Origin: Escherichia coli
Lineage (GTDB): Bacteria; Pseudomonadota; Gammaproteobacteria; Enterobacterales; Enterobacteriaceae
Length of the DNA: 64,000 nucleotides
NCBI RefSeq assembly: GCF_036507355.1
Contig: NZ_AP027877.1
Direction: 5' to 3' (one strand)
In this document: positions 1 through 64,000 of the stretch, piece by piece
Layout of the letters: each line of letters starts with the position of its first letter
How positions within the stretch are numbered: the first letter of the stretch is position 1
Made by a program: the position numbers and the translations under genes
The notes under the pieces: model-generated
The model's database searches: none
Seen by the model: only the letters and a program-made list of their open reading frames with translations
What the model was told of the DNA's origin: nothing

Positions 1-741
1 CTGAAAATGCTCGGCGTACCGCGCGCAGAGCTGAAAGCCCGCGTCAAAGAGGCGTTGGCGATGGTGGATGTGGAAGGATTCGAAGACCGCTTTGTCGATC
101 AGATCTCCGGCGGGCAGCAGCAGCGCGTGGCGCTGGCCCGCGCGCTGATCCTCAAGCCGAAAGTGCTGCTGTTTGATGAGCCGTTGAGTAACCTCGACGC
201 CAACCTGCGTCGCAGCATGCGCGACAAGATCCGCGAGTTGCAAAAGCAGTTTGATATCACCTCGCTGTACGTCACCCACGATCAGAGCGAAGCCTTTGCG
301 GTTTCTGATACTGTGCTGGTGATGAACAAGGGACACATCATGCAGATCGGCTCACCGCAGGATCTTTACCGCCAGCCCGCCTCCCGCTTTATGGCGAGCT
401 TTATGGGCGATGCCAACCTGTTCCCGGCAACCTTCAGCGACGGATACGTTGATATCTACGGCTATCATCTGCCGCGCCCGCTGCACTTTGGTACACAGGG
501 TGAAGGGATGGTCGGTGTGCGCCCGGAAGCGATCACGCTCAGCGATCGCGGCGAAGAGAGCCAGCGCTGCGTGATCCGCCATGTCGCCTATATGGGGCCG
601 CAGTATGAAGTGACGGTGGAATGGCACGGGCAGGAGATATTATTGCAGGTCAACGCTACGCGTCTGCAACCGGACGTCGGCGAGCAGTATTATCTTGAAA
701 TCCATCCGTACGGCATGTTTGTTCTGGCGGATGCGGCATAA
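1..741 (+). CDS. afuC: ABC transporter ATP-binding subunit, C-terminal ~246 aa (5' end lies outside window)
   Basis: ABC signature LSGGQQQRVALARAL and Walker B LLFDEPLSNLD in ORF 7..741; symbol assigned from position next to mmuM as in E. coli. Confidence 0.65.
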   Translation: MKMLGVPRAELKARVKEALAMVDVEGFEDRFVDQISGGQQQRVALARALILKPKVLLFDEPLSNLDANLRRSMRDKIRELQKQFDITSLYVTHDQSEAFAVSDTVLVMNKGHIMQIGSPQDLYRQPASRFMASFMGDANLFPATFSDGYVDIYGYHLPRPLHFGTQGEGMVGVRPEAITLSDRGEESQRCVIRHVAYMGPQYEVTVEWHGQEILLQVNATRLQPDVGEQYYLEIHPYGMFVLADAA

Positions 742-759
742 CGTTTTGTGGTTTTGTAG

Positions 760-830
760 GCCGGATAAGGCGCTTGTGCCGCCATCCGGCAATGCCTGAT
801 GCGCTGCGCTTATCAGGCCTACAATGAACG
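760..830. repeat. REP-like palindromic element downstream of afuC
   Basis: gccggataaggcg / gcctgatgcgctgcgcttatcaggcctac motifs typical of enterobacterial REP units. Confidence 0.5.
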
Positions 831-849
831 ATGTAGACCCGATAAACCC

Positions 850-1782
850 TCAGCTTCGCGCTTTTAACGCGGCGATATCCGCAGGCGTGGTGCGACAGCA
901 CCCGCCAATCAACCGTGCGCCAGCGGCCTGCCACTGCGGCAGATAATCCGCCAGCTGCGCGCAATGTTCACCGTGATGATGCCAGGTTTTGCTCACGGCA
1001 TCGTAATGCTCGCCCGAGTTCGGATACACCACCAGCGGCAGCACCGTTAAACCGTGTAAATGCTGCAACGCAGCAGTGGTGTTTTCCAGCGCAATACAGT
1101 TAATGCCTAGCGCCACCACCTGCGGATAACCCGCCAGCAACGCAACCACGTCACGCAGCGGCGTACCGTCGCTCAGGTGTTCGCTGTCGCGCAGGGTAAA
1201 TGAGAACCACGCCCGCGCACGCGGATATGCGGTCAACAGCTCGGCCAACGCCTCAATCTCGGAAAAATTCGGCAGGGTTTCGCAGGCCAGCAGATCGGCC
1301 CCGGCATCCAGCAAGGCTTCCACGCGCGGGCGATGAAACGCCTGAAATGCCTCAACGCTACAATGATAATCGCCACGGTATTCAGAGCCATCCGCCAGAT
1401 ACGCGCCGTAAGGCCCGACGGATCCCGCCACCAGAAGCGTTCCCGCCTGCGGGTTCTCTGCCAGATACGCTTCACGGGCTTTACGCGCCAGCTCCACGCT
1501 TTTGCCAATCAGCGCTTTCGACTGCGCTTCATCCAGACCTCGCGCGGCGAAGCCCGCCGGCGTCGCCTGATAGCTGGCAGTGATCGCGCATTGCGCCCCC
1601 GCCCGGTAGTAATCAAGATGCACTTCGCGGATAAGCTCCGGGTTTTCTACCAGCACTTTGGCTGACCACAGGCTGTCGGCTAAGTTACACCCTCGCGCTT
1701 CCAGCTCCGTCGCCATCGCGCCATCCAGCAGCAGGATATCCTGTTTATCAAGAAGAGCGCGTAACGGATTATTCTGCGACAT
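850..1782 (-). CDS. mmuM: homocysteine S-methyltransferase (310 aa)
   Basis: ORF 850..1926; start placed at internal [28 protein letters not shown], which matches the MmuM N-terminus. Confidence 0.85.
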
Positions 1783-3172
1783 GTTCTGGCTCCTGTTTTG
1801 CGTTTCGGGGTTGAGTAAGGAAATAAGCACCATAGCACAACGCAACAAACGGTAACCCGCACCACAACGCAATTCTCTGCGCTGGATCGAATGCCAGCCC
1901 AACACAGGCCACCAGGCACAGCACAAAACCTAATACTGGCACCAGCGGATACCACGGCGCGCGATAATGTAATTCACTCAATGCCTTACCTTGTTGCAGA
2001 TGACGGCGACGAAAAACAAAATGCGAGGCGCAGATACTCAGCCACACCGCTACCACCGCAAACCCGGAGATTGCCGACAGCGCAACAAATACCGTGTCCG
2101 GGGCCACCACGCTGGAAAACAGCGCCAGCACACCACCGAGCATACTGACCGACAGCGCCGTCAGTGGCACGCCGTTTTTCGTTACTCGCGCAAAACAGGC
2201 CGGTAGCGTACGTTCATTCGACAACGACCACAGCATGCGCCCGGAGGCATATAACCCGGAGTTCGCTGCAGAAAGAATAGCCGTCAGGATCACGAAGTTA
2301 AAAATATCAGCGGCGTACGGGATCCCTACTTTCTCAAATACCAGCACAAACGGGCTTTTCTCCACGCCCGCCTGCTGCATCGGGATCAGCGCTGCCAGCA
2401 CAAACACGGTGCCGATAAAGAAAATAATCAGTCGCGCGATGGTAGTACGAATCGCTACCGGGATAACTTTGCGCGGGTTTTCCGTTTCACCGGCGGCAAT
2501 GCCGATAAGCTCGGTACCCGAAAAAGCAAAGTTCACTGCCACCATAGTCATCAAAATCGGTAAGCCACCGTGCGGGAACCAGCCTTCTGCCGTGATATTA
2601 CTCAGCCCCGGCGCGGGCGAGCCATCCTGCATCGGAATAAAGCCGAAAATCGCCGCCCCACCGAGGATGATAAAGGCGATGATAGTGACCACTTTGACCA
2701 GCGAGAACCAGAACTCCCCTTCGGCAAAAAAGCGCGTGGAGATAACATTCAGACCAAAAATAATCGCGCAGAACACCACGCACCAGACCCATACCGGCAC
2801 CTGTGGAAACCAGTACTGCATACAGAATCCAGCGGCGGTAAAGCTCGAACCCAGCGCCACGGTCCAGGTCAGCCAGTAAAGCCAGGCCACGGTATACCCG
2901 GTAGCCGGACCAAGATAGCGCGCGGCATAAACGTGAAACGCTCCGGTCTCCGGCATCGCGACCGACAGCTCGCCCAGACACTGCATAACCAGCCAGACCA
3001 CCAGCGCACCAATCAGATAGGCCAGCAGCGTTCCCGCCGCTCCAGTGGTGGAAATGATGTACCCGGTATTGAAGAATAATCCTGTGCCAATCACGCCGCC
3101 CAAGGAAAGCATAATCAGGTGACGCGTTTTCATTGTGCGCTTCAGTGGCGCATTTTGTTGTGTTGTTTGCAT
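1769..3172 (-). CDS. mmuP: S-methylmethionine permease, APC family (467 aa)
   Basis: ORF 1769..3196; start placed at [33 protein letters not shown]; polytopic amino-acid permease; overlaps mmuM start. Confidence 0.85.
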
Positions 3173-3347
3173 ATAACCTTCTAAACGCATGGACATCTAA
3201 ACATCCAAAGAAGGTTTGTTATACCGCGTTTGTTAACAGAATGCAAAGTCAACCCTGCACCAGACGCAGATGCCCGCGCCGGGCGCTTAATAGCGGGTGG
3301 GGATTAATAATCAGATACAAAAAGGGCCGCCAGCTCATAACGCCTCC

Positions 3348-4542
<1,195 letters not shown>

Positions 4543-4659
4543 CAAGAGAACGCAACAGCGCACTTGCTTTGCCACAGTTGAATTTTGTGCCGTAACGATG
4601 TGCAAGCATGTAAGCATAAGGAGTCAAGGTATAGCGTGTTACTTAGTTACTCGGATTAA

Positions 4660-5137
4660 CAATCCCAACGTACAGAGCGGCGGATTTACAGAGTCAGCGC
4701 AGTCCCTGCTCCGGCAGTCAGTGGCAGGCGGCGTACTGAAGCAAACCATTATCGATACCGGCATCGGCGATACCATCGGCATGCTGATGTCACACGGCAA
4801 TATTTCTCCCTACATCATGGCGTGGTTGATAACCGTGCTGATCCGTCTGGCAACGGGTCAGGGCGTGGTCTCAGCCATGACGGCGGCGGGGATTATTAGC
4901 GCAGCAATCCTCGACCCGGCAACCGGTCAACTGGTGGGCGTCGACCCGGCGTTGCTGGTGCTGGCAACAGCGGCTGGCTCCAACACGCTGACCCATATCA
5001 ACGATGCTTCGTTCTGGCTGTTCAAAGGCTACTTTGATCTGTCGGTGAAGGATACGCTGAAAACCTGGGGTCTGCTGGAGCTGGTAAACTCCGTGGTTGG
5101 CCTGATAATCGTGTTGATCATCAGCATGATTGCATAA
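4660..5137 (+). pseudogene. 3' fragment of a GntP-family permease gene, 5' part replaced by IS5
   Basis: Only the C-terminal ~150 aa remain (..[71 protein letters not shown]..); the track ORF 4271..5137 reads through the IS5 terminus. Confidence 0.5.
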
Positions 5138-5186
5138 CGTTGATACCGCTCTGGCCCACAGCGCCAGAGCGGTTTTCCATCCTGCC

Positions 5187-5882
5187 TCAACAATCCTCAA
5201 TAATCAGATATACCGCCTTCACCGGACCATGCACCCCAACCACCTTGATAAGCTCAATATCCGCCGTCGAGCTGGGTCCACTGATGATATTAATGCACGA
5301 TGGCATACGCTCACCGGCCTGTGCTTTCTGATGCAGTTTTTCTGCCAGCTGCGCCACGCGCGGCAGGATGGTGCTTTTACGCAGCACGAAAATAGAGGAC
5401 TCCGGCAACAGGCTCAGGGAGCGCCCGCGCTCCGGTGCGGAAAACAGCACCACGCCGCCGGACTCGGTCAGGCCATATTCGGCATACACCACGCCGACTT
5501 TCGCCTGCTCGGCCTGGGTAATATTTTCGCTACCACGCGCCGGATCCCAGACCACGGCGTTGCATTCCTGCTGCAAGCGTTCGGTGATGCCCAGCTCCAC
5601 CAGCCGGCTGTCGCCGCTCAGCACCACCGGCTGCTGACCCAATTCTTCGCACAGGCGCAGTGCCGCGTCTGCGGCCTGGTCCTCGCTGGTCAGTTCGCAG
5701 CGGGCCAGCATCACTTCGCTGGCAAACTGGATAAACGCAGAGCAGCGCTGCTCGGGGCTAAGCTCGGTCAGGCGCTCGTTGGCATAGTTGTTAACCGGTG
5801 CGGCATCCGCTTGCGGTTCGAAGCGCAGCGGGCGACCCAGCGCCTGGGCGATGGTGTTTAAAAACGCGGTACGGTTATCCAT
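5187..5882 (-). CDS. lutC: LutC/YkgG-family lactate utilisation protein C (231 aa)
   Basis: ORF 5187..6029 with internal start MDNRTAFLNTIAQALGRP; 8-nt overlap with upstream lutB end. Confidence 0.75.
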   Translation of the reverse strand: MDNRTAFLNTIAQALGRPLRFEPQADAAPVNNYANERLTELSPEQRCSAFIQFASEVMLARCELTSEDQAADAALRLCEELGQQPVVLSGDSRLVELGITERLQQECNAVVWDPARGSENITQAEQAKVGVVYAEYGLTESGGVVLFSAPERGRSLSLLPESSIFVLRKSTILPRVAQLAEKLHQKAQAGERMPSCINIISGPSSTADIELIKVVGVHGPVKAVYLIIEDC

Positions 5883-7302
5883 TCTTTTTCTCCTGCGCCT
5901 GATGTTTCTTAAACCAGCTGCGGAAGCTCTCGCCGTCAGCATCAGGCAGATCGCGCGCCTCCATCCAGTCACCAATCGCGCCAACCTTGAGCGGGGTTTT
6001 GCCGCCATTGATAAACCAGCTCGCCGCATGCGCGCCCGCCATCATCCCGACTTTCCACAGCCCCGGATGGCTATTGGCATAGGCGAACATCTTGATCGCC
6101 CGTCGCTCGGCTTTCGGCGTAATGCCCTCCTCGGCCATCACCCGGCGATGACGCAGGATCAGTTTTGACAACGGAATACGCACCGGGCAGACGCTGTCAC
6201 AAGCCGTGCACAAAGAACAGGCGTACGGCAGGTCTTTAAAATCTTTATAGCCGCCGAGCAGCGGAGAAATCACCGCGCCGATAGGGCCGGGATAGATAGA
6301 GCCATAGCCGTGCCCGCCGATGTGGCGGTACGCCGGACAGGTGTTCATACAGGCTCCGCAGCGGATGCAGCGCAGCACATCGCGAAACTCTGAGCCCAGC
6401 ACCTGCGAGCGACCGTTATCGACAATCACCAGATGGAACTCTTCCGGTCCGTCAACGTTGTCCGCCTCACGCGGGCCGGTCAGCCAGGTGTTGTAGCCCG
6501 TCAGACGTGCGCCCACGGCGCTGCGCGCCAGCATGGTAATCAGCACATCCACCTCGGCAAAGGTCGGCGCGATACGCTCCATGCCCATCACCGCAATGTG
6601 CGTTTTCGGTAGCGTGGTGCACATGCGCGCGTTGCCTTCGTTGGTCACCAGACACACCGAGCCGGTTTCCGCCACGGCAAAGTTACAGCCAGTAATACCG
6701 ATTTCGGCACTGAGGAAATCCTCGCGGATCTTCTGACGAATGAACAAGGTCATAGCTTCCGGGGTTTCCGGGCCGTCGTACCCCAGACGTTCGTTCAGCA
6801 CGCGGCGGATCTGGTAGCGATCTTTATGAATCGCCGGAACCACGACGTGCGAAGGCGGATCCTGATCCAACTGCAGGATATATTCCCCGAGATCGGTTTC
6901 GATCACCTGGATTCCGGCATCCTGCAACACATGGTTGACGCCGATTTCTTCGGTCACCATCGACTTGGACTTCACCACCTTCTGCGCATTTTTACTCTGC
7001 GCGACCTGCAAAATGTAGCGAGTGGCATCTTCTTTGGTTTTGGCGAAATAGACGTGTCCGCCGTTTTCCGTCACTTTCTCGGAGAGTTGGTACAGGTAAG
7101 CGTCGAGGTTGCTCAGAACGTGATCGCGGATCTGGCTGGCACGATCGCGCCATTCTTCCCAGTGGCCTAACTCATCGACCATTTTTTGCCGATTCGCGCC
7201 GATACGCTCCTGCGCATTAGCTACGGCTTTGCGCATAATCGGATCTTCTATCTGCTGACGAATACGCAGTTTAAATTCTACATCGCTGGTTTTTATCGAC
7301 AT
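5875..7302 (-). CDS. lutB: LutB/YkgF-family iron-sulfur lactate utilisation protein (475 aa)
   Basis: Two ferredoxin-type Cys clusters (CIRCGACMNTCP, CSLCTACDSVCP); length and order match LutB/YkgF. Confidence 0.85.
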   Translation of the reverse strand: MSIKTSDVEFKLRIRQQIEDPIMRKAVANAQERIGANRQKMVDELGHWEEWRDRASQIRDHVLSNLDAYLYQLSEKVTENGGHVYFAKTKEDATRYILQVAQSKNAQKVVKSKSMVTEEIGVNHVLQDAGIQVIETDLGEYILQLDQDPPSHVVVPAIHKDRYQIRRVLNERLGYDGPETPEAMTLFIRQKIREDFLSAEIGITGCNFAVAETGSVCLVTNEGNARMCTTLPKTHIAVMGMERIAPTFAEVDVLITMLARSAVGARLTGYNTWLTGPREADNVDGPEEFHLVIVDNGRSQVLGSEFRDVLRCIRCGACMNTCPAYRHIGGHGYGSIYPGPIGAVISPLLGGYKDFKDLPYACSLCTACDSVCPVRIPLSKLILRHRRVMAEEGITPKAERRAIKMFAYANSHPGLWKVGMMAGAHAASWFINGGKTPLKVGAIGDWMEARDLPDADGESFRSWFKKHQAQEKKNG

Positions 7303-7312
7303 CTCTTTCCCC

Positions 7313-8032
7313 TCAGCGGCTCATCAGCACTTCAGCAATATGCATCACTTTGACCGGCTGGCCTTCCCGTTGCAGTCGACCGCCAATGTTCAGCAGGCAG
7401 CTAACGTCTGCGCCAATCAAAAATTCCGGCTTTGCGTCCATCAGATGTAATACTTTCTCTTTCACCATCTCACCGGATATCTCGGCCATCTTGACCGAGA
7501 ACGTCCCGCCAAAGCCGCAACAGGTATCCTGATCGGCAAACGTCAACAGCTCCAGTCCGCGCACGTTTTTCAGCAGCGTAAGCGGCTCTTCCTTCACTCC
7601 CAGTTTGCGGGTCAGGCTACAGGAAGGATGATACACAGCGCGGCCCTGCAGGCTGGCACCAACGTCCACCACACCCAGTTTGTTGACGATAAAGGAGGTG
7701 AGATCCTGCATACGCGCGGAAACTTTCTCAGCACGCAGCGCCCATTCCGGTTCATCGGCCAGATACGTCGGGTAGCTTTTAACCGCGTAGGTGCAGGAGC
7801 CCGCCGGGGAGATAATCGGATCGTCGTTGTCTTCCAGCGCGGCGATCAGGTTTTTCATCCCGGGAATCGCCTCTTTGATGTAACCGCTGTTGATGGCTGG
7901 CTGACCGCAACACCCTTGCTTCTCGGGGAAATTAACGCGACAACCCAGTTTTTCCAGCAGCAATACGGAGTCTCGTGCCATCCGTGATTTCAGTGCGTCA
8001 CCAATACAGGTGACAAAGAAATTTACATTCAC
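7313..8032 (-). CDS. lutA: LutA/YkgE-family Cys-rich Fe-S oxidoreductase subunit (239 aa)
   Basis: CCG-type Cys-rich domain (FVTCIGD.., CCGQPA.., CCGFGG); first gene of the lutABC-like trio. Confidence 0.85.
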   Translation of the reverse strand: MNVNFFVTCIGDALKSRMARDSVLLLEKLGCRVNFPEKQGCCGQPAINSGYIKEAIPGMKNLIAALEDNDDPIISPAGSCTYAVKSYPTYLADEPEWALRAEKVSARMQDLTSFIVNKLGVVDVGASLQGRAVYHPSCSLTRKLGVKEEPLTLLKNVRGLELLTFADQDTCCGFGGTFSVKMAEISGEMVKEKVLHLMDAKPEFLIGADVSCLLNIGGRLQREGQPVKVMHIAEVLMSR

Positions 8033-8069
8033 AATAACTACTCCATTGCTTCATTTCTGTTTATTGCGC

Positions 8070-8087
8070 TTGATATCGCGATATCAA
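8070..8087. promoter_or_regulatory. Perfect 18-bp palindrome TTGATATCGCGATATCAA between the dld-like stop and lutA start
   Basis: Read directly from sequence; self-complementary; no T-run follows on either strand, so more likely an operator than a terminator. Confidence 0.3.
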
Positions 8088-8106
8088 ACAAATGTTCATT
8101 CGTATT

Positions 8107-9804
8107 TCATGCCCAGTTTTTATGTTTGCTGGTTTTACCAATACCTGGGTTCATAGTGTTGGTCGGATCATTTTCCTGATAAAAACGTGCCAAATTTTCC
8201 GGCGCTTTATACAGATGGCCGACATTGTGTTCCGCCGGATATTGCGCTCCGCGTTGGCGCAGTAATTCCAGCATCTGTTCTTTTAACGCGTGGGCATCTA
8301 CGCCTTTTTTAACGATATAATCCTGATGGAATACATGGCACATAAAATGGCCGTAATAGAGTTTATGCACCAACTGACTGTCAATTTCCGTCGGTAAATG
8401 CTCATACCATTCGGTATCATTGCGGCGTAATGGAATATCCAGCGCGAGAATATCCTCAACCTCGTCAGAATGAACAGCCTGATAACGAATGGCAGCACCC
8501 GCGGCGGCAAAACGATGCAGAAACGCCTTACTGCCCTCTTCCGCGGTACAGGTAAAGAACGCGCCCTCGGCCGATTTAAAATAGTCCGTTAACCATGCCT
8601 GGGCTTCGGCCACACCCTCACCGGACATTTTCAACATCAGATGGTGTTCATAGTTATCGCGCCAGGTCTTCATCCGCGCCGGGAGATGGCTCGGGAACAG
8701 ATGGCTAAAAGCCTGCATCGCGCGGTCGGTAAAGTGCGGGCGAAAGATCTTCACCTTCTCAAGTATGGCCTCGGTACGCCCCTTCAGGTTGAAGAAGAAC
8801 GGCATTTTGTCCGTGCCAAGTTTGTCGATCATCAGGAAGGTATCTTTGCTGTATTTCTCTGCAATATCATAGATATCGCGGTGCATATACTCCCCAGCAA
8901 CCGGCAGGTTTGTAAAATTCGCCAGGATGTGGCGGCGAATCTCAGTCAGGACATCAGTCTGATTGGTACCGATATAAAAGACCTGCTGGTTCTTCTCGGC
9001 TTCAAAGGTATCCAGACGTACGGCAAACACCGCTAACTTGCCCGCACAGCCAGAGGATTCAAACAGGCGATCCGGGTCAGCGTTGTAACGTGCTGGCGTG
9101 TCGGCATTGATGTCCCGCACGCGGCTAACATAGTCGTGATCGTGCGCGTGACGCCCGTCATGGTTGACGAGCACGGCTTCAATCGCATTGTTATCCAGCC
9201 GGGCAAGGATTTGCTCTGGCGTCTGACCTAGCTCAATGCCGAGGTGATTGACCAGCTGCAAGCGTCCCTGTTCATCAATACGGGCAAACAGCGACATCTC
9301 GGTATAAGCCGGGCCACGCTGGACCAGAGAACCGCCGGAGTTATTACAGATACCGCCGATAACCGACGCGCCGATGCACGAAGAGCCAATCACCGAATGC
9401 GGCTCACGGCCAAACGGCTTCAGCGCCTTTTCCAGCGAATACAGCGTGGTGCCCGGATAAGCCAGCACCTGCTTACCCTCATCTAGCACATGCAGACTGT
9501 CCAGCCGCAGCGTGCTGATAATGACGATCTCGCGGTCGTAATCATTACCATTGGGCGTCGAACCCTCAGTCAGGCCAGTGTTCGACGCCTGCATCAGGAT
9601 TATTTTATCGGCCTCAACGCAGGCGCTAAGGACTTTCCAGAGTTCAAGCAAAGAGCCGGGGATAACCACCGCCAGAGCATCACCCTGACCCGAGCGAAAA
9701 CCCTTACGGTAACGCGCAGTTTTTGACGGTTCGGTGAGGATATGAGCAGGGCCAACCAATTGGGTAAGAGTTGTCAAAAAGGTCTTATTATCAGTATGTT
9801 TCAT
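8107..9804 (-). CDS. dld: FAD-dependent D-lactate dehydrogenase, Dld paralogue (~565 aa)
   Basis: Collinear full-length similarity to E. coli Dld (..ARYRKGFRSGQGDALAVV.PGSLLELW.., ..RHILANF.NLPVAGEYMHRDIYDIAEKY..); start chosen at MKHTDNKTFL inside ORF 8107..9852; many substitutions versus K-12 Dld as recalled. Confidence 0.8.
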   Translation of the reverse strand: MKHTDNKTFLTTLTQLVGPAHILTEPSKTARYRKGFRSGQGDALAVVIPGSLLELWKVLSACVEADKIILMQASNTGLTEGSTPNGNDYDREIVIISTLRLDSLHVLDEGKQVLAYPGTTLYSLEKALKPFGREPHSVIGSSCIGASVIGGICNNSGGSLVQRGPAYTEMSLFARIDEQGRLQLVNHLGIELGQTPEQILARLDNNAIEAVLVNHDGRHAHDHDYVSRVRDINADTPARYNADPDRLFESSGCAGKLAVFAVRLDTFEAEKNQQVFYIGTNQTDVLTEIRRHILANFTNLPVAGEYMHRDIYDIAEKYSKDTFLMIDKLGTDKMPFFFNLKGRTEAILEKVKIFRPHFTDRAMQAFSHLFPSHLPARMKTWRDNYEHHLMLKMSGEGVAEAQAWLTDYFKSAEGAFFTCTAEEGSKAFLHRFAAAGAAIRYQAVHSDEVEDILALDIPLRRNDTEWYEHLPTEIDSQLVHKLYYGHFMCHVFHQDYIVKKGVDAHALKEQMLELLRQRGAQYPAEHNVGHLYKAPENLARFYQENDPTNTMNPGIGKTSKHKNWA

Positions 9805-10239
9805 GGAGGGCGGCTCTCCGCTCCTTATATCAGGGCCAGTGAAAATGGCCATAAGTTCATTTGTACGACAAAACAGAATATTCCCTCAATCAATATCCAC
9901 ATGCAATACCCCATTTTATTTCTTTCGGCACCGCTCACATTTTTTAATGAAATTACCACTACCACATAATTCATACTCCGTTCTTTTACTGGATGCCAAA
10001 ACGCTTATTTCATTTATTGCAAAGACCATTTCATACCTATTAATGATTAACTCTAATGGGTATTATTATATTTAGTGGTTATTCATATTTAATAAAAAAA
10101 TAACATTATTTATACAATTATTAACCTTTGTAACTTTATTTCACTGAAGCGATTCAGTTTGCATTTTTTATTTTATTATTAAGGTAGCCTCCTTCCCCCT
10201 AAATATAGTTAAGTCTAAAAAAGTAAATCGAGAATTGTA

Positions 10240-11793
10240 ATGCACGAATATTTAATGTTTGCCCTGGCACTCTCTCCTTTGCTGCTGATGGTATTTTTAA
10301 TACTGAAATTAAAAATGCCCATCCATTATTCCGTACTGATCTCTTTGGTATTCACCGCTGCACTATCGGCAATATTCTGGGAAATGCCCACACAGAATCT
10401 GAAAGCCGCGATAGGCTATGGTGCACTGAAGGGACTATGGCCGATCGTAATTGTTATCCTCGGCGCTATCTTCAGTTATAACGTCATGCAGGCGACCAAA
10501 GCGCTGGATATTCTGCGCGATATTCTCGCCAGCATTAGCGAAGATAAGCGTATTCAGGTGCTGCTGATTTCATGGTGTTTTGGTGGATTTCTTGAAGCCG
10601 CTGCGGGCTATGGCACGGCGGTCGCTATTCCGATCGGTATTCTCATTGCGCTGGGATTCAACCCGTTGAAGGCGGCGATTGCTTCCCTCGTAGCAAATAC
10701 CGTTCCGACCGCATTTGGCGCGGTTGGGATCCCAGTTTCTATTCTGGCAGAGCAGGTTAATCTGCCGGTTTATACCTTAGGCGGAACCATTATTTTGCAG
10801 CTCGCGCTGTTTAATATCCTGCTGCCGTTTGTGATTGTCTGCATTATTGGCGGTGGCCTGAAAGCCATTCGCGGCGTATTTCTGATCACGTTGATTTGCG
10901 GCATTTCCACGCTGGTTCCGCAATATTTTGTCGCCATCCATCTTGGCGCGGAATTACCCGCCTTTGCCGGTAGCCTGGTCAGCCTGTTTGCCGTGGCGAT
11001 GGTCAGTCGCCTGCGCAAAGGGAAAACCGATCCCGAGTGGCGCATTGAGGTCAGCCATACCCGCGAAACCACGCCGCGCTCGGCAAAAGTGTTGTTCCGG
11101 GTTGGCTCTATTTATCTGTTTATTTTTGTGTTTATCCTGCTGTGTTCGCCGCTGTTCCCGACAATAAAAAGCGTGGCATCCCAACTGGCTTCGGTGCTGC
11201 ATTTCACGTTGGCTGACGGCAAAACGATGGCGCTGAAAGTTGAATGGGCGACCACACCGGGGATGCTGATCATCTTTGCGACCATTATCGGCGGTTTTAT
11301 TCAGGGAGCGTCCGCACGTGGGATGCTGGAAGTATTTATCAAAACGATTTTCCAGCTTAAAAACTCTATCGTCGCAATTATGGCGATCGTCGCGCTGGCC
11401 ACGGTGATGGATCTCAGCGGGATTATCTCCACGCTGGCCCAGTCGATTGTCGATCTGACCGGCAGCTCGTACGTCTTCCTCGCCCCGGTGATTGGCGCGC
11501 TGGGCACGTTCGTGACCGGCAGCGATACCAACTCGAACATTCTGTTCGGCAAGCTGCAAACCATTGCCGCCAGCAAGTTACATATCGATCCTAACTGGCT
11601 GGCGGCGGCCAATACCTCTGGCGCTACGGGGGGGAAAATGATTTCGCCGCAAAGCATCGCCATCGCAGTTTCTGCCACCAAAATGGACGGTCAGGCCAAC
11701 CAGATTATGTCTGGCACCATGAAATACTGCTGCGCCTACATTGTGATCCTCGGCCTGAAAGTCGGTCTGTTTTATTACTGGTTTATGGCGTAA
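10240..11793 (+). CDS. L-lactate permease, LctP family (517 aa)
   Basis: Polytopic membrane protein with the LctP-family N-terminus; divergent from the dld-like operon across a 435-bp AT-rich region. Confidence 0.8.
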   Translation: MHEYLMFALALSPLLLMVFLILKLKMPIHYSVLISLVFTAALSAIFWEMPTQNLKAAIGYGALKGLWPIVIVILGAIFSYNVMQATKALDILRDILASISEDKRIQVLLISWCFGGFLEAAAGYGTAVAIPIGILIALGFNPLKAAIASLVANTVPTAFGAVGIPVSILAEQVNLPVYTLGGTIILQLALFNILLPFVIVCIIGGGLKAIRGVFLITLICGISTLVPQYFVAIHLGAELPAFAGSLVSLFAVAMVSRLRKGKTDPEWRIEVSHTRETTPRSAKVLFRVGSIYLFIFVFILLCSPLFPTIKSVASQLASVLHFTLADGKTMALKVEWATTPGMLIIFATIIGGFIQGASARGMLEVFIKTIFQLKNSIVAIMAIVALATVMDLSGIISTLAQSIVDLTGSSYVFLAPVIGALGTFVTGSDTNSNILFGKLQTIAASKLHIDPNWLAAANTSGATGGKMISPQSIAIAVSATKMDGQANQIMSGTMKYCCAYIVILGLKVGLFYYWFMA

Positions 11794-11995
11794 ACCATTG
11801 TCAACCCCGTCAAATTCGCGGCAATCGAATTTGACGACATAGTGACCAAAAAGGTTTACACCGCCCCGGGAACGGAACGAGGCAACAGACTTTACGATTT
11901 GTCGGCGCTGACTAAAATAGCGCCGATGTTTCAAATCGAGGATTGTTGTTATGTTGTTCTGGAAAAAGATGGTGAAGAAGTTCGACGCCTTTTCC

Positions 11996-12350
11996 GGTGA
12001 TGCTGCCAACTTACTGATTTAGTGTATGATGGTGTTTTTAAGGTGCTTGCGTGGCTTCCATTTCCATCAGATGTCCTTCCTGCTCCGCTACTGAAGGCGT
12101 GGTGCGTAACGGCAAAAGCACTGCCGGACATCAGCGCTATCTCTGCTCTCATTGCCGTAAAACATGGCAACTGCAGTTCACTTACACCGCCTCTCAGCCC
12201 GGTACGCACCAGAAAATCATTGATATGGCCATGAATGGCGTCGGATGTCGCGCCAGTGCACGCATTATGGGCGTTGGCCTCAACACGATTTTCCGCCATT
12301 TAAAAAACTCAGGCCGCAGTCGGTAACCTCGCGCATACAGCCGGGCAGTG
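11996..12350 (+). mobile_element. IS1 left portion (~355 bp), truncated by an IS2 insertion
   Basis: IS1 terminus GGTGATGCTGCCAACTTACTGATTTAGTGTATGATGGTG at 11996; intact insA; sequence switches to the IS2 terminus at 12351. Confidence 0.85.
12051..12326 (+). CDS. insA: IS1 InsA (91 aa, variant allele)
   Basis: [68 protein letters not shown].. Confidence 0.9.
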
Positions 12351-12979
12351 TAGACTGGCCCCCTGAATCTCCAGACAACCAATATCACTTAAATAAGTGA
12401 TAGTCTTAATACTAGTTTTTAGACTAGTCATTGGAGAACAGATGATTGATGTCTTAGGGCCGGAGAAACGCAGACGGCGTACTACACAGGAAAAGATCGC
12501 TATCGTTCAGCAGAGCTTTGAACCGGGAATGACGGTCTCCCTTGTTGCCCGGCAACATGGTGTGGCAGCCAGCCAGCTATTTCTCTGGCGTAAGCAATAC
12601 CAGGAGGGAAGTCTTACTGCTGTGGCTGCCGGAGAACAGGTCGTTCCTGCCTCTGAACTTGCTGCCGCCATGAAGCAGATTAAAGAACTCCAGCGCCTGC
12701 TCGGCAAAAAAACGATGGAAAATGAACTCCTTAAAGAAGCCGTTGAATATGGGCGAGCAAAAAAGTGGATAGCGCACGCGCCCTTATTGCCCGGGGATGG
12801 GGAGTAAGCTTCGTCAGCCGTTGTCTCCGGGTGTCGCGTGCGCAGTTGCACGTCATTCTCAGACGAACCGATGACTGGAAGGAAGGCCGCCGCAGCCGTC
12901 ACACGGATGATACGGATGTGCTTCGCCGTATACACCATGTTATCGGAGAGCTGCCCACATATGGTTATCGTCGGGTATC
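12351..12979 (+). mobile_element. IS2 left ~630 bp, 3' part deleted
   Basis: IS2 terminus TAGACTGGCCCCCTGAATCTCCAGACAACCAATATCACTTAAATAAGTGATAGTC at 12351; insC intact; insD reading frame leaves IS2 after ..PTYGYRRV near 12979. Confidence 0.85.
12442..12807 (+). CDS. insC: IS2 OrfA / InsC (121 aa)
   Basis: [56 protein letters not shown]..; A7 slippery run at 12707-12713. Confidence 0.9.
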
Positions 12980-13235
12980 CGGTCCCACCTTGCAGGTTTT
13001 ACGTACCCGCCAGTCGCCCGATGGCTGCGAGGATGGCAGTTACTACTACCTCGTGGATATGCAGAGAAAAACCGTCCAGCCACTGATGAATGCGCTGTGT
13101 ATTGCCGATAACATCAAACTGGAATACCAGGAGGTGACGGACCCGTATACCAAAGAAAAATACTTTGAGTACGCCCATGACGGCAAACTGATGGGGCAGC
13201 TACTGATACCCTCGAACCCTGACAATCAGGAATAA
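12765..13235 (+). pseudogene. Chimeric ORF: IS2 InsD N-terminus fused in frame to the 3' part of a YafY/YfjS-family lipoprotein gene
   Basis: N-terminal half is InsD (..[21 protein letters not shown]); C-terminal half (..[39 protein letters not shown]..) parallels the intact lipoprotein at 55404..55856. Confidence 0.7.
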
Positions 13236-13258
13236 AAACAACGATAAAGGAAACAGAA

Positions 13259-13726
13259 ATGACAATACGTTCACTAAGTCGGTTTGTGCTGGTGGGTGTA
13301 CTGCTCGCGAGCTTTAATGCCTCTGCTATCCCGGGGTTCTGGCAGCAGGGTTACGGTCAGGGCAATACGGAATACAGTGTGACCGAAGCCAGCGGGAAGA
13401 CGTTTACCATCAACTGCACAGGGAACCCGGACCAGAATGGTTTTTATCAGCATTCAGTCTTTCTTACCCTTGCCGATGACAAGATGGTCAGTTCGCACGA
13501 TGACGACACTACTATCACCGTAGTGATGGATCACCAGCAGTACATTATTCCGTCCAGCCTGGGCTGGCGTAACGGCGATAACGCCTGGTTTGACTTCATC
13601 AGCAATATCTCTGAGGCCGGGCAGTTCGACGTCTACGTCAATGACCACAAAGCAGGGACCTTCACTGCGGACCGGAAGAACGCTGAGAAAGTTCTGTCCA
13701 CTCTCGGAGACTGCAGCAACGACTGA
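13259..13726 (+). CDS. Secreted protein of unknown function, prophage-remnant module (YkfB-position)
   Basis: N-terminal signal peptide [23 protein letters not shown]; position between lipoprotein fragment and DUF905 gene. Confidence 0.55.
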
Positions 13727-13802
13727 TAGTAGTATCTTCCCCAGCAAATCCACCCCGACAGCTAGCAGGCTGCCGGGGTTTTCTTTTATCAGGAGCCCGA
13801 AA

Positions 13803-14042
13803 ATGACCCAATCCGTGTTGCTGCCACCGGGGCCTTTCACCCGGAGACAAGCGCAAGCGGTCACTACCACGTACAGCAATATCACACTCGAAGACGACCA
13901 GGGCAGTCACTTCCGTCTGGTGGTTCGTGATACTGAAGGCCGGATGGTCTGGCGGGCATGGAACTTTGAGCCGGATGCCGGTGAAGGTCTTAACCGCTAT
14001 ATCCGCACCTCAGGCATCCGTACAGACACGGCCACCCGCTGA
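13803..14042 (+). CDS. Small DUF905-like protein (79 aa, YkfF-position)
   Basis: ATG at 13803 inside ORF 13590..14042; size and position as in CP4-6/CP4-57-type modules. Confidence 0.5.
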
Positions 14043-14139
14043 TCGCGAAGCATTTACCCGCATTCACCTCCCCGAACACACTTTATATCCCCATACGCCA
14101 GCCATCGCCGCTGGCGTTTTTATTGACGGAGACATACCC

Positions 14140-14598
14140 ATGACAACACAGACGCAGCACGACCTCGCACCCGCTAACCAACCCGAATTTGAACTGACCG
14201 TCACGCCGGTCCCCGATGAACAGCGTATCGATTTCTGGCCACAGTACTTTGGCGCTATCCCGCAGTGGCTACTCCTGGAGCCGCATATCTTCGCCTGGAT
14301 GGACCGCTTCTGTGAGGGCTACAGCGGTGGTATCTGGTCGTTCTACACCCTCAGCAATGGCGGCGCATTTATGTCCCCCGAGCCTGACAACGATGAGACA
14401 TGGCGTCTGTTTAACTGCCTGAACGGTAACGATGCCCAAATGAGTGCAGAAGCAGCAGGTATTGCTGTCTGCCTGATTGCGTATAGCCACCATGCCTGCC
14501 GTACAGAATGTGACGCGATGACCGCACACTATTACCGCCTGCGGGAGTATGCCATGCAACATCCAGAGGCTCACGCCATTCTGCGTATTATCGACTGA
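14140..14598 (+). CDS. Antirestriction protein, ArdB/KlcA-like (YafX/YfjX family)
   Basis: ..[51 protein letters not shown].. ; paralogue of 58068..58538. Confidence 0.75.
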   Translation: MTTQTQHDLAPANQPEFELTVTPVPDEQRIDFWPQYFGAIPQWLLLEPHIFAWMDRFCEGYSGGIWSFYTLSNGGAFMSPEPDNDETWRLFNCLNGNDAQMSAEAAGIAVCLIAYSHHACRTECDAMTAHYYRLREYAMQHPEAHAILRIID

Positions 14599-14613
14599 CC
14601 GAAGGAGCAACAG

Positions 14614-15090
14614 ATGAAACAGCTTTCCTTTTTACCCGGCGAGATGACGCCACAGGACCGGCGTCTCATTCAGCGGGCGCTCAGGGCTCTGGACCGCCAC
14701 CTGCATGAGCCCGGCGTAGCCTTCACCTCTACCCACGCCGTACGTGAATGGCTGCGACTGCATATGGCCGCGCTTGAGCGGGAAGAGTTCCGGGTGTTGT
14801 ATCTGGACAACCAGAATCAGTTGATTGCCCATGAAACGCTCTTCACCGGCACGATTAACCGCACCGAGGTGCATCCCCGGGAGGTGGTCAAACGTGCTCT
14901 GCACTTCAACGCGGCGGCGGTGATACTCGCGCATAACCATCCTTCCGGCGAGACGACACCTAGCCAGGCCGACAAAACCCTCACGCAGCGACTGGTTCAG
15001 GTGCTTCAGCTGGTGGATATCCGTGTCCCTGACCATCTGATTGTCGGTGGCAGGCAAATCTATTCGTTCGCAGAACACGGTCTGCTTTGA
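14614..15090 (+). CDS. RadC-like JAB-domain protein (YkfG/YfjY/YeeS family)
   Basis: JAMM-like motif ..AAAVILAHNHPSGETTPSQADKTLTQRL.. Confidence 0.8.
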   Translation: MKQLSFLPGEMTPQDRRLIQRALRALDRHLHEPGVAFTSTHAVREWLRLHMAALEREEFRVLYLDNQNQLIAHETLFTGTINRTEVHPREVVKRALHFNAAAVILAHNHPSGETTPSQADKTLTQRLVQVLQLVDIRVPDHLIVGGRQIYSFAEHGLL

Positions 15091-15098
15091 GGTATTAC

Positions 15099-15320
15099 AT
15101 GAAAATTATCAGTAAACGCAGGGCAATGACGATATACCGCCAGCATCCTGAGTCCCGAATCTTTCGCTACTGCACCGGCAAATACCAGTGGCACGGTAGC
15201 GTCTGTCATTACACCGGCAGGGACGTTCCGGATATCGCCGGAGTCCTCGCGGTATACGCCGAACGCCGCCAAGACCGCAATGGGCCCTATACCTGCCTGA
15301 TGAGCATCACCCTGAACTGA
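15099..15320 (+). CDS. DUF987 protein (YkfH/YpjJ/YeeT family)
   Basis: MKIISKRRAMTIYRQHPESRIFRYCTGKYQWHGSVCHYTG.. ; paralogue at 59050..59271. Confidence 0.7.
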   Translation: MKIISKRRAMTIYRQHPESRIFRYCTGKYQWHGSVCHYTGRDVPDIAGVLAVYAERRQDRNGPYTCLMSITLN

Positions 15321-15338
15321 CAATAGTGGAGAACTGTA

Positions 15339-16018
<680 letters not shown>

Positions 16019-16399
16019 ACATTGCGTACAACCTTCCCGATTTACATTTCTGAACTTCCTCCCTTGTTTACCTATTGCGTAATGCGCCTGCTACTACCCG
16101 GCAGGCGCGTTATCTTTTTACGGACAAACAATCATGCAACCAGAAGTTGAAGTATTAACCGATCATAATGAGCTAATTTGTTCGAGCTTTATTGAACACA
16201 TTGCCAACACATTAAATTTAGGAGTGGTGTACAACTAAACCTGCAGCCAAGGATGTATAGTGAGCGAAGCCCTATCAGGCCTTTTTGGTCAGTAGATAAG
16301 ATTGATCTTCGTTGATAGAATTTACTTACACCAGCTGTTACATTAAGATAATTTTTTGGTGGGAGAATGATAAGATCTTACGTAACAATTTGATTTTAA

Positions 16400-16475
16400 T
16401 GGTGCCGATAATAGGAGTCGAACCTACGACCTTCGCATTACGAATGCGCTGCTCTACCAACTGAGCTATATCGGC
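16400..16475 (-). tRNA. thrW: tRNA-Thr (anticodon CGU)
   Basis: Reverse complement reads GCCGATATAGCTCAGTTGGTAGAGCAGCGCATTCGTAATGCGAAGGTCGTAGGTTCGACTCCTATTATCGGCACCA. Confidence 0.9.
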
Positions 16476-16589
16476 CCTGAAAGGACATGTTCACGAACGT
16501 GAATCACGGTGGACAAGGTTAAAACTAACCGGGCGATGCGTCAATGGCCTTGTGAATCAAATGGCTACTTTTGCATCACCCGATTTTAT

Positions 16590-17843
16590 TTACGCACGAA
16601 TGGTGTAATCACCAATGCCGATCCACTTGTAAGTGGTCAGTGCTTCCAGCCCCATTGGGCCACGCGCGTGGAGTTTTTGTGTGCTTACCGCCACTTCCGC
16701 ACCCAGTCCAAACTGGCCGCCGTCGGTAAAACGCGTAGAGGCGTTAACGTAAACAGCGGACGAATCCACTTCGTTAACAAAACGCTGGGCGTTGCGCATA
16801 TCGCGGGTCAGGATCGCATCGGAGTGTTGTGTGCCGTGTTCACGAATATGGGCGATGGCATCGTCAAGATCGCTGACGATTTTGACGTTCAAATCTAATG
16901 ACAGAAACTCATCGTCATACTCTTCGGCTTTAACCGCCACCACCTTCGCGGGGCCTGCCTGCAACTGTGTCAGCGCAGCTGCATCTGCGTGTAATGTCAC
17001 GCCGCTTTCCGCCATTTGTTTGCTTAATACGGGCAGGAAGCTATCGGCGATGTTTTTATTCACCAGCAACGTTTCTACCGTATTACATGTGCTCGGACGC
17101 TGAGTTTTCGCATTGACGATTACTTTCAGGGCTTCAGCAATCTCTGCACTTTCATCAACATAAATATGGCATACGCCTATACCACCTGTGATCACCGGGA
17201 TCGTCGACTGCTCGCGGCACAGTTTATGCAAACCAGCCCCGCCGCGCGGGATCAGCATGTCGATGTATTTATCCATACGCAGCATTTCACTGACCAGCGC
17301 ACGGTCAGGATTATCAATCGCCTGCACGGCACCCGCCGGTAAGCCACAGGATTTCAGGGCGTCCTGAATCACCGCCACCGTTGCCGCGTTAGTGCGACAG
17401 GTTTCTTTGCCACCACGCAGGATCACCGCATTACCGGTTTTCAGGCACAGCGAAGCGACATCAACCGTCACGTTCGGGCGCGCTTCATAAATCACGCCAG
17501 TAACCCCCAGCGGTACGCGACGACGCTCAAGACGCAGGCCGCTGTCCAGTACGCCGCCATCGATTACCTGCCCCACCGGATCGGCGAGGTTGCACACCTG
17601 GCGCACATCATCGGCAATGCCTTTCAGCCGTGCGGGCGTCAGTGCCAGACGGTCAAGCATCGCTTCGCTAAGGCCATTGGCTCGCGCGTCAGCAACATCC
17701 TGGGCGTTAGCGTTGAGGATGATTTCGCTTTGTGCTTCCAGTTCATCGGCGATTTTTTCCAGCACGCGATTTTTTTCGCGGCTGGAGAGTTGCGCTAATT
17801 TATACGAGGCTTGCTTCGCGGCAATGCCCATTTGTTCCAGCAT
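16590..17843 (-). CDS. proA: gamma-glutamyl phosphate reductase (417 aa)
   Basis: Full-length match to ProA. Confidence 0.95.
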
Positions 17844-17854
17844 CGGCCAGCTCC

Positions 17855-18958
17855 TTAACGGGTAATCATGTCATCACGGTGAACGGCAACCGGGCCGTAT
17901 TCATATCCCAGTATTGCATCAATTTCTTGCGAGTGGTGTCCGGCAATACGGCGTAATGCATCGCTGTTGTAACGACTGACGCCGTGGGCGATATCGCGAC
18001 CTTCGAGGTTACAAATGCGGATGACTTCACCACGCGAGAAATTGCCAGTCACGCTTTTAATGCCTTTCGGCAACAGGGAGCTGCCGCATTCAAGAATGGC
18101 GGCAGTTGCCCCTTCATCTACCGTGATTTCACCCGCCGGCGGCGCACCGAAAATCCAGCGTTTACGGTTTTCAAGCGGAGTCGCCTGGGCATGGAACAGC
18201 GTACCGACGGAAATGCCTTCCATCACATCACCAATGACGCCCGGCTTGCTGCCCGCGGCAATAATGGTGTCGATACCCGCACGGCAAGCCACGTCCGCGG
18301 CCTGCAATTTGGTACTCATGCCGCCAGTTCCGAGGCCTGAAACGCTGTCACCGGCAATCGCGCGCAGTGCGTCATCAATACCGTAAACATCTTTAATCAA
18401 TTCTGCCTGCGGATTACTGCGCGGGTCAGCGGTATACAAACCTTTTTGATCGGTCAGTAACAACAGTTTATCGGCACCCGCCAGAATCGCCGCCAGTGCA
18501 GAAAGGTTGTCGTTATCGCCGACTTTAATCTCTGCCGTAGCGACAGCATCGTTCTCATTGATTACCGGAACGATATTGTTATCGAGCAACGCACGCAGGG
18601 TGTCGCGGGCGTTCAGGAAGCGTTCACGGTCTTCCATATCAGCACGGGTCAGCAGCATTTGCCCGACGTGAATGCCATAAATTGAAAACAGCTGTTCCCA
18701 CAGTTGAATCAGTCGACTCTGCCCTACCGCCGCCAGCAGTTGTTTCGAGGCGATAGTCGCTGGCAGTTCTGGGTAACCCAGGTGCTCACGTCCGGCGGCG
18801 ATCGCGCCCGACGTCACAATAACAATCCGATGCCCGGCGGCATGTAACTGCGCGCACTGGCGAACAAGTTCAACGATATGGGCACGGTTCAGGCGGCGCG
18901 ATCCGCCTGTTAGCACACTGGTGCCGAGTTTTACCACCAGCGTCTGGCTGTCACTCAT
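17855..18958 (-). CDS. proB: glutamate 5-kinase (367 aa)
   Basis: Start at [19 protein letters not shown] inside ORF 17855..19045. Confidence 0.95.
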
Positions 18959-19245
18959 GATTCTCTGCCATTCAATTTTAGGAAAAATGATATCAAACGA
19001 ACGTTTTAGCAGGACTGTCGTCGGTTGCCAACCATCTGCGAGCAAAGCATGGCGTTTTGTTGCGCGGGATCAGCAAGCCTAGCGGCAGTTGTTTACGCTT
19101 TTATTACAGATTTAATAAATTACCACATTTTAAGAATATCATTAATCTGTAATATATCTTTAACAATCTCAGGTTAAAAACTTTCCTGTTTTCAACGGGA
19201 CTCTCCCGCTGAATATTCGCGCGTTAATTAAAATCAGGAATGAAA

Positions 19246-20301
19246 ATGAAAAAGAGCACTCTGGCATTAGTGGTGATGGGCATTGTGGCATCTGCATCCG
19301 TACAGGCCGCAGAAATATATAACAAAGACGGTAATAAACTGGATGTCTATGGCAAAGTTAAAGCCATGCATTATATGAGTGATAACGACAGTAAAGATGG
19401 CGACCAGAGTTATATCCGTTTTGGTTTTAAAGGCGAAACACAAATTAACGATCAACTGACTGGTTATGGTCGTTGGGAAGCAGAGTTTGCCGGTAATAAA
19501 GCAGAGAGTGATACTGCACAGCAAAAAACGCGTCTCGCTTTTGCCGGGTTGAAATATAAAGATTTGGGTTCTTTCGATTATGGTCGTAACCTGGGCGCGT
19601 TGTATGACGTGGAAGCCTGGACCGATATGTTCCCGGAATTTGGTGGCGACTCCTCGGCGCAGACCGACAACTTTATGACCAAACGCGCCAGCGGTCTGGC
19701 GACGTATCGGAACACCGACTTCTTCGGCGTTATCGATGGCCTGAACTTAACCCTGCAATATCAAGGGAAAAACGAAAACCGCGACGTTAAAAAGCAAAAC
19801 GGCGATGGCTTCGGCACGTCATTGACATATGACTTTGGCGGCAGCGATTTCGCCATTAGTGGGGCCTATACCAACTCAGATCGCACCAACGAGCAGAACC
19901 TGCAAAGCCGTGGCACAGGCAAGCGTGCAGAAGCATGGGCTACAGGTCTGAAATACGATGCCAATAATATTTATCTGGCAACTTTTTATTCTGAAACACG
20001 CAAAATGACGCCAATAACTGGCGGCTTTGCCAATAAGACACAGAACTTTGAAGCGGTCGCTCAATACCAGTTTGACTTTGGTTTGCGTCCATCGCTGGGT
20101 TATGTCTTATCGAAAGGGAAAGATATTGAAGGTATCGGTGATGAAGATCTGGTCAATTATATCGATGTCGGTGCTACATATTATTTCAACAAAAATATGT
20201 CAGCGTTTGTTGATTATAAAATCAACCAACTGGATAGCGATAACAAATTGAATATTAATAATGATGATATTGTCGCGGTTGGCATGACCTATCAGTTTTA
20301 A
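19246..20301 (+). CDS. phoE: outer membrane phosphoporin PhoE (351 aa)
   Basis: [37 protein letters not shown].. ending ..VGMTYQF. Confidence 0.95.
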
Positions 20302-20309
20302 TGATTATT

Positions 20310-20330
20310 GCCGGATGTGATGCATCCGGC
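20310..20330. terminator. Shared hairpin between convergent phoE and crl
   Basis: gccggatg-tgatg-catccggc immediately after the phoE stop. Confidence 0.5.
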
Positions 20331-20339
20331 ACATTTCAC

Positions 20340-20798
<459 letters not shown>

Positions 20799-22043
20799 TT
20801 AACACAAGCGTTTTTCGATCCAGTCGGTGATTTCCTGAAGACCTTTGTCAAAATTCCGATACACCGGGTTAAATGGGATCTCTAATAATTTACCGTCAGC
20901 AGATGATGAGGTGATTAAGCGTGAGTCCTCTTCCGGGCTGAACGGATCGTTCTTCCAGTAGCCTGATAACATTGGCGTTGGGCAGCGACGTCCCAGCAAT
21001 CCTTGCACTTTTAATGAATAGCGATTCAGCTCCACGCGCAACGCTTCATCGGAAGCATCATGCATCCCCAAACGACTCGCCAGAACGTCAAGATACATTT
21101 CCGGCACCTGTTGCTGGCACTTAAAATCACTCAACAGGGTATGAACTACCGGACCAAGACAGGCAACCGCTTTCAGACGCGGCGATTCAAGATATGCCAG
21201 ACGCACGGCAACGTTAGCGCCGAAACGGAAACCAAAGGCCGCGACGCGAGTGTGATCCACCCACGGTACGTTAGGCAGAGCCTTTAAGACGTGCTGATGC
21301 AACAGGCTGGAGTCCTGGGTGAGCTTCCATTTTGATGAAAAGCCCACCGACGGCATATCAATAGTCAGCATCGCAATGCCGCGCGGCGCAAAATAACGTT
21401 CATACAGGCTGTAATAGTCCGTCTGCATCGCATCCAGACCACCACACATTAATACCGTCGGGAACGGGCCATCGCCTTTCGGCATATGCAAAAAGCCGGT
21501 GATGGGCGCACCGCCGGGTACGGTAAACTCCATCTGCCGCATCGTGCCCGGCAGACGCTGAGCGGCCTCTTCATAGGCGCGGTTTGACAAAGTCTGCGCT
21601 TGCTCGGCCAGGTCATCTCCTTTCAGATGAGGATAGGCGGCAATGTTGTACAACGTAGCCGCATGCAGCCAGTGACGACCACTGAGTTGCGGATCTTCTT
21701 CCGCACAGGCTTTTTGTTGCCACACCATCGCCTGGGTGGCCCACTCATAAATCCAGTTGCCGCCACGGTAGCCAATCACCGTATCGTATAAATCATCGTC
21801 GGTACGTTCGGCATCGCTCATCACAATACGTGCCTGGACGTCGAGGATTTCGCGTGGGTCAATGCCGCGCCAGATCCACATCAGACGGTTAATCATGCGA
21901 TACCAGTGAGGGATGGTTTTACCATCAAGGGCCGACTGCACAGGCGGTTGTGCGCCGTGATTAAAGCGGCGGACTAGCGTCGAGGTTTCAGGATGTTTAA
22001 AGCGGGGTTTGAACAGGGTTTCGCTCAGGTTTGCCTGTGTCAT
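20799..22043 (-). CDS. frsA: esterase FrsA (414 aa)
   Basis: Full-length match; alpha/beta hydrolase. Confidence 0.9.
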
Positions 22044-22134
22044 GGATGCAGCCTCCAGAATACTTACTGGAAACTATTGTAACCCGCCTGAAGTTAAAAA
22101 GAACAACGCCCGGCAGTGCCAGGCGTTGAAAAGA

Positions 22135-22593
22135 TTAGCGACCGGAGATTGGCGGGACGAATACGACGCCCATATCCCACGGCTGTTCGATCCAGGTATC
22201 TTGCGGGATATCAACAACATAATCATCAACCAGCGGACGACCAGCCGGTTTTGCAAAGATGGTGACAAAGTGCGCTTTTGGATACATTTCACGAATCGCA
22301 ACCGCAGTACCACCGGTATCCACCAGGTCATCAATAACGATGAAGCCTTCGCCATCGCCTTCTGCGCGTTTCAGCACTTTAAGCTCGCGCTGGTTGTCGT
22401 GATCGTAGCTGGAAATACAAACGGTATCGACATGACGAATACCCAGTTCACGCGCCAGTAACGCACCCGGTACCAGACCGCCACGGCTTACGGCAATAAT
22501 GCCTTTCCATTGTTCAGAAGGCATCAGTCGGCTTGCGAGTTTACGTGCATGGATCTGCAACATGTCCCAGGTGACGATGTATTTTTCGCTCAT
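22135..22593 (-). CDS. gpt: xanthine-guanine phosphoribosyltransferase (152 aa)
   Basis: [50 protein letters not shown].. Confidence 0.95.
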
Positions 22594-22853
22594 GTGAAGT
22601 GTCCCAGCCTGTTTATCTACGGCTTAAAAAGTGTTCGAGGGGAAAATAGGTTGCGCGAGATTATAGAGATCTGGCGCACTAAAAACCAGTATTTCACATG
22701 AGTCCGCGTCTTTTTACGCACTGCCTCTCCCTGACGCGGGATAAAGTGGTATTCTCAAACATATCTCGCAAGCCTGTCTTGTGTTGACAACATTTTCTGC
22801 TAACCCTGTGACCTGCAATACTGTTTTGCGGGTGATCGACAAGGAGACTTAAC

Positions 22854-24311
22854 GTGTCTGAACTGTCTCAATTATCTCCACAGCCGCTGTGGGATATTTT
22901 TGCCAAAATCTGTTCTATTCCTCACCCGTCCTATCATGAAGAGCAACTCGCTGAATACATTGTTGGTTGGGCAAAAGAGAAAGGTTTCCATGTCGAACGC
23001 GATCAGGTAGGTAATATCCTGATTCGTAAACCTGCTACAGCAGGTATGGAAAATCGTAAACCGGTCGTCTTGCAGGCCCACCTCGATATGGTGCCGCAGA
23101 AAAATAACGACACCGTGCATGACTTCACGAAAGATCCTATCCAGCCTTATATTGATGGCGAATGGGTTAAAGCGCGCGGCACCACGCTGGGTGCGGATAA
23201 CGGCATTGGTATGGCCTCTGCACTGGCGGTTCTGGCTGACGAAAACGTGGTTCACGGTCCGCTGGAAGTGCTGCTGACCATGACCGAAGAAGCCGGTATG
23301 GACGGTGCTTTTGGCTTACAGAGCAACTGGTTGCAGGCTGATATTCTGATTAACACCGACTCCGAAGAAGAAGGTGAAATCTACATGGGTTGCGCGGGGG
23401 GTATCGACTTCACCTCCAACCTGCATTTAGATCGTGAAGCGGTTCCAGCTGGTTTTGAAACCTTCAAGTTAACCTTAAAAGGTCTGAAAGGCGGTCACTC
23501 CGGCGGGGAAATCCACGTTGGCCTGGGTAATGCCAACAAACTGCTGGTGCGCTTCCTGGCGGGTCATGCAGAAGAACTGGACCTGCGTCTTATCGATTTC
23601 AACGGCGGCACACTGCGTAACGCCATCCCGCGTGAAGCCTTTGCGACCATTGCTGTCGCAGCTGATAAAGTCGACGCCCTGAAATCTCTGGTGAATACCT
23701 ATCAGGAGATCCTGAAAAACGAGCTGGCAGAGAAAGAGAAAAATCTGGCCTTGTTGCTGGACTCTGTAGCGAACGATAAAGCTGCCCTGATTGCGAAATC
23801 TCGCGATACCTTTATTCGTCTGCTGAACGCCACCCCGAACGGTGTGATCCGCAATTCCGACGTGGCAAAAGGTGTGGTCGAAACCTCCCTGAACGTCGGT
23901 GTGGTGACCATGACTGACAATAACGTAGAAATTCACTGCCTGATCCGTTCTCTGATCGACAGCGGTAAAGACTACGTGGTGAGCATGCTGGATTCGCTGG
24001 GTAAACTGGCTGGCGCGAAAACCGAAGCGAAAGGCGCATATCCTGGCTGGCAGCCGGACGCTAATTCTCCGGTGATGCATCTGGTACGTGAAACCTATCA
24101 GCGCCTGTTCAACAAGACGCCGAACATCCAGATTATCCACGCGGGCCTGGAATGTGGTCTGTTCAAAAAACCGTATCCGGAAATGGACATGGTTTCTATC
24201 GGGCCAACAATCACCGGTCCACACTCTCCGGATGAGCAAGTTCACATCGAAAGCGTAGGTCATTACTGGACACTGCTGACTGAACTGCTGAAAGAAATTC
24301 CGGCGAAGTAA
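22854..24311 (+). CDS. pepD: cytosol nonspecific dipeptidase (485 aa, GTG start)
   Basis: MSELSQLSPQPLWDIFAKICSIPHPSYHEEQLAEYIV.. Confidence 0.95.
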   Translation: MSELSQLSPQPLWDIFAKICSIPHPSYHEEQLAEYIVGWAKEKGFHVERDQVGNILIRKPATAGMENRKPVVLQAHLDMVPQKNNDTVHDFTKDPIQPYIDGEWVKARGTTLGADNGIGMASALAVLADENVVHGPLEVLLTMTEEAGMDGAFGLQSNWLQADILINTDSEEEGEIYMGCAGGIDFTSNLHLDREAVPAGFETFKLTLKGLKGGHSGGEIHVGLGNANKLLVRFLAGHAEELDLRLIDFNGGTLRNAIPREAFATIAVAADKVDALKSLVNTYQEILKNELAEKEKNLALLLDSVANDKAALIAKSRDTFIRLLNATPNGVIRNSDVAKGVVETSLNVGVVTMTDNNVEIHCLIRSLIDSGKDYVVSMLDSLGKLAGAKTEAKGAYPGWQPDANSPVMHLVRETYQRLFNKTPNIQIIHAGLECGLFKKPYPEMDMVSIGPTITGPHSPDEQVHIESVGHYWTLLTELLKEIPAK

Positions 24312-24322
24312 TTATTTGATTT

Positions 24323-24358
24323 GCTGCCGGATGGCGTTTAATCGCCTTCCGGCAGTTT
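24323..24358. terminator. Hairpin between convergent pepD and prfH remnant
   Basis: ctgccggatggcg..cgccttccggcag inverted repeat followed by TTTCA. Confidence 0.45.
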
Positions 24359-24367
24359 CATCCTTCA

Positions 24368-24925
24368 TTATCCTTCGATAAAAGCCATCCCTGTGAACGT
24401 TCGTCGCGGGTTGCCACGTTCAATCTGGTGATGGAACATTCGCCGCTGCGATTTCAGCGCCGCGCTATTTTCCTGTTGCTGCTGCCCCAGCTTCCAGGCA
24501 ATCAGCAATCGCGCCAGCCGTTTGTTAGCATGCTGGCTGCGCTCTGACTGAACCTTCACGCTAATACCGGATGCCAGATGCGTGGCGCGTACCGCCGAGT
24601 CGGTTTTATTGACATGTTGACCGCCCGGCCCCGACGAACGCAGCGTCTCATAACGGATTGCATCCGATTGTTCCTGCTCATCAGCGGTAAAACGCCCAAT
24701 GCCCAGAAACCAGTTTTTGCGCCCATGATGAGGCCGATACGGACTCGGACAAATCCACTGAATAGTGCCGCACCAACTTTCGCTTAATGCCCATGCGTTA
24801 TCGCCATCCAGAGAAATCAGCGCCGAACGCAGCGTGTCAGAGTAGCGGCCTGTTTCTGTTTCCAGCACCGTTACCGCGACGTCTTGTCGGGTAAAAACGA
24901 CCAACAGAGAAGAACGCTGCGCCAA
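24368..24925 (-). pseudogene. prfH: peptide chain release factor H homologue, N-terminally truncated
   Basis: Carries the GGQ motif (..[21 protein letters not shown]..) but lacks the N-terminal segment of full-length PrfH. Confidence 0.75.
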
Positions 24926-25103
24926 TCGGGTAGCCGCGTCCGGGGTGTAAATCTGGCATCCCCACTACGCGCTGCATGTTGGGTAAATTTGCCGTGGTGT
25001 GTAATTGTTGGATCGCTAAACTCTCGATCCACAGGTCATCAGATGCGATAATAAATACCGCATCGGATAAGGGACGAATATATTTGCCCATGTACCATTC
25101 CAT
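24837..25103 (-). pseudogene. ykfJ: RtcB-family RNA ligase N-terminal fragment
   Basis: ..[31 protein letters not shown] then out of register; abuts the prfH remnant. Confidence 0.7.
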
Positions 25104-25408
25104 TTATACTCGTCATACTTCAAGTTGCATGTACTGCGACTGCGTTCGTTCACCCCAGTCACTTACTTATGTAAGCTCCTGGGGATTCACTCGCTTGTCG
25201 CCTTCCTGCAACTCGAATTATTTAGAGTATATAAATATAAAAATCAGGAAATGGCAGACGAATCCAGGGCAAGAAAAAAAGAATTAATCCTGGAAAGATC
25301 TGCAAAGAGTCATTGATAAAGGATTTGTCATGATTTACCTCCTTGCAGTTTGTGGAATAAGAAAACGCGCACATACCAGGCGGGCGTTATTTTCATTGCA
25401 AGCTGGAT

Positions 25409-25861
25409 TTAATGTTGCGGTTTATATCGCATATAAAAATTAGTAAACCAAGCTCCACGGCATTCAACGCGCTGCTGCTTAACTGTCTGAAAACCATAAC
25501 GTTCAAAAAAGGGTTTTGCGGTTATGCTGGCGTCCACCGTAAGTTCGGATTCAGACTTAATCAAAGGTTTTAACAAAGCGCTGGCAACCCCACGGCGGGT
25601 GTATTCAGGGTCAACAAATAACATATCGATATAATGTTCAATGCGGGAAATAAAACCAACCGGTTGTGCATTAATGACTGCAACCCGCACTTGTGATTTC
25701 GCGAGTTTCTCCTTCCAGCGAGATTCGTCAATCTGCGCCCAGGCGGCAATTTGTTGTGGTGAATAATGCTGACTGGCGGTCATCGTAACCGCTCTAATGA
25801 AAATAGCGCATAGTTGCTGAAAATCGCCAGGCTGATAGTTTCTTATTTGTATGTTATTCAT
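25409..25861 (-). CDS. yafP: GNAT-family acetyltransferase YafP (150 aa)
   Basis: [25 protein letters not shown]..; start codon overlaps the dinB stop (ATGA). Confidence 0.8.
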
Positions 25862-26913
25862 AATCCCAACACCAGTTGTCTTTCCATTTGCGGGTCAAGC
25901 AACGTCACGTGCAGCCCCACCAGACGCACACCTCGCCCGCCGCGGCGTTCATCCCAGGTTTTACGCGCGGTGGCGATTAAGTCAGCTTTATTCAGCCGCG
26001 GCCAGACGTGCTCCTGAGTGGTTTGCTGAAAATCGTCGAACTTTAATTTCACTCCCTGGCGAGCAATCAGTAAATCAGGTTTTACCTTTGCCAGACGGCG
26101 TTCAAGTTCCGGATACAGCCGCTCGATAATCGCTTCACATTCAGACCAGTGATGAATATCTTCCGCCATCGTGCGTTCCACGCCGACGGATTTTCGTAAC
26201 CGTTCGCTGTTAACGTCGCGCTCGTCAATCCCCTGACTACGCTCCCACAAAATGCGGCCAAATTTGCCAAAGCGTTTAAGCAGAATCACCAGATCACACT
26301 TTTGTACATCACCGCAGGTCCGCAGCCCCATCGCTTCCAGCTTTGCCGCTGAGACTTTGCCAACACCGGGAATTTTTGCCAGCGGTAAGGTTTGCAGAAA
26401 TGCCGGAACTTCTGCCGGCGTAATCACAAACTGGCCGTTGGGTTTATTCATGTCGGAGGCGATTTTGGCGAGAAACTTTACTGGTGCCACGCCCGCAGAC
26501 GCCGTCAGTTGCAGCTCGCTGAAAATCGTCTGGCGGATTTCCTGGGCGATGAGGGTCGCAGAACCGTGGCAATGGACGCTATCGGTGACATCGAGATAAG
26601 CCTCATCCAGTGACAACGGTTCAATGCGCGAGGTGTAGCGCGAGAAGATTTCACGGATATGATTTGAGGCTTCTTTGTAGGCGTCAAAGCGCCCCGGAAG
26701 CAAGGTGAGATGTGGGCATAATTTGAGCGCCATCCCTGTCGGCATAGCGCTGCGTACGCCAAATTTACGCGCGGGATAATTGGCGGTGCTGATCACCCCC
26801 CGACGTTCGCGGCTGCCGCCAATAGCAATAGGGATATCGCGCAGGGCGGGATTGTCGCGCATCTCCACTGCGGCGAAAAAGCAGTCCATATCCACATGAA
26901 TGATTTTACGCAT
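25858..26913 (-). CDS. dinB: DNA polymerase IV (351 aa)
   Basis: [34 protein letters not shown].. Confidence 0.95.
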
Positions 26914-26983
26914 TACTCACCTCTCAACACTGGTAAAGTATACAGTGATTTCAGGGTTTGAGAAATGCGTAAAGATTCAGCAT

Positions 26984-27874
26984 TTAGCGCGTTCGCTGCG
27001 AAAGCACCTGCTGCTTATCCAGCTTTTGCACCAGCGGCTGCACCACTTTATCCCCATGCTGACCAAAGTATTGATACAGCGTATCGGACGCACTTTTGGT
27101 CAGCACCATAATCTCAATACGCCGATTGCCCGCGCTTTGCGGATTTTTGGCATCCAGCAGCATCTGGTCCGCCATTGCGCTTACCTGCATCACTTTATCT
27201 TCCGGCATTCCGGCCTCTTCCAGCACCCGACGAGCTGAAAGCGCGCGATCGCCCGAAAGGTTCCAGTTGTTGTAGATATTGTTTTTGTAGGCCATCGCAT
27301 CGGTATGCCCGGTAATAATAATTTTGTTATCGAGCGAGTCGAACACTGGCGCGAGCTCCACCAGCAAAGTTTTAAAGAACGGCATAATCTGCGCGCTGCC
27401 GCGTTCGAACATATTGCGATTCTGGTCGTCTTTAATCAGCACGCGTAATCCCTGCGGGACAATCTCCATCTCCAGATTCGCTTCCATATGCGCATCACGG
27501 GCAATGGTGTTGATACTGGTTGCCAACTCGCCAAGCTCGGTGGCGGATTTCTTCTTCAGCAGCGCCGTTTTCTCATTCACATCACGCGCTTTTTTCTCCG
27601 TCTCTTCCGGCACCGCCACGGTGGCAGGTTTTGGCGGATGAGACGGGCTGATTTTATTTAACGGCGACAGCCCACCACCGTTAAAAATCGACTGCCCGTG
27701 CAGCGCGGCGATAATGCTTTCACGCTCGGATTTACTGACGCTGTTGACAATCAACTTTATCGTCGTCACCAAAGGGGCCGAGCGTATTTCCGAGGTTTCT
27801 GCCCGCTTTACCCTGGACGCGATGCCCGGCAAGCAGATGGCGATTGACGCCGATCTTAACGCCGGGTTGATCAA
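26984..27874 (-). pseudogene. lafU: Flag-2 MotB-like LafU remnant (OmpA-like C-terminal domain only)
   Basis: C-terminal OmpA/MotB domain (..IIITGHTDAMAYKNNIYNNWNLSGDRALSARRVLEEAGMPEDKV..NRRIEIMVL); N-terminal part of the ORF is non-native and overlaps lfhA. Confidence 0.6.
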
Positions 27875-29453
27875 CCAGGCACAGGCGCAAACCCGGCGTA
27901 AAGATGTTGCCAGCGAGGCCGATTTCTACGGCGCGATGGACGGGGCATCGAAGTTTGTGCGCGGGGATGCCATCGCCGGGATGATGATTCTGGCGATCAA
28001 CCTAATCGGCGGCGTCTGTATCGGCATCTTTAAATACAACCTGAGCGCCGACGCCGCCTTCCAGCAATATGTGCTGATGACCATCGGCGATGGGCTGGTG
28101 GCGCAGATCCCTTCCCTACTGCTCTCCACCGCGGCGGCGATTATCGTCACCCGCGTCAGCGACAACGGCGATATCGCCCATGACGTGCGCCACCAACTGC
28201 TGGCAAGCCCGACGGTGCTCTACACCGCCACTGGGATCATGTTTGTGCTGGCGGTGGTGCCAGGAATGCCGCACCTGCCGTTTTTGCTGTTCAGCGCCCT
28301 GCTTGGCTTTACCGGCTGGCGGATGAGCAAACGCCCGCAGGCGGCGGAGGCGGAGGAGAAAAGCCTCGAAACGCTAACCCGCACCATCACCGAAACCAGC
28401 GAGCAACAGGTCAGTTGGGAAACCATTCCGCTGATCGAGCCCATCAGTTTAAGCCTCGGCTTCAAGCTGGTGGCGCTGGTCGATAAAGCGCAGGGTAACC
28501 CGCTCACCCAGAGGATTCGCGGCGTGCGGCAGGTGATTTCCGACGGCAACGGCGTGCTGCTGCCGGAGATCCGCATTCGGGAAAACTTCCGTCTCAAGCC
28601 GAGCCAGTACGCCATTTTCATCAACGGCATTAAGGCTGATGAAGCGGATATTCCGGCGGATAAACTGATGGCCCTGCCCTCCAGCGAAACCTACGGCGAG
28701 ATTGACGGCGTGCTGGGGAACGACCCGGCGTACGGGATGCCAGTGACCTGGATCCAGGCGGCGCAGAAAGCGAAGGCGCTGAATATGGGGTATCAGGTGA
28801 TCGACAGCGCCAGCGTGATTGCCACCCATGTGAACAAGATTGTCCGCAGCTATATTCCTGATTTGTTTAACTATGATGACATCACGCAGTTGCATAACCG
28901 TTTGTCGTCGATGGCACCGCGCCTGGCGGAGGATTTAAGCGCGGCGCTCAATTACAGCCAATTGCTGAAAGTGTACCGGGCGCTGCTGACCGAAGGCGTT
29001 TCCCTGCGCGATATCGTCACCATCGCCACCGTGCTGGTCGCAAGTAGCACGGTGACCAAAGATCATATTCTGCTGGCAGCTGATGTGCGCCTGGCACTGC
29101 GGCGCAGCATTACCCATCCGTTCGTTCGCAAGCAGGAGCTGACGGTGTATACGCTGAATAATGAGCTGGAAAATCTGCTGACCAACGTGGTGAATCAGGC
29201 GCAACAGGGCGGGAAAGTGATGCTCGACAGCGTGCCGGTCGACCCGAATATGCTCAACCAGTTCCAGAACACGATGCCGCAGGTAAAAGAGCAGATGAAA
29301 GCGGCGGGGAAAGACCCGGTGCTGCTGGTGCCGCCGCAGCTTCGCCCTTTGCTGGCGCGCTATGCGAGATTGTTTGCGCCGGGGCTGCATGTGCTGTCGT
29401 ATAACGAAGTGCCGGATGAGCTGGAGTTGAAGATAATGGGGGCGCTGATGTAG
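27714..29453 (+). pseudogene. lfhA: Flag-2 FlhA-like LfhA, missing ~130 N-terminal residues
   Basis: Begins mid-protein at ..VVTKGAERISEVSARFTLDAMPGKQMAIDADLNAGLI.. (FlhA family). Confidence 0.7.
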
Positions 29454-29454
29454 G

Positions 29455-29665
<211 letters not shown>

Positions 29666-29675
29666 CTGCGCACAA

Positions 29676-30173
29676 TTATGAAATGATACGCTCCCCGGCA
29701 CTAAAATCCGTTATGTCTCCCGCCCAACCAATGGGATATAACCCTCGCGCCACATCGCGATGGAACGTTGAGAATGGCCAATCACTCACTTGCTTTACCC
29801 AGCCATGTTTCACTGGATTTATATAAATATAATCAACATGATGTCGGTAATCTGTGGTATTGCGAATGGCATGCTCCCAAAAACGCGGTTGCCAGATATT
29901 TTTCAATCCGCAAGCATGGGTGAACTGCTTTTTAATCTCCCGCCAGCGAGAGGAAAAATCATCATCGCTTTCGGGTAATGTCCATATGCAATGCATATGC
30001 TCCGGCAAAACGACCCAGGCGTTAATTTCAAAAGGTCTGTCTCGCTTAACGTTAATAATGGCGTTACGGAGCGTCTGGAACTGGGTGGTCAGAAGATGGC
30101 TTCGACGATTCCGTAAATTTACCGTGAAAAACCATGTTCCCCCCTTGATGTAATACCGACGATATTCCGACAT
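29676..30173 (-). CDS. rayT: REP-associated tyrosine transposase (165 aa)
   Basis: MSEYRRYYIKGGTWFFTVNLRNRR.. ; flanked by REP units on both sides. Confidence 0.85.
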   Translation of the reverse strand: MSEYRRYYIKGGTWFFTVNLRNRRSHLLTTQFQTLRNAIINVKRDRPFEINAWVVLPEHMHCIWTLPESDDDFSSRWREIKKQFTHACGLKNIWQPRFWEHAIRNTTDYRHHVDYIYINPVKHGWVKQVSDWPFSTFHRDVARGLYPIGWAGDITDFSAGERIIS

Positions 30174-30249
30174 AGCGACTCCTTTTTCTCAACGGTAAGA
30201 GGAAAAGGAAAGGTCGGCAATGAGGTGATGGAATAACGGGAAAGCGGCT

Positions 30250-30350
30250 CGCAAAAACGCACAGATTTGTAGGCATGATAAGACGCGCCAGCGTCGCATC
30301 AGGCACCTGCGTACAACTGCCGGATGCGGCGTGAATGCCTTATCCGTCCT
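30250..30350. repeat. REP unit on the other side of rayT
   Basis: Same tgtaggcatgataagacgcgccagcgtcgcatcaggca..ccggatgcggcgtgaatgccttatccg motif. Confidence 0.65.
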
Positions 30351-31098
30351 ACAAAATCGTCTCTTCCGTCAAAATCCGTCGCGCGCCCAAAAAATGATCC
30401 TGCCAGAAAGGTTCAGCTAACCGACTTACCCGAATGGTTTCCCCGGTGCGCGGTGACTCAATAAACTGACCGTCGCCCAGATACACCCCCATATGGTCGG
30501 CAATCTCGCGGCTGTGGATATGGAAAAACAGCAAATCTCCCCGGCGCAGGTCGTTATTCGCCACAATCGTTGCCCGATGGTAGTGATACATCTCATTAGC
30601 CGTACGCGGGAGCTTCGCCTCGAGGATCTTGTTGTAGGCATAAAAAACCAACCCGCTACAGTCGAAGCCTTTATCGGGCCGCGTGCCACCCCAGACGTAA
30701 GGCTTGCCAAGCTGCTGCTCCAGGCGGTGAATCGCCACTTCGGTAATGTTATGCAGATGGTCGCTGCTTAAAAAGTGGTTGTTTTCCGCCAGCGCCTGCC
30801 AGCGTCTGTCACTCGCCTTGAGCGGCGCAGGAAACCATTCTGGATGCTGTTTTATCTGTTCGCGGTTGTGCTGGCGCAGCGCCCTTCTGCTTTCGGCATT
30901 GCCTTCCACAATATAGCTGGCCTGTTTTTTCAGATGGGTTTGGTACTGTTTTAATAAACGCGCACGGTTTTGCATCCGCTGGCGGGCGGCGTAGCTGAAA
31001 GAGATATGTGATGTGGTGGCGCTGGCAAATGAAGAAAACGGCAAACAAATCAACAGTAATCCCGACAATACAAAGGATGGAATCGACGGCAAGGACAT
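30349..31098 (-). CDS. yafL: NlpC/P60-family lipoprotein peptidase YafL
   Basis: NlpC/P60 motif ..GKPYVWGGTRPDKGFDCSGLVFYAY..; start taken at MSLPSIPSFVLSGLLLICLP inside ORF 30349..31158. Confidence 0.75.
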   Translation of the reverse strand: MSLPSIPSFVLSGLLLICLPFSSFASATTSHISFSYAARQRMQNRARLLKQYQTHLKKQASYIVEGNAESRRALRQHNREQIKQHPEWFPAPLKASDRRWQALAENNHFLSSDHLHNITEVAIHRLEQQLGKPYVWGGTRPDKGFDCSGLVFYAYNKILEAKLPRTANEMYHYHRATIVANNDLRRGDLLFFHIHSREIADHMGVYLGDGQFIESPRTGETIRVSRLAEPFWQDHFLGARRILTEETIL

Positions 31099-31307
31099 AC
31101 TCAATAATGGCTGGTCATGCTTTAATGTTGCAGTGTATCCCGGATCGTTTCTGAACAAACTTAATAAACCATTATTATAAAATTAACATATATATTTCAG
31201 TGGATTATGTAAATACATCAGTTTATTGAATTGCTCATGAATTGCCGCTGTTGCTCAATTGAGCTACAATTCAAGCTGAATATATATACAGCACAGGAGA
31301 TATCCCA

Positions 31308-31568
31308 ATGGCTGCAAATGCATTTGTTCGTGCCCGAATCGATGAGGATTTGAAGAATCAGGCGGCGGACGTACTGGCCGGGATGGGGCTGACCATCTCT
31401 GACCTGGTTCGCATAACCCTCACAAAGGTCGCGCGTGAAAAGGCATTGCCGTTTGATTTACGCGAGCCTAATCAATTAACCATTCAATCAATCAAAAACA
31501 GCGAAGCTGGCGTTGGTGTTCATAAGGCCAAAGACGCCGATGATTTATTTGATAAATTAGGAATTTAA
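31308..31568 (+). CDS. dinJ: antitoxin DinJ (86 aa)
   Basis: MAANAFVRARIDEDLKNQAADVLAGMGLTISDLVRITLTKVAREKALPFDLREPNQ.. Confidence 0.9.
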   Translation: MAANAFVRARIDEDLKNQAADVLAGMGLTISDLVRITLTKVAREKALPFDLREPNQLTIQSIKNSEAGVGVHKAKDADDLFDKLGI

Positions 31569-31570
31569 AT

Positions 31571-31849
31571 ATGATTCAAAGGGATATTGAATACTCGGGA
31601 CAATTTTCAAAGGATGTAAAACTTGCACAAAAGCGTCATAAGGATATGAATAAATTGAAATATCTTATGACGCTTCTTATCAATAATACTTTACCGCTTC
31701 CAGCTGTTTATAAAGACCACCCGCTGCAGGGTTCATGGAAAGGTTATCGCGATGCTCATGTCGAACCGGACTGGCTCCTGATTTACAAACTTACCGATAA
31801 ACTTTTACGATTTGAGAGAACTGGAACTCACGCGGCGCTCTTTGGGTAA
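31571..31849 (+). CDS. yafQ: mRNA interferase toxin YafQ (92 aa)
   Basis: MIQRDIEYSGQFSKDVKLAQKRHKDMNKLKYLMTLLINNTLPLPAVYKDHPLQGSWKGYRDAHVEPDWLLIYK.. Confidence 0.9.
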   Translation: MIQRDIEYSGQFSKDVKLAQKRHKDMNKLKYLMTLLINNTLPLPAVYKDHPLQGSWKGYRDAHVEPDWLLIYKLTDKLLRFERTGTHAALFG

Positions 31850-32004
31850 AGCCCGCTTCCGATGAAATTTGTAAACCCTGCGCCGACAGGCTTGCGTAAA
31901 ACTCTTTTGGTGATAATGTGAGCCTTCCAAATCCAGACTATTCCGATTTGGGATCCATTTTGCCGTCCTGGCGTGTGTAACCGTTTTATCAAGGAATAAG
32001 CAGT

Positions 32005-32745
32005 ATGCGTAAAATCGCATTAATTCTTGCGATGTTGTTGATCCCGTGCGTTTCGTTTGCCGGTTTGCTGGGCAGCAGTAGCTCGACCACGCCAGTGAGC
32101 AAAGAGTATAAGCAGCAGTTGATGGGATCCCCTGTCTACATCCAGATCTTCAAGGAAGAACGTACGCTCGATCTCTACGTCAAAATGGGCGAGCAATATC
32201 AACTGCTCGACAGCTATAAAATCTGTAAATATTCCGGCGGCTTAGGGCCAAAACAGCGTCAGGGCGATTTCAAAAGCCCGGAAGGGTTTTATAGCGTCCA
32301 GCGTAATCAATTAAAACCAGACAGCCGTTACTACAAAGCGATTAATATTGGTTTCCCCAATGCCTATGACCGTGCGCATGGTTATGAAGGGAAATACCTG
32401 ATGATCCACGGCGATTGTGTTTCCATCGGCTGCTACGCGATGACCAATCAGGGCATTGACGAGATTTTCCAGTTCGTTACTGGCGCACTGGTATTTGGTC
32501 AGCCGAGCGTGCAAGTGAGCATTTACCCGTTCCGCATGACCGACGCTAATATGAAGCGCCATAAATATTCCAACTTTAAGGACTTCTGGGAGCAGCTGAA
32601 GCCAGGCTACGACTACTTTGAGCAAACCCGTAAGCCACCGACCGTTTCTGTGGTCAATGGTCGTTACGTGGTCAGCAAGCCGTTAAGCCACGAAGTTGTG
32701 CAACCACAGCTGGCATCAAACTACACGCTCCCCGAGGCAAAATAA
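32005..32745 (+). CDS. yafK: L,D-transpeptidase-family protein YafK (246 aa)
   Basis: Signal peptide plus YkuD-like domain (..[23 protein letters not shown]..). Confidence 0.85.
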
Positions 32746-33483
32746 GCGCCATTCGCCTGGCATAATCTTTTGCCAGGTTTCATTGCCCGTCAGCGGCTGT
32801 GTTGCAATCACCGTGACCACATCATTCGGTGTGGTCTGCGAGCTGAAGTCGATTTCCACATCCTGATCCAGCAACGTTGCCACGCCAAACGGCGCGCGGC
32901 GGGTGATCCAGTGTAAATTAGTCGAGCAATACGCCATTACATAGCGCCCGTCAGAAAGCAGCATGTTGAAAACGCCCTTCTGCCGCAGTTCATCCGCCAG
33001 TGAGGCGATATATTTAAATACCGCCGCCATGTTGCCCGGTGTGCGCGGGTAACGCTGCGTTAATTTATGCAGGAGCCAGCAGAAGGCTTTTTCGCTGTCG
33101 GTTTCGCCTACCGGGCGGAAGTTGCCGGTTTCCAGTGATTTGTAGCCCGTCAGTTGTCCGTTATGGGCATAAGTCCAGTTACGCCCCCATAACTCGCGGG
33201 TAAATGGGTGAGTATTTTCCAGCGCCACCTCGCCCCGATTAGCCTGGCGAATATGAGCCACCACCGAACAGGATTTTATCGGGTAGTCCTGGACAAGTTT
33301 GGCGATGGGGGAATTAAAGCTGGGTTGTGGATCTTTAAATGTGCGACAGCCTTTACCTTCGTAAAAGGTAATGCCCCAGCCATCTTTATGTGGCCCGGTT
33401 CCACCACCACGCTGTACAAGCCCGGTGAAACTAAAGCAGATATCGGTAGGGACGTTGGCGCTCATCCCGAGCAATTCGCACAT
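32716..33483 (-). CDS. yafJ: class II glutamine amidotransferase YafJ (255 aa)
   Basis: Starts [12 protein letters not shown] (Ntn-hydrolase Cys2) inside ORF 32716..33498. Confidence 0.85.
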
Positions 33484-33544
33484 GGGTAACCTCCACAACA
33501 GCGGGAGCGCATGGCCCCCGGCGAAGATTGATTTAAGAATTTTC

Positions 33545-33585
33545 AGGTCGGATGCGGCGTGAACGTCTTATCCGGCCTACGCCAG
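33545..33585. repeat. REP unit between yafJ and gmhA
   Basis: gtcggatgcggcgtgaacgtcttatccggcctacgcc. Confidence 0.6.
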
Positions 33586-33587
33586 AC

Positions 33588-34166
33588 TTACTTAACCATC
33601 TCTTTTTCAATTAACTGGATCAGGATATGGATCACTTTAATATGGATCTCCTGAATGCGGTCGGCATAACCAAAGTGCGGAACGCGAATTTCGATATCCG
33701 CCGTGCCAGCCATTTTGCCGCCGTCTTTACCGGTCAGGGTGATCACTTTCATCCCCTTCTCATGCGCCGCCGCGATCGCTTTGATCACGTTTGCAGAGTT
33801 ACCGGAGGTGGAGATCCCAAGCAGTACATCCCCTTCGCGACCTACCGCTTCAACGTAACGGGAGAAAATATCATTGAAACCGAAATCGTTACCGACGCAT
33901 GAAATATGACTAACGTCAGAAATAGCAATCGCCGGGTAGCCCGGACGGTTTTCACGGTAGCGACCGGTCAACTCTTCGGCAAAGTGCATGGCGTCGCAAT
34001 GGGAGCCGCCGTTGCCGCAGGAAAGCACTTTGCCACCGGCTTTAAAGCTATCTGCTAACAGGACCGCCGCGCGCTGAATGGCGTGAATATTGGCGTCATC
34101 TTTTAAAAAGTTAGCCAGCGTTTCCGCCGCTTCGTTCAGTTCGTTACGAATAAGATCCTGGTACAT
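33588..34166 (-). CDS. gmhA: phosphoheptose isomerase (192 aa)
   Basis: Start at [21 protein letters not shown] inside ORF 33588..34328; SIS domain. Confidence 0.9.
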
Positions 34167-34405
34167 GAGGATATCCTTCAGCATAAATGTAATAGACAAA
34201 ATGCAGTGTACCGGATACCGCCAAAAGCGAGAAGTACGGGCAGGTGCTATGACCAGGACTTTTTGACCTGAAGTGCGGATAAAAACAGCAACAATGTGAG
34301 CTTTGTTGTAATTATATTGTAAACACATTGCTAAATGTTTTTACATCCACTACAACCATATCATCACAAGTGGTCAGACCTCCTATAAGTAAGGGGCTTT
34401 TCGTT

Positions 34406-36850
34406 ATGATGATTTTGAGTATTCTCGCTACGGTTGTCCTGCTCGGCGCGTTGTTCTATCACCGCGTGAGCTTATTTATCAGCAGTCTGATTTTGCTCGC
34501 CTGGACAGCCGCCCTCGGCGTTGCTGGTCTGTGGTCGGCGTGGGTACTGGTGCCTCTGGCCATTATCCTCGTGCCATTTAACTTTGCGCCTATGCGTAAG
34601 TCGATGATTTCCGCGCCGGTATTTCGCGGTTTCCGTAAGGTGATGCCGCCGATGTCACGCACTGAGAAAGAAGCGATTGATGCGGGCACCACCTGGTGGG
34701 AGGGCGACTTGTTCCAGGGCAAGCCGGACTGGAAAAAGCTGCATAACTATCCGCAGCCGCGCCTGACCGCAGAAGAGCAAGCGTTTCTCGACGGCCCGGT
34801 AGAAGAAGCCTGCCGGATGGCGAATGATTTCCAGATTACTCATGAGCTGGCTGATTTGCCGCCGGAGTTGTGGGCGTACCTTAAAGAGCATCGCTTCTTC
34901 GCGATGATTATCAAAAAAGAGTACGGCGGACTGGAGTTCTCAGCTTATGCCCAGTCTCGCGTGCTGCAAAAACTCTCCGGCGTGAGCGGGATCCTGGCGA
35001 TTACCGTCGGCGTGCCGAACTCATTAGGCCCGGGCGAGCTGCTGCAACATTACGGCACTGACGAGCAGAAAGATCACTATCTGCCGCGTCTGGCGCGTGG
35101 TCAGGAGATCCCTTGCTTTGCACTGACCAGCCCGGAAGCGGGTTCCGATGCGGGCGCGATTCCGGACACCGGGATTGTCTGCATGGGCGAATGGCAGGGC
35201 CAGCAGGTGCTGGGGATGCGTCTGACCTGGAACAAACGCTACATTACGCTGGCACCGATTGCGACCGTGCTTGGGCTGGCGTTTAAACTCTCCGACCCGG
35301 AAAAATTACTCGGCGGTGCAGAAGATTTAGGCATTACCTGTGCGCTGATCCCAACCACCACGCCGGGCGTGGAAATTGGTCGTCGCCACTTCCCGCTGAA
35401 CGTACCGTTCCAGAACGGACCGACGCGCGGTAAAGATGTCTTCGTGCCGATCGATTACATCATCGGCGGGCCGAAAATGGCCGGGCAAGGCTGGCGGATG
35501 CTGGTGGAGTGCCTCTCGGTAGGCCGCGGCATCACACTGCCTTCCAACTCAACCGGCGGCGTGAAATCGGTAGCGCTGGCAACCGGCGCGTATGCTCACA
35601 TTCGCCGTCAGTTCAAAATCTCTATCGGTAAGATGGAAGGGATTGAAGAGCCGCTGGCGCGTATTGCCGGGAACGCTTATGTAATGGATGCTGCGGCATC
35701 GCTGATTACCTACGGCATTATGCTCGGCGAAAAACCTGCCGTGCTGTCGGCTATCGTTAAGTATCACTGTACTCACCGCGGGCAGCAGTCGATTATTGAT
35801 GCGATGGATATCACTGGTGGCAAAGGCATTATGCTCGGGCAAAGCAACTTCCTGGCGCGTGCTTACCAGGGCGCACCGATTGCCATCACCGTTGAAGGGG
35901 CTAACATTCTGACCCGCAGCATGATGATCTTCGGACAAGGAGCGATTCGTTGCCATCCGTACGTGCTGGAAGAGATGGAAGCGGCGAAGAACAATGACGT
36001 TAACGCGTTCGATAAACTGCTGTTCAAACATATCGGTCACGTCGGTAGCAACAAAGTTCGCAGCTTCTGGCTGGGCCTGACGCGCGGTTTAACCAGCAGT
36101 ACGCCAACCGGCGATGCCACTAAACGCTACTATCAGCATCTTAACCGCCTGAGCGCCAACCTCGCCCTGCTTTCTGATGTCTCGATGGCGGTGCTGGGTG
36201 GCAGCCTGAAACGTCGTGAGCGTATCTCGGCACGTCTGGGTGATATTTTAAGCCAGCTTTACCTCGCCTCTGCCGTTCTGAAGCGTTATGACGACGAAGG
36301 CCGTAATGAAGCCGACCTGCCGCTGGTGCACTGGGGTGTACAGGATGCGCTGTATCAGGCAGAACAGGCGATGGACGATTTACTGCAAAACTTCCCGAAC
36401 CGCATGGTTGCCGGGCTGCTGAATGTGGTGATCTTCCCGACCGGACGTCATTATCTGGCACCTTCTGACAAGCTGGATCATAAGGTGGCGAAGATTTTAC
36501 AAGTGCCGAACGCCACCCGTTCACGTATTGGTCGCGGTCAGTACCTGACGCCGAGCGAGCATAATCCGGTTGGTTTACTGGAAGAGGCGTTGGTGGATGT
36601 GATTGCCGCCGACCCGATTCATCAGCGGATCTGTAAAGAGCTGGGTAAAAATCTGCCATTTACCCGTCTGGATGAACTGGCGCACAACGCGCTGGCGAAG
36701 GGGCTGATTGATAAAGATGAAGCCGCTATTCTGGTGAAAGCTGAAGAAAGCCGTCTGCGCAGTATTAACGTTGATGACTTTGATCCGAAAGAGCTGGCGA
36801 CGAAGCCGGTAAAGTTGCCGGAGAAAGTGCGGAAAGTTGAAGCCGCGTAA
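34406..36850 (+). CDS. fadE: acyl-CoA dehydrogenase FadE (814 aa)
   Basis: Start at [24 protein letters not shown] inside ORF 34328..36850. Confidence 0.95.
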
Positions 36851-36858
36851 TTGAATAA

Positions 36859-36883
36859 CGGAGCCGAAAGGCTCCGTTTCTTT
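36859..36883. terminator. Intrinsic terminator between convergent fadE and ivy
   Basis: cggagccgaaaggctccg hairpin followed by TTTCTTT. Confidence 0.65.
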
Positions 36884-36892
36884 ATCCGCTAA

Positions 36893-37366
36893 TTATTTAA
36901 AATTAAAGCCATCCGGATGGTTTTCCAGGCTGCCGGTCAACGCCGCGAACAGCACCGTTTTACCATCAATCGAAAGCGCATCGTTCACATTCAGCCAGGT
37001 GAGTTTCTCTTGCGACGTTTTCTCATCAATAGTCGAGAACAGCCCCGTCATCTGATTAGATTTCTCGGACCACATCACAGCGATACGTTGCGAGCCACAG
37101 TCATGCGGTTTGCACGCGCTCATCACCTGATACGTCTCATCTCCCAACGTTACGGTTTGTGCGGGAGTATAAGTACCGCCTTTCATCACCCATGCAGGTA
37201 GCTTATGCCCTTGCACCATCTGATTAAACGCAGCTTTGGTGGTTTCGCCCTTTGCCAGGCTGCTAATGGTTAAATCATCCTGCGCCATTGCACTGGTGGC
37301 GATGACCAGAGCGGCGACTGTCGTTATTGCCTTAAACATCATTCCTCCCGAGCTTATCCTGCCCAT
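36893..37366 (-). CDS. ivy: inhibitor of vertebrate lysozyme (157 aa)
   Basis: Signal peptide plus ..CKPHDCGSQRIAVMW.. motif. Confidence 0.9.
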   Translation of the reverse strand: MGRISSGGMMFKAITTVAALVIATSAMAQDDLTISSLAKGETTKAAFNQMVQGHKLPAWVMKGGTYTPAQTVTLGDETYQVMSACKPHDCGSQRIAVMWSEKSNQMTGLFSTIDEKTSQEKLTWLNVNDALSIDGKTVLFAALTGSLENHPDGFNFK

Positions 37367-37519
37367 GTTATTAACCTCCTAAAGCCTGGCGATAACACGA
37401 TAATTTGCAAATCAGATATTTCCAATATCAGCATTTGTTATCAATTTATTCTGCGCTAAGGCAACTGCCTGATAAGGTGTTAAAGTTATAAAACCCTTCG
37501 CATAAAGGAGTTGTACACC

Positions 37520-38287
37520 GTGCCTGGTTTGAAGATTACGCTTTTGCAGCAACCACTGGTGTGGATGGATGGCCCTGCCAACCTGCGTCATTTTGATCGT
37601 CAACTGGAAGGTATTACCGGGCGCGATGTGATCGTTCTACCGGAGATGTTTACCAGCGGCTTTGCCATGGAAGCGGCTGCTTCGTCGCTAGCACAAGATG
37701 ACGTAGTGAACTGGATGACAGCCAAAGCGCAGCAGTGCAATGCGCTGATTGCAGGCAGTGTTGCATTACAAACGGAGTCTGGTTCGGTTAACCGCTTTTT
37801 GCTGGTTGAGCCGGGCGGCACGGTACATTTTTATGATAAGCGTCATCTGTTCCGCATGGCAGATGAGCATCTGCATTATAAAGCGGGCAATGCGCGAGTG
37901 ATTGTGGAATGGCGCGGCTGGCGTATTTTGCCGTTGGTGTGCTACGACTTACGTTTTCCGGTGTGGTCGCGCAATCTCAACGATTATGACCTCGCCATCT
38001 ACGTTGCCAACTGGCCTGCTCCGCGCTCTCTGCACTGGCAGGCATTGCTGACGGCCCGCGCGATTGAGAATCAGGCGTATGTGGCGGGATGCAATCGCGT
38101 CGGCAGCGATGGCAACGGCTGCCATTATCGCGGTGACAGCCGGGTGATTAATCCACAGGGCGAGATTATCGCTACTGCCGACGCGCATCAGGCAACGCGC
38201 ATTGATGCGGAGCTGTCGATGGCGGTGTTAAGGGGATATCGCGATAAGTTTCCGGCATGGCGGGATGCGGATGAGTTTAGGTTGTAG
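37520..38287 (+). CDS. yafV: nitrilase-superfamily omega-amidase YafV (GTG start)
   Basis: [31 protein letters not shown].. inside ORF 37511..38287. Confidence 0.9.
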
Positions 38288-38289
38288 TG

Positions 38290-38530
38290 AGTGGGTGTTG
38301 TGTTTAGGGCTGGGGAGAGTCGGGGAAGACTACGAAAGCCCGCTCTCCTGCGACCACTTTTATCATAGGAGTGTGGAAGTGCTTTTCCATCAATCGCGAT
38401 GACGTCTTTGTCATTTGATGAATGGCAGTCACGCATCCAGTTAATAAAGCATTCGTGAAATTATACTGAACGGATACAAGACATAACTCTAATTATGGTG
38501 CCGTGAACAGGATTACCATTTTCAAAATTA
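38290..38530 (-). pseudogene. H-repeat (ISAs1-family) transposase fragment, yafF-like
   Basis: Minus-strand reading ..[27 protein letters not shown].. matches the mid-region of H-rpt transposases (YhhI-like); ~85% identical to a second copy at 40301..40455. Confidence 0.5.
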
Positions 38531-38560
38531 CGATATTATTTGCAGTAATTATGTTATTAA

Positions 38561-39040
38561 TCATTGTGATATTTCCATCTCTGTGATTAATACCGGATAA
38601 GCATTTAATTGCAGAGTTTGCACGAAATTATCGCAGATAACTGGCAATAACAATAACCCATCAGCCCGCTGCTGTAATACCTCCATTCGTTCTACTGATT
38701 CAACATTAACAACCAAACCAAGGGCATTTAGCGATTTAAGGATCTCCAGATGTTCACTCATCCAGCGCAGAGAAAAAGGATCATCACCAATTATAAAAAC
38801 AGGCCCCCAGCCGGTTAATAACTGGCGTTTCATTACGGAGCCAGGATGAAGTCGAGTACATATTACAGGAAATACCCCCTGTTGCGATGGTTCCGATGAT
38901 GTGGATAATTCAGAAATATTTTGCATTGTTAGTGAAGAATTAACATCCATTAATAATGGTGAAACAACCTCACTTTCCTTGCTAGTAATGGCTGCACTAA
39001 TCTGAAAGGAAAATAACAATATTATTACGTATAAACTCAT
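38561..39040 (-). CDS. Small secreted or membrane protein of unknown function (159 aa from MSLYVIILLFSFQISAAITS)
   Basis: ORF 38561..39073; N-terminal hydrophobic signal-like segment; possibly the counterpart of K-12 ykfM by position (uncertain). Confidence 0.45.
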   Translation of the reverse strand: MSLYVIILLFSFQISAAITSKESEVVSPLLMDVNSSLTMQNISELSTSSEPSQQGVFPVICTRLHPGSVMKRQLLTGWGPVFIIGDDPFSLRWMSEHLEILKSLNALGLVVNVESVERMEVLQQRADGLLLLPVICDNFVQTLQLNAYPVLITEMEISQ

Positions 39041-39139
39041 TTTTAACATAACACATTCAATCCGTTTATTCATGTTATAGAATAATGATGCTATAAATCA
39101 TCATTAATGTTCAATTATTTAATCACACAATTTAAAAAA

Positions 39140-39571
39140 TCATTGACCAATGTGAATTGGCAATGTACCACTCAAGTTAAAATCACTGAATATTTTATCA
39201 ATTTCTCTTGCAGTTTCTATATATTTAACCTCTTTCGTACTTGCATTATAAATAGCCCAAGCCTCGGAATGGGATGTTTCACCAAACCTTACAAAAAAAC
39301 TTGATTTCATATTATTATATAAATTAACATCAGGAAAAGGATCTTCTCCAAAATTAGTAGTATTGAATAATGAAAGTTCGTATCGCTTAGAAAATTCTAT
39401 TGGTAGGATAGCTTCACTGCCATCAATAGCATTCATCCAGAGTTTGTTACCATTATATTCCAACAATAATCTCTGTTTTGCATGTGTCTTATCTCGTTCT
39501 TTAACGACAGCGAATACCTTTTTAACAACTTGCTGTGCGGATGGTCCTATTGTATTACCAAAAGCTGGCAA
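39140..39571 (-). CDS. Hypothetical protein, start uncertain (TTG start in track; out-of-frame ATG with strong SD just upstream)
   Basis: ORF 39140..39571; AT-rich; lies between two H-rpt fragments. Confidence 0.35.
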   Translation of the reverse strand: MPAFGNTIGPSAQQVVKKVFAVVKERDKTHAKQRLLLEYNGNKLWMNAIDGSEAILPIEFSKRYELSLFNTTNFGEDPFPDVNLYNNMKSSFFVRFGETSHSEAWAIYNASTKEVKYIETAREIDKIFSDFNLSGTLPIHIGQ

Positions 39572-39799
39572 CCCGATTTTGCCATAAACACTCTCCTAAA
39601 TGAAATAAATATCCGTTTTATCGGCCTCGACAATATCTACCATTTATCCCTCCAAACAAGACCTGACTCCAGGACAAGAGCATAGTGTGTAGTAAACACT
39701 TCATGCTCTTGCCCTGACCATTGAAATAACAACTTTCGTTTGTTTACTGTACGCTGTCTAAATAGCTGCGTGGAATAAAGTTGCACTTTTTATCATCCC

Positions 39800-40640
39800 T
39801 TGCAGAGCAAGATTACGAAAGCCCGCCCCCGCAAGGACTGACGCGAGGTAGTCTCTGTCCGCAGCTGCTTTTCACATCTTACATCTTGCCCCTGCCATGA
39901 GTATCTTATCTTTCGTTAAAATATTAATAGCGATCTTCCGTATCCCTGAAAATAATTCTGCTGCATTTCCTCTTCTTATTTTGAAGTCATCTTTATTCAT
40001 TACCACGTCCAGATGCCAGTGCAATTTATTCTCCACTTGCCAGTGATTTCGGTTCGCTGTGGCGAACTTCTCTGCGGTTAAATCAGCAGAAATGCTATAA
40101 TATCTGACCGTCATTTCGGGATTTTTCTTTTGTTCTGCTATTATTGAGCGAAATGAGACTGCCATGCATAATTTCTTCAGCCCTTTCCATTCAAACGTAA
40201 AATCAATAAATTCATCAGAGACATGCAAACAATATGAAGACGGATTTTAATGACATAAATTGCTCCCTTGTGACGACTCTTGTCATAAGAGTGCCGGAGC
40301 GTTTTTCCATCAATTGCGATGATGTCTTTATCATCTGAAGAATGACAGTCACGCATCCAGTTAATAAAGCACTCGTAAAATTTTGCAGGACTGATACAGG
40401 ATACAACTCTGGCAATGATATCGTGAACAGGAATACCATTTTCAAAATCACCATATCACTTCAAAAAATCGAGATGTGTTTCCCCAAATCCTCTATATCT
40501 TCCCAGCCTTATGCACCAGAAATAACGGCGCAAATAGTTAACAGATAGAATATCTGGCAATTTATGTTCCACTTTCCAGGCTTGCCTGTAATCGGGGATA
40601 ATAGAAATATGTTCCATCAATTTTTTAAGTTCCATTTTAC
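39800..40640 (-). pseudogene. H-repeat (ISAs1-family) transposase, disrupted by internal deletion and frameshifts
   Basis: N-terminus [26 protein letters not shown].. near 40640, mid part ..[11 protein letters not shown].., C-terminal part 39872..40228 (..[45 protein letters not shown]..). Confidence 0.7.
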
Positions 40641-40892
40641 CCCCCTTAATTATGCAATGAGTATTTGATCATGTATAAGCAATGAAAAACAGCTTTAGGT
40701 AATAAGGAACACCTCAATTATTGAACATAAAATGCGAATTATTTAGTACAAAAAAAGCAGTATTACGTGATTTTTCCCTGGGAGTACAGTGTGAAGTTTC
40801 CGGCATGGCGGGATGCGGATGGGTTTGAACTGGGGTGATTAGGCACTACATGTCTACATTTTCCCGGTCACCACCCCCTCAATCTTATGAAC

Positions 40893-42953
40893 TTAACCTC
40901 GGCTCACCGTTTTCGATTCCATCCAATAAATGACCCGGTTGGATGTGGGCTGATCGCCAACAACTTTGCCATCTGCAGAGATTAGCTTCAGCTCTTTATT
41001 AGCCTCATCACCGAAGTAAATCATACGGTAGCGAAAATAACCGCCCCAGGGTTCACGTCCACCCAGCGGACTTTGCATAAACCAGGCGCGGGAGTCGTGA
41101 ACCTGGTCATCATAGAGGGCCAGTAATTCAGCGCATGGCTGAGTACGCGTTCCCGTTCCCAGTGAATCAATAAAAAATTGTGGATAGAGTCCGTCTCCCA
41201 TAGCCTTAATTTGCTGATATTCTTTTGCTTCATCATCGCCATTAATCAGATACACCGGATATTTAGGAATGACATCCACAAGAATCTGAATGGCTTTCTC
41301 CATGACGCTGCCGTTAATATCGCGCGTCCATCCTTTATAATCGCTCTGAAATTCTCGGGCTGCCTCTCGCAACTGATACTGAGCATTGGTTGGGTCAAGG
41401 ATAGGAATGCCCTGATTACTTTCATCAAGTGTGCCATTCCCTTTCTGCTTGTTCGCCCGCTCTTTTTCAATATTTTCCATTTGTTCTTTACGCGCTTTAG
41501 CCTCTTTATCAAGTCCATCTTTATCCAGCTGTGGCGCCTTAATATAAAAAGGTTGCACAAGAAGGCTGTTATTCGCATAGCGACCGATACGCCAGGCGGT
41601 GATCCAGCCGATCTGATCGCTAATTGCGCTTTCAAGAACCTGGGCAAGTTGATAGGAGTGATAACCTTCCCTCGTATCAATCATTTCTTCTGTACCCTGC
41701 AAGGTGGTGTTCAGCAGCGTTTGTCGCCAGATGTTGAAGCGTTTTGTTAATGAATTAGCAATCGTAAATTCCTTTACACTAGAAGGACTCATAATTCGCA
41801 GAGGCGACACACCTTTTATTAATGGAGTAACAAATTTAGAATAAACAGCAAGTGGTGCTCCTGAATCAAATGCAGCAAGATACATATCATGCAGTGCTAT
41901 CTGAGAAAGAATTTCGCCTGAGTCACCACAGGACTTCCCCTGATCGCGAACGGGATAGCCACCACCGACATCAGAGTGCATCCCCGGATAGATAATTTCC
42001 TCTGCATTTAAAGGATAATTTCCGTCTGGACGACGGATTGAATCCAGCGGAAAGCACAGCCGCTGCTCATGCGCGGCAACGAAGTGGCGGCAGCATTTAA
42101 TCAGGCCGGGAAACTGCCTCTCATCAGGGAGTTGCTGAGTACTATCGGCCCATCCCATATGACCGGCAGCGCCCGGTAAAACATGCGCCGCCCCCACAGA
42201 AGCTACGGTATCCAGCAGCCCCAAAAACTCAATACTGACAGCTAACCCGGCCAGCATCACCTGTTGCTCCTGCGGGCAAGCTAACTGAGTCAACCAGTTA
42301 ACAAAAGTTCGTGCTTCCGCTGCGCCACGGGAAAATCCGTAGATAAACAGCTTTACGTTTAGCAGGCGCGGACTGGCTTGCTCTAACAGTCCCTGTAATT
42401 TTTCCAGGTAGGGGTTAATCACATTGCGACGATTCACTTCACCAGTCATAGGCCAGGGAGCGCGCATAAGAGGAATGTGCTCTTTTGCCACATTATCATC
42501 CAGTCGCTTATGGGAAGGGTCAATGGAATAGCTCAGGGCATCCACGAGGCGTAATAATGCCCAATTAATTCGATCTTCACCACCAGTAGCGAACTCCAGC
42601 CCGCTGTTGCTGTAATCCATTTCACCTATCTTGGGAAATGGTGTGCCTACACCCGGTATATAGTAGTTAAAATATCCCTGTTCTTCTGCGTTCTGATAGG
42701 TCGTATGAAACAGTTTGGCAATATTGGTTGGGTGTCCAGGAGTGTCATTATATTCATTATTATTTGTACCATCAAAAAACAGACTAATATGCAGACTTTG
42801 ATTACACGTAAAGCCAATTCTAAATCCAGCCTGTTTACTACAGTTGGTTTTGTGCTCTTCTGTTTTATTGATTTGTTTTAGGTAGTTCGCGTTTACCTGC
42901 GCTTCAGATAATATTAATCGCCCATCTTCAGGGAACACCGGGGGGCATAACAC
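40893..42953 (-). CDS. Tle1-family phospholipase effector, DUF2235 alpha/beta hydrolase (686 aa)
   Basis: DUF2235 hallmarks: N-terminal ..HISLFFDGTNNN.. and GxSxG nucleophile elbow IYGFSRGAAEARTF; sits downstream of a vgrG stub and a DUF4123-like gene. Confidence 0.75.
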   Translation of the reverse strand: MLCPPVFPEDGRLILSEAQVNANYLKQINKTEEHKTNCSKQAGFRIGFTCNQSLHISLFFDGTNNNEYNDTPGHPTNIAKLFHTTYQNAEEQGYFNYYIPGVGTPFPKIGEMDYSNSGLEFATGGEDRINWALLRLVDALSYSIDPSHKRLDDNVAKEHIPLMRAPWPMTGEVNRRNVINPYLEKLQGLLEQASPRLLNVKLFIYGFSRGAAEARTFVNWLTQLACPQEQQVMLAGLAVSIEFLGLLDTVASVGAAHVLPGAAGHMGWADSTQQLPDERQFPGLIKCCRHFVAAHEQRLCFPLDSIRRPDGNYPLNAEEIIYPGMHSDVGGGYPVRDQGKSCGDSGEILSQIALHDMYLAAFDSGAPLAVYSKFVTPLIKGVSPLRIMSPSSVKEFTIANSLTKRFNIWRQTLLNTTLQGTEEMIDTREGYHSYQLAQVLESAISDQIGWITAWRIGRYANNSLLVQPFYIKAPQLDKDGLDKEAKARKEQMENIEKERANKQKGNGTLDESNQGIPILDPTNAQYQLREAAREFQSDYKGWTRDINGSVMEKAIQILVDVIPKYPVYLINGDDEAKEYQQIKAMGDGLYPQFFIDSLGTGTRTQPCAELLALYDDQVHDSRAWFMQSPLGGREPWGGYFRYRMIYFGDEANKELKLISADGKVVGDQPTSNRVIYWMESKTVSRG

Positions 42954-43298
42954 GGAAAAGCCAGACCACTTATTTTGCTGGACATGTTGCTGGTTCTTTT
43001 ACTTTGAGAGATTTTAATTGATGGGTATTGTTTCTACGACAATAAAGTTTTGACAAAGAAGCAAATAAAATGCATATCTTTCGATTGTCACACATTGGAA
43101 TATCGACAGAGCATTGATGATATTACGCAAAATATATTGCAGCCAAGTGAACTGACATTACGATCGAACACAAATGCAACATGATGGATACTACCATTAC
43201 ATGTCGAGCTTGATTTTCCGTTTATTTCACGATTATCTCTTGATATTAACAGCTACGGACTTTTAAACAGATAAATCTCCCCGTACATCACCACAATA

Positions 43299-44069
43299 TT
43301 ATCCTTCGAAGTCCCGCAAAGCTCCGAAATATTTCGCGTCATTGGCTCTGAAAGCAATATCAAGACAGTGGGCAAAATAGCTTTCCTGACTGAGTTCACT
43401 GACTGCTTTCTCCTTCATCAGGACTTCAGCGTCGCAGATACAGCCCATCAATCCCACCTGTACATCATCCACCCGATTCATCTCCGGGTTGTCAGTAAGC
43501 CTGCGTTCTGGTGAAAAACTTCCTGATTTCCAGTTAATCTCACCATCACGGTCTAACCAGCTCCAGAACAACGCAATATCAGTAAATGTCGCCTGCTGCT
43601 CGTTAGTCAAAACATGTGTGAACAGTAAAGGGAACACCCGATTATCATAGTAACGCAGCAATCCGGTCTGTTCTTCCCACTGAACCTGTGACAATACCTG
43701 AAGATGCCGCCCCAGCAGGTCGAATGTAAGAGGGGATATCAACAAAGTAAGACGCGGCGTATCAGCAAATGACGCCATCAGTTGTGCCAGAAATTTGCGA
43801 TGGCTACTGAGCGCAAAGTACAGGCGTAACACTACAGGGGAATACTCCATCGTCTCAGCTTCAGGCGTTCCTTCAAACAGGGCATACCAGTGAATGGCTG
43901 GCGACAGATGAAGCATATCATTTTGCAAAGGTTGGTCGGTTCCAGCCTGGTCAACAAGCACATCTATGTAATCCAAACCAGCGGCAGAACAGAATGATTC
44001 AGCTTGCTTCAGCCAGATAATATATTTGTCTTGATCGGTAGCGTGTGGCGATACTGTTATCATTGTCAT
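43299..44069 (-). CDS. DUF4123-like T6SS effector adaptor/chaperone (256 aa)
   Basis: Size and position (between vgrG 3' end and effector) typical of DUF4123 adaptors; assignment from context and general sequence character. Confidence 0.5.
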   Translation of the reverse strand: MTMITVSPHATDQDKYIIWLKQAESFCSAAGLDYIDVLVDQAGTDQPLQNDMLHLSPAIHWYALFEGTPEAETMEYSPVVLRLYFALSSHRKFLAQLMASFADTPRLTLLISPLTFDLLGRHLQVLSQVQWEEQTGLLRYYDNRVFPLLFTHVLTNEQQATFTDIALFWSWLDRDGEINWKSGSFSPERRLTDNPEMNRVDDVQVGLMGCICDAEVLMKEKAVSELSQESYFAHCLDIAFRANDAKYFGALRDFEG

Positions 44070-44075
44070 TCTCCC

Positions 44076-44447
44076 TTATCCACGAGGCGCAAAAACGGCG
44101 GCGGCTTCTTGCGCCCTTTTCAGGCACTCCTTACACACCGATTTTTCTGGCGCTTCCTCACCCTCATCGTTGTTATCATTCTGATCGGACGATGCATTAC
44201 TATCATTTTGCTCAGCCGCTAAACTTTTATCATCTGCCAGCGCTTTCAGAACCGCCGGTTGCAGCGTCGGCACCGGCGTTCCCGGACTACCGCCGCTATT
44301 GAGATTGATTTTCGGCCCGACGATGTCCACGCTCCCTGAATGGATGACCACAAACGAGCCGCCCACCTTCAGGCTTATCCGGCTGCTGCTCTCCAGCACC
44401 ACATCGCCCTCCACCTTTAACCACGCCACCGCAGTCAATGGCATCAC
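44076..44447 (-). pseudogene. vgrG: vgrG 3'-terminal stub (123 aa)
   Basis: ..KVEGDVVLESSSRISLKVGGSFVVIHSGSVDIVGPKINLNSGGSPGTPVPTLQPAVL.. aligns to the C-terminus of the vgrG at 47531..49237; shared DNA segment 44366..44402 = 47916..47952. Confidence 0.75.
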
Positions 44448-44652
44448 CGGTTCTGGCGGTAGGTTTATCGTCGATAAAGGCGAAAGAGGTGTTTCCGGCT
44501 CTTAAGAAATATTTACGCACATGCACCAGCATTACAGAAAATAAAACCTGCGATACATTTTAATCAATAAGGTTGCTTTACCAAGCTTCCATCGATATTG
44601 ATGGAAAATTCATTAGACCTAATATGAACAGAATGTTGCTCATCATCTTTAT

Positions 44653-45339
44653 CTAATATTTGATTAACAAAAAAAACGTATTTTTATCAAATTCATAATT
44701 ATCACATCCCTCTCCACTAAATGATATAGCTCTAAAATCATATTCATTACATGAGTATCTTTTCATCAAAATAGAGAGGAATGTTTCATTAATTGATTTT
44801 AATACAAACCATTTTCTCCTAACAAGTTTGTAGTTTAATGTTTTTATATGATAATTATTTAAACTGGGGAGAAATGAATGCATATCATTCAATTTTACAT
44901 CAAAATATATTTTTTTACCTGCCGTAATTTCCACCCATCGGCTCAAATTCAAATCAAGCTCAAAGGGACAAAAGCCTCCTAGATAGTCTAAGCTAATATT
45001 TCCTGATGTAATCAAGAATTCGTCATCACACAAAGCATCAAATACATCTCCATTTCCTTTTTGGAAGTTCTTTGGATAATATATTCTGGGGAGAAAATAC
45101 GATTTAGTACTACTGTTATAAAAAGTTATAGTGGCTAAAATATTTTCAGCATGTGGCTTAACCACCAATTTAACAACAACATCATTTGTTAATTCATTAC
45201 TTATATTTTCCTCTGGCGCTAAATTATGGCTAAGATAAATAATTGGTTTCCCATTGTCACTTCTTCGTTCAAAACCGAATCTGTATTTTTTTACAAAAAG
45301 ATTCTCATTATCTATTGCAATTGCAATAGATAATGGCAA
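44653..45339 (-). CDS. AT-rich hypothetical protein, candidate immunity partner of the upstream HExxH protein; start uncertain
   Basis: ORF 44653..45339 begins at TTG; an ATG with signal-like peptide MKRLAFYNLNYVVLMVFFFVFC lies upstream in another frame across T-homopolymer runs. Confidence 0.35.
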   Translation of the reverse strand: MPLSIAIAIDNENLFVKKYRFGFERRSDNGKPIIYLSHNLAPEENISNELTNDVVVKLVVKPHAENILATITFYNSSTKSYFLPRIYYPKNFQKGNGDVFDALCDDEFLITSGNISLDYLGGFCPFELDLNLSRWVEITAGKKIYFDVKLNDMHSFLPSLNNYHIKTLNYKLVRRKWFVLKSINETFLSILMKRYSCNEYDFRAISFSGEGCDNYEFDKNTFFLLIKY

Positions 45340-45512
45340 AAAACAAAGAAAAAAACCATCAGTACAACATAATTTAGATTATAGAAAGCCAACCTCTTCA
45401 TCTTATTTCCCCGTCAACTCATCAAAACATTTTTCTATCTCTTTTATTTTATCCTCTACTTTTTTTGCTAACATATTCTCATCTTGAGCTTCAATATCTT
45501 CATTATTTAATT

Positions 45513-46205
45513 TTATATAAAATATCTTTCAACATTATATGCATTCTCAAATAACTGATCTTTACGCAATGTAACCAGATCATTAGCCACTGAAACATGT
45601 TTCTCATAGCTAACTTCATCCTTATTACTTGTTGCGAACTTATTAATACCCGTATAATCCTGAGTCCACATACCACCTTTTTGATTGTCACCCCAATACC
45701 AAAATATATGGGACATTTCATGGCAAAGTGTACTTACATGAGAGTCTCTACCTGTAACCGACTGTTTTATACCATGTCTGTATTCAAAATGCGCTCCGAT
45801 ATTTACAATGTAAGGAGGATCAAGATGTGGACTAATAAAAGCAGCAAATTCATTGCAGTTCGTATAATCTTTATAGCTTTCGATCGTCAAACCATTTGCA
45901 ATCGTCATTATTCGTCTGATGCCATCCATTATGAATAGTCTCGCTTGCATTCGTTTCCCAGTATCTTCCCCAACCTTTCTGATTTTTATAATGTCCTCGC
46001 CTTTAAGGCCAAAAACTTTAATAAAATCTCGTTGTTGCTCCCCCTCCCATGACATAATATCATCTGCTCTTTTCAATAAAACCATTTTCTGTGCTTTACA
46101 AGCCTTACTCATCATTATTTTAAATTTATTTGTAATTTTTTGCGGTACTACACATACTTGCGACTCGGGTTGTGAAGTCCCACTAGTATTATTATTCCCT
46201 GCCAT
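45513..46205 (-). CDS. HExxH zinc-metallopeptidase-like protein, candidate T6SS effector (230 aa)
   Basis: ATG at 46205 preceded by GGAGGGG; motif HEMSH followed by ..WTQDYTG.. (aspzincin-like spacing); N-terminal 16 codons of track ORF 45513..46334 come from the IS600-like terminus. Confidence 0.5.
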   Translation of the reverse strand: MAGNNNTSGTSQPESQVCVVPQKITNKFKIMMSKACKAQKMVLLKRADDIMSWEGEQQRDFIKVFGLKGEDIIKIRKVGEDTGKRMQARLFIMDGIRRIMTIANGLTIESYKDYTNCNEFAAFISPHLDPPYIVNIGAHFEYRHGIKQSVTGRDSHVSTLCHEMSHIFWYWGDNQKGGMWTQDYTGINKFATSNKDEVSYEKHVSVANDLVTLRKDQLFENAYNVERYFI

Positions 46206-46349
46206 AATGCCCCTCCGGCTCAATATAAAAAGCATCCGAAAATAACAATTGGACTTTAATTTCCTGTGCTGTATCTGTATAAAAGTGAGGTAGCCTGAGT
46301 TTAACGGACACTCCTTCCTGAAATAGAATGGCATCAGAAGGAGCTAATA

Positions 46350-46652
46350 ATGAGCAGAAAAACCCAACGTTACTCTAAAGAGTTCAAAGCCGAAGCTGTC
46401 AGAACGGTTCTTGAAAATCAACTTTCGATCAGTGAAGGCGCTTCCCGATTATCTCTTCCTGAAGGCACTTTAGGACAATGGGTTACCGCCGCCAGAAAAG
46501 GGCTCGGTACTCCTGGTTCCCGCACGGTGGCTGAACTGGAATCTGAAATTCTGCAACTGCGTAAGGCGTTAAATGAAGCTCGCCTTGAGCGAGATATATT
46601 AAAAAAAGCAACAGCGTATTTTGCACAGGAGTCGCTGAAAAATACGCGTTAA
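46350..46652 (+). CDS. IS3-family transposase OrfA (IS600-like)
   Basis: MSRKTQRYSKEFKAEAVRTVLENQLSISEGASRLSLPEGTLGQWV..; HTH plus leucine zipper. Confidence 0.85.
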   Translation: MSRKTQRYSKEFKAEAVRTVLENQLSISEGASRLSLPEGTLGQWVTAARKGLGTPGSRTVAELESEILQLRKALNEARLERDILKKATAYFAQESLKNTR

Positions 46653-46687
46653 TCGAACAATGGCGACAACAATTTCCCATTGAAGCG

Positions 46688-47506
46688 ATGTGTCAGGTAT
46701 TTGGTGTATCCAGGAGCGGTTATTACAACTGGGTACAGCATGAACCCTCAGACAGAAAACAAAGTGATGAGCGGCTAAAACTGGAGATTAAGGTGGCACA
46801 TATCCGCACTCGCGAAACATATGGAACCCGGCGGCTCCAGACGGAGCTGGCAGAGAATGGCATCATCGTTGGTCGTGACCGACTGGCACGTCTTCGTAAG
46901 GAGCTAAGGCTACGCTGTAAGCAGAAACGCAAGTTCAGAGCGACTACGAACTCGAACCACAATCTGCCAGTTGCGCCAAATCTGCTGAACCAGACGTTCG
47001 CTCCTACAGCACCAAATCAGGTCTGGGTGGCGGACCTGACGTATGTTGCCACACAGGAGGGATGGTTGTACCTCGCTGGCATCAAAGATGTTTATACGTG
47101 CGAAATTGTCGGCTACGCCATGGGAGAGCGCATGACAAAAGAGCTGACAGGTAAAGCCCTGTTTATGGCGCTCAGGAGCCAGCGCCCACCTGCCGGGCTA
47201 ATCCACCACTCTGATCGAGGTTCACAGTACTGCGCATACGATTACCGGGTCATACAGGAGCAGTTTGGTCTGAAAACATCAATGTCGCGTAAAGGTAACT
47301 GTTACGACAACGCTCCGATGGAAAGCTTCTGGGGAACGCTGAAAAATGAGAGCCTGAGCCACTATCGTTTTAATAACCGGGATGAAGCCATCTCAGTAAT
47401 ACGGGAATACATTGAGATTTTCTACAATCGTCAGCGTCGTCACTCTCGTCTGGGGAATATCTCCCCGGCAGCCTTCAGGGAAAAATATCATCAGATGGCT
47501 GCTTAA
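46688..47506 (+). CDS. IS3-family transposase OrfB, DDE integrase domain (IS600-like)
   Basis: ..WVADLTYVATQEGWLYLAGIKDVYTCEIVGYAM..HHSDRGSQYCAYDY.. Confidence 0.85.
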   Translation: MCQVFGVSRSGYYNWVQHEPSDRKQSDERLKLEIKVAHIRTRETYGTRRLQTELAENGIIVGRDRLARLRKELRLRCKQKRKFRATTNSNHNLPVAPNLLNQTFAPTAPNQVWVADLTYVATQEGWLYLAGIKDVYTCEIVGYAMGERMTKELTGKALFMALRSQRPPAGLIHHSDRGSQYCAYDYRVIQEQFGLKTSMSRKGNCYDNAPMESFWGTLKNESLSHYRFNNRDEAISVIREYIEIFYNRQRRHSRLGNISPAAFREKYHQMAA

Positions 47507-47530
47507 AAAAAGAATAAATGGTAGTGTCCG

Positions 47531-49237
47531 CTATTGCCAGTACACCTCAAATATTTCTGTATATCCCTCTCTGTCTGTTTCACCACGCGTCTGTGTGCCA
47601 TCCTCAAAAAAGGCAATATACTGCGTCTCTGAATACGGTATCCCGTCATCGTCCGTAAAATGGAACTGGAGGGTATATTTTTCAGGATCATCTTCATCGT
47701 CACCGCCATCACCTCCTCCGTCACTCCCTGCGGGATTGCCACTATCCTCTCCGGAGTCATCACTGCCATCATCACTGCTCTCATCCTCCGGAGCCTCCAG
47801 CACCGCCGGCTGCATCGTCCCCACCGGTGTCCCCGCACTGCCCCCACCGTTCAGGTTTATCTTCGGCCCGGCAATATCCACTCCGCCCGGCTGAATGACG
47901 ATAAACGAGCCACCCACCTTCAGGCTTATCCGGCTGCTGCTCTCCAGCACGATATCCCCGTCCACTTTTATCCCCAGCGCGCCACTCACCTTCTCCGCCA
48001 GGTCCCCCTTCACCACCAGGCTGTGTTTCCCCTCCACCAGACTGATATGGTTCCCCGTCGTCTTATGCTCCTGCTTCCCTTCCACCGTCACTTTACGGTC
48101 GTTTCTGACGTACAGACCGTCATCGTGACTCACGCTCACCGTCCGGTCATTCGTCACCTTCAGAGTCTGGTCATTACGTACCGTGATACGCCGGTCGTTC
48201 GCCACCGTGATACTCTGGTCGTGGCCCCCCTCTTTTTTTGTACCGACCTGAACCGTCTGACCCTTCACCACCGTTATCTTCTGGTCGTTACCGATGGTTT
48301 CCGTATGGTCATGTTTTACATCCGTTGTCCGGTCGTTGAGCACCTCCGTATCCATGTTCTTCTGCGCATGGATATACACCTGCTCATTACTGGTGGCGTC
48401 TTCAAACCGCAGCTCGTTAAATCCGCTTCCTTTATAGGTTTTTGACCGTATCGTCATCTGCGTCTTCGTTCCCGGCAGGTCGCCCGGGGAGCGGTTGTCC
48501 TCATGGTACGTCCGCCCCATGATTATCGGCTGGTCCGGGTCTCCGTTCAGAAAATCAACAATCACCTCCTGGCCCACCCGCGGTATCGCCAGATTACCGA
48601 ACCCCGGCCCCGCCCACGCCTGCGATACCCGCACCCAGCATGAACTCGCCTCCGTCATCCCGTGATAACGGTCCCAGTGGAACTTCACCCGTACCCGGCC
48701 ATGTTCATCGCAGAAGATTTCCTCTCCCGCAGGCCCGGTGACAATGGCACTCTGCGGCCCGTCCACCTTCGGTTTGCTTTGCAGCCGTGGACGCCACGTC
48801 CGGTCCGCCGGTATCACCTCTAACTGATTTCCCAGCGTGGTTCCTCTCCCTTGGCTGCCGTGCAGCGCCTGCGGCTGGCTTCCTGACAGTATGCTCTGTA
48901 CCACCTGCCATTCACGGTTCAGCATCTTCTGCGGATGCCCCGTCAGCGTAAACCGCGTTCCCGGCCACAGCCTCGGCGAATTACTCTGCCCTGTGGCCTT
49001 TTCCGCATCACTGCGCAGGCTCTCCATCTGGTACAGCGTGAAATCCTTGCCGTGCTGCTCATCCTTGAACCTTCCCGGATAATCAAATATTTCATACTGC
49101 GCCAGCTGTCCGTTCAGGTTCTCACCCTGCTGCTCATACATCCCCGGCCAGTCCGGCACCTTAAACGTGTAATCCTGGCTCTGCACCGACGACGGGCGGA
49201 CATGCGCCTCATACGCTACCGCCCGGGTTTCCGGCAT
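47531..49237 (-). pseudogene. vgrG: vgrG lacking ~270 N-terminal residues; 3' end runs into the IS600-like element
   Basis: Starts within the gp27-like region (..VRPSSVQSQDYTFKVPDWPG..), contains gp5 OB-fold segment (..VDGPQSAIVTGPAGEEIFCDEHGRVRVKFHWDR..) and Asp/Glu/Gly-rich C-terminal extension; last 6 codons are IS sequence. Confidence 0.8.
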
Positions 49238-49290
49238 CCGCCATCTCCCTCATGAAAGCGTAACTCCTTACTGACACTCATTTTTTACAC

Positions 49291-49330
49291 GTACAAAAAC
49301 AACATCCTGCACGAAGGCAGGATGTTGTTG
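49291..49330 (-). terminator. Intrinsic terminator downstream of hcp
   Basis: Minus-strand caacatcctgc-cttcgtg-caggatgttg followed by TTTTTGT. Confidence 0.6.
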
Positions 49331-49338
49331 ACTCAGAT

Positions 49339-49857
49339 TTATGCTTCCAGCGGTGCACGCCAGTCATCGGCACCAGAAGTACCGGATTTGATGTGCTCCC
49401 ACTCAACCTTACGGTATGCCAGTGATACTGCGAGCAATTGCGTAAACTCACGCTGTGCAGGGTCCTGGCAGTGCGGCATGTGCAGGTTCATGTCCACAAT
49501 CGTCGCGTCAGTAAGACGTGTGGTGAAGTAGTGCTCCTGCTTGCCTTCAACTGAAGTACGCCACCAGTGCAGCTCCACTTTCGGCAGCATTTCACCGGAG
49601 GCCAGCGCGTTGTACAGCAGCGGAACGGCTTTGTTCAGCGCCACGGTGAAAATGAACGGTTTGTGCGCGCGCTGCCCGGAAGGTTGACCAGACTGTGGAT
49701 CGGTTGGAACAGTAACGTTATGCAGAAACTCCTGCACCAGCATTTCATCTTCGTGTCCCTGCACGTAGATATTGCCGACAGAATCTGCGGTGAAAGCACC
49801 GGCAGTGATGTTCCCCTGGGTCTGACCTGTAATTGAAATGTAACATGGGGTTGGCAT
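49339..49857 (-). CDS. hcp: T6SS tube protein Hcp (172 aa)
   Basis: MPTPCYISITGQTQGNITAGAFTADSVGNIYVQGHEDEMLV..HKPFIFTVALNKAVPLLYNAL.. Confidence 0.9.
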   Translation of the reverse strand: MPTPCYISITGQTQGNITAGAFTADSVGNIYVQGHEDEMLVQEFLHNVTVPTDPQSGQPSGQRAHKPFIFTVALNKAVPLLYNALASGEMLPKVELHWWRTSVEGKQEHYFTTRLTDATIVDMNLHMPHCQDPAQREFTQLLAVSLAYRKVEWEHIKSGTSGADDWRAPLEA

Positions 49858-50559
49858 TTATGAACTCCTTGTGAAATTATCAACTGCTGTTTTACGAACA
49901 ACCCGTCGTTAATCCCCGACGGGTTAGAGTGTGATGCGGCTCACATCAGGAACCACACCCTTTTCTTTATTCGAGTTACAGGCACACGTAATTAGCACCT
50001 ACTGAAAAACTCTTTTATGGTGTTTAAATATATTTTTAGTCAATTTCAGAACACGGTCACATAAGCTAAAAATATATCAACTTCAACAGCAGAATTATCC
50101 ATAACGTATCTTCCCCCCCATAAAAATCCACAGCCGCGTCAAAAACAAATTATTACGACACTTACTCCGCCATCGTTCCAGCACGCAATTAAGATATTCC
50201 TTAAAGGAATTCCTTATGATGTATTGCCAGCAATTAATTAATTGATAAAACCATACATAAAACTTATTAATCAATTTAATAAATGCATATAAATCAATAT
50301 ATTATTGTATTTGATTGACCGTAAAATCATATTCATCAAGTCTATAAATACCAAAATCTATTTCACTATAATATATTAGCAAGGAAGAATGCATCTCTTT
50401 CTAAAATATAAATAGTTCTTTTAATATTTTATTTCATGAGTAGAATACTGATCACAACAGAAGGAAGGTTACATTATCTAACTGCCACTGAAACGGTATC
50501 TTCGGTATTTTTATGCAGTACGAAAATGCTGTGCTCATGGTCTGAACGGGAACATTTTT

Positions 50560-50715
50560 ATGAGCAAAATGAACAACAATGGCGGCAGTGTCGCGCCGAA
50601 AGAAAGAATCAGCGTTCGGTATACACCAAAAGTTGATGGGGTGGCTGCTGATATCGAATTGCCGCTGAATTTATTGATCACCGGCAATCTGAAAGGGAAA
50701 CCAGATAACACGCCG
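50560..50715 (+). pseudogene. tssB: tssB (sheath small subunit) 5' stub, ~52 codons, cut by IS3-family element
   Basis: MSKMNNNGGSVAPKERISVRYTPKVDGVAADIELPLNLLITGNLKGKPDNTP then IS terminus; TssB N-terminal pattern; too short for the ORF track. Confidence 0.55.
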
Positions 50716-50772
50716 TGAATCGCCACGGGTTTAACAGACACCTCAGAGTCATTTAAGATGGCTTAAAGAGAG

Positions 50773-51057
50773 GTGCCCATGAGCGGTAAGCGTTATCCCG
50801 AAGAGTTTAAAATTGAAGCAGTCAAACAGGTTGTTGATCGCGGTTATTCTGTTGCCAGCGTTGCAACACGTCTCGATATCACCACCCACAGCCTTTACGC
50901 CTGGATAAAGAAGTACGGTCCGGATTCTTCCGCTAATAAAGAACAGTCAGATGCTCAGGCCGAGATCCGCCGTCTCCAGAAAGAGCTGAAGCGGGTTACC
51001 GACGAACGGGACATATTAAAAAAAGCCGCGGCGTACTTCGCAAAGCTGTCCGACTGA
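50773..51057 (+). CDS. IS3-family transposase OrfA
   Basis: MPMSGKRYPEEFKIEAVKQVVDRGYSVASVATRLDITTHSLYAWIKKY.. Confidence 0.85.
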   Translation: MPMSGKRYPEEFKIEAVKQVVDRGYSVASVATRLDITTHSLYAWIKKYGPDSSANKEQSDAQAEIRRLQKELKRVTDERDILKKAAAYFAKLSD

Positions 51058-51113
51058 GGTACGCCTTTATCCGTGACAACACCTGTTGCTGGCCTGTTCG
51101 CCTGCTCTGTCGG

Positions 51114-51926
51114 GTGCTGGATGTTCATCCCAGTGGTTTTTACGCCTGGCTTCAGCAGCCGCATTCACAACGCCATCAGGCAGACCTGAGGCTGACAGGG
51201 CAGATTAAACAGTTCTGGCTGGAATCGGGATGCGTCTATGGTTATCGCAAAATCCATCTGGATCTGCGGGACAGCGGGCAACAGTGCGGAGTGAACAGAG
51301 TCTGGCGACTGATGAAACGTGTCGGGATAAAGGCTCAGGTCGGATACCGGAGCCCGCGGGCACGTAAAGGCGAGGCCAGTATCGTGTCGCCCAACAGGCT
51401 CCAGCGACAGTTCAATCCGGATGCTCCGGATAAGCGTTGGGTAACGGACATAACCTACATCAGGACCCACGAAGGCTGGCTGTATCTTGCCGTGGTTGTT
51501 GATCTGTTCTCACGCAAAATTATCGGCTGGTCCATGCAATCCCGGATGACAAAGGACATTGTCCTGAACGCACTGCTGATGGCTGTATGGCGCCGTAATC
51601 CCCAAAAACAGGTGCTGGTTCATTCGGATCAGGGCAGTCAGTACACAAGCCATGAGTGGCAGTCGTTCCTGAAATCACACGGCCTGGATGGCAGCATGAG
51701 CCGTCGCGGTAACTGCCATGATAATGCGGTTGCAGAAAGCTTTTTCCAGTTGTTGAAACGCGAACGGATAAAGAAAAAGATCTACGGAACGCGGGAAGAA
51801 GCCCGCAGCGATATTTTTGATTACATCGAAATGTTTTATAACAGTAAGCGTCGGCATGGTTCCAGCGATCAGATGTCACCGACAGAATATGAAAACCAGT
51901 ATTATCAACGGCTCGGAAGTGTCTAG
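51114..51926 (+). CDS. IS3-family transposase OrfB (DDE integrase domain)
   Basis: ..WVTDITYIRTHEGWLYLAVVVDLFSRKIIGWSM..VHSDQGSQYTSHEW.. Confidence 0.85.
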   Translation: MLDVHPSGFYAWLQQPHSQRHQADLRLTGQIKQFWLESGCVYGYRKIHLDLRDSGQQCGVNRVWRLMKRVGIKAQVGYRSPRARKGEASIVSPNRLQRQFNPDAPDKRWVTDITYIRTHEGWLYLAVVVDLFSRKIIGWSMQSRMTKDIVLNALLMAVWRRNPQKQVLVHSDQGSQYTSHEWQSFLKSHGLDGSMSRRGNCHDNAVAESFFQLLKRERIKKKIYGTREEARSDIFDYIEMFYNSKRRHGSSDQMSPTEYENQYYQRLGSV

Positions 51927-52198
51927 ATTATCCGTGGCGATTCAGTTGTCAAGCAGATAGAAGCCATCTAGGTCAGGGGGAATGACTAGGAATTACTCCC
52001 CAAGGGTAGCGTACGTCTACACACATCAAATTACCTCCCGGACAGGGACATAGTAGAAATATTGTGTATTGCAATTATGGATACTGTCATCGTCTAGGTA
52101 GTTCGCCAGCTTTATAGTGTTTTACTGAATTTGGCCACCTGAGCAGAGGTGATATGGGAGAGTGATTTTCATACGCTCTCGTATGGTTTCCGGCCTGA

Positions 52199-52426
52199 AT
52201 GCAGTGTTCATCACGCGATCCGCACGGTGAAATTACAGCTCACAGACTGTGGGGAAACCCGGGGCGCTGGGTGATTGAAGACGACCTGTCCAGTTACTTC
52301 GACACCGTACACCATCGACTGCTGATGAAAGCCGTACGCCGCAGGATCAGTGACGCACGTTTTATGGCCCTCCTGTGGAAAACCATCAAGGCGGGCACAT
52401 CGAGGTCGGTCTCTTTCGGGCGGTAA
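52199..52426 (+). pseudogene. Reverse transcriptase fragment (ykfC-like)
   Basis: ..VIEDDLSSYFDTVHHRLLMKAVRRRISDARFMALLWKTIKAG.. resembles RT finger/palm motifs; no continuation. Confidence 0.45.
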
Positions 52427-52429
52427 GTG

Positions 52430-52684
52430 ACGCCGCGCCAGCTGACGTTGCCACGAATATTCGCCAATACGCTGCCAGACTTCGGTATGAAAGCGCAGAA
52501 TCAATGACCGGTAATCGGCCATGCTTTCGCGGTACGGCAGCGTCAACGTAAAGCAGAACACCACGAGTCGTGGGTAATGGTCAACGGCCTGTTGCAGAAA
52601 GGCTCGTGTATTTGTCGTGTCAGTCGAATTGCCGGAGACGATGGAGGGAGAATAAGGATTCATAACGGCGCTCTCAATGAACAC
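52430..52684 (-). pseudogene. Inovirus Gp2-family protein, N-terminal fragment
   Basis: ..AFLQQAVDHYPRLVVFCFTLTLPYRE.. resembles the N-terminus of Gp2-family proteins of CP4-type islands; remainder of the track ORF is antisense to the RT fragment. Confidence 0.4.
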
Positions 52685-52888
52685 TGGTGTGATGGACAGG
52701 AGTGTGATGTTGCAGGTGTGCTGCTCATCATCGATCCCATATCATTACGTTCGCTCACTAAGACGGAGTGCCTTTCGTCATTTAACCTGTCACAATCCAA
52801 ATAATTTCAGACAGATATTATCTCCGTGAATCCCCCGCCTCCTTAACCGGAGCGCGGGGATTTTTCTTTTTCACGTTGAGAACTCTGT

Positions 52889-53771
52889 ATGACTAAACCT
52901 CACGGCCTTCAGGCCCTTGAACAACCGCTGGCGTCGCTTCCCGATGCGCTTCGCCAGCTTATTCTTGAACGTATTCAGAATCTCACCCACTATGAGCCGG
53001 TGATTGGTATCATGGGCAAAAGCGGTGCCGGTAAGTCTTCGCTCTGTAACGAACTCTTCCGGGGTGAGGTCTCCCCCGTCAGTGATGTGAACGCCTGTAC
53101 CCGTGAAGTGCTGCGCTTCCGGCTGCGCAGCGGGCGTCACAGTCTGGTGATTGTTGATTTACCGGGTGTGGGAGAAAACGGGCAACGGGACCATGAATAC
53201 CGTGCCCTGTACCGGCGTATGCTGCCGGAACTGGACCTGGTTCTGTGGGTCATTAAGTCCGATGACCGGGCGCTGTCGGTGGACGAGCAGTTCTGGCGCG
53301 GTGTGATGCAGCCTTACCAGCAGCAGGTGGTGTTCGTGATTAACCAGGCCGACAAAATAGAACCCAGCCATGAATGGGATACCCGTTCTGGTACTCCCTC
53401 AGCACAGCAACAGAAAAATCTTCAGGAAAAGCAGGTTGCCATTACCACGATGTTTAAGCCACATCACCCGGTCTGCGTGGTATCCGCATGTACCGGATGG
53501 GGCGTGGAGGATATGGTAGCAACCATGATGCGCTGTCTGCCGGACCGCGCCACCAGCCCAGTAGCGACACAGTTGCACGGGAGGCTCTGCACGGAGCCGG
53601 TAAAGTCGCAGGCCCGTGACGGCTTCGGTGAGGCGGTGGGGCGGTGGGGCGGGTGTTCGATACGGCAGAATCATCGTTATTCCTGCCTGCGCCGCTGAAG
53701 ACGGTGATACGTACCGTGCGTGATGCTGTGGTGTCTGTAGCCCGCGCGGTCTGGGACTGGATCTTCTTCTG
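52889..53771 (+). pseudogene. YeeP/YfjP-family GTPase with 3' frameshift from an 8-bp tandem duplication
   Basis: P-loop GKSGAGKSSLCN; cggtgggg repeated in tandem at 53634..53649; removing one copy restores ..GEAVGRVFDTAESSLFLPAPLKTVIRTVRDAVVSVARAVWDWIFF. Confidence 0.65.
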
Positions 53772-54032
53772 AATGAGTAAAAGGTCATCAGGACTGTAGT
53801 GAATGACTCTGTTTATTCACCGCCTGGTAGATGATTATTTCCAGGCAGACATAACCTGTCCTGACCAGCAAAAGATACCACCAGTCATAAGCGCGTCACC
53901 ACTGCCGACGTTGCATCCACACAGTCTTCTTGCACCAGGCGTTTCGCTACGTATGACGGACACAACCTGTCAGTCCCATCCTTTACAGTAATACCTTCTT
54001 TATTAATCAATTACCCAACACGGAGATAATAC

Positions 54033-54736
54033 ATGTCTCAGGCTGAGCGTCGTTATGACCGCCTGTCTGTCCGGCTTTCTCTAATTATCAGCCGTCTGCT
54101 CGCGGGTGAAACGCTGAATATGCGCAAACTGGCCGCTGAGTTTGGCATCTCGGAGCGTACCCTACATCGTGATTTCCGCGAGCGTCTGATTTATCTCGAC
54201 CTCGAATATCAGGATGGCTGCTGCCGTCTGCTGACCGGAGGCCGTCAGGAGATTCGGGAGGAGGCCGCAATGCAGTTTGCCCGTCAGTCAGGCACTGGCG
54301 CGTTGTTTCCTGATATGGACCACCATCTGGTCAATTCATTGCTGAGCAGCAAGGACTCCTCGCCATGTCTTATCTGGCATCCGTAACGTCTTCCCGCCCA
54401 GGCATCTTCACACGACTGGTCAGGGCGGTATCAGAAAACAGGAAGGTAACCCTGCTGGCTGACGGATGCCGTTGCGACAACCTTGCCCCCTACCGACTGA
54501 TTTTCAGCACCGGTGGGTGGTTTCTGGTGGGGGAACACCTTGCCCGGATAACCGTTTTTGCACTGCACACAGTTCACTCCGTGACGTTTCACGCGGAAAC
54601 CTTCACACCAGACGGACATTTCACCCGCATTCTGTCACACCCGGATTTTTTACAGGCGTTACCTCATTTTCATGTTTTTCATTCACTACTCGCTGACGGC
54701 AGTTACGGGCAGCTTACCCATAAGGAACAGGCATGA
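54033..54736 (+). pseudogene. YfjR-like HTH/WYL transcriptional regulator split into two overlapping ORFs by a frameshift
   Basis: ORF 54033..54386 carries the HTH (..[20 protein letters not shown]..); ORF 54365..54736 carries a WYL-like segment (..APYRLIFSTGGWFLVG..); combined length ~233 codons. Confidence 0.55.
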
Positions 54737-55368
54737 AATTACTCACCTCGGCGGCGCTGGCCGCCAGCCTCTGCATTACCTCTGTGACCCCGGCCATCGC
54801 AGAAAATATCGTGGGTTCAGTTAAGGCCTGGCAGTACATGCAGGCTGATGGCTGGAAATCCGCTGATGGATACGATGATAACCGCATGCATAACGAGTTA
54901 TACCAGGCGGTCGTTCTTGATAATTATCCCTGGACGAATCACTTTCTGCTTCGTAGCAGAGGCGGTAGTTCGCTTTATCTGGCAGACAAGAAAGCTAAAA
55001 CTGTCAAATACATCGATATAAAACCTCGCGACGAGTATCCGTTACATCTTCAGGTTGTTTATCGGGGAATTGATGACGGGAGTGGCTGTTATTTCGCCAT
55101 TGTAGATGACCGAATGGCAAACTACTGGACGATTGTTGAAGATCGTCTTCTCTATCAGGACCCACCTGTTGAAGACGTCGATGCGAAAGCAGCTGAGCTT
55201 AGAAAACAACTCACGCCGGAAGTCGTGATGATGGTGAAGGATAATTGTATTGACAAACAGCAGCAGGCTGCACTGGCAGCTAAGCGTTCTGAAAAAGATC
55301 GAGAGTTGCAACAGTGGGTGGCGAAACAGAGCCTGGCGGAATTATGTCGTCGTACCGGCAACTGCTGA
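54733..55368 (+). CDS. Secreted protein of unknown function (211 aa)
   Basis: Signal peptide MKLLTSAALAASLCITSVTPAIA. Confidence 0.5.
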   Translation: MKLLTSAALAASLCITSVTPAIAENIVGSVKAWQYMQADGWKSADGYDDNRMHNELYQAVVLDNYPWTNHFLLRSRGGSSLYLADKKAKTVKYIDIKPRDEYPLHLQVVYRGIDDGSGCYFAIVDDRMANYWTIVEDRLLYQDPPVEDVDAKAAELRKQLTPEVVMMVKDNCIDKQQQAALAAKRSEKDRELQQWVAKQSLAELCRRTGNC

Positions 55369-55403
55369 CCCGCTGAAAACAACCATAACAGGGAGTTTTT
55401 AAC

Positions 55404-55856
55404 ATGAATATATTTACTACGCGTCTGACGACCTCTCTGGTGGTCATCGGCACTCTGCTGCTCTCCGGCTGCGACAGCAAGGAAGATGCAGGCGTGAAGA
55501 CGATTGCCCGATTTAAGGACCTGACTCCGCCGCCCTTCAGCGACGTGGTGGCGCATAAATCCGATATCGAGCAGGAATGGGTAAAAAAGGATGCCTTCGG
55601 CACACCGCTATACACGGTAATGAAAACTCGCCAGTCGCCGGAAGGCTGTGAGTCCGGCAGTTATTACTACATTGCTGATATGCAGCAGAAAACGGTGCAG
55701 CCGCTGATAGCCGCCCTGTGTCTCGCGGACAATATTACTCTGAGCTTCCGGATCGAGACCGACAGCTACACGGGTGAGAAATCGGTGGTGTATTCGCACG
55801 ATGGCAAGGAAATGGGGAAACTCTTGCTGCCGGATAACCAGGAGAACCATCCATGA
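55404..55856 (+). CDS. YfjS/YafY-family lipoprotein (150 aa)
   Basis: Lipobox LLLSGC; C-terminal half parallels the fragment at 12980..13235. Confidence 0.65.
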   Translation: MNIFTTRLTTSLVVIGTLLLSGCDSKEDAGVKTIARFKDLTPPPFSDVVAHKSDIEQEWVKKDAFGTPLYTVMKTRQSPEGCESGSYYYIADMQQKTVQPLIAALCLADNITLSFRIETDSYTGEKSVVYSHDGKEMGKLLLPDNQENHP

Positions 55857-56305
55857 AGAAGCTGAAAGGTGTTATCTCTGCTGCAGTCCTGAGTCTGTAT
55901 TTGCTGACACCGGCCCATGCTGATGGCGGTTTTCAGGGTGCCATCAAAGGCGGCATTCCGGCCTACACCCGCGATGTAAAACACAACAACCCCTTCTGGT
56001 GTAACCAGTACAAACTGGTGAGAAAGATGTGTGAAGTGGTTTCGCAATCGGAAAATGGGCGCGTTGCCATTGTCAGAATGGTCCCCACCGACTGGAAATG
56101 CCCCAACGGTATCTGGGGTGTGGTTGACCGTTCTAATGGTGACGCCATGGAGTTGGTCCCGACGGCGAAAATGTCCCTGGAGCAGTACTGCAGCAAGGCA
56201 TTCAGTGCAGGTTTTGTCAAACCACAGAACAGGAAATCACTGGCCGACGTCGTGATGTACTACAACGGCAAGCCAGTCGGTTCTTTCGAATACATTGAAG
56301 AGTGA
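55853..56305 (+). CDS. Secreted Cys-containing protein of unknown function (150 aa)
   Basis: Signal peptide MKKLKGVISAAVLSLYLLTPAHA. Confidence 0.55.
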   Translation: MKKLKGVISAAVLSLYLLTPAHADGGFQGAIKGGIPAYTRDVKHNNPFWCNQYKLVRKMCEVVSQSENGRVAIVRMVPTDWKCPNGIWGVVDRSNGDAMELVPTAKMSLEQYCSKAFSAGFVKPQNRKSLADVVMYYNGKPVGSFEYIEE

Positions 56306-56367
56306 ACTCCCCGCCTCAGGGAGAAGCTTCCCGTATTCATTTAACACATTAAAAATAAAGGAAAAGA

Positions 56368-56910
56368 ATGAACTGGCATTATGAGAAAAATGGCGTGCGT
56401 CACGACAATGTGACCGAAGCCGACATAACCGAACGTATTCAGCGCGGGGAGCTGAATGCCTCAACGCTGGTATGGCAACAGGGCATGACGGAATGGCAGC
56501 CGCTGTCAGCCACGCCGCTGGCAGATGTCCTGAAACAATGTGCGGTTCCCCCCGCGCTGCCCGGCAATCGTATCCCCGGAAGCATGGTCTGGACGCTGGC
56601 CTTTGCGCCCCTGATTGGGTATGCCCTGGAGATGTGGACGGCCGGGCTGAGCGGAATGGAATTTGAAGAGGCGTATGCCGCCGTGACGGAGGGGCAATAC
56701 TGGTTTATCACACTGATACTGAATATTGCGCTGGGGTATCTGGATGAACGACGGCTCCGTAAATCCGGCGTTGATACCGCCGCCTTTGGCTGGCTGGCCT
56801 GGCTGGTTCCGTTTTATCTGTGGCGTCGGGCAAAAGCCCTCGGACAGAAACCGGCTTACTTCTGGGTCTGGCTGGTCACGCTGACAGTGACAGTCCTGGG
56901 CGCAGGATAA
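56368..56910 (+). CDS. GYF/DUF4339-like N-terminal domain fused to a multi-pass membrane region (180 aa)
   Basis: ..LVWQQGMTEWQPLSATPLADVL.. followed by hydrophobic helices. Confidence 0.45.
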   Translation: MNWHYEKNGVRHDNVTEADITERIQRGELNASTLVWQQGMTEWQPLSATPLADVLKQCAVPPALPGNRIPGSMVWTLAFAPLIGYALEMWTAGLSGMEFEEAYAAVTEGQYWFITLILNIALGYLDERRLRKSGVDTAAFGWLAWLVPFYLWRRAKALGQKPAYFWVWLVTLTVTVLGAG

Positions 56911-56969
56911 CCGGCATCAGCGCTGTCCGGCCCGGATGAGCAGGCAAGTTAAATCAAGGAACAATATCA

Positions 56970-57800
56970 ATGAACAACATGCTGAAAAGTGTTATTTCCG
57001 CTGCGACCCTGAGTCTGTGTCTGCTGACACCCGCTCATGCAGAAGAGCAACGTTATATCAGTATTCCCAGCGTCTTCGGGGAAGGTAAGCACGTGTCCCG
57101 TTCAGACCATTACAGCTACATACCGACCATTACCCTGCTGGAGAACCTGCAGCGTGAAGGATTCCAGCCGTTCTTTGCCTGCCAGACCCGCGTCAGGGAC
57201 CAGAGCCGCCGTGAGCATACGAAACATATGCTGCGCCTGCGTCGCTCCGGGCAGATAACCGGTCAGCAGGTGCCGGAAATTATCCTGCTCAATTCGCATG
57301 ACGGTTCGTCCAGTTACCAGATGTTGCCGGGGTATTTCCGTGCCATCTGTACCAACGGTCTCGTCTGCGGGCAGTCATTTGGCGAGGTGCGAGTGCCACA
57401 CCGGGGAAATGTCGTGGAGAAAGTGATTGAAGGCGCTTACGAAGTCCTCGGTGTGTTCGACCGGGTGGAAGAGAAGCGTGATGCGATGCAGTCGCTTTTA
57501 CTCCCGCCACCGGCACAACAGGCTTTTGCCAGAGCCGCGCTGACGTACCGCTTCGGGGAAGAGCACCAGCCGGTGACGGAAGCGCAGATACTGACACCCC
57601 GCCGCTATGAAGACCGTCAGGATGACCTGTGGTCAGTTTTTAATCGGTGCCAGGAGAACCTGCTCAAAGGGGGGCTGCCAGGACGTACTGCCAAAGGCAA
57701 ACGCAGCCATACCCGCGCGGTGAAAGGCATCGACGGCGACGTTAAGCTCAACCGGGCACTCTGGGTGATGGCGGAAAAACTGCAGCAGGCGCTGAGCTGA
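56970..57800 (+). CDS. DUF932-family protein (YfjQ/YafZ-like) with an atypical signal-peptide-like N-terminus
   Basis: ..EIILLNSHDGSSSYQMLPGYFRAICTNGLVCGQSFGEVRVPHRGNVVEKVIEGAYEV..; first ~25 codons nearly duplicate the 5' end of the gene at 55853. Confidence 0.6.
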   Translation: MNNMLKSVISAATLSLCLLTPAHAEEQRYISIPSVFGEGKHVSRSDHYSYIPTITLLENLQREGFQPFFACQTRVRDQSRREHTKHMLRLRRSGQITGQQVPEIILLNSHDGSSSYQMLPGYFRAICTNGLVCGQSFGEVRVPHRGNVVEKVIEGAYEVLGVFDRVEEKRDAMQSLLLPPPAQQAFARAALTYRFGEEHQPVTEAQILTPRRYEDRQDDLWSVFNRCQENLLKGGLPGRTAKGKRSHTRAVKGIDGDVKLNRALWVMAEKLQQALS

Positions 57801-58067
57801 TGCCACCACTGCCTGATAACGCCCACCCGGCCGCCATTAATCCTGCCCCCTGGAGAACAACCCCGGCAGCCGCCCCATCTCCGATGACGACCTGTGCGCC
57901 TGTGCTCACACCTTCTTTATCGTCCCGGTGAACTCAGTTTCTGCCGGTTAAGTCTCGCTGACGGCCACTGGCCCTCACACTGTGATGAAGACGGCTATGC
58001 GCAGTCCTGTCCGTCACTCCGATTGAACCGGTATCCCCAACACAATGAATGAAAGAGGAAAAACAAC

Positions 58068-58538
58068 ATGACCGATAACACTCTGCCACTGTTCACACCC
58101 GCAGCAGATGCTCCTGCTGCGGCTCAGCATCAGATTATCGCTATACCGGTAACCGATGAGAACCGCATCAGCTTCTGGCCGCAGCACTTTGGCAGCATTC
58201 CGCAGTGGATAATCCTTGAGCCGACCATCTTCGCGTGGATGGACCGCTTCTGCACGGACTACAGCGGCGGCATCTGGAATTTTTACACGCTGAGCAACGG
58301 CGGCGCGTTTATGGCCCCGGAAGTGGAGAACGATGAACTCTGGTCGCTGTTTAACACGATGAACGGCAACGGCGGTGACATGAGTGCCGAAGCTGCAGGG
58401 ATTGCGGTCTGTCTGATGGCTTTCAGCCACCATGCCTGCCGTACCGAATGCGACGCCATGACGGAGCACTACTACCGCCTGCGGGACTACGCGCTCAACC
58501 ACGCGGAATGCAACGCCATCATGCACATCATCGACTGA
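58068..58538 (+). CDS. Antirestriction protein, ArdB/KlcA-like (156 aa)
   Basis: ..[51 protein letters not shown].. Confidence 0.8.
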
Positions 58539-58549
58539 GGTCAGCCGCT

Positions 58550-59029
58550 ATGGAGCAACAGTTACCGTTGTTTGCCCGTGAATTAGCCCCTGCCGACCAG
58601 CAGACAGTCAGGAAAGCCTTATCTCTGCTGGAGTGCCAGCTACGTGAAACCGGCGCGTCATTTACTTCCAGCCATGCTGTCCGCGACTGGCTGCGCCTGC
58701 AGCTCGCGTCACTGGAGCGGGAAGAGTTTACCGCGCTCTTTCTCGATAACCAGCATCGCCTGATAGCCCACGAAACGCTATTTACCGGCACCATCAACCA
58801 TACGCAGGTCCATCCCCGCGAAGTGGTGAAGGCCGGTCTGAAGCATAACTGCGCCGCTGTCATTGTCGCCCATAGCCATCCCTCCGGGGAGGCTGAACCC
58901 AGCAAGGCAGACCGTCAGGTCACTACGCGTATTCAGCAGGCGCTGGACCTGGTTGATATCCGCTTGCTGGACCACCTGGTGGTCGGCGGCATGGAGATCA
59001 CCTCGTTTGCAGATCGTGGCTGGCTGTAG
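58550..59029 (+). CDS. RadC-like JAB-domain protein
   Basis: Start [14 protein letters not shown] inside ORF 58448..59029; ..[27 protein letters not shown].. Confidence 0.8.
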
Positions 59030-59049
59030 CACAACAGGAGAATAACCGA

Positions 59050-59271
59050 ATGAAAATTATCAGTAAACGTCAGGCTATGGCGATATACCGCCAGCATCCG
59101 CAGTCCCGGTTGTTTCCCTTCTGCACGGGTAAATACAAATGGTCTGGCAGCATCTGCCACTACGCTGGGCAGGAGGTTCAGGATATCAGCGGTGTGCTCG
59201 CGGTCTTCGCTGAACGCCGTCAGAACCGCAACGGCCCCTATGTCGTATTACGCAGCGTCACGCTGAATTAA
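59050..59271 (+). CDS. DUF987 protein
   Basis: MKIISKRQAMAIYRQHPQSRLFPFCTGKYKWSGSICHYAGQEV.. Confidence 0.7.
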   Translation: MKIISKRQAMAIYRQHPQSRLFPFCTGKYKWSGSICHYAGQEVQDISGVLAVFAERRQNRNGPYVVLRSVTLN

Positions 59272-59294
59272 CACACGTTTAAGGAAGGCTAAAA

Positions 59295-59654
59295 TTGTCG
59301 AATAAAATACCGACAGTAAACCACGATATCACTGAACCCTGGTGGGGGCTTAAACGCAGTATCACGCCCTGTTTTGGCGCACGGCTGGTGCAGTCGGGCA
59401 ACTGTCTGCATTATCTCGCTGACCGGGCCAGCATCACCGGACAGTTCAGCGACGGGGATTTACGGCATCTCGACCAGGCATTTCCACTGCTGCTCAAACA
59501 GCTTGAACTGATGCTCACCAGCGGTGAACTCACTCCCCGCCATCAGCACTGTGTCACGCTCTATGCAAAAGGGCTGACCTGCGAGGCCGACTCCCTCGGC
59601 TCGCATGGTTACGTATACCTGGCGATTTATCCGACACCAGCGGCAACCGCGTAA
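59295..59654 (+). CDS. Type IV TA antitoxin, CbeA/YeeU family (TTG start)
   Basis: ..[79 protein letters not shown]; SD aaggaagg upstream. Confidence 0.8.
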
Positions 59655-59704
59655 AGCTTCTTACTACTTACCCTCGTTTTACCCATCAACAAAGAGATCC
59701 CACT

Positions 59705-60082
59705 ATGCAAACCCAACCACTATCCTCAACGCAGGAGGCTACATCACGCCCGTCACCGGTGGAGATCTGGCAACGGCTTCTGAGCCACCTGTTGGATCGT
59801 CACTACGGTCTGACGCTTAACGACACGCCGTTTGGCAACGACGGTGTGATTCAGGAGCATATCGACGCCGGTATATCACTGTGCGACGCCGTGAATTTTA
59901 TTGTGGAGAAGTACGATCTGGTGCGCATCGATCGTCACGGTTTCAGTACAGAAACACAGTTGCCGCGTCACACCAGTATCGATATTCTCCGCGCCCGCAA
60001 AGCCACCGGGTTGATGACTCGCAACGATTACAGAACGGTGACCGACATCACCACCGGTAAATACCGTGGGGGGCATCGATGA
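59705..60082 (+). CDS. Type IV TA toxin, CbtA/YeeV family (125 aa)
   Basis: ..[64 protein letters not shown].. Confidence 0.8.
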
Positions 60083-60570
60083 AGTTATCCCTGACGGTAG
60101 AAGCCGACGCCATCAACGTTCTGGCCCTGAATGCGGGCCGGATCGCTGTGGATATTGACGGCATTGAACTGGCTGCGCTGATCGATGTGGTCTGTGATAA
60201 CGGTTATTCCCTTCGCGTTGCTGACTCCCCCGGAAAGCTGGTCGTTGAAGATCCGCTTCCACCCGTCGCCCGCGTTAATGGCATCCAGTGCAGTACCGCG
60301 CATATTACGGAGAAAGACAACGCTCTGCTGTTTACTCTTTCACACCAGAATGAAGACTTTGGTGAGTCGGAATGGATTAGTTACACCGGGTCGGGTTATC
60401 TGCTCCACCTGGGTGCCTGGTCATTTCCGGTCTTACGCCTCAAACGTCTCGGTCTGTCGAAAGCCTGCCGTCGGTTAGTAGTGACGCTTATCCGTCGCTA
60501 CGCCGTTGGCATTGTTCATCTGGATGCCTTTGGCGAAGTGCTGCCGGGCTTTGACATTTTCGACTGGTAA
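60079..60570 (+). CDS. YeeW-like protein (DUF5983-type) downstream of cbtA
   Basis: Position and size typical of yeeW homologues in KpLE2/CP4-type modules. Confidence 0.5.
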
Positions 60571-60601
60571 ATCTTCTCACCAATAAGCACAGGATATTCT
60601 C

Positions 60602-60805
60602 ATGGAGAAATTAACCACCGAAGTGGCTCTCAACGTTCTGATTGACTGGCTGCAGGACAACATCGATTGTGGGAACATGATTATTTTCGACAACGACGAA
60701 GACAACACCGATTCAGCAGTGCTGTTGCCCTGGATTGAACGTGCGCGTCAGGACGTTCGCGATCTCCGTCATCTTCAACTTCTGCGACAGACCAGTACAG
60801 ATTAA
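60602..60805 (+). CDS. Small acidic protein (67 aa), DUF957-like by position
   Basis: ORF with ATG start; conserved slot after yeeW in such islands. Confidence 0.4.
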   Translation: MEKLTTEVALNVLIDWLQDNIDCGNMIIFDNDEDNTDSAVLLPWIERARQDVRDLRHLQLLRQTSTD

Positions 60806-60885
60806 CCACCGAACAGTACTCATCACTTACTCATAATCGCCAGCCCTCACCGGCTGGCGCTTTGCTTTATATAAGGAACGAAATA

Positions 60886-61730
60886 ATGTCAGAGCTTACT
60901 CTCACCAAACCCGAAGTATTAACCGGCCACACCGACGTGATTTGCTCCACCAGCATTGAGCGTATTGTCACGGGACGTAATGCCGCGCTGGCGCAGATTG
61001 AAGTGCTCATGCAACAACTGGACGATGTTTCGATGCTGACCCGCAGTCTCGGGGGAAAAACCGCGCTGGACTGGGCTATGAAGCAGGATTTCCGTTGCGG
61101 CTGCTGGTTGATGGAGAAACCAGAAACGGCGATGAAAGCTATTACCCGTAATCTCGATCGCAGCATATGGCGAGACCTGATGAAGAAGTCGGGCATGATT
61201 TCGCTCATGGATGCTCAGGCTCGTGACCAGTGGTACAACAGTCTGGAAAAGGATGACATTCCTGCCGTCAGCGAAGAGAATATTCTCAGCACGTTTGAGC
61301 AACTGCATCTGAACAAGGGCGAGGTGTTTGAGCGCGGAGTGATAAATGTGTTCAAAGGTTTAAGCTGGAATTTTAAGACAAATTCCCCTGCAAGTTTGGG
61401 GCGAAAATTATCGTTACCGGACTAGTCAAGTTCGATCGGTGGGGATTTGGGCTTAACTGGGGCTGGCAGCGTGACCGGTTAGCTGACCTTGAGCGTATGC
61501 TGATGCTTCTTGATGGCAAACCGGTTCCCTACAACCGCGCTGACGTTACCCGTCGTCTCAGCGATCATATCCATGAGAACAGGCACAGTAACCGTTACGA
61601 GGATGAGATGTTTGTGATTAAGTATTTTCAGAAGGGAACTGCACACATCGTATTCAAGCGACCTGAGTTGATTGATAAGCTGAACAACATCATCGCCCGA
61701 CACTATCCGGGAGCACTGCCAGCGAGATGA
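60886..61730 (+). pseudogene. DUF4942-like protein gene interrupted by a frameshift near 61400..61440
   Basis: ORF 60862..61425 (start MSELTLTKPE after SD aaggaa) and ORF 61497..61730 are joined by an alternative frame (..IIVTGLVKFDRWGFGLNWGWQRDRLADLERMLMLLDGK..). Confidence 0.45.
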
Positions 61731-61862
61731 GAGGTGAGTGAGTTGTCCGAAGCTATCTCAGGTGAGCCAGTGCAAGCCGGACGGCAATGGCATACTGGAT
61801 GGCATACCGAAAAAAACAAGCATAAAAAAGGCCATGCTAATCAATAGCATGGCCTCGAATAG

Positions 61863-61939
61863 TGGCGGAACGGACGGGACTCGAACCCGCGACCCCCTGC
61901 GTGACAGGCAGGTATTCTAACCGACTGAACTACCGCTCC
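61863..61939 (-). tRNA. aspV: tRNA-Asp (anticodon GUC)
   Basis: Reverse complement reads GGAGCGGTAGTTCAGTCGGTTAGAATACCTGCCTGTCACGCAGGGGGTCGCGGGTTCGAGTCCCGTCCGTTCCGCCA. Confidence 0.9.
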
Positions 61940-62071
61940 GCGTTGTGTTCCGTTGGGAACGAGGCGAATATTACGGATTGCCTCACCCTTCGTCAATGGT
62001 TTTTCTCATCTTTTGAATCGTTTGCTGCAAAAATCGCCCAAGTCGCTATTTTTAGCGCCTTTTACAGGTAT

Positions 62072-62803
62072 TTATGCCCGCCAGAGGCAGCTTCCGCCTT
62101 TCTTCTGCACCAGATCGAGACGGGCTTCATGTGCTGCAAGCTCTTCATCTGTCGCAAAAACAACGCGTAACTTACTTGCCTGACGTACAATGCGCTGAAT
62201 TGTTGCTTCACCTTGTTGCTGCTGTGTCTCTCCTTCCATCGCAAAAGCCATCGACGTTTGACCACCGGTCATCGCCAGATAAACTTCCGCAAGGATCTGG
62301 GCATCGAGTAATGCCCCGTGCAGCGTTCGTTTACTGTTATCTATTTCGTAGCGGGCACATAACGCATCGAGGCTGTTGCGTTTACCGGGAAACATTTTCC
62401 TCGCCACCGCAAGGCTATCGGTGACCTTACAGAAGGTGTTGGTCTTCGGAATATCACGCTTAAGCAACGAGAACTCGTAGTCCATAAAGCCGATATCGAA
62501 CGCTGCGTTATGGATCACCAACTCCGCGCCGCGGATATAGTCCATGAACTCATCGGCTACTTCGGCAAACGTGGGCTTATCGAGCAAAAACTCATCGGCA
62601 ATACCGTGTACGCCAAAGGCTTCCGGATCCACCAGCCGATCGGGTTTGAGATAAACATGGAAGTTATTGCCCGTCAGGCGACGGTTCACCACTTCAACGG
62701 CACCAATCTCAATGATCTTGTGGCCTTCATAGTGCGCACCAATCTGGTTCATACCGGTGGTTTCGGTATCGAGAACGATCTGGCGTGTAATTGCAGTGCT
62801 CAT
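62072..62803 (-). CDS. dnaQ: DNA polymerase III epsilon subunit (243 aa)
   Basis: Start [20 protein letters not shown] inside ORF 62072..62812. Confidence 0.95.
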
Positions 62804-62867
62804 AGCGGTCATTTATGTCAGACTTGTCGTTTTACAGTTCGATTCAATTACAGGAAGTCTACCAGAG

Positions 62868-63335
62868 ATGCTTAAACAGGTAGAAATTTTCACCGATGGT
62901 TCGTGTCTGGGTAATCCTGGACCTGGGGGCTACGGCGCTATTTTACGCTATCGCGGACGCGAGAAAACTTTTAGCGCTGGCTACACCCGCACCACCAACA
63001 ACCGCATGGAGTTGATGGCCGCTATTGTCGCGCTGGAGGCGTTAAAAGAACATTGCGAAGTCATTTTGAGTACCGACAGCCAGTATGTCCGCCAGGGTAT
63101 CACCCAGTGGATCCATAACTGGAAAAAACGTGGCTGGAAAACAGCAGACAAAAAACCAGTAAAAAATGTCGATCTCTGGCAACGTCTTGATGCTGCGCTG
63201 GGGCAGCATCAAATCAAATGGGAATGGGTTAAAGGCCATGCCGGACACCCGGAAAACGAACGCTGTGATGAACTGGCTCGTGCCGCGGCGATGAATCCCA
63301 CACTGGAAGATACGGGCTACCAAGTCGAAGTTTAA
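62868..63335 (+). CDS. rnhA: ribonuclease HI (155 aa)
   Basis: Start [26 protein letters not shown] inside ORF 62757..63335. Confidence 0.95.
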
Positions 63336-64000
63336 GCCTGTGGTTTACGACATTGCCGGGTGGCTCCAACCGCCTGGCGAATTCGTGGCTTGTTTTTACT
63401 CTGTTTCATCGGATTTAGCGTTAAAGGAATAGTCCGTTTCCGGGCAACAATAAGTTGTAAGCAACCAAGCGCAGGAATATGCGCATTCAAAAGTTTTCCT
63501 CCGTGTTTGTTCCATGGGAGAACGTGGAAACGGCTGGCGTGTAGCACTTCAAAATTCAACAAAGAGAGCCAGTCCAGTTGCCGCATCAGAGTAAACATCC
63601 GGCTGTTATAGGGCGAGGTTTTGCGCAATACCGGCACAAGTTTGCGTAATCCCATTAAACTAATGGGATTGAAGCCACTAATGACCAGCCAGCCATCATC
63701 AATCAATACCCGATCGGCTTCACGCAATAAACGATGCGGATCGGTGCACCACGGCAATGTATGTGCCAGTAGACAAACATCAACGGATTTATCGGCAAAA
63801 GGAAGATGAAGTGGATCCGCCTGCACCTGGACGGGCATTCCTTGCGCAGAAACATTCACTTGATGAGAAACCGCGCACGCTTCGCAATTGATTTCTGCGC
63901 TTAAATTGCCAATCTTAAGCAGATGAAAACCATACATTTTAGTGAACCACGGGTTGAGCTGGCGCTCCAGCGCCTTGCGATAAAGCTCTCCCCAGGGCAA
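63332..64000 (-). CDS. yafS: SAM-dependent methyltransferase YafS, 5' end beyond window
   Basis: ..[35 protein letters not shown]..; convergent with rnhA. Confidence 0.8.

Follow-up and report, generated by a model that had tools for sequence, protein, structure and literature searches.

The Flag-2 deletion scar of Escherichia coli and the sequence constraint on its lafU and lfhA remnants

Genes and features of the locus

The window, that is, the entire stretch of 64,000 nucleotides analyzed here, includes a region of the Escherichia coli chromosome with the gene order pepD, truncated prfH, yafP, dinB, lafU', lfhA', REP repeats, rayT, yafL, dinJ-yafQ and dpaA, where the pair of interest, lafU' and lfhA', occupies the site between dinB and rayT/yafL (Table 1). 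In the ORF listing, this site is covered by a minus-strand ORF of 296 amino acids (26984..27874) and a plus-strand ORF of 579 amino acids (27714..29453), which overlap head-to-head by 161 nt. The Pfam search places an OmpA domain (PF00691, E = 1.3e-14) at residues 155-248 of the minus-strand ORF and matches the plus-strand ORF to FHIPEP from position 99 to position 656 of the 657-position profile (E = 1.7e-188); given that the match begins only at position 99, the N-terminus of the encoded protein is absent. Alignment to an intact Flag-2 cluster shows that the segment 26984-29453 consists of two abutting pieces, the 3' 769 nt of lafU (minus strand) and the 3' 1704 nt of lfhA (plus strand).

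Table 1. Coordinates of the remnants, the junction and the flanking features in the window
Feature	Position	Strand	Description
prfH'	24368-24893		nt 90-615 of 615
rtcB'	24885-25091		nt 1-207 of 1140
yafP	25409-25861		overlaps dinB by 4 nt
dinB	25858..26913	minus	left flank of the Flag-2 locus
lafU' remnant	26984..27752	minus	codons 53-307 and stop; lateral-flagellar MotB homologue; shared microhomology in the last 3 nt (27750-27752)
Leader of the mechanical lfhA' ORF	27714..27749	plus	non-native, 12 codons (MLSRSDLLTLLT); antisense of lafU' sequence
Deletion junction ATC	27750..27752	none	from alignment to the intact cluster and coordinates
lfhA' remnant	27750..29453	plus	codons 131-697 and stop; Flag-2 FlhA homologue; open frame
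Leader of the mechanical lafU' ORF	27753..27874	minus	non-native; antisense of lfhA' sequence
REP/BIME repeats	29456..29711; further copy 30259-30359		between lfhA' and rayT
rayT (yafM)	29676..30173	minus	REP-associated tyrosine transposase; right flank with yafL
yafL	30349-31098	minus	right flank with rayT
dinJ-yafQ	31308-31849		toxin-antitoxin pair

The overlap of the two ORFs is mechanical because each of them reads past the junction into the antisense strand of its partner until a start codon is reached. The ATG of the lfhA' leader is the antisense of the lafU codons Ser-Ile and differs in other scar-bearing taxa, and the RefSeq CDS of lafU' in K-12 starts at a GTG equivalent to position 27769. 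An earlier note on this DNA described a head-to-head overlap at 27714..27874; the ORFs do overlap there, but by antisense read-through and not as overlapping coding sequence. That the locus holds two genuine overlapping genes, or else chance ORFs unrelated to flagella, is a reading with next to no chance of being correct: it draws on the 161-nt overlap in the ORF listing, but the overlapping parts are the antisense of the partner, and the FHIPEP E-value points to flagellar ancestry. Two genuine overlapping genes, in particular, are ruled out by the lafU and lfhA homology ending exactly at 27750-27752.

The surroundings of the locus vary among strains. The yafN-yafO toxin-antitoxin pair is absent from the window between 25409 and 26913, as it is in E. 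coli 98889 and unlike K-12, where it lies beside dinB, and A30; the 4-nt overlap of yafP with dinB is likewise found in the Flag-2-positive strain 98889. The dinJ-yafQ pair is shared with K-12 and is absent between yafL and dpaA in 98889. REP/BIME arrays lie on both sides of rayT, with a 94-nt unit and a 62-nt unit that each occur three times, and the length of the spacer differs between strains. Other intact strains have a HicAB pair or an IS element after lfhA in place of rayT.

The deletion junction and the lost sequence

Flag-2 is a second, lateral flagellar gene cluster of 40 kb. The reference for an intact Flag-2 locus was that of E. coli 98889, which has the same flanks and in which lafU (924 nt) and lfhA (2094 nt) are separated by ∼40 flagellar genes and two IS elements. 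One of these, IS1, lies between motA (lafT) and the gene for a FliA-like sigma factor, and the other, IS1397, between fliD and lafA; given these insertions, the cluster denoted intact in 98889 may itself be non-functional. When aligned to both ends of the cluster, the window tracks lafU up to ...GCTGTTGACAATC and then lfhA from ATCAACTTTATC... onward. A 3-bp microhomology, ATC, is present at both endpoints (nt 156-158 of lafU and nt 391-393 of lfhA), within an imperfect 12-nt direct repeat, CTGTTGACAATC vs CTGATGATCATC, in which 9 of the 12 positions match. Relative to 98889, 40,337 bp are missing. The proposal of the earlier note that the locus is the scar of a large Flag-2 deletion is borne out by the direct joining of the two outermost genes of the cluster, by the same flanks enclosing the full cluster in 98889, and by the comparison with an intact Flag-2 cluster, against which the window turns out to lack ∼40.3 kb at 27750-27752; re-annotation yielded no longer frames of flagellar genes.

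The LfhA protein has lost residues 1-130 of 697, in exact agreement with the ∼130 missing residues given before, and its fourth membrane helix is interrupted by the break. The N-terminal membrane domain (eight helices) of a functional FlhA/FHIPEP export gate is incomplete in LfhA', and intact LfhA matches the FHIPEP profile from position 1 to position 656. LafU has lost residues 1-52, which comprise the cytoplasmic N-terminus and the sole membrane helix with its conserved Asp (FADFTLAMMALF), the proton-binding residue of the MotB/LafU stator membrane helix. The retained part, residues 53-307 of 307, encompasses the C-terminal OmpA-like peptidoglycan-binding domain together with the rest of the plug/linker, so that the earlier description of a MotB-like ORF reduced to the OmpA-like domain was correct as to the domain that is kept but omitted the plug/linker remainder. 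Intact LafU matches MotB_plug at residues 19-70 and OmpA at residues 166-259 (Pfam), and most of the MotB_plug region is gone from the remnant.

The remnants remain close to their intact counterparts. The lafU' fragment shares 97.8% identity with the 3' 766 nt of the intact lafU of 98889. Seven E. coli strains have an intact Flag-2 lfhA (as distinct from the Flag-1 flhA) at this locus, to which lfhA' is 93.9-95.8% identical, without indels. The exact 20-mer across the junction, CTGTTGACAATCAACTTTAT, is common to K-12, nine other E. coli loci and Escherichia albertii.

Coexistence of scar and intact alleles in E. coli

In 4071 of 5426 complete E. coli genomes, the match runs across the junction, a frequency of the scar far beyond chance, and in the remaining ∼1350 genomes, the match begins at the junction, as expected for intact lfhA. 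The best identity across the scar in this set of genomes does not exceed 97.6%.

The scar and intact alleles are fully intermixed in a neighbor-joining tree of 21 alleles of the lfhA 3' part. The scar-bearing strain EC32 shows no differences from the intact strains 98889 and Esc2 in 1704 nt to the right and 1053 nt to the left. Of two strains with intact lfhB-lfhA, 300709 matches the K-12 scar allele at all 2425 nt (the lfhA 3' 1704 nt, spacer and rayT, from the junction onward) and ECCTRSRTH03 at all but 1, and both carry a K-12-private SNP 9 nt from the junction, which suggests a very recent loss or gain of the cluster on a K-12-type background. The neighborhood in the window has a high dS and a mosaic structure on a fine scale. 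Compared with A30 over 22854-29453, identity is 100% for pepD and yafP, lafU' shows 2 differences, dinB has a dS of 0.14, lfhA' shows 77 differences that start right at the junction, and yafNO is missing from the window.

Constraint on the remnants

The scar alleles of the window, K-12 and A30 are separated by 76-80 differences in lfhA', none of them an indel, with a dS of ∼0.19 and a dN/dS of 0.024-0.034, and the dN/dS of lafU' is 0.00-0.04. Eight further scar genomes, chosen across the ranking, were added to these three; across the E. coli scar copies overall, dN/dS is 0.02-0.05, both frames are open and free of indels in 11 of 11 copies, and the annotation of the eight added genomes labels the fragments only as ‘incomplete', never as ‘frameshifted'. 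The functional neighboring genes dinB, rayT, yafL and dpaA have dS and dN/dS values similar to those of the fragments. Singleton changes tell the same story, with 83 synonymous and 16 non-synonymous changes in the scar alleles and 34 and 5, respectively, in the intact alleles. The fragments are constrained as strongly as intact genes, which counts against the gene-pool explanation given below. A scan for promoters and terminators is uninformative: the promoter consensus produced 4 sites, with 1.5 expected, none of them well placed.

A second deletion scar in the window (24368-25091), in which prfH' is joined to rtcB' with a 9-nt overlap at 24885-24893, serves as a control. It is common to the window, K-12 and A30, whereas both genes are intact in 98889, and the frames of the remnants are open. 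Between the deletion-bearing strains, prfH' shows 15 synonymous and 2 non-synonymous differences, with a dN/dS of 0.04; the differences in rtcB' are too few for an estimate.

Decay of the Flag-2 fragments comes into view with larger sampling. Truncated scar ORFs of E. coli form large clusters in the protein database, one of 501 amino acids (794 sequences) and two of 416 amino acids (581 and 487 sequences), and in-frame deletions are also found among the scar ORFs there.

The same junction in other genera

Truncated LfhA ORFs in other taxa have the same starting residue (INF[IV]VVTKGAER), following a leader that is antisense lafU, and at the DNA level, the two genes are joined at the same codons in Atlantibacter and in more distant enterobacterial contigs. 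The identity of LfhA' to that of the window declines from 97% in E. albertii NBRC 107761 (L011) to 90% in a Citrobacter-like contig (L111), which has a 5-codon in-frame deletion, 84% in contigs L106 and L107, 83% in Atlantibacter subterranea (L102/L103), 74% in contigs L104, L105 and L110, and 71% in contig L108. No start codon is conserved across the scar-bearing taxa. In E. albertii NBRC 107761 (L011 2974-5403), the junction is nucleotide-identical, the lafU' flank is ∼9% diverged, as is typical of the species, and lfhA' carries a 22-bp frameshifting deletion (alignment columns 934-955). A peptide-pattern scan of genome contigs was dominated by DAMPGKQM, a motif universal in FlhA, and yielded only three close relatives, the scar of E. 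albertii and two intact loci from Citrobacter; the other taxa were found via the protein database.

The genomic context of these loci is not uniform. In E. albertii NBRC 107761, homology to the window ends at the start of dinB, which apparently does not adjoin the locus. The head-to-head pairs of OmpA-domain and FHIPEP remnants in L102-L111, from Atlantibacter subterranea and metagenomic contigs, are located in different neighborhoods, often next to an NlpC/P60 (yafL-like) gene.

Both frames are open in 9 of the 10 scar copies from other taxa, the exception being that of E. albertii. Within-taxon pairs of scar alleles show 23:0, 9:0, 15:0 and 156:13 synonymous to non-synonymous differences, so that the shallow pairs from three of these taxa total 47:0. 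Recent import from intact alleles alone was considered as the cause of the low dN/dS in E. coli and dropped, since the shallow scar-scar pairs elsewhere behave in the same way, and for this reason, the account below rests on a gene pool in common and not on one-off imports. Scar and intact alleles of Atlantibacter differ by ∼1%, and an intact allele there is as close to the scars as the scars are to each other. Every named scar-bearing taxon also has intact alleles, whose share is about 25% in E. coli and in E. albertii alike.

The shared junction could be taken to represent one ancient allele that has persisted beside intact Flag-2 across several enterobacterial genera, with the fragments constrained like intact genes. 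We consider this reading unlikely; should it hold, it would imply a long-lived balanced presence/absence polymorphism of an entire organelle, or direct selection on the truncated pair, or precise excision.

Precise excision leads to a different account, in which the deletion recurs at the same two sites, by a site-specific or otherwise precise mechanism, and every scar is young enough to resemble the intact parent. The presence of the same junction in several genera is compatible with such recurrence, as are the identical flanks of scar and intact alleles on two or more E. coli backgrounds, together with the shared private SNP so close to the junction, the small palindromes seen by eye at both endpoints (CGCTGT...ACAGCG and GATGATCATC) and the adjacency of rayT; however, the annotation of the Flag-2 cluster includes no recombinase, the endpoint repeat matches at only 9 of 12 positions in E. 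coli, and the repeat on the lafU side shows poor conservation in the taxa with 74% and 71% identity despite the same junction. The poor conservation of this repeat, combined with the sharing of the junction, also led us to reject independent microhomology-mediated recurrence as a general cause. Excision by RayT, a thought prompted by the adjacency of its gene and by the palindromes, was likewise set aside, as nothing tested supports a role of RayT: this protein acts on REP hairpins, and there are none at the endpoints. Finally, the documented event in ST131 is a gain and fits homologous recombination: Flag-2 was reportedly gained within clade B of this lineage from an ancestor with the 1700-bp and 769-bp fragments (PMC5369007). 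All things considered, recurrent precise deletion is highly unlikely.

Preservation of the remnants

The strong constraint invites the suggestion that the truncated pair, an FlhA without TM1-3 and a MotB without its membrane helix, was co-opted and is kept by direct purifying selection. This suggestion gains from the dN/dS of ∼0.03 between scar alleles, from the lack of non-synonymous differences in the shallow scar-scar pairs, from the persistence of both open frames in taxa in which LfhA' is only 71-84% identical to that of E. coli, and from the treatment of lafU' as an ordinary CDS in RefSeq, but is hard to reconcile with the deletion of the native promoters and start codons, the absence from LafU' of an export signal for its periplasmic domain, and the equally low dN/dS of the control remnant prfH'. 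Furthermore, E. albertii and several large E. coli clusters show frameshifts, nonsense mutations or internal deletions, and the intact alleles in every named scar-bearing taxon are able to supply selected sequence. We therefore regard co-option as unlikely. Judging from the sequences, we do not think that either fragment has a function of its own; both are probably non-functional remnants, because the promoters, start codons and membrane-anchoring N-termini were lost, the replacement start codons appear to be accidental and vary from taxon to taxon, the rtcB'-prfH' control behaves in the same way, decay becomes apparent at larger sampling (the E. albertii frameshift, the truncated clusters and the in-frame deletions), and intact alleles accompany the scar in each named taxon.

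The locus is a standard Flag-2 scar, the remnants of which are probably preserved through a gene pool shared with functional copies. A single illegitimate recombination event between the short imperfect direct repeats in lafU and lfhA would have removed ∼38-40 kb of lateral-flagellar genes; of the two outermost genes, which face outward, only the 3' parts would have remained, fused to each other where their 5' parts had broken off. The scar and the intact cluster would then be two coexisting alleles of one locus, at roughly 75% and 25%, that interconvert by homologous recombination: the flanks would recombine freely, heteroduplex could reach the border of heterology, and deleterious changes in the 3' parts of lfhA and lafU would be exposed to selection whenever they are placed in an intact cluster. 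This cause of preservation, along with the age of the junction, is inferred, and the case for the shared gene pool is one of population-genetic reasoning, not of a fitted model. An argument to the contrary is that, with ∼75% of the history spent in a neutral scar state, some relaxation of constraint would be expected.

Remnants that are present in ∼75% of a species and show no relaxed selection make a clean case for research on pseudogenes and on the turnover of gene clusters. If preservation through the shared gene pool is correct, low dN/dS and open frames are not evidence of function as long as an intact allele segregates, and the remnants would act as homology arms for the loss and regain of a 40-kb cluster. 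The occurrence of the junction across genera, together with the unrelaxed constraint, is the part of modest interest that goes beyond the known scar.

Comparison with known systems

The scar is a well-known feature of E. coli K-12, and its identification as put forward in the earlier note adds nothing new. The lfhA' and lafU' genes of K-12 MG1655 (fhiA b0229 and mbhA b0230) lie in the same order, dinB, lafU', lfhA', REP, rayT, yafL, with a junction that is the same to the base and fragments that are likewise 769 and 1704 nt long; the K-12 allele differs from that of the window at 97 of 2470 positions, nearly all of the differences being synonymous. The K-12 RefSeq annotation lists a 786-nt lafU CDS and an FlhA pseudogene described as ‘incomplete; missing N-terminus'. 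The recognition of fhiA and mbhA as remnants of lfhA and lafU goes back to Ren et al. 2005, to whom PMC3032704 and PMC6993521 refer for it, and the direct repeats that border the deletion are also credited to Ren et al. 2005 by De Maayer et al. 2020 (PMC6993521). The latter authors report the truncated pair in 76 of 76 Flag-2-lacking strains among 100 E. coli and in 531 of 4028 Enterobacterales (PMC6993521). Fragments of ∼1700 and 769 bp have been described in the ST131 strain S250 (PMC5369007), and these lengths match the 1704 and 769 nt in the window.

The intact Flag-2 loci of E. coli 042, W, 98889 and NC101, among others, occupy the same chromosomal site and have the same flanks as the scar in the window. 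They contain full-length lafU (307 amino acids) and lfhA (697 amino acids), the 3' parts of which are 94-98% identical to the window, and between the endpoints, ∼40 kb with roughly 40 flagellar genes.

The rtcB'-prfH' (ykfJ/prfH) scar, 2 kb from the Flag-2 scar, is likewise the product of an internal deletion that fused the remnants of two adjacent genes, but only ∼1 kb was deleted there, and the genes are co-directional, not divergent.

Beyond E. coli, Flag-2-negative E. albertii with a truncated Flag-2 locus has been reported by Carter et al. 2024 (PMC11420993). This truncated locus and the lfhA-lafU deletions of other Enterobacterales (PMC6993521) resemble the scar in the window in having two truncated border genes within ∼2.5 kb, and differ from it in their flanking sequences, which are typical of each species.

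Follow-up and report, generated by a model that had tools for sequence, protein, structure and literature searches.

Next to the tle1 gene of the E. coli locus analysed here lies a 58-nt stretch which is, on the sequence comparisons below, a genuine yafV 3′-end leftover, derived from a second and divergent allele of the gene. The relic is dead, shows no sign of function and abuts the terminus of an ISEc1-like insertion sequence (IS), and the locus as a whole is a scar of IS-mediated rearrangement, ordinary in E. coli. It is probable that the entire arrangement arose along these lines, with a divergent yafV relic being cut by an IS, reordered by homologous recombination and left non-functional. 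The relic explains what looks like a duplication where the E. coli T6SS-1 island meets yafV and is of little importance beyond such bookkeeping; no new mechanism or function is implied.

Organization of the locus

The features of the locus are listed in Table 1. The 28-mer at the end of yafV (AAGTTTCCGGCATGGCGGGATGCGGATG) is present in exactly two copies in the window (the whole 64-kb stretch of DNA that was analysed), both on the plus strand, at 38246–38273 and 40794–40821, which bears out the exact direct repeat of the yafV 3′ end reported in a preliminary description of this DNA. The pair widens to 50 nt with 82% identity in a repeat search, and no chance match with three or fewer mismatches was obtained in 100 shuffles. 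Outside the 28-mer the copies diverge, with five of 13 nt identical upstream and ten of 17 downstream (hand counts in this window). A full 28/28 match is confined to this lineage; the value is 27/28 in A30, NC101 and EC28, where copy 1 has CAG at the position of CGG in this window. The tle1 stop codon is 71 bp beyond the end of copy 2, so that the placement of this copy immediately next to the 3′ end of the Tle1 gene was roughly correct.

Table 1. Features of the yafV–tle1 interval (window coordinates)
Feature	Position	Strand	Basis
yafV, resident, intact; 2-oxoglutaramate amidase, 255 aa	37520..38287	+	RefSeq annotation of near-identical locus L001; translation
Copy 1 of the 28-mer	38246..38273	+	Within yafV CDS, codons K-F-P-A-W-R-D-A-D
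Degenerate ISAs1-family (H-rpt) fragment	38321..38541	-	BLAST against full-length ISEc1 (ydcC, L005); terminus comparison
PFL_4695-family 'integrating conjugative element protein' ORF	38561..39073	-	NCBIfam TIGR03765; RefSeq annotation
Hypothetical 167-aa gene family	39140..39643	-	No Pfam or NCBIfam match
ISEc1-like ISAs1-family element (H-rpt), internally deleted, transposase pseudogene	39803..40780	-	Alignment to ISEc1
yafV 3′-end relic, 58 nt, non-coding	40781..40838	+	Collinearity with ChlosBP-23-1 yafV end; P. faecalis identity
tle1-like T6SS phospholipase effector gene	40893..42953	-	RefSeq; Pfam PF09994/PF22137 on orthologue

The stop codon of the resident yafV (TAG, 38285–38287) stands in place of the TGG (W256) codon that precedes TGA in most strains, and its tail, DADEFRL*, is species-typical. 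The left H-rpt fragment occupies the position of K-12 yafF; in it the right terminal repeat (38321–38345) is joined to a stretch from inside the transposase gene (38341–38537) that is 82% identical to ISEc1. Its counterpart in the loci L001, L002 and L004 is annotated by RefSeq as a partial ISAs1 transposase pseudogene. Both H-rpt fragments of the preliminary description are present, the right-hand one as a portion of the ISEc1-like element at 39803–40780. The figure of about 85% identity given for them is not reproduced, with 124 of 150 positions (83%) identical over the intervals to which it referred; the repeat search pairs 38342–38541 with 40262–40461 at 80% identity.

The two small ORFs described between the copies are likewise there, both on the minus strand. 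The PFL_4695-family ORF matches TIGR03765 with an E value of 2e-35 (120.7 bits, cut-off 59.75) and has 170 aa when counted from its first start codon, compared with 162 aa for the annotated homologues. The 167-aa gene is broken here by a nonsense codon (Q16*, TAG) that leaves a 143-aa ORF (39140–39571), and neither Pfam nor NCBIfam gave a match to this ORF. The T6SS-1 island is located between tRNA-Asp/yafT and yafV, and tle1 is its last gene at the yafV end, convergent with the relic across a 54-bp spacer. The neighbouring Tla1 ORF matches NF053803, while Tli1a is named by RefSeq annotation only.

The yafV relic

Copy 2 is the central part of the relic (40781–40838), which is composed of 13 diverged nt, the 28-mer (40794–40821) and a further 17 nt. 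The relic is in frame with yafV and ends at a stop codon of its own (TGA, 40836–40838); it has no start codon and is therefore non-coding. It is collinear over all 58 nt with the complete yafV–tle1 junction of ChlosBP-23-1. This in-frame homology to yafV, reaching as far as the stop codon, supports the earlier suggestion that copy 2 marks a former yafV/tle1 junction. The accompanying idea that it duplicates the resident yafV end does not hold, since the 13 nt upstream and the 17 nt downstream of the 28-mer are those of a different allele.

The relic reads DADGFELG* where the resident gene has DADEFRL*, and this tail is identical to the C-terminus of YafV from Pseudocitrobacter faecalis. At the nucleotide level, 51–52 of 55 positions of the relic agree with the P. 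faecalis yafV end, compared with about 45 of 55 for the usual E. coli tail (hand count). The relic 13-mer (GAGTACAG[A/T]GTG) matches P. faecalis yafV at 11 of 13 positions (our own count), for which we estimate a chance probability of about 1e-5. An intact yafV with an end of this type (type 2) would contain GAGTACAG(A/T)GTGAAGTTTCC... and end in GGGTTTGA(A/G)CTGGGGTGA. The attribution of the relic to a foreign or ancient allele is based on 55–58 nt and on the comparison with one P. faecalis genome, in which tle1 is absent beside yafV.

The ISEc1-like element at the edge of the relic

The left terminus of ISEc1 (...TTTTTCCCTG, CCCTG) stops at 40780 and the relic begins at 40781. The element measures 978 bp and retains both termini, with imperfect terminal repeats CAG(A/G)G(C/A)AAGAT(T/C)ACG at each end, and 312 internal bp are missing: residues 39803–40247 correspond to positions 1–447 of ISEc1 (ydcC; 90% identity) and 40248–40780 to positions 760–1291 (92.5%). 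The termini were defined from full-length ISEc1 (L005) and four other copies. RefSeq labels the element as a frameshifted ISAs1 transposase. Its two flanks, CATCCCTTG and GGAGTACAG, are unrelated, and no target-site duplication that would prove simple insertion survives around 39803–40780. A mosaic breakpoint within the IS, as would be left by IS–IS recombination, was also sought, and there are too few differences to place a crossover. The terminal 19 nt of the IS differ between copies of the window type and copies of the APEC/NC101 type, and the NC101 IS has an extra 18-bp duplicated terminus.

Distribution among genomes

The IS–relic–tle1 junction is found in about 66–72 of 5,426 complete E. 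coli genomes (∼1%), with 66 genomes covering at least 80% of 40640–40990 and about 72 records having a second place. The same layout in 66–69 independent complete genomes rules out assembly collapse, which the preliminary description had allowed for, as the source of the repeat. The IS–relic junction is identical in L001, L004, L008 and L132 as well as in the metagenome contig L131, and the identity extends to strains with tle1 flanks up to 3% divergent. The sharing of one junction across diverged tle1 flanks and with a gut metagenome indicates that it arose once, long ago. A metagenome scan for the type-2 tail returned a single human-gut contig, of the NC101 type, and no further intact type-2 yafV junctions.

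In APEC E19019, the same module (IS fragment, two ORFs and IS) follows yafV and is in turn followed by a PAAR effector module (PAAR/DUF2169); this genome has a single 28-mer and no relic. K-12 (DH5alpha) contains the yafF IS fragment after yafV and only one 28-mer. Since the module lies beside yafV in relic-free genomes, it is not a repeat-bracketed unit and the repeat is neither a target-site duplication nor an att pair. The arrangement in APEC E19019, together with the coincidence of the left edge of the relic with an IS terminus, also contradicts the initial interpretation of the 2.5-kb segment as an inserted or duplicated unit with the repeat as its footprint.

A species-representative pattern scan for yafV ends covered at least 120 stretches, with E. 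albertii, cryptic 'E. coli' and many other enterobacteria among the matches listed and E. fergusonii and E. marmotae not among them. No other genus among the matches listed has tle1 beside yafV, and in the same list only E. albertii has a VgrG homologue ∼5.5 kb downstream. The predicted intermediate, a yafV split by an intact IS with its 5′ part on the other side, was not found in the genomes examined, and no description of this junction was found in the literature on yafV, aspV/T6SS/Tle1 and ISAs1/H-repeat/Rhs.

The ChlosBP-23-1 lineage

In ChlosBP-23-1, yafV is directly fused to tle1, with the left flank, one 28-mer and the right flank following one another exactly. This 'empty-site' form is present in at least 24 assemblies, all of which belong to one clone (0–4 SNPs per 4.7 kb and a shared private SNP). 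Compared with the relic-bearing EC28, ChlosBP is identical over 2,150 bp on the right side of the repeat and differs at 33 positions in 2,900 bp on the left side (1.1%). Its yafV 13-mer is E. coli-like and not relic-like, with four of 13 positions mismatched to the relic. Genomes with yafV adjacent to the island had been proposed for comparison; they do not represent the ancestral state and prove to be a single clone nested within relic-bearing diversity. ChlosBP-23-1 is rejected as an ancestral empty site because its 13-mer is mismatched, the lineage is clonal and the two flanks diverge unequally. With a tle1 flank identical to that of EC28 and the other flank 1.1% different, the ChlosBP form is indicated to be a secondary loss by recombination across the 28-mer. 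The unoccupied-site check returned a precise one-copy form in one clonal lineage, with flanks of different histories, an asymmetry more in keeping with homologous recombination than with an att site, whether ancestral or excised. Spread of the junction among lineages by recombination could in principle weaken the parsimony argument for this polarity.

Origin of the repeat

How the relic came about, and where the divergent allele came from, we infer as follows. At the distal end of the T6SS-1 island, tle1 would once have had a second, divergent yafV allele as its neighbour, the two genes lying tail-to-tail. An ISEc1 ('H-rpt') element would have become attached by its terminus to this allele, 17 codons upstream of the stop; it may simply have inserted there, or an IS-mediated deletion of adjacent DNA may have brought it there. 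Homologous recombination would then have produced the present order, most simply if that IS crossed over with its counterpart in the widespread 'yafV – IS fragment – two ORFs – IS' module, so that the intact yafV with its species-typical tail is now followed by the IS-bounded module and by the orphaned relic next to tle1. The 27–28 bp common to the relic and the live yafV provide a possible crossover site, the sole visible consequence of the relic. One E. coli lineage appears to have crossed over there, losing the 2.5-kb module and gaining a chimeric yafV with the relic tail.

A layout of this kind could also be left by a simple insertion, in which an ancestral yafV–tle1 fusion received the 2.5-kb H-rpt-bounded unit in the yafV 3′ end with duplication of ∼28 bp. 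The existence of the empty-site form, an exact flank–28-mer–flank sequence in at least 24 assemblies, speaks for such an event. We nevertheless regard it as unlikely, because a duplication would leave the sequence beyond the 28-mer identical in the two copies, where it differs, and because the relic 13-mer is off the ChlosBP yafV at four of 13 positions despite the identity of the adjacent 2,150 bp to EC28. In addition, the empty-site contigs all come from one clone inside the relic-bearing diversity and the module is also found without copy 2. A target-site duplication of a transposon, a chance match or an assembly artefact can be given practically no weight as the source of the repeat. IS elements are indeed present between the copies, but target-site duplications in the ISAs1 family are ∼10 bp or less, 28 bp being far too long, and both copies stand clear of the IS ends, with 47 bp between copy 1 and the left fragment and 13 bp between copy 2 and the right IS. 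A target-site duplication is therefore rejected because of how long the copies are and where they lie, and a chance match or assembly collapse on the shuffles (0 matches in 100) and on the recurrence of the repeat in many independent complete genomes and a metagenome contig.

Integrase-mediated islands are classically recognized by direct repeats of a gene 3′ end on either side of foreign DNA, and the two 28-mers could accordingly be taken as the attL and attR sites of a decayed integrative/conjugative element that entered the yafV 3′ end site-specifically and supplied a replacement gene end, with the PFL_4695 protein as surviving cargo. One of the ORFs between the copies does belong to the ICE-associated family TIGR03765, a gene 3′ end is repeated around foreign DNA and a precise 'excised' form exists. 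Against this, the ORFs and annotations between the copies include neither an integrase nor an excisionase, NCBIfam and Pfam searches of the two ORFs and the RefSeq annotations of five homologous loci having yielded no integrase. The segment adjoins yafV in one-copy genomes, so that the repeat does not delimit an element everywhere, and at its inner edge copy 2 meets 13 more nt of yafV homology and then an IS terminus instead of an element end. The 'excised' form has a breakpoint between lineages (33 versus 0 differences) and not a clean excision in one background. The att reading, very improbable on these grounds, is rejected for the missing integrase, the module without copy 2 and the IS terminus at the relic edge. 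A bolder reading, possible though doubtful, makes the relic the fossil of an inter-genus transfer: the tle1 end or the whole T6SS-1 island would have come from a Pseudocitrobacter-like enterobacterium by recombination anchored in yafV, a conserved gene of the flank, the donor yafV 3′ end (tail DADGFELG*) that came with it would later have been cut by an IS, and the relic would still act as a 28-bp 'landing pad' by which whole effector modules pass between strains, as in ChlosBP.

Comparison with related loci

Decayed, nested and truncated copies are typical of the ISAs1/H-rpt family. K-12 yafF, an H-repeat pseudogene beside yafV, belongs to the same IS family and occupies the same position, its right terminus lying 33 bp past the yafV stop, and strain 7CC has a full-length IS copy at the yafV site, beside an Rhs element. 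Unlike K-12, in which the T6SS island is lost and the 28-mer is single, the present locus contains a second ISEc1-like copy that cuts a second yafV end by tle1. As with ordinary IS-made remnants of gene 3′ ends, the relic is a short in-frame, non-coding piece that stops at an IS terminus and is inherited in a subset of strains; it departs from them in that an intact yafV lies 2.5 kb away, so that the relic resembles a duplication, although it comes from another allele. With attL/attR islands in gene or tRNA 3′ ends, the locus shares a gene 3′-end repeat that brackets accessory DNA and a natural, precise loss product, but an IS terminus and the divergence between alleles define the edges of the repeat, and the loss product contains a breakpoint of recombination between strains. 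The 'empty-site' lineage is a caution for comparative genomics, as it mimics proof of an insertion and yet is a derived recombinant. Crossover within 28 bp of identity would yield a chimeric yafV with an altered C-terminal tail, and ISAs1/H-rpt elements together with very short homologies appear to remodel the variable end of a secretion-system island.

Variable vgrG–tle–tli–paar fragments occur among T6SS1-like operons (PMC6730261). The locus resembles this exchange of vgrG–effector–immunity cassettes in E. coli T6SS-1, with tle1/tli1/tla1 here and in NC101 and PAAR/DUF2169 in APEC E19019 behind the same IS module. It goes beyond known cassette exchange in that the tle1 cassette carries 58 nt of a foreign-looking yafV end that marks its former site, and the IS–relic–tle1 junction thereby provides a small marker for tracing the history of the tle1 effector cassette.

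The repeat and its setting

The window contains exactly two occurrences of the 28-mer AAGTTTCCGGCATGGCGGGATGCGGATG, both on the plus strand: copy 1 at 38246–38273, in the last codons of yafV, and copy 2 at 40794–40821. Copy 2 had been placed beside the 3′ end of tle1 in a preliminary description, and indeed 71 bp separate its end from the stop codon of this tle1-like gene. No match to the 28-mer was found in 100 dinucleotide-preserving shuffles of the window, even allowing three mismatches, and among complete E. coli genomes 69 cover 37500–41900 and 66 cover the junction piece 40640–40990 to at least 80%. The shuffle control and the population frequency rule out a chance match or an assembly artefact, including the assembly collapse named earlier as a possible refutation. 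In the repeat search the pair can be lengthened to 50 nt (82% identity), and two H-rpt pieces also emerge as a pair, 38342–38541 and 40262–40461 (200 nt, 80% identity); these fragments had been described as ~85% identical, and over the coordinates first used the value is 124/150 (83%).

Gene order was taken from the RefSeq annotation of the near-identical loci in strains 23CRST027 and A30 and from our own comparisons. In the closest complete relative, 23CRST027, the island extends past the T6SS core as far as yafT and tRNA-Asp, and the repeat therefore lies at the end of the T6SS-1 island that is nearer to yafV.

Features of the yafV–tRNA-Asp interval in the window
Feature	Coordinates	Strand	Remarks
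fadE, ivy			upstream of yafV
yafV	37520–38287	+
Degenerate ISAs1-family fragment	38321–38541	−	right terminal repeat fused to internal transposase-gene piece
PFL_4695-family 'ICE protein' ORF	38561–39073	−	TIGR03765, E = 2e-35
167-aa hypothetical ORF	39140–39643	−	Q16* nonsense codon
ISEc1-like element	39803–40780	−	both termini, lacks 312 internal bp
yafV-like stretch (relic)	40781–40838	+
Spacer	40839–40892		54 bp
tle1	40893–42953	−
tli1a, tla1			downstream of tle1
VgrG fragment, M35 peptidase			remaining distal T6SS-1 genes
IS3-family element	46688–47506		splits VgrG
Hcp	49339–49857
Region upstream of tssB and first ~150 bp of tssB	up to 50716
Further IS3-family copy	51114–51926		replaces core genes
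~10-kb island	up to tRNA-Asp/dnaQ (from ~61863)		GTPase/DUF932/DUF4942 genes

The yafV gene of the window stops one codon early, at TAG (38285–38287) versus TGG (W256) in K-12, APEC and NC101. Its last ~15 codons form an allele divergent from most E. coli (…MMALREYREK…), and MAVL, part of its C-terminal motif, is shared with a cryptic-clade species representative. The 167-aa hypothetical ORF, which gave no match in Pfam or NCBIfam, is always found together with the PFL_4695-family ORF; its nonsense codon is TAG at 39596–39598, and the gene is intact in 23CRST027, A30 and NC101.

Origin of the second copy

In alignments with yafV alleles the homology extends past the 28-mer of copy 2 by 13 nt on the left (GGAGTACAGTGTG) and 17 nt on the right (GGGTTTGAACTGGGGTGA), and this stretch is open in the yafV frame up to a stop codon at 40836–40838. 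Its encoded end differs from that of the resident allele, and the surroundings of the two copies are identical at 5/13 upstream and 10/17 downstream positions (hand counts). Among the matches listed in a degenerate-pattern scan of species-representative genomes, YafV C-termini differ between enterobacteria, and that of Pseudocitrobacter faecalis is exactly DADGFELG*, the tail encoded by copy 2. At the DNA level, 51 (window type) or 52 (NC101 type) of 55 nt of the relic are shared with P. faecalis; the corresponding values are ~45/55 for the usual E. coli yafV tail (hand count), 39–40/55 for E. albertii and 38–39/55 for a cryptic 'E. coli' species representative. The left 13-mer matches P. faecalis at 11/13 positions (hand count), with a chance probability that we estimate at ~1e-5, and two of the positions at which it departs from E. 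coli yafV are synonymous third-position substitutions. From the in-frame homology beyond the 28-mer and the P. faecalis-like tail we conclude, on sequence comparison, that a second, divergent yafV allele once stood tail-to-tail with tle1 and has left a 58-nt relic of its 3′ end, with copy 2 as the core. The relic has no function. The E. albertii YafV tail, DADGFRLL*, falls between the two E. coli tails in sequence.

Because the relic so closely matches the P. faecalis yafV end, albeit over only 55–58 nt, a different genus may conceivably have supplied the tle1 end of the island through yafV-anchored recombination, which we consider unlikely; in the one P. faecalis genome examined, tle1 is absent beside yafV.

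Compared with full-length ISEc1 (ydcC locus) and other copies, the IS terminus (...CGTGATYTTTCCCTG) falls at 40780 and the relic begins at 40781. The junction CCCTG/GGAGTACAG is common to 23CRST027, A30, NC101, EC28 and one human-gut metagenome contig, varying by one SNP in the 13-mer and, in the NC101 type, by an extra 18-bp duplicated IS terminus. This partial ISEc1 duplicate (…GATGATCTTTCCCTG ATTACTTGACCTTTCCCTG), located between IS and relic (~6960–7020 in the NC101 locus, 441–470 in the metagenome contig), suggests repeated ISAs1 activity at that same end; nested ISAs1 termini likewise occur at the ybfQ locus. Since the tle1 flanks of the junction-bearing strains have diverged by up to 66 differences per 2,150 bp despite the shared junction, the latter appears to go back to one fairly old event. 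Its position exactly at the IS terminus implies a join made by transposase, either by simple IS insertion into that yafV or by IS-mediated adjacent deletion. Around the IS no target-site duplication remains, and no intermediate was found. Gene fragments at IS termini are a known kind of scar, which the relic matches, and H-rpt/ISEc1 (ISAs1-family) copies are likewise known from T6SS and Rhs loci; one of them, K-12 yafF, occupies this very site.

Proposed assembly and loss of the arrangement

In APEC E19019, yafV is followed by the IS fragment, ICE-protein ORF, hypothetical ORF and deleted ISEc1, as in the window, and then by a hypothetical gene and a PAAR/DUF2169/VgrG cassette, with a single 28-mer. 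K-12 (DH5alpha) has yafV, the yafF IS fragment and then yafU/ykfM/yafT/aspV, again with a single 28-mer, and in strain 7CC this site is occupied by a full-length ISAs1 element that neighbours an Rhs element. The module together with its intact, species-typical yafV is therefore widespread. The 2.5-kb segment is thus not a unit bracketed by the repeat, and the relic moves with the tle1 cassette. Module and relic would most simply have been combined by homologous exchange between the module's own IS and the one that cut the other yafV, or else by exchange further out in the flanks.

The preliminary description had read the repeat as the footprint of a segment inserted or duplicated at the yafV–island junction. 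That yafV and tle1 formerly met at copy 2 holds; a literal insertion with duplication of the resident yafV end is wrong, given the non-identical flanks of the copies and the module accompanied by a single 28-mer elsewhere. The apparent empty site, ChlosBP-23-1, in which yafV is joined directly to tle1 as left flank, one 28-mer and right flank, has the opposite polarity to that required, being best read as a secondary loss. Were the 28-mers instead an attL/attR pair of an integrative element, an integrase would be expected, and none lies between the copies; moreover, the module is found without copy 2 and the edge of the relic is an IS terminus. The length and position of the copies exclude a target-site duplication.

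The fusion form occurs in 1 of 5,426 complete genomes. The exact YafV protein of ChlosBP-23-1 is found in at least 24 further contigs (NCBI drafts, ENA, Logan), with tle1 adjoining in every one; these differ by 0–4 SNPs in 4.7 kb and have a private G>A within the 28-mer in common, which makes them one clone. Over 2,150 bp to the right of the repeat ChlosBP-23-1 shows 0 differences from EC28, 1 from NC101, 34 from the window and 66 from A30, and its Tle1 protein accession is identical to that of the relic-bearing EC28. To the left, 33/2,900 positions differ from EC28, and the yafV 13-mer is of the E. coli type (GGAATATAGAGAA), unlike that of the relic. With a right flank within relic-bearing diversity and an unrelated left flank, the clone is read as a recombinant, and these flanks point to a derived rather than an ancestral state; the genomes with yafV adjoining the island, proposed earlier for comparison, come down to this one clone. 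The relic of an EC28-like chromosome would have served as pairing partner for a live yafV, and the crossover would have removed the 2,566-bp module and made yafV a chimera ending in the tail of the relic. For RecA-dependent exchange to be efficient in E. coli, a minimal length of ~23–27 bp has been reported; the 28 bp available are close to this, which would accord with so rare an event.

We found no published description of a yafV relic beside tle1 in the literature searched. The relic is a fresh instance of an ordinary rearrangement scar built from ordinary elements, and the finding is of low interest.

State of the T6SS-1 island

The T6SS-1 island of this genome is decayed (43000–61900 of the window) and retains only its distal part, from tle1 to the first ~150 bp of tssB. 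The core genes tssB to tssM and yafT, all present in 23CRST027, are missing, their place being taken by the second IS3-family copy and the ~10-kb island, which probably leaves the tle1 cassette orphaned here. We take the ~10-kb island that follows to be CP4-like. The locus is a hotspot of IS activity: 23CRST027 has an extra IS1A in the left ISAs1 fragment (7022–7718 of its locus) and an IS903B adjoining tssB, both absent from the window. E. coli T6SS-1 clusters undergo cassette-like exchange of vgrG–effector–immunity modules (PMC6730261). In E. albertii NBRC 107761 (7090–14349 of its locus) a VgrG homologue (56% identity over 347 aa) is encoded on the strand opposite to yafV, ~5.5 kb downstream of that gene, and the presence of a T6SS cluster at this end thus seems to be conserved across Escherichia.

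What the first reader, a model, noticed from the sequence alone, without database searches (positions are those of the whole stretch)
40893..44447. Orphan effector cassette: vgrG 3' stub, DUF4123-like adaptor, Tle1 (DUF2235) lipase, with no adjacent immunity gene
A 123-codon vgrG C-terminal stub is followed directly by a DUF4123-like gene and a 686-aa DUF2235 protein with FFDGTNNN and GFSRGA motifs, the classic Tle1 arrangement. Where a Tli immunity gene would be expected downstream there is instead a decayed H-repeat transposase. Either the immunity gene was deleted, which is tolerable only because the T6SS is dead, or immunity is encoded elsewhere.
Basis: partly seen in the sequence, partly recalled or inferred. 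Interest (0 to 1): 0.6.

Follow-up and report, generated by a model that had tools for sequence, protein, structure and literature searches.

The report
Decayed Tle1 toxin cassette, immunity deleted
This is the decaying remnant of a known E. coli type VI secretion toxin module (VgrG–Tla1–Tli–Tle1). Its immunity genes were cleanly deleted from their normal place just upstream of the toxin gene, in a strain that has also lost the secretion machine, so it is ordinary gene decay, not a toxin puzzle.

Summary
On the minus strand lie a 114-codon vgrG tail stub, a Tla1/DUF4123 adaptor and a 686-aa Tle1 ORF (PF09994, which I recall as the former DUF2235, plus PF22137). Tle1 matches P. aeruginosa Tle1 at E=1e-116.

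In this subfamily the DUF3304/Tli1a lipoprotein genes sit between tla1 and tle1. E. coli relatives carry 1–3 tandem copies there; the window carries none. One 28-nt stop/start motif (42969–42996), which flanks every tli unit in relatives, joins the leader directly to tle1. That is a clean deletion between direct repeats.

All 69 of 5,426 complete E. coli genomes that carry a full or near-full tle1 keep at least one tli. Two independent assemblies show the window's zero-copy junction, so it is real.

Tle1 itself is compromised. A C7 tract is C6 here, which cuts the ORF off from its native ATG.

The surrounding island is wrecked:
- tssB is cut and tssC–tssM are absent.
- vgrG is truncated at both ends.
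- An IS3-family element is inserted.
- The neighbouring M35 effector and its partner are frameshifted.

The ISAs1 remnant downstream is ancestral and irrelevant.

Verdict: a known system in ordinary decay. Interest is low.

The parts
44076..44447 (-). vgrG 3' stub. Homology to the VgrG C-terminal tail covers 44079-44420 (114 codons). It carries the tail that docks Tla1/Tle1 but has no spike body.
   Evidence: tblastn gives 94.7% identity to ECO20 VgrG residues 630-743 and 98.2% to the annotated partial VgrG of 23CRST031. No VgrG core model hits it. In P. aeruginosa the last ~20 residues of the VgrG tail recruit Tla1 and Tle1 (PMC13133936).
43299..44069 (-). tla1, the DUF4123 adaptor/chaperone for Tle1. 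It is an intact ORF; PGAP-style start at 44063, 254 aa.
   Evidence: NF053803 Tla1 equivalog, 221.5 bits against a cutoff of 200. PF13503, E=3.5e-15. 98% identical over 254 aa to Tla1 of ECO20 and 23CRST031.
42997..43298 (-). Leader that precedes the first tli gene in relatives. It contains a 41-codon ORF (42970-43095) ending in KEPATCPAK, which is a degenerate remnant of an older tli 3' end.
   Evidence: Identical to the leader of 23CRST031 in alignment A1. ORF listed. Weak Tli similarity: tblastn E=0.07 and HMM 9.9 bits, with the same weak hit in the 23CRST031 leader.
42969..42996 (-). Deletion scar: a single copy of the 28-nt stop/start junction motif GAACCAGCAACATGTCCAGCAAAATAAG. Its left flank is leader-type and its right flank is tle1-type. 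This is where 1-3 tli units of 527-539 bp sit in relatives.
   Evidence: Motif map of the window, L001, L002, L003, L004 and L006. Alignment A1. blastn against 23CRST031 shows the unit missing.
42914..42985 (-). Native tle1 start (ATG 42983-42985), now a 23-codon dead-end ORF because of the C6 tract at 42940-42945 (C7 in the majority allele).
   Evidence: with C7, ATG ORFs of 697 aa in ECO20 and PapRG-04-4; with C6, a 23-aa ORF in the window, L003, L004 and 23CRST031; 55 of 69 genomes are identical to the C7 80-mer, at least 8 show a 79-nt span and 1 an 81-nt span. ORF listed.
40893..42953 (-). tle1 body: the 686-codon ORF from an internal GTG. It encodes a Tle1-family phospholipase with the catalytic motifs kept (S208 in GFSRGA, D248, H326).
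   Evidence: PF09994 and PF22137. 4O5P at E=1e-116 with the motifs aligned. Motif positions, and only 2 amino-acid differences from the closest allele (PapRG-04-4).
39872..40635 (-). Decayed ISAs1 (H-repeat) transposase remnant downstream of tle1. It is ancestral to the locus and is not a replacement for an immunity gene.
   Evidence: NF033564 hits in fragments. The same frameshifted ISAs1 pseudogene is annotated downstream of tle1 in ECO20, 23CRST031 and PapRG-04-4, all of which keep tli.
47531..49237 (-). Context: the main vgrG of the island. It lacks about 206 N-terminal residues (a 739-bp deletion) and its last 30 codons are cut off by an IS3-family insertion (46285-47548).
   Evidence: TIGR03361 matches only from model position 206. 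tblastn aligns ECO20 VgrG residues 207-689. blastn against 23CRST031 gives the breakpoints. IS3 transposase models hit the insertion.
50560..50716 (+). Context: the tssB 5' fragment (about 157 nt), where homology to the T6SS core ends. tssC through tssM and yafT are absent up to aspV (61863-61939).
   Evidence: blastn of the ECO20 core region (L005) and of 23CRST031 against the window. tRNA-Asp located. The replacement DNA is an IS3-family element plus a CP4-like island.

Best explanation
This is a non-functional relic of a vgrG-tla1-tli(n)-tle1 effector module of the E. coli T6SS island between yafV and aspV.

How the intact module works (inferred from P. aeruginosa and K. pneumoniae work):
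- Tla1 and the last residues of the VgrG tail load Tle1 onto the spike.
- Tle1 is a phospholipase that kills from the periplasm.
- DUF3304 outer-membrane lipoproteins (Tli), encoded in a tandem array just upstream of tle1, protect the producer and its kin.

What happened in this lineage:
1. An incoming vgrG-M35-partner module displaced the cassette from its vgrG and left only the vgrG tail stub (shown).
2. The tli array shrank to zero by recombination or replication slippage between the 28-nt motif that ends every tli gene and contains the ATG of the next gene. This left one chimeric motif at 42969-42996 (the scar is shown; the mechanism is inferred).
3. A C7-to-C6 slip at codons 13-15 of tle1 cut the ORF off from its native ATG and Shine-Dalgarno sequence (shown; the effect on translation is inferred).
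4. The T6SS core was lost, and vgrG, the M35 gene and its partner were damaged (shown).

Why losing immunity is tolerated (inferred):
- Tle1 has no signal peptide by my reading of its N-terminus (no predictor was run), and it is harmless in the cytoplasm.
- No machine is left in this island to deliver it into sister cells.
- Tle1 is probably poorly translated anyway.

The likely cost is sensitivity to Tle1-armed E. coli competitors.
For: Gene identities.

Immunity position in relatives:
- ECO20: tla1, then 3 tli units (one of them frameshifted), then tle1.
- 23CRST031 and PapRG-04-4: one tli between tla1 and tle1.
- These proteins hit NF053804 (Tli1a family) at 199-211 bits against a cutoff of 110.
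- P. aeruginosa gene order and Tli1a-Tle1 binding: PMC13133936.
- K. pneumoniae has four tandem tli1 genes upstream of tle1, and they protect: PMC5649205.

Deletion scar.

The allele is not an artefact. GCA_905398585.1 is 100% identical to the window over 11,467 bp, and a Logan assembly has one mismatch over 3,663 bp; both show the same junction.

No Tli in the window.

E. coli survey:
- tli DNA occurs in 69 of 5,426 genomes, at 1-3 places per genome.
- tle1 DNA occurs in 70 genomes, one of them holding only a 25% fragment.
- No genome holds the zero-copy junction as a single piece.

C-tract.

Decay of the rest of the island.

Cytoplasmic Tle1 is non-toxic and periplasm-targeted Tle1 is toxic: PMC13133936. 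Tle1 is active without its immunity protein: PMC11470151.
Against: - Only 64 kb of the genome is visible, so a second T6SS, a vgrG with a matching tail or an orphan tli elsewhere cannot be excluded.
- PGAP annotates the C6 allele as an intact 686-aa CDS from the GTG, so some Tle1 may still be made.
- The catalytic motifs are intact, and the protein differs from its closest allele at only 2 residues. There is therefore no sequence sign of long neutral decay in the tle1 body itself.
- The order of events (core loss before tli loss) is inferred, not shown.
- Some C6/C8 calls in other genomes could be homopolymer sequencing errors. The window's own C6 is seen in three assemblies.
Confidence: 0.85

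Rival explanations
1. Immunity is encoded elsewhere in the genome: an orphan tli copy outside the window protects the cell, and the cassette is still a usable toxin module.
For: It cannot be excluded from a 64-kb window. Orphan immunity genes are common in T6SS biology in general (my own knowledge).
Against: In 5,426 complete E. coli genomes, tli-like DNA occurs only in the 69 genomes that also carry a full or near-full tle1. There are at most 3 places per genome, which is the size of the ECO20 array. I did not check that every place is local. Nothing Tli-like lies in the window. The delivery parts are broken in any case.
Confidence: 0.06
2. Tle1 is still produced from the GTG start and is delivered by another T6SS or VgrG encoded elsewhere. 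The loss of tli is then survived through some other protection or through tight repression.
For: The tle1 and tla1 ORFs are long and intact, with the catalytic motifs kept. PGAP accepts the GTG-start CDS in relatives.
Against: There is no Shine-Dalgarno-like sequence before the GTG. The native ATG frame stops after 23 codons. The docking tail exists only on a spike-less stub. All 69 E. coli genomes with a full or near-full tle1 keep tli, which argues that an armed Tle1 without Tli is not viable.
Confidence: 0.05
3. Programmed variation. The 28-nt stop/start motif and the C-tract are functional switches that vary the immunity copy number and turn the toxin on and off. On this reading the window shows one reversible state, not decay.
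For: The array size is 0, 1, 2 or 3 across strains. C6, C7 and C8 alleles appear in several tle1 backgrounds, including the near-identical pair MFDS1019527 (C7) and MFDS1022581 (C6).
Against: A zero-copy array cannot re-expand, because no template is left. A C7 tract is short for classical phase variation. The window carries at least five further irreversible lesions in the same island. Some homopolymer calls in other assemblies may be sequencing errors.
Confidence: 0.04
4. The missing immunity gene is an assembly artefact, caused by collapse of a tandem repeat.
For: Tandem arrays of ~530-bp units can collapse in short-read assemblies.
Against: Collapse would leave one unit, not zero. Three independent assemblies share the same chimeric junction.
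Confidence: 0.01

Closest known systems
P. aeruginosa H2-T6SS vgrG4a island: vgrG4a-tla1-tli1b-tli1a-tle1 (PA3294-PA3290; PMC13133936; Tle1 structure PDB 4O5P)
   Same: The gene order is the same: VgrG tail, DUF4123 adaptor, slot for DUF3304 immunity genes, Tle1. Tle1 matches at E=1e-116 with the catalytic motifs aligned. Tla1 passes the NCBIfam equivalog cutoff. Relatives' Tli proteins pass the Tli1a family cutoff.
   Different: The window has no tli at all, only a spike-less vgrG stub and a frameshifted tle1 start. The E. coli Tle1 is shorter (686-697 aa against 884), so it lacks part of the C-terminal membrane-anchoring region.
Intact E. coli locus of the same island (for example strains ECO20 and NC101): hcp-vgrG-tla1-tli x3-tle1 next to tssB-tssM
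   Same: It sits at the same chromosomal site, between yafV and aspV. DNA identity is 97-98%, and the same ISAs1 remnants and ICE-protein genes lie downstream.
   Different: ECO20 has a full vgrG, three tli units, the C7 tle1 allele (697 aa) and a complete T6SS core. The window has none of these.
Displaced-cassette E. coli alleles (23CRST031, PapRG-04-4): vgrG-M35-partner-[vgrG stub]-tla1-tli-tle1
   Same: They share the M35 module insertion and the vgrG stub. They are 99.1-99.5% identical to the window across the cassette.
   Different: They keep one tli unit. In 23CRST031 the M35 gene and its partner are intact and tssB and tssC are present. PapRG-04-4 has the C7 allele of tle1.
K. pneumoniae HS11286 Tle1KP with four tandem tli1KP genes (PMC5649205)
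   Same: It is a DUF2235 Tle1 with a tandem array of near-identical immunity genes upstream of the toxin gene.
   Different: There the array is present and has been shown experimentally to protect. Here it has been deleted.
   Same: It is a phospholipase of the same broad DUF2235/Tle1 superfamily.
   Different: The sequence match is weak (E=5.8e-7 over about 130 residues). From my recollection of Flaugnatti et al. 2016, EAEC Tle1 binds VgrG directly without a DUF4123 adaptor, and I believe its tli1 gene lies after tle1. It is therefore the wrong template for where to look for immunity.

Membership tests
Tle1 family T6SS phospholipase effector | Tle1-like catalytic alpha/beta-hydrolase domain (PF09994, the former DUF2235 by my recollection) | tested here: met
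   Two stretches hit PF09994 (E=1.4e-13 and 1.7e-08), together covering model positions 4-285.
Tle1 family T6SS phospholipase effector | Tle1-like C-terminal domain (PF22137) and overall homology to a solved Tle1 | tested here: met
   PF22137 at E=5.8e-56. PDB 4O5P at E=1e-116 over residues 5-666.
Tle1 family T6SS phospholipase effector | GxSxG nucleophile plus the Asp and His of the Ser-Asp-His triad | tested here: met
   GFSRGA (S208), DTVASVG (D248) and HSDVGGGY (H326) align with identical motifs in 4O5P. That these Asp and His residues are the triad members is inferred.
Tle1 family T6SS phospholipase effector | Intact gene reading from its native start codon | tested here: not met
   The C6 tract, against C7 in 55 of 69 genomes, puts the native ATG out of frame. 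The ATG ORF is 23 codons long, and the 686-aa ORF starts at a GTG with no Shine-Dalgarno-like sequence.
Tle1 family T6SS phospholipase effector | Phospholipase activity and toxicity in the periplasm | not testable with these tools
   This needs expression of a periplasm-targeted construct.
Tla1 (DUF4123 adaptor of Tle1) | Passes the NCBIfam equivalog NF053803 and contains a DUF4123 domain | tested here: met
   221.5 bits against a cutoff of 200. PF13503 at E=3.5e-15.
Tla1 (DUF4123 adaptor of Tle1) | Encoded directly after a vgrG whose C-terminal tail it binds | tested here: inconclusive
   The gene follows the tail-encoding stub by 6-12 nt, but the stub lacks the spike body. Binding cannot be tested here.
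Complete vgrG-tla1-tli-tle1 effector/immunity module | At least one DUF3304/Tli1a lipoprotein gene between tla1 and tle1 | tested here: not met
   The gap is 345 bp and holds only a 28-nt junction motif and a degenerate 41-codon remnant. tblastn and HMM searches of the whole window are negative. Relatives have 1-3 copies there.
Complete vgrG-tla1-tli-tle1 effector/immunity module | Full-length VgrG (gp27/gp5 spike) carrying the docking tail | tested here: not met
   Only the last 114 codons remain. The neighbouring vgrG has a different tail, lacks about 206 N-terminal residues and is interrupted by an IS element.
Complete vgrG-tla1-tli-tle1 effector/immunity module | Associated T6SS core genes (tssB through tssM) | tested here: not met
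   Within the window's island, tssB ends after about 157 nt and nothing from tssC to tssM is present up to aspV. The rest of the genome was not visible.
EAEC-type Tle1-Tli1 pair | Close homology to EAEC Tle1, no adaptor, and an immunity gene after the toxin gene | tested here: not met
   The match to 6SJL is only E=5.8e-7. An adaptor is present. In relatives the immunity slot is upstream of tle1.

The most novel reading that the evidence does not exclude
The tli-tle1 array may have built-in variability. The 28-nt motif holds the stop of one gene, the Shine-Dalgarno-like sequence and the ATG of the next, and it lets the immunity array expand, contract and rejoin exactly to the toxin start. A C7 tract 13 codons into tle1 acts as a recurrent on/off slip site for the toxin while leaving immunity expression untouched. 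C6, C7 and C8 alleles were all seen in E. coli lineages. The window would then be the end state: toxin off, immunity lost.
Probability: 0.08. Interest if true: 0.45.

Novelty: already known. Interest (0 to 1): 0.18.

Why it matters
It matters little beyond annotation.

- The apparent paradox of a toxin without an antitoxin disappears once three facts are known: the correct immunity position, the dead delivery system and the frameshifted start of tle1.
- For this Tle1 subfamily, immunity genes should be sought between the adaptor gene and the toxin gene, not after the toxin gene.
- The long GTG-start tle1 ORF that pipelines call intact is probably a start-frameshifted allele.
- The case adds to known T6SS loss in E. 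coli lineages (PMC10711316). It is slightly unusual in that the immunity array went before the toxin ORF. That predicts the strain is sensitive to Tle1-armed relatives.

Tried and rejected
1. Immunity-dependent activation of the toxin, as in E. cloacae Tle/Tli, as a reason why loss of tli would disarm Tle1. Rejected: that mechanism belongs to the Tle6 group, which pairs with ankyrin-repeat immunity proteins, and Tle1 is intrinsically active without Tli (PMC11470151).
2. Downstream genes as substitute immunity. The candidates were the 170-aa protein with a hydrophobic, signal-like N-terminus (by eye; an ICE protein of the PFL_4695 family, TIGR03765) and the 143-aa hypothetical protein. Rejected: both are also present downstream of loci that keep tli, and neither is DUF3304-like.
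3. Small ORFs in the tla1-tle1 gap. Only the degenerate 41-codon tli-tail remnant is there, and relatives have it too.
4. Promoter and terminator scan of 40600-46400. Counts were not above the shuffled expectation (18 against 14.4 +/- 4.5), so nothing is claimed about transcription.
5. Tandem Repeats Finder on the ECO20 array found nothing, because the unit (~530 bp) exceeds its 500-bp period limit. A motif map replaced it.
6. Synonymous versus non-synonymous comparison of tle1. There are too few differences (2 and 2 against the closest allele) to say anything about selection.
7. Identifying the source organism. The exact allele appears only in GCA_905398585.1 and in a Logan assembly, and neither record names the organism. 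No complete E. coli RefSeq genome is identical. The self-comparison of the window shows no repeated IS copies.
8. I did not run the costly genome contigs or metagenome scans. The survey of 5,426 E. coli genomes already answered the question.


Full report
**What is there.** The window is an E. coli-type chromosome. Its left part runs dpaA, yafJ, lpcA, fadE, ivy, yafV; tRNA-Asp (aspV) lies at 61863-61939, followed by dnaQ and rnhA. Between yafV and aspV, where other E. coli carry a T6SS island, the minus strand holds the following:
- hcp, 49339-49857
- a vgrG, 47531-49237
- an M35-like gene and its partner
- a 123-codon ORF, 44076-44447
- a 256-aa ORF, 43299-44069
- a 345-bp gap
- a 686-aa ORF, 40893-42953
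- ISAs1 transposase fragments

**Checking the observation.**
- The 123-codon ORF matches the last 114 residues of a full E. coli VgrG (94.7% to ECO20, 98.2% to the annotated partial VgrG of 23CRST031). It hits no VgrG core model.
- The 256-aa protein is DUF4123 (PF13503, E=3.5e-15). It passes the NCBIfam equivalog 'toxin Tle1 chaperone Tla1' (221.5 bits against a cutoff of 200).
- The 686-aa protein carries PF09994 (the Tle1-like catalytic domain, which I recall as the former DUF2235) and PF22137. It aligns with P. aeruginosa Tle1 (PDB 4O5P) at E=1e-116.
- The motifs are in place: FFDGTNNN (59), GFSRGA (206), DTVASVG (248) and HSDVGGGY (326).
- The downstream ORFs are fragments of an ISAs1 (H-repeat) transposase.

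**Where the immunity gene belongs.** That model is a poor match, because EAEC Tle1 (6SJL) matches only at E=5.8e-7. The close comparators all put immunity before tle1.
- E. coli ECO20 has vgrG, tla1, three DUF3304/Tli1a genes (one frameshifted), then tle1.
- Strains 23CRST031 and PapRG-04-4 have one such gene between tla1 and tle1.
- These proteins pass the NCBIfam Tli1a family model (199-211 bits against a cutoff of 110). They have a lipoprotein-type N-terminus, read by eye (…LFAVSGC).
- P. aeruginosa has the same order, vgrG4a-tla1-tli1b-tli1a-tle1. There Tli1a is an outer-membrane lipoprotein that binds Tle1 (PMC13133936).
- K. pneumoniae HS11286 has four tandem tli1 genes upstream of tle1, and they protect (PMC5649205).
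- The ISAs1 remnant after tle1 is present in all of these E. coli loci, so it displaced nothing.

**The deletion scar.** In relatives, each tli unit (527-539 bp) ends with the 28-nt motif GAACCAGCAACATGTCCAGCAAAATAAG.
- The motif holds the stop codon of that gene (…CPAK*) and, in another frame, the ATG of the next gene, whether that is another tli or tle1.
- A copy also precedes the first tli, at the end of a conserved leader. The leader is itself a degenerate tli tail: a 41-codon ORF ending in KEPATCPAK.
- The window has exactly one copy, at 42969-42996. Leader-type sequence lies on its left and tle1-type sequence on its right.
- The leader is identical to that of 23CRST031, and the two sequences differ only by the absence of one unit.

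This is what recombination or replication slippage between the direct repeats would leave. The mechanism is inferred.

**Is the zero-copy allele real and rare?** The junction is not an assembly artefact. A contig of GCA_905398585.1 is 100% identical to the window over 11,467 bp, and a Logan assembly has one mismatch over 3,663 bp; both show the same junction. Nothing Tli-like lies anywhere in the 64-kb window. tblastn finds only the 11-codon tail. An HMM built from four Tli proteins scores at best 9.9 bits, against 388 bits for the control locus.

The survey of 5,426 complete E. coli genomes gave these counts:

| Feature | Genomes |
|---|---|
| tli-like DNA (1-3 places each, median 3) | 69 |
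| tle1 DNA (one genome holds only a 25% fragment) | 70 |
| Zero-copy junction as a single piece | 0 |

So every surveyed E. coli genome with a full or near-full tle1 keeps at least one tli. Nine of the eleven genomes whose cassette was displaced by the M35 module have a single copy, while the directly vgrG-linked loci seen in the listing mostly have three. This fits a progressive contraction from three copies to one to none.

**The toxin gene is itself compromised.** In ECO20 and PapRG-04-4, tle1 starts at the ATG inside the motif (MSSKISGLAFPCYAPPVFPE…, 697 aa). That start is preceded by AAGGA and followed by a C7 tract.
- The window, the two matching assemblies and 23CRST031 have C6 (window 42940-42945).
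- The ATG frame then stops after 23 codons. The long ORF can start only at GTG 42953, which has no Shine-Dalgarno-like sequence before it.
- C7 is the majority allele: 55 of 69 genomes are identical to a C7 80-mer. At least 8 show a 79-nt span and one an 81-nt span.
- P. aeruginosa Tle1 also has about 11 residues before the first aligned residue, which favours the ATG start.

I read the window's tle1 as a start-frameshifted allele with reduced translation. The effect on translation is inferred, and PGAP annotates such alleles as intact. The body of the gene is otherwise nearly unchanged. It differs from the PapRG-04-4 allele at two residues: L54, and P629, which is S in all three relatives compared.

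**State of the rest of the island.** Compared with ECO20 and 23CRST031:
- tssB is cut after about 157 nt at 50716.
- Everything from tssC to tssM, together with yafT, is absent. An IS3-family element and a CP4-like island (GTPase, DUF4942, DUF932, RadC) fill the space up to aspV.
- The main vgrG lacks about 206 N-terminal residues through a 739-bp deletion.
- A 1,264-bp IS3-family element (46285-47548, with a 3-bp overlap consistent with a target duplication) cuts off the last 30 codons of that vgrG.
- The M35 gene changes frame near 45519-45528.
- The M35 partner has a T8-to-T7 frameshift in its N-terminal hydrophobic segment.

The stub arose when a vgrG-M35-partner module recombined into the original vgrG. 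A ~173-193-bp segment is present both in the stub and in the new vgrG, at about 78-80% identity. In P. aeruginosa the last ~20 residues of the VgrG tail dock Tla1 and Tle1. Here that tail exists only on the stub, which has no spike.

**How it works, or rather does not.** The intact module is a VgrG-loaded, Tla1-chaperoned periplasm-acting phospholipase, countered by DUF3304 lipoproteins. This follows from homology and from the cited experiments. In the window the module cannot be loaded or fired from this island, and its toxin is probably poorly translated. Tle1 has no signal peptide by my reading of its N-terminus (no predictor was run). Cytoplasmic Tle1 is non-toxic, whereas periplasm-targeted Tle1 kills (PMC13133936). 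Once neither the cell nor its kin can inject Tle1, immunity is dispensable, and a repeat-flanked array is easily lost. The expected cost is sensitivity to Tle1-armed relatives such as ECO20- or NC101-type strains. The order of events is inferred. PapRG-04-4 shows no T6SS core genes in the 9 kb upstream of its cassette, yet it keeps tli and a C7 tle1. This is compatible with core loss coming first.

**Rivals.**
- An orphan tli elsewhere cannot be excluded from 64 kb. It is unlikely, because tli-like DNA is found only in genomes that also carry tle1, at no more than three places each.
- Continued use through another T6SS is unlikely, given the spike-less tail, the frameshifted start and the universal tle1-tli linkage.
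- Immunity-dependent activation does not apply to Tle1.
- An assembly artefact is excluded.
- A programmed-variation reading of the motif and the C-tract is the most novel option left. The many irreversible lesions argue against it for this locus.

**Verdict.** The system is already known and is named by current annotation pipelines (Tle1-like effector, Tla1, Tli1a family). This copy is an ordinary decay product with a neat, explainable deletion, and its interest is low.

Noticed in passing
window 44656-46205 (- strand): The neighbouring effector pair is also broken. The M35-like metallopeptidase gene (true start 46205, HEMSH motif, weak PF14521 hit at E=0.0023) switches frame near 45519-45528. 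Its 249-aa partner, which has a hydrophobic N-terminus, has a T8-to-T7 frameshift around 45355-45362. Both genes are intact in 23CRST031.
   Followed up: partly
window 46285-47548: A 1,264-bp IS3-family element (OrfA 46350-46652, OrfB 46688-47506; IS600-like by my recollection and by the annotation of a relative) is inserted 30 codons before the stop of vgrG. A 3-bp overlap of the flanks is consistent with a target-site duplication. The ORF finder's 273-aa 'M35' ORF begins inside this element.
   Followed up: partly
window 49213 and 50716-61863: A 739-bp deletion removes the 5' end of vgrG. tssB is truncated at 50716. The whole T6SS core and yafT are replaced by an IS3-family transposase gene (51114-51926) and a CP4-like island (GTPase, DUF4942, DUF932, WYL, RadC) that abuts tRNA-Asp (61863-61939). 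The island is 99.7% identical to islands in other E. coli strains.
   Followed up: partly
tle1 C-tract, window 42940-42945, and the same site in 69 E. coli genomes: The homopolymer length varies (C6, C7, C8) across several tle1 backgrounds. This includes the near-identical pair MFDS1019527 (C7) and MFDS1022581 (C6). It is either a frameshift hotspot at the start of the toxin gene or homopolymer sequencing error in some assemblies.
   Followed up: partly
window 38188-40635: Two ISAs1 transposase remnants bracket a PFL_4695-family ICE protein gene (38561-39073; hydrophobic, signal-like N-terminus by eye) and a hypothetical gene (39140-39571). This odd block is conserved downstream of tle1 in all E. 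coli loci examined.
   Followed up: no
L001 (ECO20) about 12600-12725, just after the tla1 stop; absent from the window: ECO20 has a ~125-bp insertion here that looks to me like an ERIC/IRU-type repeat. I recognised it from memory and did not test it.
   Followed up: no
window Tle1 residue 629 (about 41067-41069): The window lineage has Pro where ECO20, 23CRST031 and PapRG-04-4 all have Ser, inside the conserved WFMQS(P/S)LGGREP segment of the C-terminal domain. The effect is unknown.
   Followed up: no
other E. coli genomes: tle1 decays in other ways elsewhere. It has an IS903B insertion in EC2641, a 70% truncation in STEC299 and is reduced to a 25% fragment in UID2309220013.
   Followed up: no

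Follow-up and report, generated by a model that had tools for sequence, protein, structure and literature searches.

A truncated vgrG at the head of a Tla1-Tle1 module in Escherichia coli, and its conserved 3' segment as a possible recombination substrate

In a 64,000-nucleotide stretch of an Escherichia coli genome (RefSeq assembly GCF_036507355.1, contig NZ_AP027877.1; hereafter the window) the 3' part of a vgrG gene occurs twice, once in a large vgrG and once in a short downstream stub. The original prediction took this shared segment to be a crossover point for the swapping of effector modules, and proposed as checks a pairwise nucleotide alignment of the two regions and a survey of related genomes for other cassettes at the same breakpoint. 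The question is whether such a crossover made the stub, and whether the two copies act, or acted, as partners in recombination. The account which we favor, with a probability of about 0.6 for the whole, is that the stub is the remnant of a B-type vgrG from a multi-cassette array, that it arose by an illegitimate join, and that the resulting pair has some potential for recombination.

The repeated segment and its two cargo modules

A repeat search of the window recovers a 215-nt direct repeat (44223-44437 / 47774-47988; 76% identity) with a spacing of 3551 nt, within which the vgrG-derived segments, both on the minus strand, can be aligned gap-free and in register with 151/193 identical nucleotides (78%):

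44230..44422, minus strand: conserved segment, copy 1 (stub), the last beta-helix rungs and spike tip; homology to the vgrG of comparison locus L002 stops at 44422
47781..47973, minus strand: conserved segment, copy 2 (large vgrG), from the repeat search and alignment
44362..44399: 38-nt exact repeat, copy 1
47913..47950: 38-nt exact repeat, copy 2, from the in-register alignment

The similarity is well above chance and, rather than being confined to a few dozen base pairs, reaches the protein level: in BLASTP the 123-aa stub ORF shares 47/60 residues with the large vgrG ORF (E = 1e-28), the match including ..VLESSSRISLKVGGSF..GPKINLN.GGS.GTPV... The predicted description of the stretch as near-identical holds for the 38-nt core, the sole exact in-register run of at least 10 nt, but not for the distal 105 nt of the segment, which are ~72-75% identical; the exact repeat itself had been placed one base out of register (44366-44402 = 47916-47952). 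The segment aligns with the C-terminal end of solved gp5 spike chains and thus encodes the final rungs and tip of the spike beta-helix, by virtue of which its conservation can be explained without a role in recombination.

As predicted, what follows the two copies differs. The large copy, of the A type, ends in a TTR-like tail and lies upstream of an M35 peptidase gene and a putative immunity gene (comparisons are with locus L001):

49339..49857, minus strand: hcp (Pfam T6SS_HCP, E=1.5e-32)
47974..49213, minus strand: body of the large A-type vgrG, its first ~215 codons lost to a 738-bp deletion at 49212/49213
47549..47780, minus strand: A-type linker and proximal TTR-like tail, from the vgrG tail alignment
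46285..47548, plus strand: IS600 (IS3 family), 1264 bp, with a 3-bp AAA target duplication; delimited by its junctions against the uninterrupted L001 and by orfA/orfB Pfam matches
46192..46284, minus strand: final 31 codons of the large vgrG, where its TTR-like tail ends; severed by IS600, from a splice test against L001
45513..46205, minus strand: M35-like metallopeptidase effector (HEMSH motif), 3' end frameshifted, 230 aa versus 267 aa; Pfam Aspzincin_M35 E=1e-3, under the cut-off
44653..45402, minus strand: imm35, putative immunity gene of the M35 effector, 5' end frameshifted relative to the 249-aa L001 orthologue

The stub is followed by an adaptor gene and a phospholipase gene:

44076..44229, minus strand: B-type-specific stub tail (acidic linker and 22-aa ..PEKSVCKECLKRAQEAAAVFAPRG tail), with 97% identity to the 3' terminus of the complete L002 vgrG
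43299..44069, minus strand: tla1, DUF4123 adaptor/chaperone for Tle1 (NCBIfam Tla1 equivalog at 221.5 bits, cut-off 200; Pfam DUF4123 E=2e-15)
42969..42999: 31-bp repeat at the site of the tli1a (DUF3304) immunity gene(s) missing relative to relatives, from the L001 comparison
40893..42953, minus strand: tle1, Tle1-family phospholipase effector, an intact 686-aa ORF (Pfam T6SS_Tle1-like_C E=5e-58, T6SS_Tle1-like_cat E=1e-25), with 99% nucleotide identity to L001

The locus is decayed in the window. Comparison with L001 maps the 738-bp 5' deletion, and Phage_GPD (Pfam) and TIGR03361 match the large vgrG only from profile positions 188 and 206, respectively. Joining 47549.. to ..46281 across the insertion, an element whose family PGAP names IS600 in L005, recovers the L001 C-terminus ..EGYTEIFYTDTAQEIKVQLLFSDAFYIEPEGHYGRE*. 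The M35 gene, termed 'M35 family metalloendopeptidase' by PGAP in L001, and imm35 both bear frameshifts; the latter has no family match in Pfam and NCBIfam profile searches, and its L001 orthologue shows a hydrophobic, signal-peptide-like N-terminus. Window positions 39001-42999 match L001 4202-8200 and positions 42969-46284 match L001 8709-12026, with the tli1a of L001 (8171-8695) absent in between; the 31-mer at this site recurs between tandem tli1a copies of L002. As tssB is also cut by an IS in this genome, disruption extends to spike gene, cargo genes and T6SS core alike: here the locus is a fossil, and therefore shuffling could have no phenotype in this genome.

Derivation of the stub

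Of the stub as originally delimited (44076..44447), the portion 44076-44422 (115 codons) is vgrG-derived, whereas the last 25 nt up to the GTG at 44447 belong to an out-of-frame relic of a PAAR gene. The vgrG portion is a 5'-truncated B-type gene retaining the final beta-helix rungs, the blunt spike tip, the acidic linker and the 22-aa tail. Positions 43279-44422 are 97% identical to L002 10209-11352, a region that takes in tla1 and the terminal 347 nt of a vgrG intact at 743 aa; in other E. coli strains the complete B-type vgrG stands immediately before tla1, tli1a and tle1. PGAP labels the same stub in L001 and L005 'VgrG, incomplete, missing N-terminus'. The 22-aa tail is also found on unrelated VgrG bodies in Enterobacter and Lelliottia, which are only 24% identical and yet end in PKSVCK[DE]CLKKAQEAAAAFA[AP]RG directly before tla1-tli1a-tle1; across genera it accompanies the genes for the Tla1 (DUF4123) adaptor and the Tle1 phospholipase. 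We regard it as very probable that the stub, which sits downstream of the larger vgrG and still at the head of its own toxin module, is the displaced 3' remnant of vgrG_B heading an orphaned Tla1-Tle1 module.

A vgrG leftover of this type is an already known kind of relic. For vgrG islands, De Maayer et al. 2011 (PMC3235180) and reportedly Ma et al. 2018 (cited in PMC10711316) note extra complete and partial vgrG genes in T6SS loci with variable effector regions after vgrG, apparently with no analysis of breakpoints or a shared segment. By analogy with Pseudomonas aeruginosa VgrG4a, whose C-terminal extension binds Tla1 and Tle1 (PMC13133936), the Cys-containing 22-aa tail is predicted to be the docking site for the Tla1 adaptor and the Tle1 phospholipase. 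Each of the two systems has genes for a DUF4123 adaptor (Tla1 equivalog) and a Tle1 phospholipase next to a vgrG with a short C-terminal extension, but the E. coli tail shows no measured sequence relationship to VgrG4a.

The 5' edge of the stub adjoins two further features:

44408..44482, minus strand: PAAR-gene relic of 75 nt (~codons 63-87 of a 94-aa PAAR protein), from blastn, Pfam and alignment
44483..44652: AT-rich spacer (34% GC) that separates the PAAR relic from the putative immunity gene and is restricted to the 12 E. coli genomes with this arrangement

The relic matches annotated E. coli PAAR genes at 79-81% in blastn and the PAAR gene of L013 at 87.5% across 72 nt; its Pfam PAAR_motif hit (E=5e-4) is under the gathering score. 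Relic and stub overlap across 15 nt of imperfect microhomology and are in different reading frames. Since the edge of the stub is this microhomology-bearing junction, we infer that the stub was probably made by an illegitimate joining or deletion within a multi-cassette array and not by a crossover in the shared segment. The stub arrangement of the window occurs in 12/5426 complete E. coli genomes with the same junction in all, and therefore shows no within-lineage variation indicative of turnover. One strain of this arrangement, FDAARGOS_943, has an intact vgrG_A.

The ancestor would have been a tandem array of the form vgrG - cargo - immunity - PAAR - ... - vgrG_B - tla1 - tli1a - tle1. A single illegitimate event could have fused the 3' portion of the PAAR gene with internal vgrG_B sequence at the 15-nt microhomology, removing the first ~630 codons of vgrG_B and leaving the Tla1-Tle1 module without its cognate spike. 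A tandem array containing the M35 cassette itself was not found, and at the same chromosomal site E. coli MFDS1022581 has the order vgrG - Tae4 - imm - PAAR - M23 - imm - vgrG_B - tla1 - tli1a x3 - tle1. Stubs of comparable architecture evidently recur in Salmonella (PAAR relic, 158-codon stub, tla1, tli1a) and in C. freundii (vgrG - LysM effector - imm - 330-codon stub - DUF4123 - DUF3304 - Tle1-like).

These relatives also bear on a possible but rather doubtful alternative, in which a cassette comprising a vgrG 3' part, M35, immunity gene, spacer and PAAR piece entered a resident hcp - vgrG_B - tla1 locus. This would be a sequential displacement through homology-facilitated illegitimate recombination, one crossover being homologous (in hcp or the vgrG body) and the other illegitimate, inside vgrG_B, with the old 3' end and its cargo pushed downstream. 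Such displacement of T6SS effector-immunity modules has been proposed for Vibrio cholerae, where homologous recombination and an illegitimate join are invoked and partial vgrG-3 remnants form part of the model (Kirchberger et al. 2017, PMC5361080). The common E. coli state is indeed hcp - vgrG_B - tla1 ..., with flanks 96-98% identical; the M35 and immunity genes have 29-36% GC versus 58-62% for vgrG; and the C. freundii stub lacks a PAAR relic and directly adjoins its AT-rich upstream cassette. In Salmonella, however, the stub-tla1 module carries the PAAR relic behind other upstream genes and without M35/imm35, and the relic therefore seems to be part of the Tle1 module rather than of an incoming M35 cassette; the MFDS1022581 array, with its intact PAAR gene between cassettes, likewise speaks against insertion. 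In V. cholerae as here the new module lies directly after the delivery gene and the old one downstream, but there it is mostly orphan immunity genes that are retained, whereas here adaptor and toxin remain, the immunity gene is lost in the window, and the junction also bears the PAAR-gene relic.

Recombination within the conserved segment

Among E. coli vgrGs, a 67-nt block (P) and a 105-nt block (D) flank a 21-nt near-invariant core inside the 38-mer, and all four combinations of P and D haplotypes are present. The gene vB carries the Tla1/Tle1 tail; vC, at another place in the chromosome, has a TTR' tail and M35' cargo. Over the ~400 nt that lead to the end of the segment the two share 99-100% identity, and past it they are unrelated. 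The survey of related genomes further revealed four cargo modules attached at this boundary in E. coli. By these sequence comparisons, which establish the anatomy and junctions of the locus as well as population-level recombination in the segment, the segment marks a boundary of recombination mosaics among the vgrG paralogues of E. coli. The predicted role as a crossover point is hence borne out for the vgrG family, but not for the origin of the stub in the window.

For the window's own pair the chances that the shared segment acts, or acted, as a recombination substrate are about even. With 78% identity and a single 38-nt exact block it is a weak substrate, as mismatch repair would strongly depress recombination between such copies. 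The copies share orientation and codon register at a spacing of 3551 nt, and RecA-type recombination between them, most plausibly seeded by the 38-nt core, could excise the A-type tail together with M35 and the immunity gene and leave an in-frame vgrG hybrid bearing the Tla1-docking tail. Just as well, incoming B-type DNA could use the stub as a homology arm. The order of events by which the stub arose, like recombination of this particular pair, is what we infer. No recombinant product of the stub and the large vgrG was identified; the vA body is so similar to that of vB (92-95%, mosaic) that an A/B hybrid would be unrecognisable in genome data.

It is possible but rather doubtful that the stub is simply a decaying pseudogene fragment with no role past or present, its similarity to the large copy reflecting spike-tip constraint from when both genes were complete. 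PGAP does label it a pseudogene, Pfam detects no family in it, the segment encodes the beta-helix end, the entire locus is degenerate in the window, and promoter-like sites near the stub are no commoner than in shuffled sequence. Against this, the four-gamete pattern and the abrupt transitions from 100% identity to unrelated sequence show exchange in or at the segment among E. coli vgrGs. Moreover, the E. coli stub is 97% identical to full-length vB, whereas the Salmonella module with its analogous PAAR-relic head is only ~75% identical, a pattern which fits later homogenisation through the stub. Very improbable is an expressed small protein, started from an ATG in the +1 frame of the PAAR relic and kept open to couple translation into tla1 or to bind Tla1-Tle1: in both E. 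coli and Salmonella vgrG continues in frame from the same ATG (MPLTAV(A/V)WL...), with entry points 57 codons apart, the stub ORF of Salmonella runs uninterrupted for 167 codons even though its amino-acid sequence diverges by ~40% from that of E. coli vgrG, and tla1 starts 7 nt past the stub stop with GGGAG between, but two in-frame fusions have a chance of ~1 in 9, no convincing Shine-Dalgarno precedes the E. coli start, the 12 E. coli copies are ~99% identical and so give no power to detect selection, and a fragment without gp27 and OB-fold domains is unable to enter a spike.

A parallel to the recombination potential of the pair is provided by orphan C-terminal toxin modules of Rhs and CdiA proteins, which are 5'-truncated copies lying downstream in direct orientation with a short homology just upstream of the variable region, through which recombination can swap the toxic end; reactivation of a Salmonella orphan Rhs was reportedly described by Koskiniemi et al. 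in 2014, a study cited in PMC5361080. The stub is likewise 5'-truncated, downstream and in direct orientation with a short homologous stretch. In those systems, however, the variable part is a fused toxin domain marked by a fixed peptide motif, whereas here a separate cargo effector is predicted to dock on a tail that is itself non-toxic, and identity over the homologous stretch reaches only 78%. A VgrG C-terminal extension acting as cargo specifier is also known from the TTR domain of EAEC VgrG1, which serves Tle1; in the window, by contrast, the TTR-like tail accompanies the M35 peptidase and not Tle1.

The duplicated vgrG segment and the locus around it

A repeat search of 40000-54000 reported one long direct repeat, 44223-44437 versus 47774-47988, with 76% identity and a spacing of 3551 nt. 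Within it, 44230-44422 and 47781-47973 align in register and ungapped with 151/193 identical bases, and a 38-nt exact repeat (44362-44399 = 47913-47950) is the sole exact run of at least 10 nt between the copies. The similarity continues in the encoded proteins, with 47/60 identities (E = 1e-28) between the 123-aa ORF of the vgrG stub and the ORF of the large vgrG. The original prediction of a vgrG 3' segment present twice is therefore correct, and the similarity extends over a 193-nt segment rather than a few dozen base pairs; the pair it offered as an exact match (44366-44402 = 47916-47952) is one base out of register and not exact. Every gene of the locus lies on the - strand, and the locus adjoins fadE-ivy-yafV (E. 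coli relatives).

Features of the vgrG locus in the direction of transcription
49857-49339, - strand: hcp
49213-47974, - strand: body of the large, A-type vgrG
47973-47781, - strand: conserved segment of the large vgrG
47780-47549, - strand: acidic linker and TTR-like tail of the large vgrG
46285-47548: IS600, 1264 bp with an AAA target duplication, separating the last 31 codons of the large vgrG
46284-46192, - strand: last 31 codons of the large vgrG
46205-45513, - strand: M35-like metallopeptidase gene
45402-44653, - strand: imm35, putative immunity gene
44652-44483: AT-rich spacer
44482-44408, - strand: PAAR-gene relic, 75 nt
44422-44076, - strand: vgrG stub
44069-43299, - strand: tla1 (DUF4123), above cut-off for the NCBIfam Tla1 equivalog
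42953-40893, - strand: tle1

Downstream of tle1, a degenerate ISAs1-family (H-repeat) transposase remnant occupies 39872-40635. It recurs at the same place in 23CRST031, ECO20, MFDS1022581 and L005, so the variable effector region has a fixed border on its right-hand side. The body of the large vgrG carries 24-nt periodic direct repeats at 48130-48288 (families D2 and D12), corresponding to an 8-residue beta-helix repeat, at which slippage might cause in-frame deletions.

Solved gp5 spike chains match the conserved segment at their C-terminal end, where ..DIKGAKINLN, the chain end of 4jiw_A, corresponds to ..VDIAGPKINLN of the segment. We take 4jiw to be a gp5 beta-helix fragment modified to mimic the VgrG tip and solved with a PAAR protein; if so, the conserved segment is the blunt spike tip on which PAAR sits. 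Its location at the end of the spike beta-helix accounts for its conservation, which makes its use in recombination a by-product. The stretch singled out in the original prediction is the last near-invariant core before module-specific sequence starts.

A mosaic boundary at the end of the spike

We aligned five full vgrG 3' regions and two stubs, those of the window and of a Salmonella enterica contig (L006). The full regions comprise vA (the window and E. coli 23CRST031; TTR-like tail, M35 cargo), vB (E. coli ECO20; Tla1/Tle1 tail), vC (ATCC 11775, where yddH and yncG flank an island of the order PAAR - vgrG - M35' - imm') and the two vgrGs of E. coli MFDS1022581. Although vB and vC come from different loci of different strains, they are 99-100% identical over ~400 nt until the segment ends, then 79% identical, and then unrelated. 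Likewise, vA and vB are 92-95% identical until ..GGCTCGTTT, the end of the 38-mer; identity is ~72-75% in the 105 nt that follow, and further on no relationship remains. The segment resolves into a 67-nt block P and a 105-nt block D, with a 21-nt near-invariant core between them that lies inside the 38-mer.

Forms of the two blocks
Block P, form 1: vA, vB, vC, window stub
Block P, form 2: MFDS1022581 vgrG1 and vgrG2
Block P identity: at least 65/67 within a form (full-length copies) and 42-46/67 between forms; 44-45/50 for the window stub, of which just 50 nt fall within P
Block D, form 1: vA, MFDS1022581 vgrG1
Block D, form 2: vB, vC, MFDS1022581 vgrG2, window stub
Block D identity: 93/105 within form 1, 98-103/105 within form 2 and 75-79/105 between forms

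All four combinations of P and D forms were found, and since each form is a multi-substitution haplotype, exchange between the blocks is implied. The tails after block D are also reshuffled: form 1 of D precedes TTR-like (M35 cargo) or Tae4-associated tails, form 2 precedes Tla1 or TTR' (M35' cargo) tails, and other Enterobacteriaceae show additional tail types after the same ..GTPV.TLQP.VL.AL.D boundary. The general idea of a crossover segment is supported at the level of the family, by the mosaic boundaries and the four-gamete pattern.

For the two copies in the window the same claim fares less well. With 78% identity and a single 38-nt exact block, the pair is a poor substrate. Efficient RecA-dependent exchange in E. 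coli needs a minimum of ~20-30 bp of perfect identity; exchange between the window copies is therefore possible but should be rare, opposed by mismatch repair. No recombinant derived from the pair was found, and the similarity of the vA and vB bodies would hide one. A search of genome data for a recombinant of the stub with the A-type vgrG was dropped, as these bodies are 92-95% identical and themselves mosaic.

The vC island is an orphan in its own right (PAAR - vgrG - M35' - imm' - ISAs1 remnant at L003 5849-10398 in ATCC 11775). It occurs in ~518 complete E. coli genomes, and its M35' is 68% identical to the window M35 at the nucleotide level. In E. coli TUM17543 the island is cut down to PAAR and a 531-aa 3'-truncated vgrG with a 21-nt overlap with the yddH remnant.

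Origin of the stub and of the Tla1-Tle1 module

The interval 43279-44422 is 97% identical to ECO20 contig L002 10209-11352, an interval made up of tla1 and the 3'-terminal 347 nt of a vgrG that is intact there (743 aa) and sits directly between hcp and tla1. As homology to this vgrG ends at 44422, the stub represents the last ~115 codons of a B-type vgrG (residues ~628-743 of 743). The Phage_GPD hub and the Phage_base_V OB-fold of a full VgrG/TssI are absent from it; its 123-aa ORF has no Pfam family, and among NCBIfam models gives a single sub-threshold match of 16 bits. Its match to the large VgrG and its alignment to the 4jiw_A end identify terminal beta-helix rungs and a blunt tip. RefSeq annotation already treats the stub as a pseudogene, and PGAP labels it 'VgrG, incomplete, missing N-terminus' in 23CRST031 and in a further E. 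coli genome (L005).

Besides the conserved segment, the stub keeps an acidic linker and a 22-aa tail, ..PEKSVCKECLKRAQEAAAVFAPRG. In Enterobacter and Lelliottia, VgrGs with a body identity of only 24% terminate in this 22-residue tail immediately ahead of tla1-tli1a-tle1, so the tail belongs to the cargo module. This tail-grafting observation was the sole yield of a Tla1 scan of the genome collection, which returned four loci, none with a stub. In Pseudomonas aeruginosa, Tla1 and Tle1 both bind to the extension at the VgrG4a C-terminus (PMC13133936); by analogy, the 22-aa tail may recruit the Tla1 adaptor and the Tle1 effector.

Both partners are present in the window: Tla1 (DUF4123) scores 221.5 bits against an NCBIfam cut-off of 200, and tle1, a DUF2235-type phospholipase gene, encodes the Pfam Tle1-like catalytic and C-terminal domains. 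The DUF3304 gene tli1a, which accompanies tle1 in relatives in one to four tandem copies and is present in the same arrangement in 23CRST031 and L005, is absent beside tle1 in the window; its site is marked by a 31-bp repeat (42969-42999, within 42954-43298). It was apparently lost through recombination between the 31-bp repeats that separate tandem copies. The 686-aa tle1 ORF itself is intact, without an immunity gene, in a genome with a dismantled T6SS. The locus contains two vgrG copies of like orientation, the longer one first and the 5'-truncated one downstream of it, with the homology situated just upstream of the variable end; the truncated copy is followed by tla1 and tle1 without tli1a. 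Promoter-like sites for this orphan module did not exceed the number expected from shuffling, and a terminator-like site was not detected.

The 25 nt of the stub ORF upstream of 44422 and the next 35 nt are not vgrG. Instead, 44408-44482 matches annotated E. coli PAAR genes at 79-81%, and 72 nt of it align at 87.5% with the PAAR gene of MFDS1022581. Translated in a different frame, it gives ..FIDDKPTARTGDAIDCGGVV, a match to the Pfam PAAR_motif model with E = 5e-4 and 20.7 bits, below the gathering score of 27; it amounts to ~25 codons of nucleotide homology truncated at both ends, not a complete PAAR domain ORF. The PAAR and vgrG homologies share 15 nt, GGTTAAAGGTGGAGG, which are like both parents, and such an overlap is the hallmark of illegitimate joining through microhomology. 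MFDS1022581 carries, at the same chromosomal site, the array vgrG - Tae4 - imm - PAAR - M23 peptidase - imm - vgrG_B - tla1 - tli1a x3 - tle1, its vgrG_B being split by IS21. This array is a plausible parent-type architecture for the stub, in which a deletion running from the PAAR 3' end into vgrG_B would generate the observed junction.

Alternatively, the M35 cassette could have been inserted through one homologous and one illegitimate join, a route that has been proposed for Vibrio cholerae (PMC5361080). The Salmonella contig tells somewhat against this: there a PAAR relic (residues 51-87), with its 3' truncation within a few nucleotides of that of the E. coli relic, runs into a B-tail stub that, at 158 codons, exceeds the E. 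coli one in length, followed by tla1 and two tli1a genes, with neither M35 nor imm35 and with unrelated genes upstream. The PAAR piece therefore appears to belong with the Tle1 module and not with the M35 cassette. A 5' relic junction common to E. coli and Salmonella did not hold up as a result, since the spacer alignment, though colinear, reached a score of 26 where shuffled sequences averaged 17.4 (sd 2.5, max 29), which is not significant; a 5' edge shared between both genera is at most suggestive. A Salmonella-type left flank was not detected in E. coli, where L006 1-2300 as query matched nothing except vgrG and tla1.

The order large vgrG - M35 - imm35 - PAAR relic - stub - tla1 - tle1 is rare, occurring in 12/5426 complete E. 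coli genomes, with an identical junction in all 12. In both genera the stub frame is joined in frame to the same ATG, derived from the PAAR relic. This raises the rather improbable prospect, to which we give roughly one chance in ten, that the PAAR piece and vgrG stub form the conserved working head of a mobile orphan Tla1-Tle1 cassette of E. coli and Salmonella. Were this true, the head would be kept open because it works, either as a homology handle through which a resident vgrG of any kind could capture or re-arm the cassette, or as a leader whose translation is required for tla1/tle1 expression.

Decay of the locus, precedents and look-alikes

Degeneracy of the window copy was judged against 23CRST031, which has the same arrangement. 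The large vgrG is not a complete VgrG/TssI, as hub, OB-fold and beta-helix do not lie within one uninterrupted ORF: the TIGR03361 match is confined to profile positions 206-513, and that to Phage_GPD starts no earlier than position 188. A 738-bp deletion at 49212/49213, with 2-3 nt of microhomology at its junction, reaches from within the hcp-vgrG intergenic region across the vgrG start into the gene, of which ~215 codons at the 5' end are gone. IS600 is inserted in the TTR-like C-terminal domain; this IS3-family element has an orfA/orfB transposase with HTH_Tnp_1 and rve domains besides its 3-bp target duplication, and PGAP names the matching E. coli element family IS600. The ORF as listed consequently ends in IS sequence (..EIFEVYWQ*), and the true C-terminus resumes at 46281-46192. 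M35 is frameshifted at its 3' end (230 aa versus 267 aa in 23CRST031) and imm35 at its 5' end, where the signal-peptide-like N-terminus is destroyed (frameshift region with M35: 45340-45512).

Only the first ~52 codons of tssB are left, cut at 50716 by an IS3-family element (region 50560-51944) whose terminal inverted repeats, 38 nt each, lie at 50716-50753 and 51907-51944. Relatives have the T6SS core genes next; these are therefore missing there, and the sequence that follows includes a 269-aa GTPase-like ORF (52889-53698). With the 5' end of vgrG gone and the tssB side of the T6SS locus severed, any exchange would be phenotypically silent in this strain, and the locus is of little consequence for a genome whose T6SS is already dismantled. 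The exact window configuration was found in no complete E. coli genome of the collection, and no record covered at least 80% of the query.

Orphan, displaced modules are known from Rhs and CdiA loci, and the window architecture is of the same pattern. It also matches that of V. cholerae T6SS clusters (PMC5361080). Partial vgrG genes in T6SS loci have been on record since 2011 (PMC3235180), and M23, DUF4123 and DUF2235 cargo is known from vgrG islands of E. coli (PMC10711316, citing Ma et al. 2018). Three details may be new, namely a PAAR-relic/vgrG junction of a kind that Salmonella also has, the use of the four-gamete pattern to map the boundary to about 20 nt, and the presence of the 22-aa tail as a graft on VgrG bodies that are unrelated. 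Exchanging or stacking T6SS effector cassettes alters both the neighbours that a strain can kill and its own immunities, and this locus offers a compact example from the enterobacteria, with a module boundary that is resolved to ~20 nt and coincides with the end of the spike beta-helix. Together with the putative Tla1-docking tail grafted onto unrelated VgrG bodies, this is of use for sequence-based prediction of effector loading and for the engineering of chimeric spikes.

A third, independent case of such a stub, besides those of E. coli and Salmonella, comes from Citrobacter freundii, with the order vgrG - LysM effector - imm - 330-codon vgrG stub - DUF4123 - DUF3304 - Tle1-like and no PAAR relic; genuine internal stubs were confirmed only in E. 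coli, Salmonella L006 and C. freundii (L015/L016). A set of 83 short 'partial VgrG' proteins was rejected as a census of stubs, P0011, P0023 and P0037 (loci L014-L017) being assembly breaks at contig ends, and was used solely for sampling tail diversity. Many public short 'partial VgrG' or 'Rhs' entries are such contig-end artefacts, as assemblies break inside the multi-copy conserved vgrG body, and should not be tallied as stubs. An apparent stub of Enterobacter hormaechei (P0043) proved to be the product of an inversion splitting vgrG: at L007 7190-9396, residues 1-589 and 608-724 lie on opposite strands, 48 nt apart, and the 3' part, a different kind of stub, heads a DUF3828-containing cassette.

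Follow-up and report, generated by a model that had tools for sequence, protein, structure and literature searches.

The locus examined here raises two questions: what a low-GC gene for an HExxH protein and the gene after it are doing beside a vgrG in E. coli, and whether they still do it. The earlier note on this DNA had proposed an uncharacterised T6SS effector-immunity pair. Our analysis suggests that the window, by which we mean the whole 64,000-nt stretch of DNA analysed, probably holds a decayed VgrG-linked cassette for a T6SS cargo effector and its immunity protein. Its effector would likely be a divergent M35/aspzincin zinc metallopeptidase catalytic domain with putative zinc ligands, and in this E. 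coli genome the cassette has very probably lost its function. The features on which the argument turns are these:

40893..42953, minus strand: tle1-like phospholipase effector gene
43299..44069, minus strand: tla1 (DUF4123 chaperone/adaptor for Tle1), part of the Tle1 module and not of the M35 pair
44076..44447, minus strand: orphan vgrG C-terminal fragment, the displaced 3' end of the Tle1-carrying vgrG
44564..45401, minus strand: extent of the ancestral immunity gene (ATG at 45401, TGA at 44566..44564), 279 aa in intact alleles
45339..44653, minus strand: 228-codon ORF with a TTG start, the middle piece of the immunity gene
45401..~45315, minus strand: signal-peptide region of the partner gene, MKRLAFYNLNYVVLMVFFLCFLPLSIAIA
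45403..45512, minus strand: remnant of the ancestral peptidase C-terminal tail (residues 231-267, ...KLNDEDIEAQ...DELTGK, stop TAA at 45405..45403)
45513..46205, minus strand: M35-like (aspzincin-fold) peptidase effector gene, truncated form, 230 codons plus stop
46192..46284, minus strand: last ~30 vgrG codons, cut off by IS600; overlaps the peptidase start by 14 nt and holds its Shine-Dalgarno sequence
46285..47548, plus strand: IS600, 1264 bp (orfA 46350..46652, orfB 46688..47506), with a 3-bp target duplication
47549..49213, minus strand: vgrG remnant, ~codons 216-770 of a 799-codon gene
49339..49857, minus strand: hcp (Hcp family T6SS tube/effector protein)
50560..50718, plus strand: tssB 5' remnant, 52 codons, severed by an IS3-family element

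The 230-aa ORF of the earlier note (46205..45513) is present with the properties claimed for it. A strong Shine-Dalgarno sequence, GGAGGGG (46216..46210), stands 4 nt 5' of the ATG inside the vgrG end, and HEMSH at residues 162-166 is followed by GGMWTQDYTG, which includes the noted WTQDYTG. A signal peptide is lacking; residues 1-25 form a hydrophilic, disordered N-terminus, and the catalytic domain begins at about residue 26. What the note had taken for the whole protein is, however, a frameshift-shortened form. We called frameshifts against L001 and L002, two of 12 near-identical copies of the region, in both of which the intact peptidase has 267 aa; one base is missing near 45523 in the window, which cuts it to 230 aa, and because of this 1-nt deletion the tail lies out of frame. 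The catalytic domain is complete in the 230-aa form, up to NAYNVERYF, with all family-invariant residues kept. A minority of homologues have a tail of this kind, and since most end naturally just past ERYFEI, it appears to be dispensable for the fold. With every invariant residue kept, the window peptidase may still be active, and a functional T6SS may exist elsewhere in the genome.

The downstream ORF fared similarly. The AT-rich, 228-aa, immunity-like ORF is there, and GC content is 29-37% over both ORFs of the pair versus 54-62% in vgrG, but its boundaries are set by frameshifts within the 279-aa gene. Relative to L001 and L002, one T is missing near 45356, which splits the true start and signal peptide of the partner from the remainder, and a 1-nt deletion in a further poly-T run near 44677 strips its conserved C-terminal tail, leaving 249 aa instead of 279 aa. 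E. coli A30 (NZ_CP028745) is one strain whose locus is intact, with the alleles WP_047624962.1 and WP_105458168.1. By exact protein look-up, the 249-aa immunity allele is as frequent as the 279-aa allele. Homopolymer frameshifts such as these may revert, or may be sequencing errors.

Decay extends well beyond the pair. The gene at 47531..49237 is a vgrG, as the earlier note had it, but about 646 nt of its 5' end are deleted in the window together with part of the hcp-vgrG spacer. Nor does IS600 simply separate vgrG from the peptidase gene, as had been thought: the element, complete and 99.9% identical to annotated IS600 copies, was inserted within the vgrG 3' end at ~codon 770 of 799, 80 nt 5' of the peptidase ATG. 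No other T6SS core genes come after the tssB remnant in the 64-kb window. In the neighbouring Tle1 module, relatives have the immunity gene tli1a between tle1 and tla1; here it has been lost (junction 42969..42996). The orphan vgrG fragment also occurs, as a pseudogene, in 'intact' E. coli loci. The load of IS elements had suggested a Shigella origin, but exact protein look-up places the window proteins on an E. coli chromosome, the one that carries BED23691/BED23692.

Synteny bears out the proposed effector-immunity pairing. The window DNA recurs in near-identical form (>99%) in 12 complete E. coli genomes, and the peptidase-partner family as a whole is small and confined to Enterobacterales. 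At every examined locus with enough flank, the gene order is vgrG 3' end, peptidase, partner: this holds for the 12 near-identical E. coli loci, for two E. coli PAR loci, for Buttiauxella and metagenomic homologues, and for 9 of 10 species-representative loci, and a PAAR gene lies 3' of the pair in many homologous loci. Co-occurrence with vgrG is therefore consistent, the homologues are not housekeeping proteins free of vgrG, and HExxH is invariant among them. Alongside the cassette, VgrG residues ~727-790 are ~50-68% identical even where the remaining VgrG is only ~23-25% identical, and by sequence comparison the cassette travels with a ~60-residue VgrG C-terminal module. A paralogue of the peptidase at the yncG-yddH site (WP_000342575.1; P0006), 57% identical over its full length, has the same gene order in a PAAR-vgrG-peptidase-partner layout, with a partner 41% identical to that of the window. 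It occupies a different chromosomal site and is far commoner, occurring in ~508-640 of 5426 E. coli genomes versus 12 for the window copy, and it may be the 'M35-peptidase' of PMC7904677.

Profile and structure searches against zincin families, which the earlier note had suggested, place the peptidase in the aspzincin/M35 fold as modelled, with a weak Pfam match. The AlphaFold model has a pLDDT of 89.6; Foldseek against the whole PDB returned GfMEP as the sole match, and the closest solved structures include AsaP1. Pfam Aspzincin_M35 (PF14521) matches weakly (i-E 0.0016, 19.3 bits) over residues 98-168, ending before the Asp motif, and PF02102 was not reported in that search. Against PDB sequences, both a single-sequence search and a profile HMM yielded weak M35 matches only; with a profile restricted to the motif region, GfMEP was matched at E 0.0022, and family-profile values ranged from 0.0022 to 1.1. 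NCBIfam holds no model for the peptidase or for the partner. The earlier note had recognised no named T6SS effector family in the HExxH protein, yet the exact window peptidase sequence is already named 'peptidase M35' in RefSeq, and a homologous pair has been tested in E. coli PAR (PMC10673891).

Membership in M35 nonetheless comes with marked divergence. Across 26 peptidase sequences, H162, E163, H166, D183, Y223, N224, E226, Y228 and F229 are invariant. The M35 signature GTxDxxYG supplies an Asp as third zinc ligand (PMC12924839); the consensus of this family, GGMGTxD, contains an invariant Asp (D183), the window reads GGMWTQD, and the 'xxYG' half is unconserved. The aspzincin-like spacing that had been suggested did not survive measurement, since 16 residues lie between the second His and the Asp, twice the canonical 8 seen in GfMEP and AsaP1. 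Because 'xxYG' is absent and the spacing is 16 rather than 8, we infer the identity of the third ligand, with D183 as the candidate in the window peptidase. Compared with the MEROPS M35 aspzincins GfMEP/Lys-N (1G12), AsaP1 (2X3A) and deuterolysin (1EB6), the window peptidase has neither a signal peptide nor a cis pro-domain, and so departs from the M35 zymogen architecture of signal peptide plus N-terminal inhibitory pro-peptide. Its loop from HExxH to the Asp has 8 additional residues, it lacks the 'xxYG', an invariant Tyr stands where GfMEP has D154, and sequence similarity falls under Pfam significance. The characterised enzymes leave the cell by general secretion, whereas the window protein would be delivered by a T6SS.

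Functional evidence comes from the PAR pair (WP_001556810.1 / WP_001556809.1), which belongs to the same two-gene family and shares the synteny. We located AKO63_2955 by blastn with the 24-nt forward primer of PMC10673891; megablast with the 44-nt overlap primer from that paper gave no match. M35^PAR (AKO63_2955) and the window peptidase share 28% identity (E 7e-29); for AKO63_2956 and the window partner the figure is 31% (E 2e-30). The two peptidases have all catalytic invariants in common, and the partners are homologous including the C-terminal tail. The window subfamily differs in its shorter loops and extra C-terminal helical tail and in sitting in a T6SS-1/Tle1 island rather than at the PAR locus; the window copy is also frameshifted. 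Periplasmic AKO63_2955 is toxic, an effect that the downstream gene AKO63_2956 neutralises, and M35^PAR co-immunoprecipitates with a VgrG C-terminal 'DUF2345' piece (PMC10673891); in RefSeq annotation the PAR 'stand-alone DUF2345 gene' is part of a frameshifted vgrG. An E. coli 'M35-peptidase' is likewise toxic only if targeted to the periplasm (PMC7904677). The relative that was tested is only 28% identical to the window peptidase, and we found no literature report of T6SS-dependent secretion of any family member.

A Pfam search with the partner gave no match, a partner profile run against PDB sequences gave chance-level matches only (AcrIIC1 and a fatty-acid-binding protein), and among 5.8 billion proteins the profile recovered just 10 relatives, all unannotated, and no partner-peptidase fusion. 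The partners at all examined loci are mutually homologous, each with a hydrophobic, signal-like N-terminal segment, and C125 and C145 are invariant across them. In ~130 E. coli genomes, Nissle 1917 among them, the partner gene is found alone, as an 'orphan'. In the structure model (pLDDT 67, moderate confidence), the best matches to the partner core fold are protease-inhibitory domains, and the pro-domain-like fold is seen in the separate downstream partner and not in the peptidase. The AsaP1 pro-domain is an N-terminal domain encoded upstream, while the partner is a separate exported protein encoded downstream, and it has no detectable sequence similarity to that pro-domain or to the B. subtilis intracellular proteinase inhibitor BsuPI (3ISY). 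A search with a 49-aa AsaP1 fragment for full zymogen sequences returned no candidates. How the AsaP1 pro-peptide inhibits is reportedly described by Bogdanovic et al., FEBS Lett 2016.

Taken together, these observations suggest how an intact cassette could work. The effector, which has neither signal peptide nor pro-domain, would be made in the cytoplasm, and at intact loci its gene would be translationally coupled to vgrG because it overlaps the vgrG stop. The VgrG C-terminal module that accompanies the cassette would mount the effector on the spike, and once injected into the periplasm of adjacent Gram-negative bacteria it would cleave an envelope or periplasmic protein. The partner, predicted to be a periplasmic beta-sandwich protein that is exported by Sec and carries two invariant cysteines, would bind the peptidase and shield sister cells, most likely by occluding the active-site cleft as the AsaP1 pro-domain reportedly does. 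Homology, synteny, motif conservation, fold and the decay of the window copy are the basis from this analysis; that the toxin acts in the periplasm, is countered by its partner and binds the VgrG C-terminal piece comes from literature on the homologue only. More tentatively, and with somewhat less than even confidence, we suggest that the immunity family is a free-standing exported homologue of the M35 zymogen's inhibitory pro-domain, the catalytic domain having become an injected toxin and the beta-sandwich a cleft-plugging antidote in trans. A corollary, drawn from a retained Glu aligned by eye with GfMEP E157, is that cleavage of an envelope protein on the N-terminal side of lysines may have persisted in the toxin.

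Several other readings of the locus deserve weight. The pair could still be a working weapon, with an active 230-aa peptidase served by another VgrG or T6SS elsewhere and immunity conferred by the 228-aa ORF or a slipped-frame product. The catalytic invariants, all kept up to F229, the dispensability of a tail that most homologues lack after ERYFEI, the chance that homopolymer frameshifts revert or are sequencing errors, and a 249-aa immunity allele no rarer than the 279-aa one all lean that way. We nevertheless consider it improbable: the cognate vgrG has lost its 5' end, IS600 interrupts the effector-linked C-terminal module, what is left of tssB is a truncated piece with no core T6SS genes after it in the window, the neighbouring tli1 is deleted, and the partner ORF lacks a signal peptide and therefore could not reach the periplasm, the site of action of the tested relatives. 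It is less probable again that the enzyme attacks eukaryotes as a virulence protease, in the manner of AsaP1, the M35 toxin secreted by Aeromonas, and is not antibacterial. AsaP1, a fish-cell toxin, is among the closest solved structures (PMC12924839) and cross-kingdom T6SS effectors such as VgrG2b exist (PMC6899460), but a conserved, signal-peptide-bearing partner lies beside every copy, orphan partners exist, and in the periplasm of E. coli a homologue acts as a toxin that its partner neutralises (PMC10673891). Such hallmarks of interbacterial pairs leave room for an additional eukaryotic target.

Two further alternatives concern identity. PMC10673891 equates AKO63_2955 with the 'M35' toxin domain of PA0262, and Wood et al. 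mention stand-alone cargo versions in Enterobacteriaceae, so the peptidase could be assigned to the VgrG2b C-terminal (DUF4157, gluzincin) effector family. The P. aeruginosa VgrG2b metallopeptidase and PA0261 do share the logic of a spike-associated, periplasm-acting HExxH toxin with a periplasmic immunity protein, and the disulfides of PA0261 are functionally important (PMC6899460). The VgrG2b domain, however, is a DUF4157 gluzincin with a thermolysin-like fold and a Glu as third ligand, fused to VgrG rather than carried as cargo, and we think common membership very unlikely. As a candidate identity it was rejected: no DUF4157 Pfam match was obtained, and VgrG2b was not retrieved by sequence or fold searches. 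Least likely of all, in our estimate, is that the downstream protein is a loading adaptor or chaperone and not immunity. Accessory genes often adjoin T6SS cargo effectors, as tla1/DUF4123 does next door, but a Sec-type signal peptide takes the partner out of the cytoplasm, where loading happens, its homologue neutralises toxicity (PMC10673891), and its core fold is closest to protease-inhibitory domains.

As a find, the degraded M35-like cassette adds little that is new: the name 'peptidase M35' is already in RefSeq, experiments have been done on a homologous pair, and what the window holds is a relic. Its placement is sharper, in the aspzincin (M35-fold) family rather than with the VgrG2b-type gluzincins with which it has been equated. 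A possible P1'-Lys specificity would leave fewer envelope proteins to consider as targets. Should the immunity protein prove to be pro-domain-like, this would provide a concrete, testable mechanism of inhibition, and the toxin-antitoxin pair would be one assembled from a protease zymogen split in two.

The putative effector and immunity genes of the window lie in a region of 29-37% GC, against 54-62% in the adjoining vgrG:

46205..45513, minus strand, peptidase ORF of 230 codons, N-terminus MAGNNNTSG...
45339..44653, minus strand, partner ORF of 228 codons with a TTG start

A Shine-Dalgarno sequence (GGAGGGG) stops 4 nt short of the peptidase ATG, and the HEMSH motif is followed by GGMWTQDYTG. 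The earlier note had picked out both ORFs with these features, which stand, but the boundaries it gave are not those of the genes. The exact 230-aa and 228-aa products are deposited at NCBI for E. coli as BED23692.1 ('peptidase M35') and BED23691.1.

DNA more than 99% identical occurs in 12 of 5426 complete E. coli genomes. In these loci RefSeq gives the order hcp, vgrG, peptidase, partner, vgrG 3' fragment, tla1, tli1a, tle1, beside tssBCEFG, with the following intact products:

vgrG, 799 aa
Peptidase WP_047624962.1, 267 aa, 'peptidase M35 / M35 family metalloendopeptidase', its start overlapping the vgrG stop by 14 nt
Partner, 249 or 279 aa, 'hypothetical protein', beginning 2 nt past the peptidase stop

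Base-by-base alignment of the window with near-identical copies revealed three differences. One base absent near 45523 brings the peptidase stop to residue 230 rather than 267, one T absent near 45356 puts the partner's true start (ATG 45401) out of frame with its body, and a poly-T run near 44677 is in its shorter state, with loss of a C-terminal tail that the partner family conserves. Read from ATG 45401, the partner N-terminus is MKRLAFYNLNYVVLMVFFLCFLPLSIAIA/IDNEN, a Sec-type signal peptide. Most homologues end right after ERYFEI, so by this comparison residues 231-267 of the peptidase are a subfamily extra, and the truncated window peptidase retains its whole catalytic domain. The T run towards the 3' terminus of the partner gene exists in two states, one for a product of 279 aa (about 96 contigs) and one for 249 aa (about 120), both of them common, and the paralogous partner gene, compared between two loci (L004 and L005), has a frameshift at the position equivalent to the window's ~44677 run. 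Phase variation by slippage, a pair of stable alleles or repeated assembly error could each account for this.

The peptidase family is small, with 9 clusters in a search of 5.8 billion proteins, 49 representatives, many of them fragments, in a search of 1.84 billion (E<=0.001), and 10 loci in 100,044 species-representative genomes; these loci all come from Enterobacterales (Citrobacter, Buttiauxella, Phytobacter, Rahnella, Escherichia, Superficieibacter and Chimaeribacter). At all homologous loci with enough flank, a vgrG 3' end is followed by the peptidase and a partner homologue, often then by PAAR:

yncG-yddH site, 57%-identical paralogue: PAAR-vgrG-M35-partner, in ~508-640 of 5426 E. coli genomes
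Buttiauxella locus: vgrG 3' end, peptidase, partner
Metagenomic members: vgrG 3' end, peptidase, partner
Species-representative loci: 9 of 10 with vgrG 3' end, peptidase, partner; plus further loci L009, L011 and L013 (tblastn)

The earlier note had allowed that homologues might be housekeeping proteins never linked to vgrG, or that HExxH might not be conserved; every locus with enough flank is vgrG-linked, and H162, E163 and H166 are invariant among 26 aligned sequences with identities down to 26%. Also invariant are A122, I136, F140, G152, S155, C161, D183, Y223, N224, E226, Y228 and F229, and the consensus of this alignment reads TGxDSxVSTLCHExSH - x(~16) - GGMGTxD - ... - VFxNAYNIERYFEI. 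VgrG residues ~727-790 beside the cassette keep ~50-68% identity, also at loci (L020, L021) whose other parts of VgrG are only ~23-25% identical, which argues that VgrG tip and effector are exchanged as one unit. At L009, a metagenome-derived or draft locus, the first pair is followed by fragments of a second peptidase and second partner (2419..3430), then by another vgrG; these look like decaying tandem cassettes.

The peptidase is a divergent aspzincin. A Foldseek search of all 350,542 PDB chains with its predicted model returned the M35 enzyme GfMEP as sole match, and the motif-region profile matches the GfMEP sequence (E 0.0022). HExxH is shared with M35 aspzincins, whose canonical motifs appear in the profile output (GfMEP HESSH...GTKDYAYG; AsaP1 H(E)LSH...GTDDLGYG...NNADNHEYFA), and the C-terminal NAxNxE(x)YF helix is kept. 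The GTxD Asp, however, lies 16 residues past the second His rather than the canonical 8, and the 'YG' of GTxDxxYG is absent. The initial guess at an aspzincin is well supported. Pfam yielded a below-threshold match to PF14521 (i-E 0.0016), and NCBIfam has no model. Aligned by eye, invariant Y223 would stand opposite D154 of GfMEP. Invariant E226 would likewise fall opposite GfMEP E157, which sets P1'-Lys specificity (PMC11985622).

A homologous pair has been tested. M35^PAR (AKO63_2955 of E. coli PAR) was toxic to E. coli when periplasm-targeted from pET22b, was neutralised by the downstream AKO63_2956, and co-precipitated with VgrG only via the 'DUF2345' piece AKO63_2954 (PMC10673891, Commun Biol 2023). 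Located from that paper's primers (NZ_CP012379.1:2972630), AKO63_2955 shares 28% identity with the window peptidase (E 7e-29), and AKO63_2956 shares 31% with the window partner over a match that takes in the tail (E 2e-30). The effector-immunity reading of the window's pair is well supported. Calling the family unrecognised or uncharacterised was an overstatement, given RefSeq's 'peptidase M35' and the tested homologous pair. An E. coli 'M35-peptidase', toxic in the periplasm only (PMC7904677), likely belongs to the same family. PMC10673891 takes the DUF2345 gene of E. coli PAR, read as stand-alone, for evidence of a separate adaptor; in RefSeq this 'VgrG + stand-alone DUF2345' is one frameshifted vgrG pseudogene with an internal stop (L006 2491..5008; NZ_CP012379.1 2970120..2972637). 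Directly upstream of the tested cassette is a second one, comprising vgrG, an M35-like protein of 246 aa with 31% identity to the window peptidase, and a partner (203 aa; L006 1..2007); the E. coli PAR cassettes are tandem arrays of diversified cassettes.

The same study regards M35^PAR as equivalent to the VgrG2b toxin domain of P. aeruginosa (PMC10673891), a DUF4157 thermolysin-like gluzincin with Glu as third ligand (Wood et al., PMC6899460). Pfam, PDB-sequence profile and Foldseek PDB searches found no sequence or fold link between the peptidase and VgrG2b, and we set membership of that family aside and treat VgrG2b as analogous.

The downstream proteins of all loci show homology to one another (E 1e-10 to 1e-74), with a hydrophobic signal-like N-terminal segment and invariant C125, C145, W156 and W198. 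In about 130 complete E. coli genomes the sole match is to the partner half of the paralogous yncG-yddH cassette (e.g. Nissle 1917 NZ_CM189243.1 1317415..1318045; hits H58-H64), as would be usual for orphan immunity genes lacking the peptidase. Structural matches of the partner model include the AsaP1 zymogen 2x3a and exclude the mature M35 enzymes 1g12 and 1eb6, and HExxH lies near residue 293 in 2x3a versus 117 in mature GfMEP; the partner match must therefore be to the AsaP1 N-terminal pro-region. In the same chain (293 residues), 170 residues aligned with the peptidase model. Peptidase and partner might thus, somewhat doubtfully and going by predicted models, map onto two halves of one M35 zymogen. 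The AsaP1 pro-peptide reportedly (Bogdanovic and colleagues, in 2016) puts a lysine into the S1' pocket. M35 pro-peptides are inhibitory (PMC11985622). Partner profile searches of PDB sequences and of 5.8 billion proteins gave no sequence-level support for this kinship, and the cassette, with its catalytic domain first, reverses the zymogen's domain order.

The surrounding T6SS island has decayed. A 1264-bp IS600, with 99.9% identity to annotated copies and a 3-bp duplication, interrupts the 3' end of vgrG near codon 770 of 799, and a ~740-nt deletion takes in the vgrG 5' end. tssB (50560..50718) breaks off after 52 codons at an IS3-family element (50773..51926), past which the window holds no T6SS core genes and instead, from 51.9 to 64 kb, CP4-like prophage-remnant genes (GTPase family, DUF4942, DUF932) and dnaQ. 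The tli1a (DUF3304) immunity gene, which related E. coli carry between tle1 and tla1, has been deleted, apparently between short direct repeats (junction 42969..42996; cf. L002 6958..7470), while the tle1 phospholipase ORF (686 aa) is still open: the toxin gene here lacks its antidote, and the delivery machine of the locus is broken. Broken ISAs1-family transposase ORFs lie 3' of tle1 (39872..40635, minus strand), a remnant that RefSeq calls a pseudogene in related strains. Just upstream of tla1-tle1 is an orphan vgrG 3' fragment (44076..44447), also present in the 'intact' strains (L001/L002 8577..8921). This suggests that recombination placed the M35 cassette of vgrG tip, peptidase and immunity gene in an ancestral vgrG that carried Tle1, and that the original 3' end of this vgrG was thereby displaced. 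The copy in the window is a degraded relic, and counts as a new member of a kind that is known but has been little characterised.
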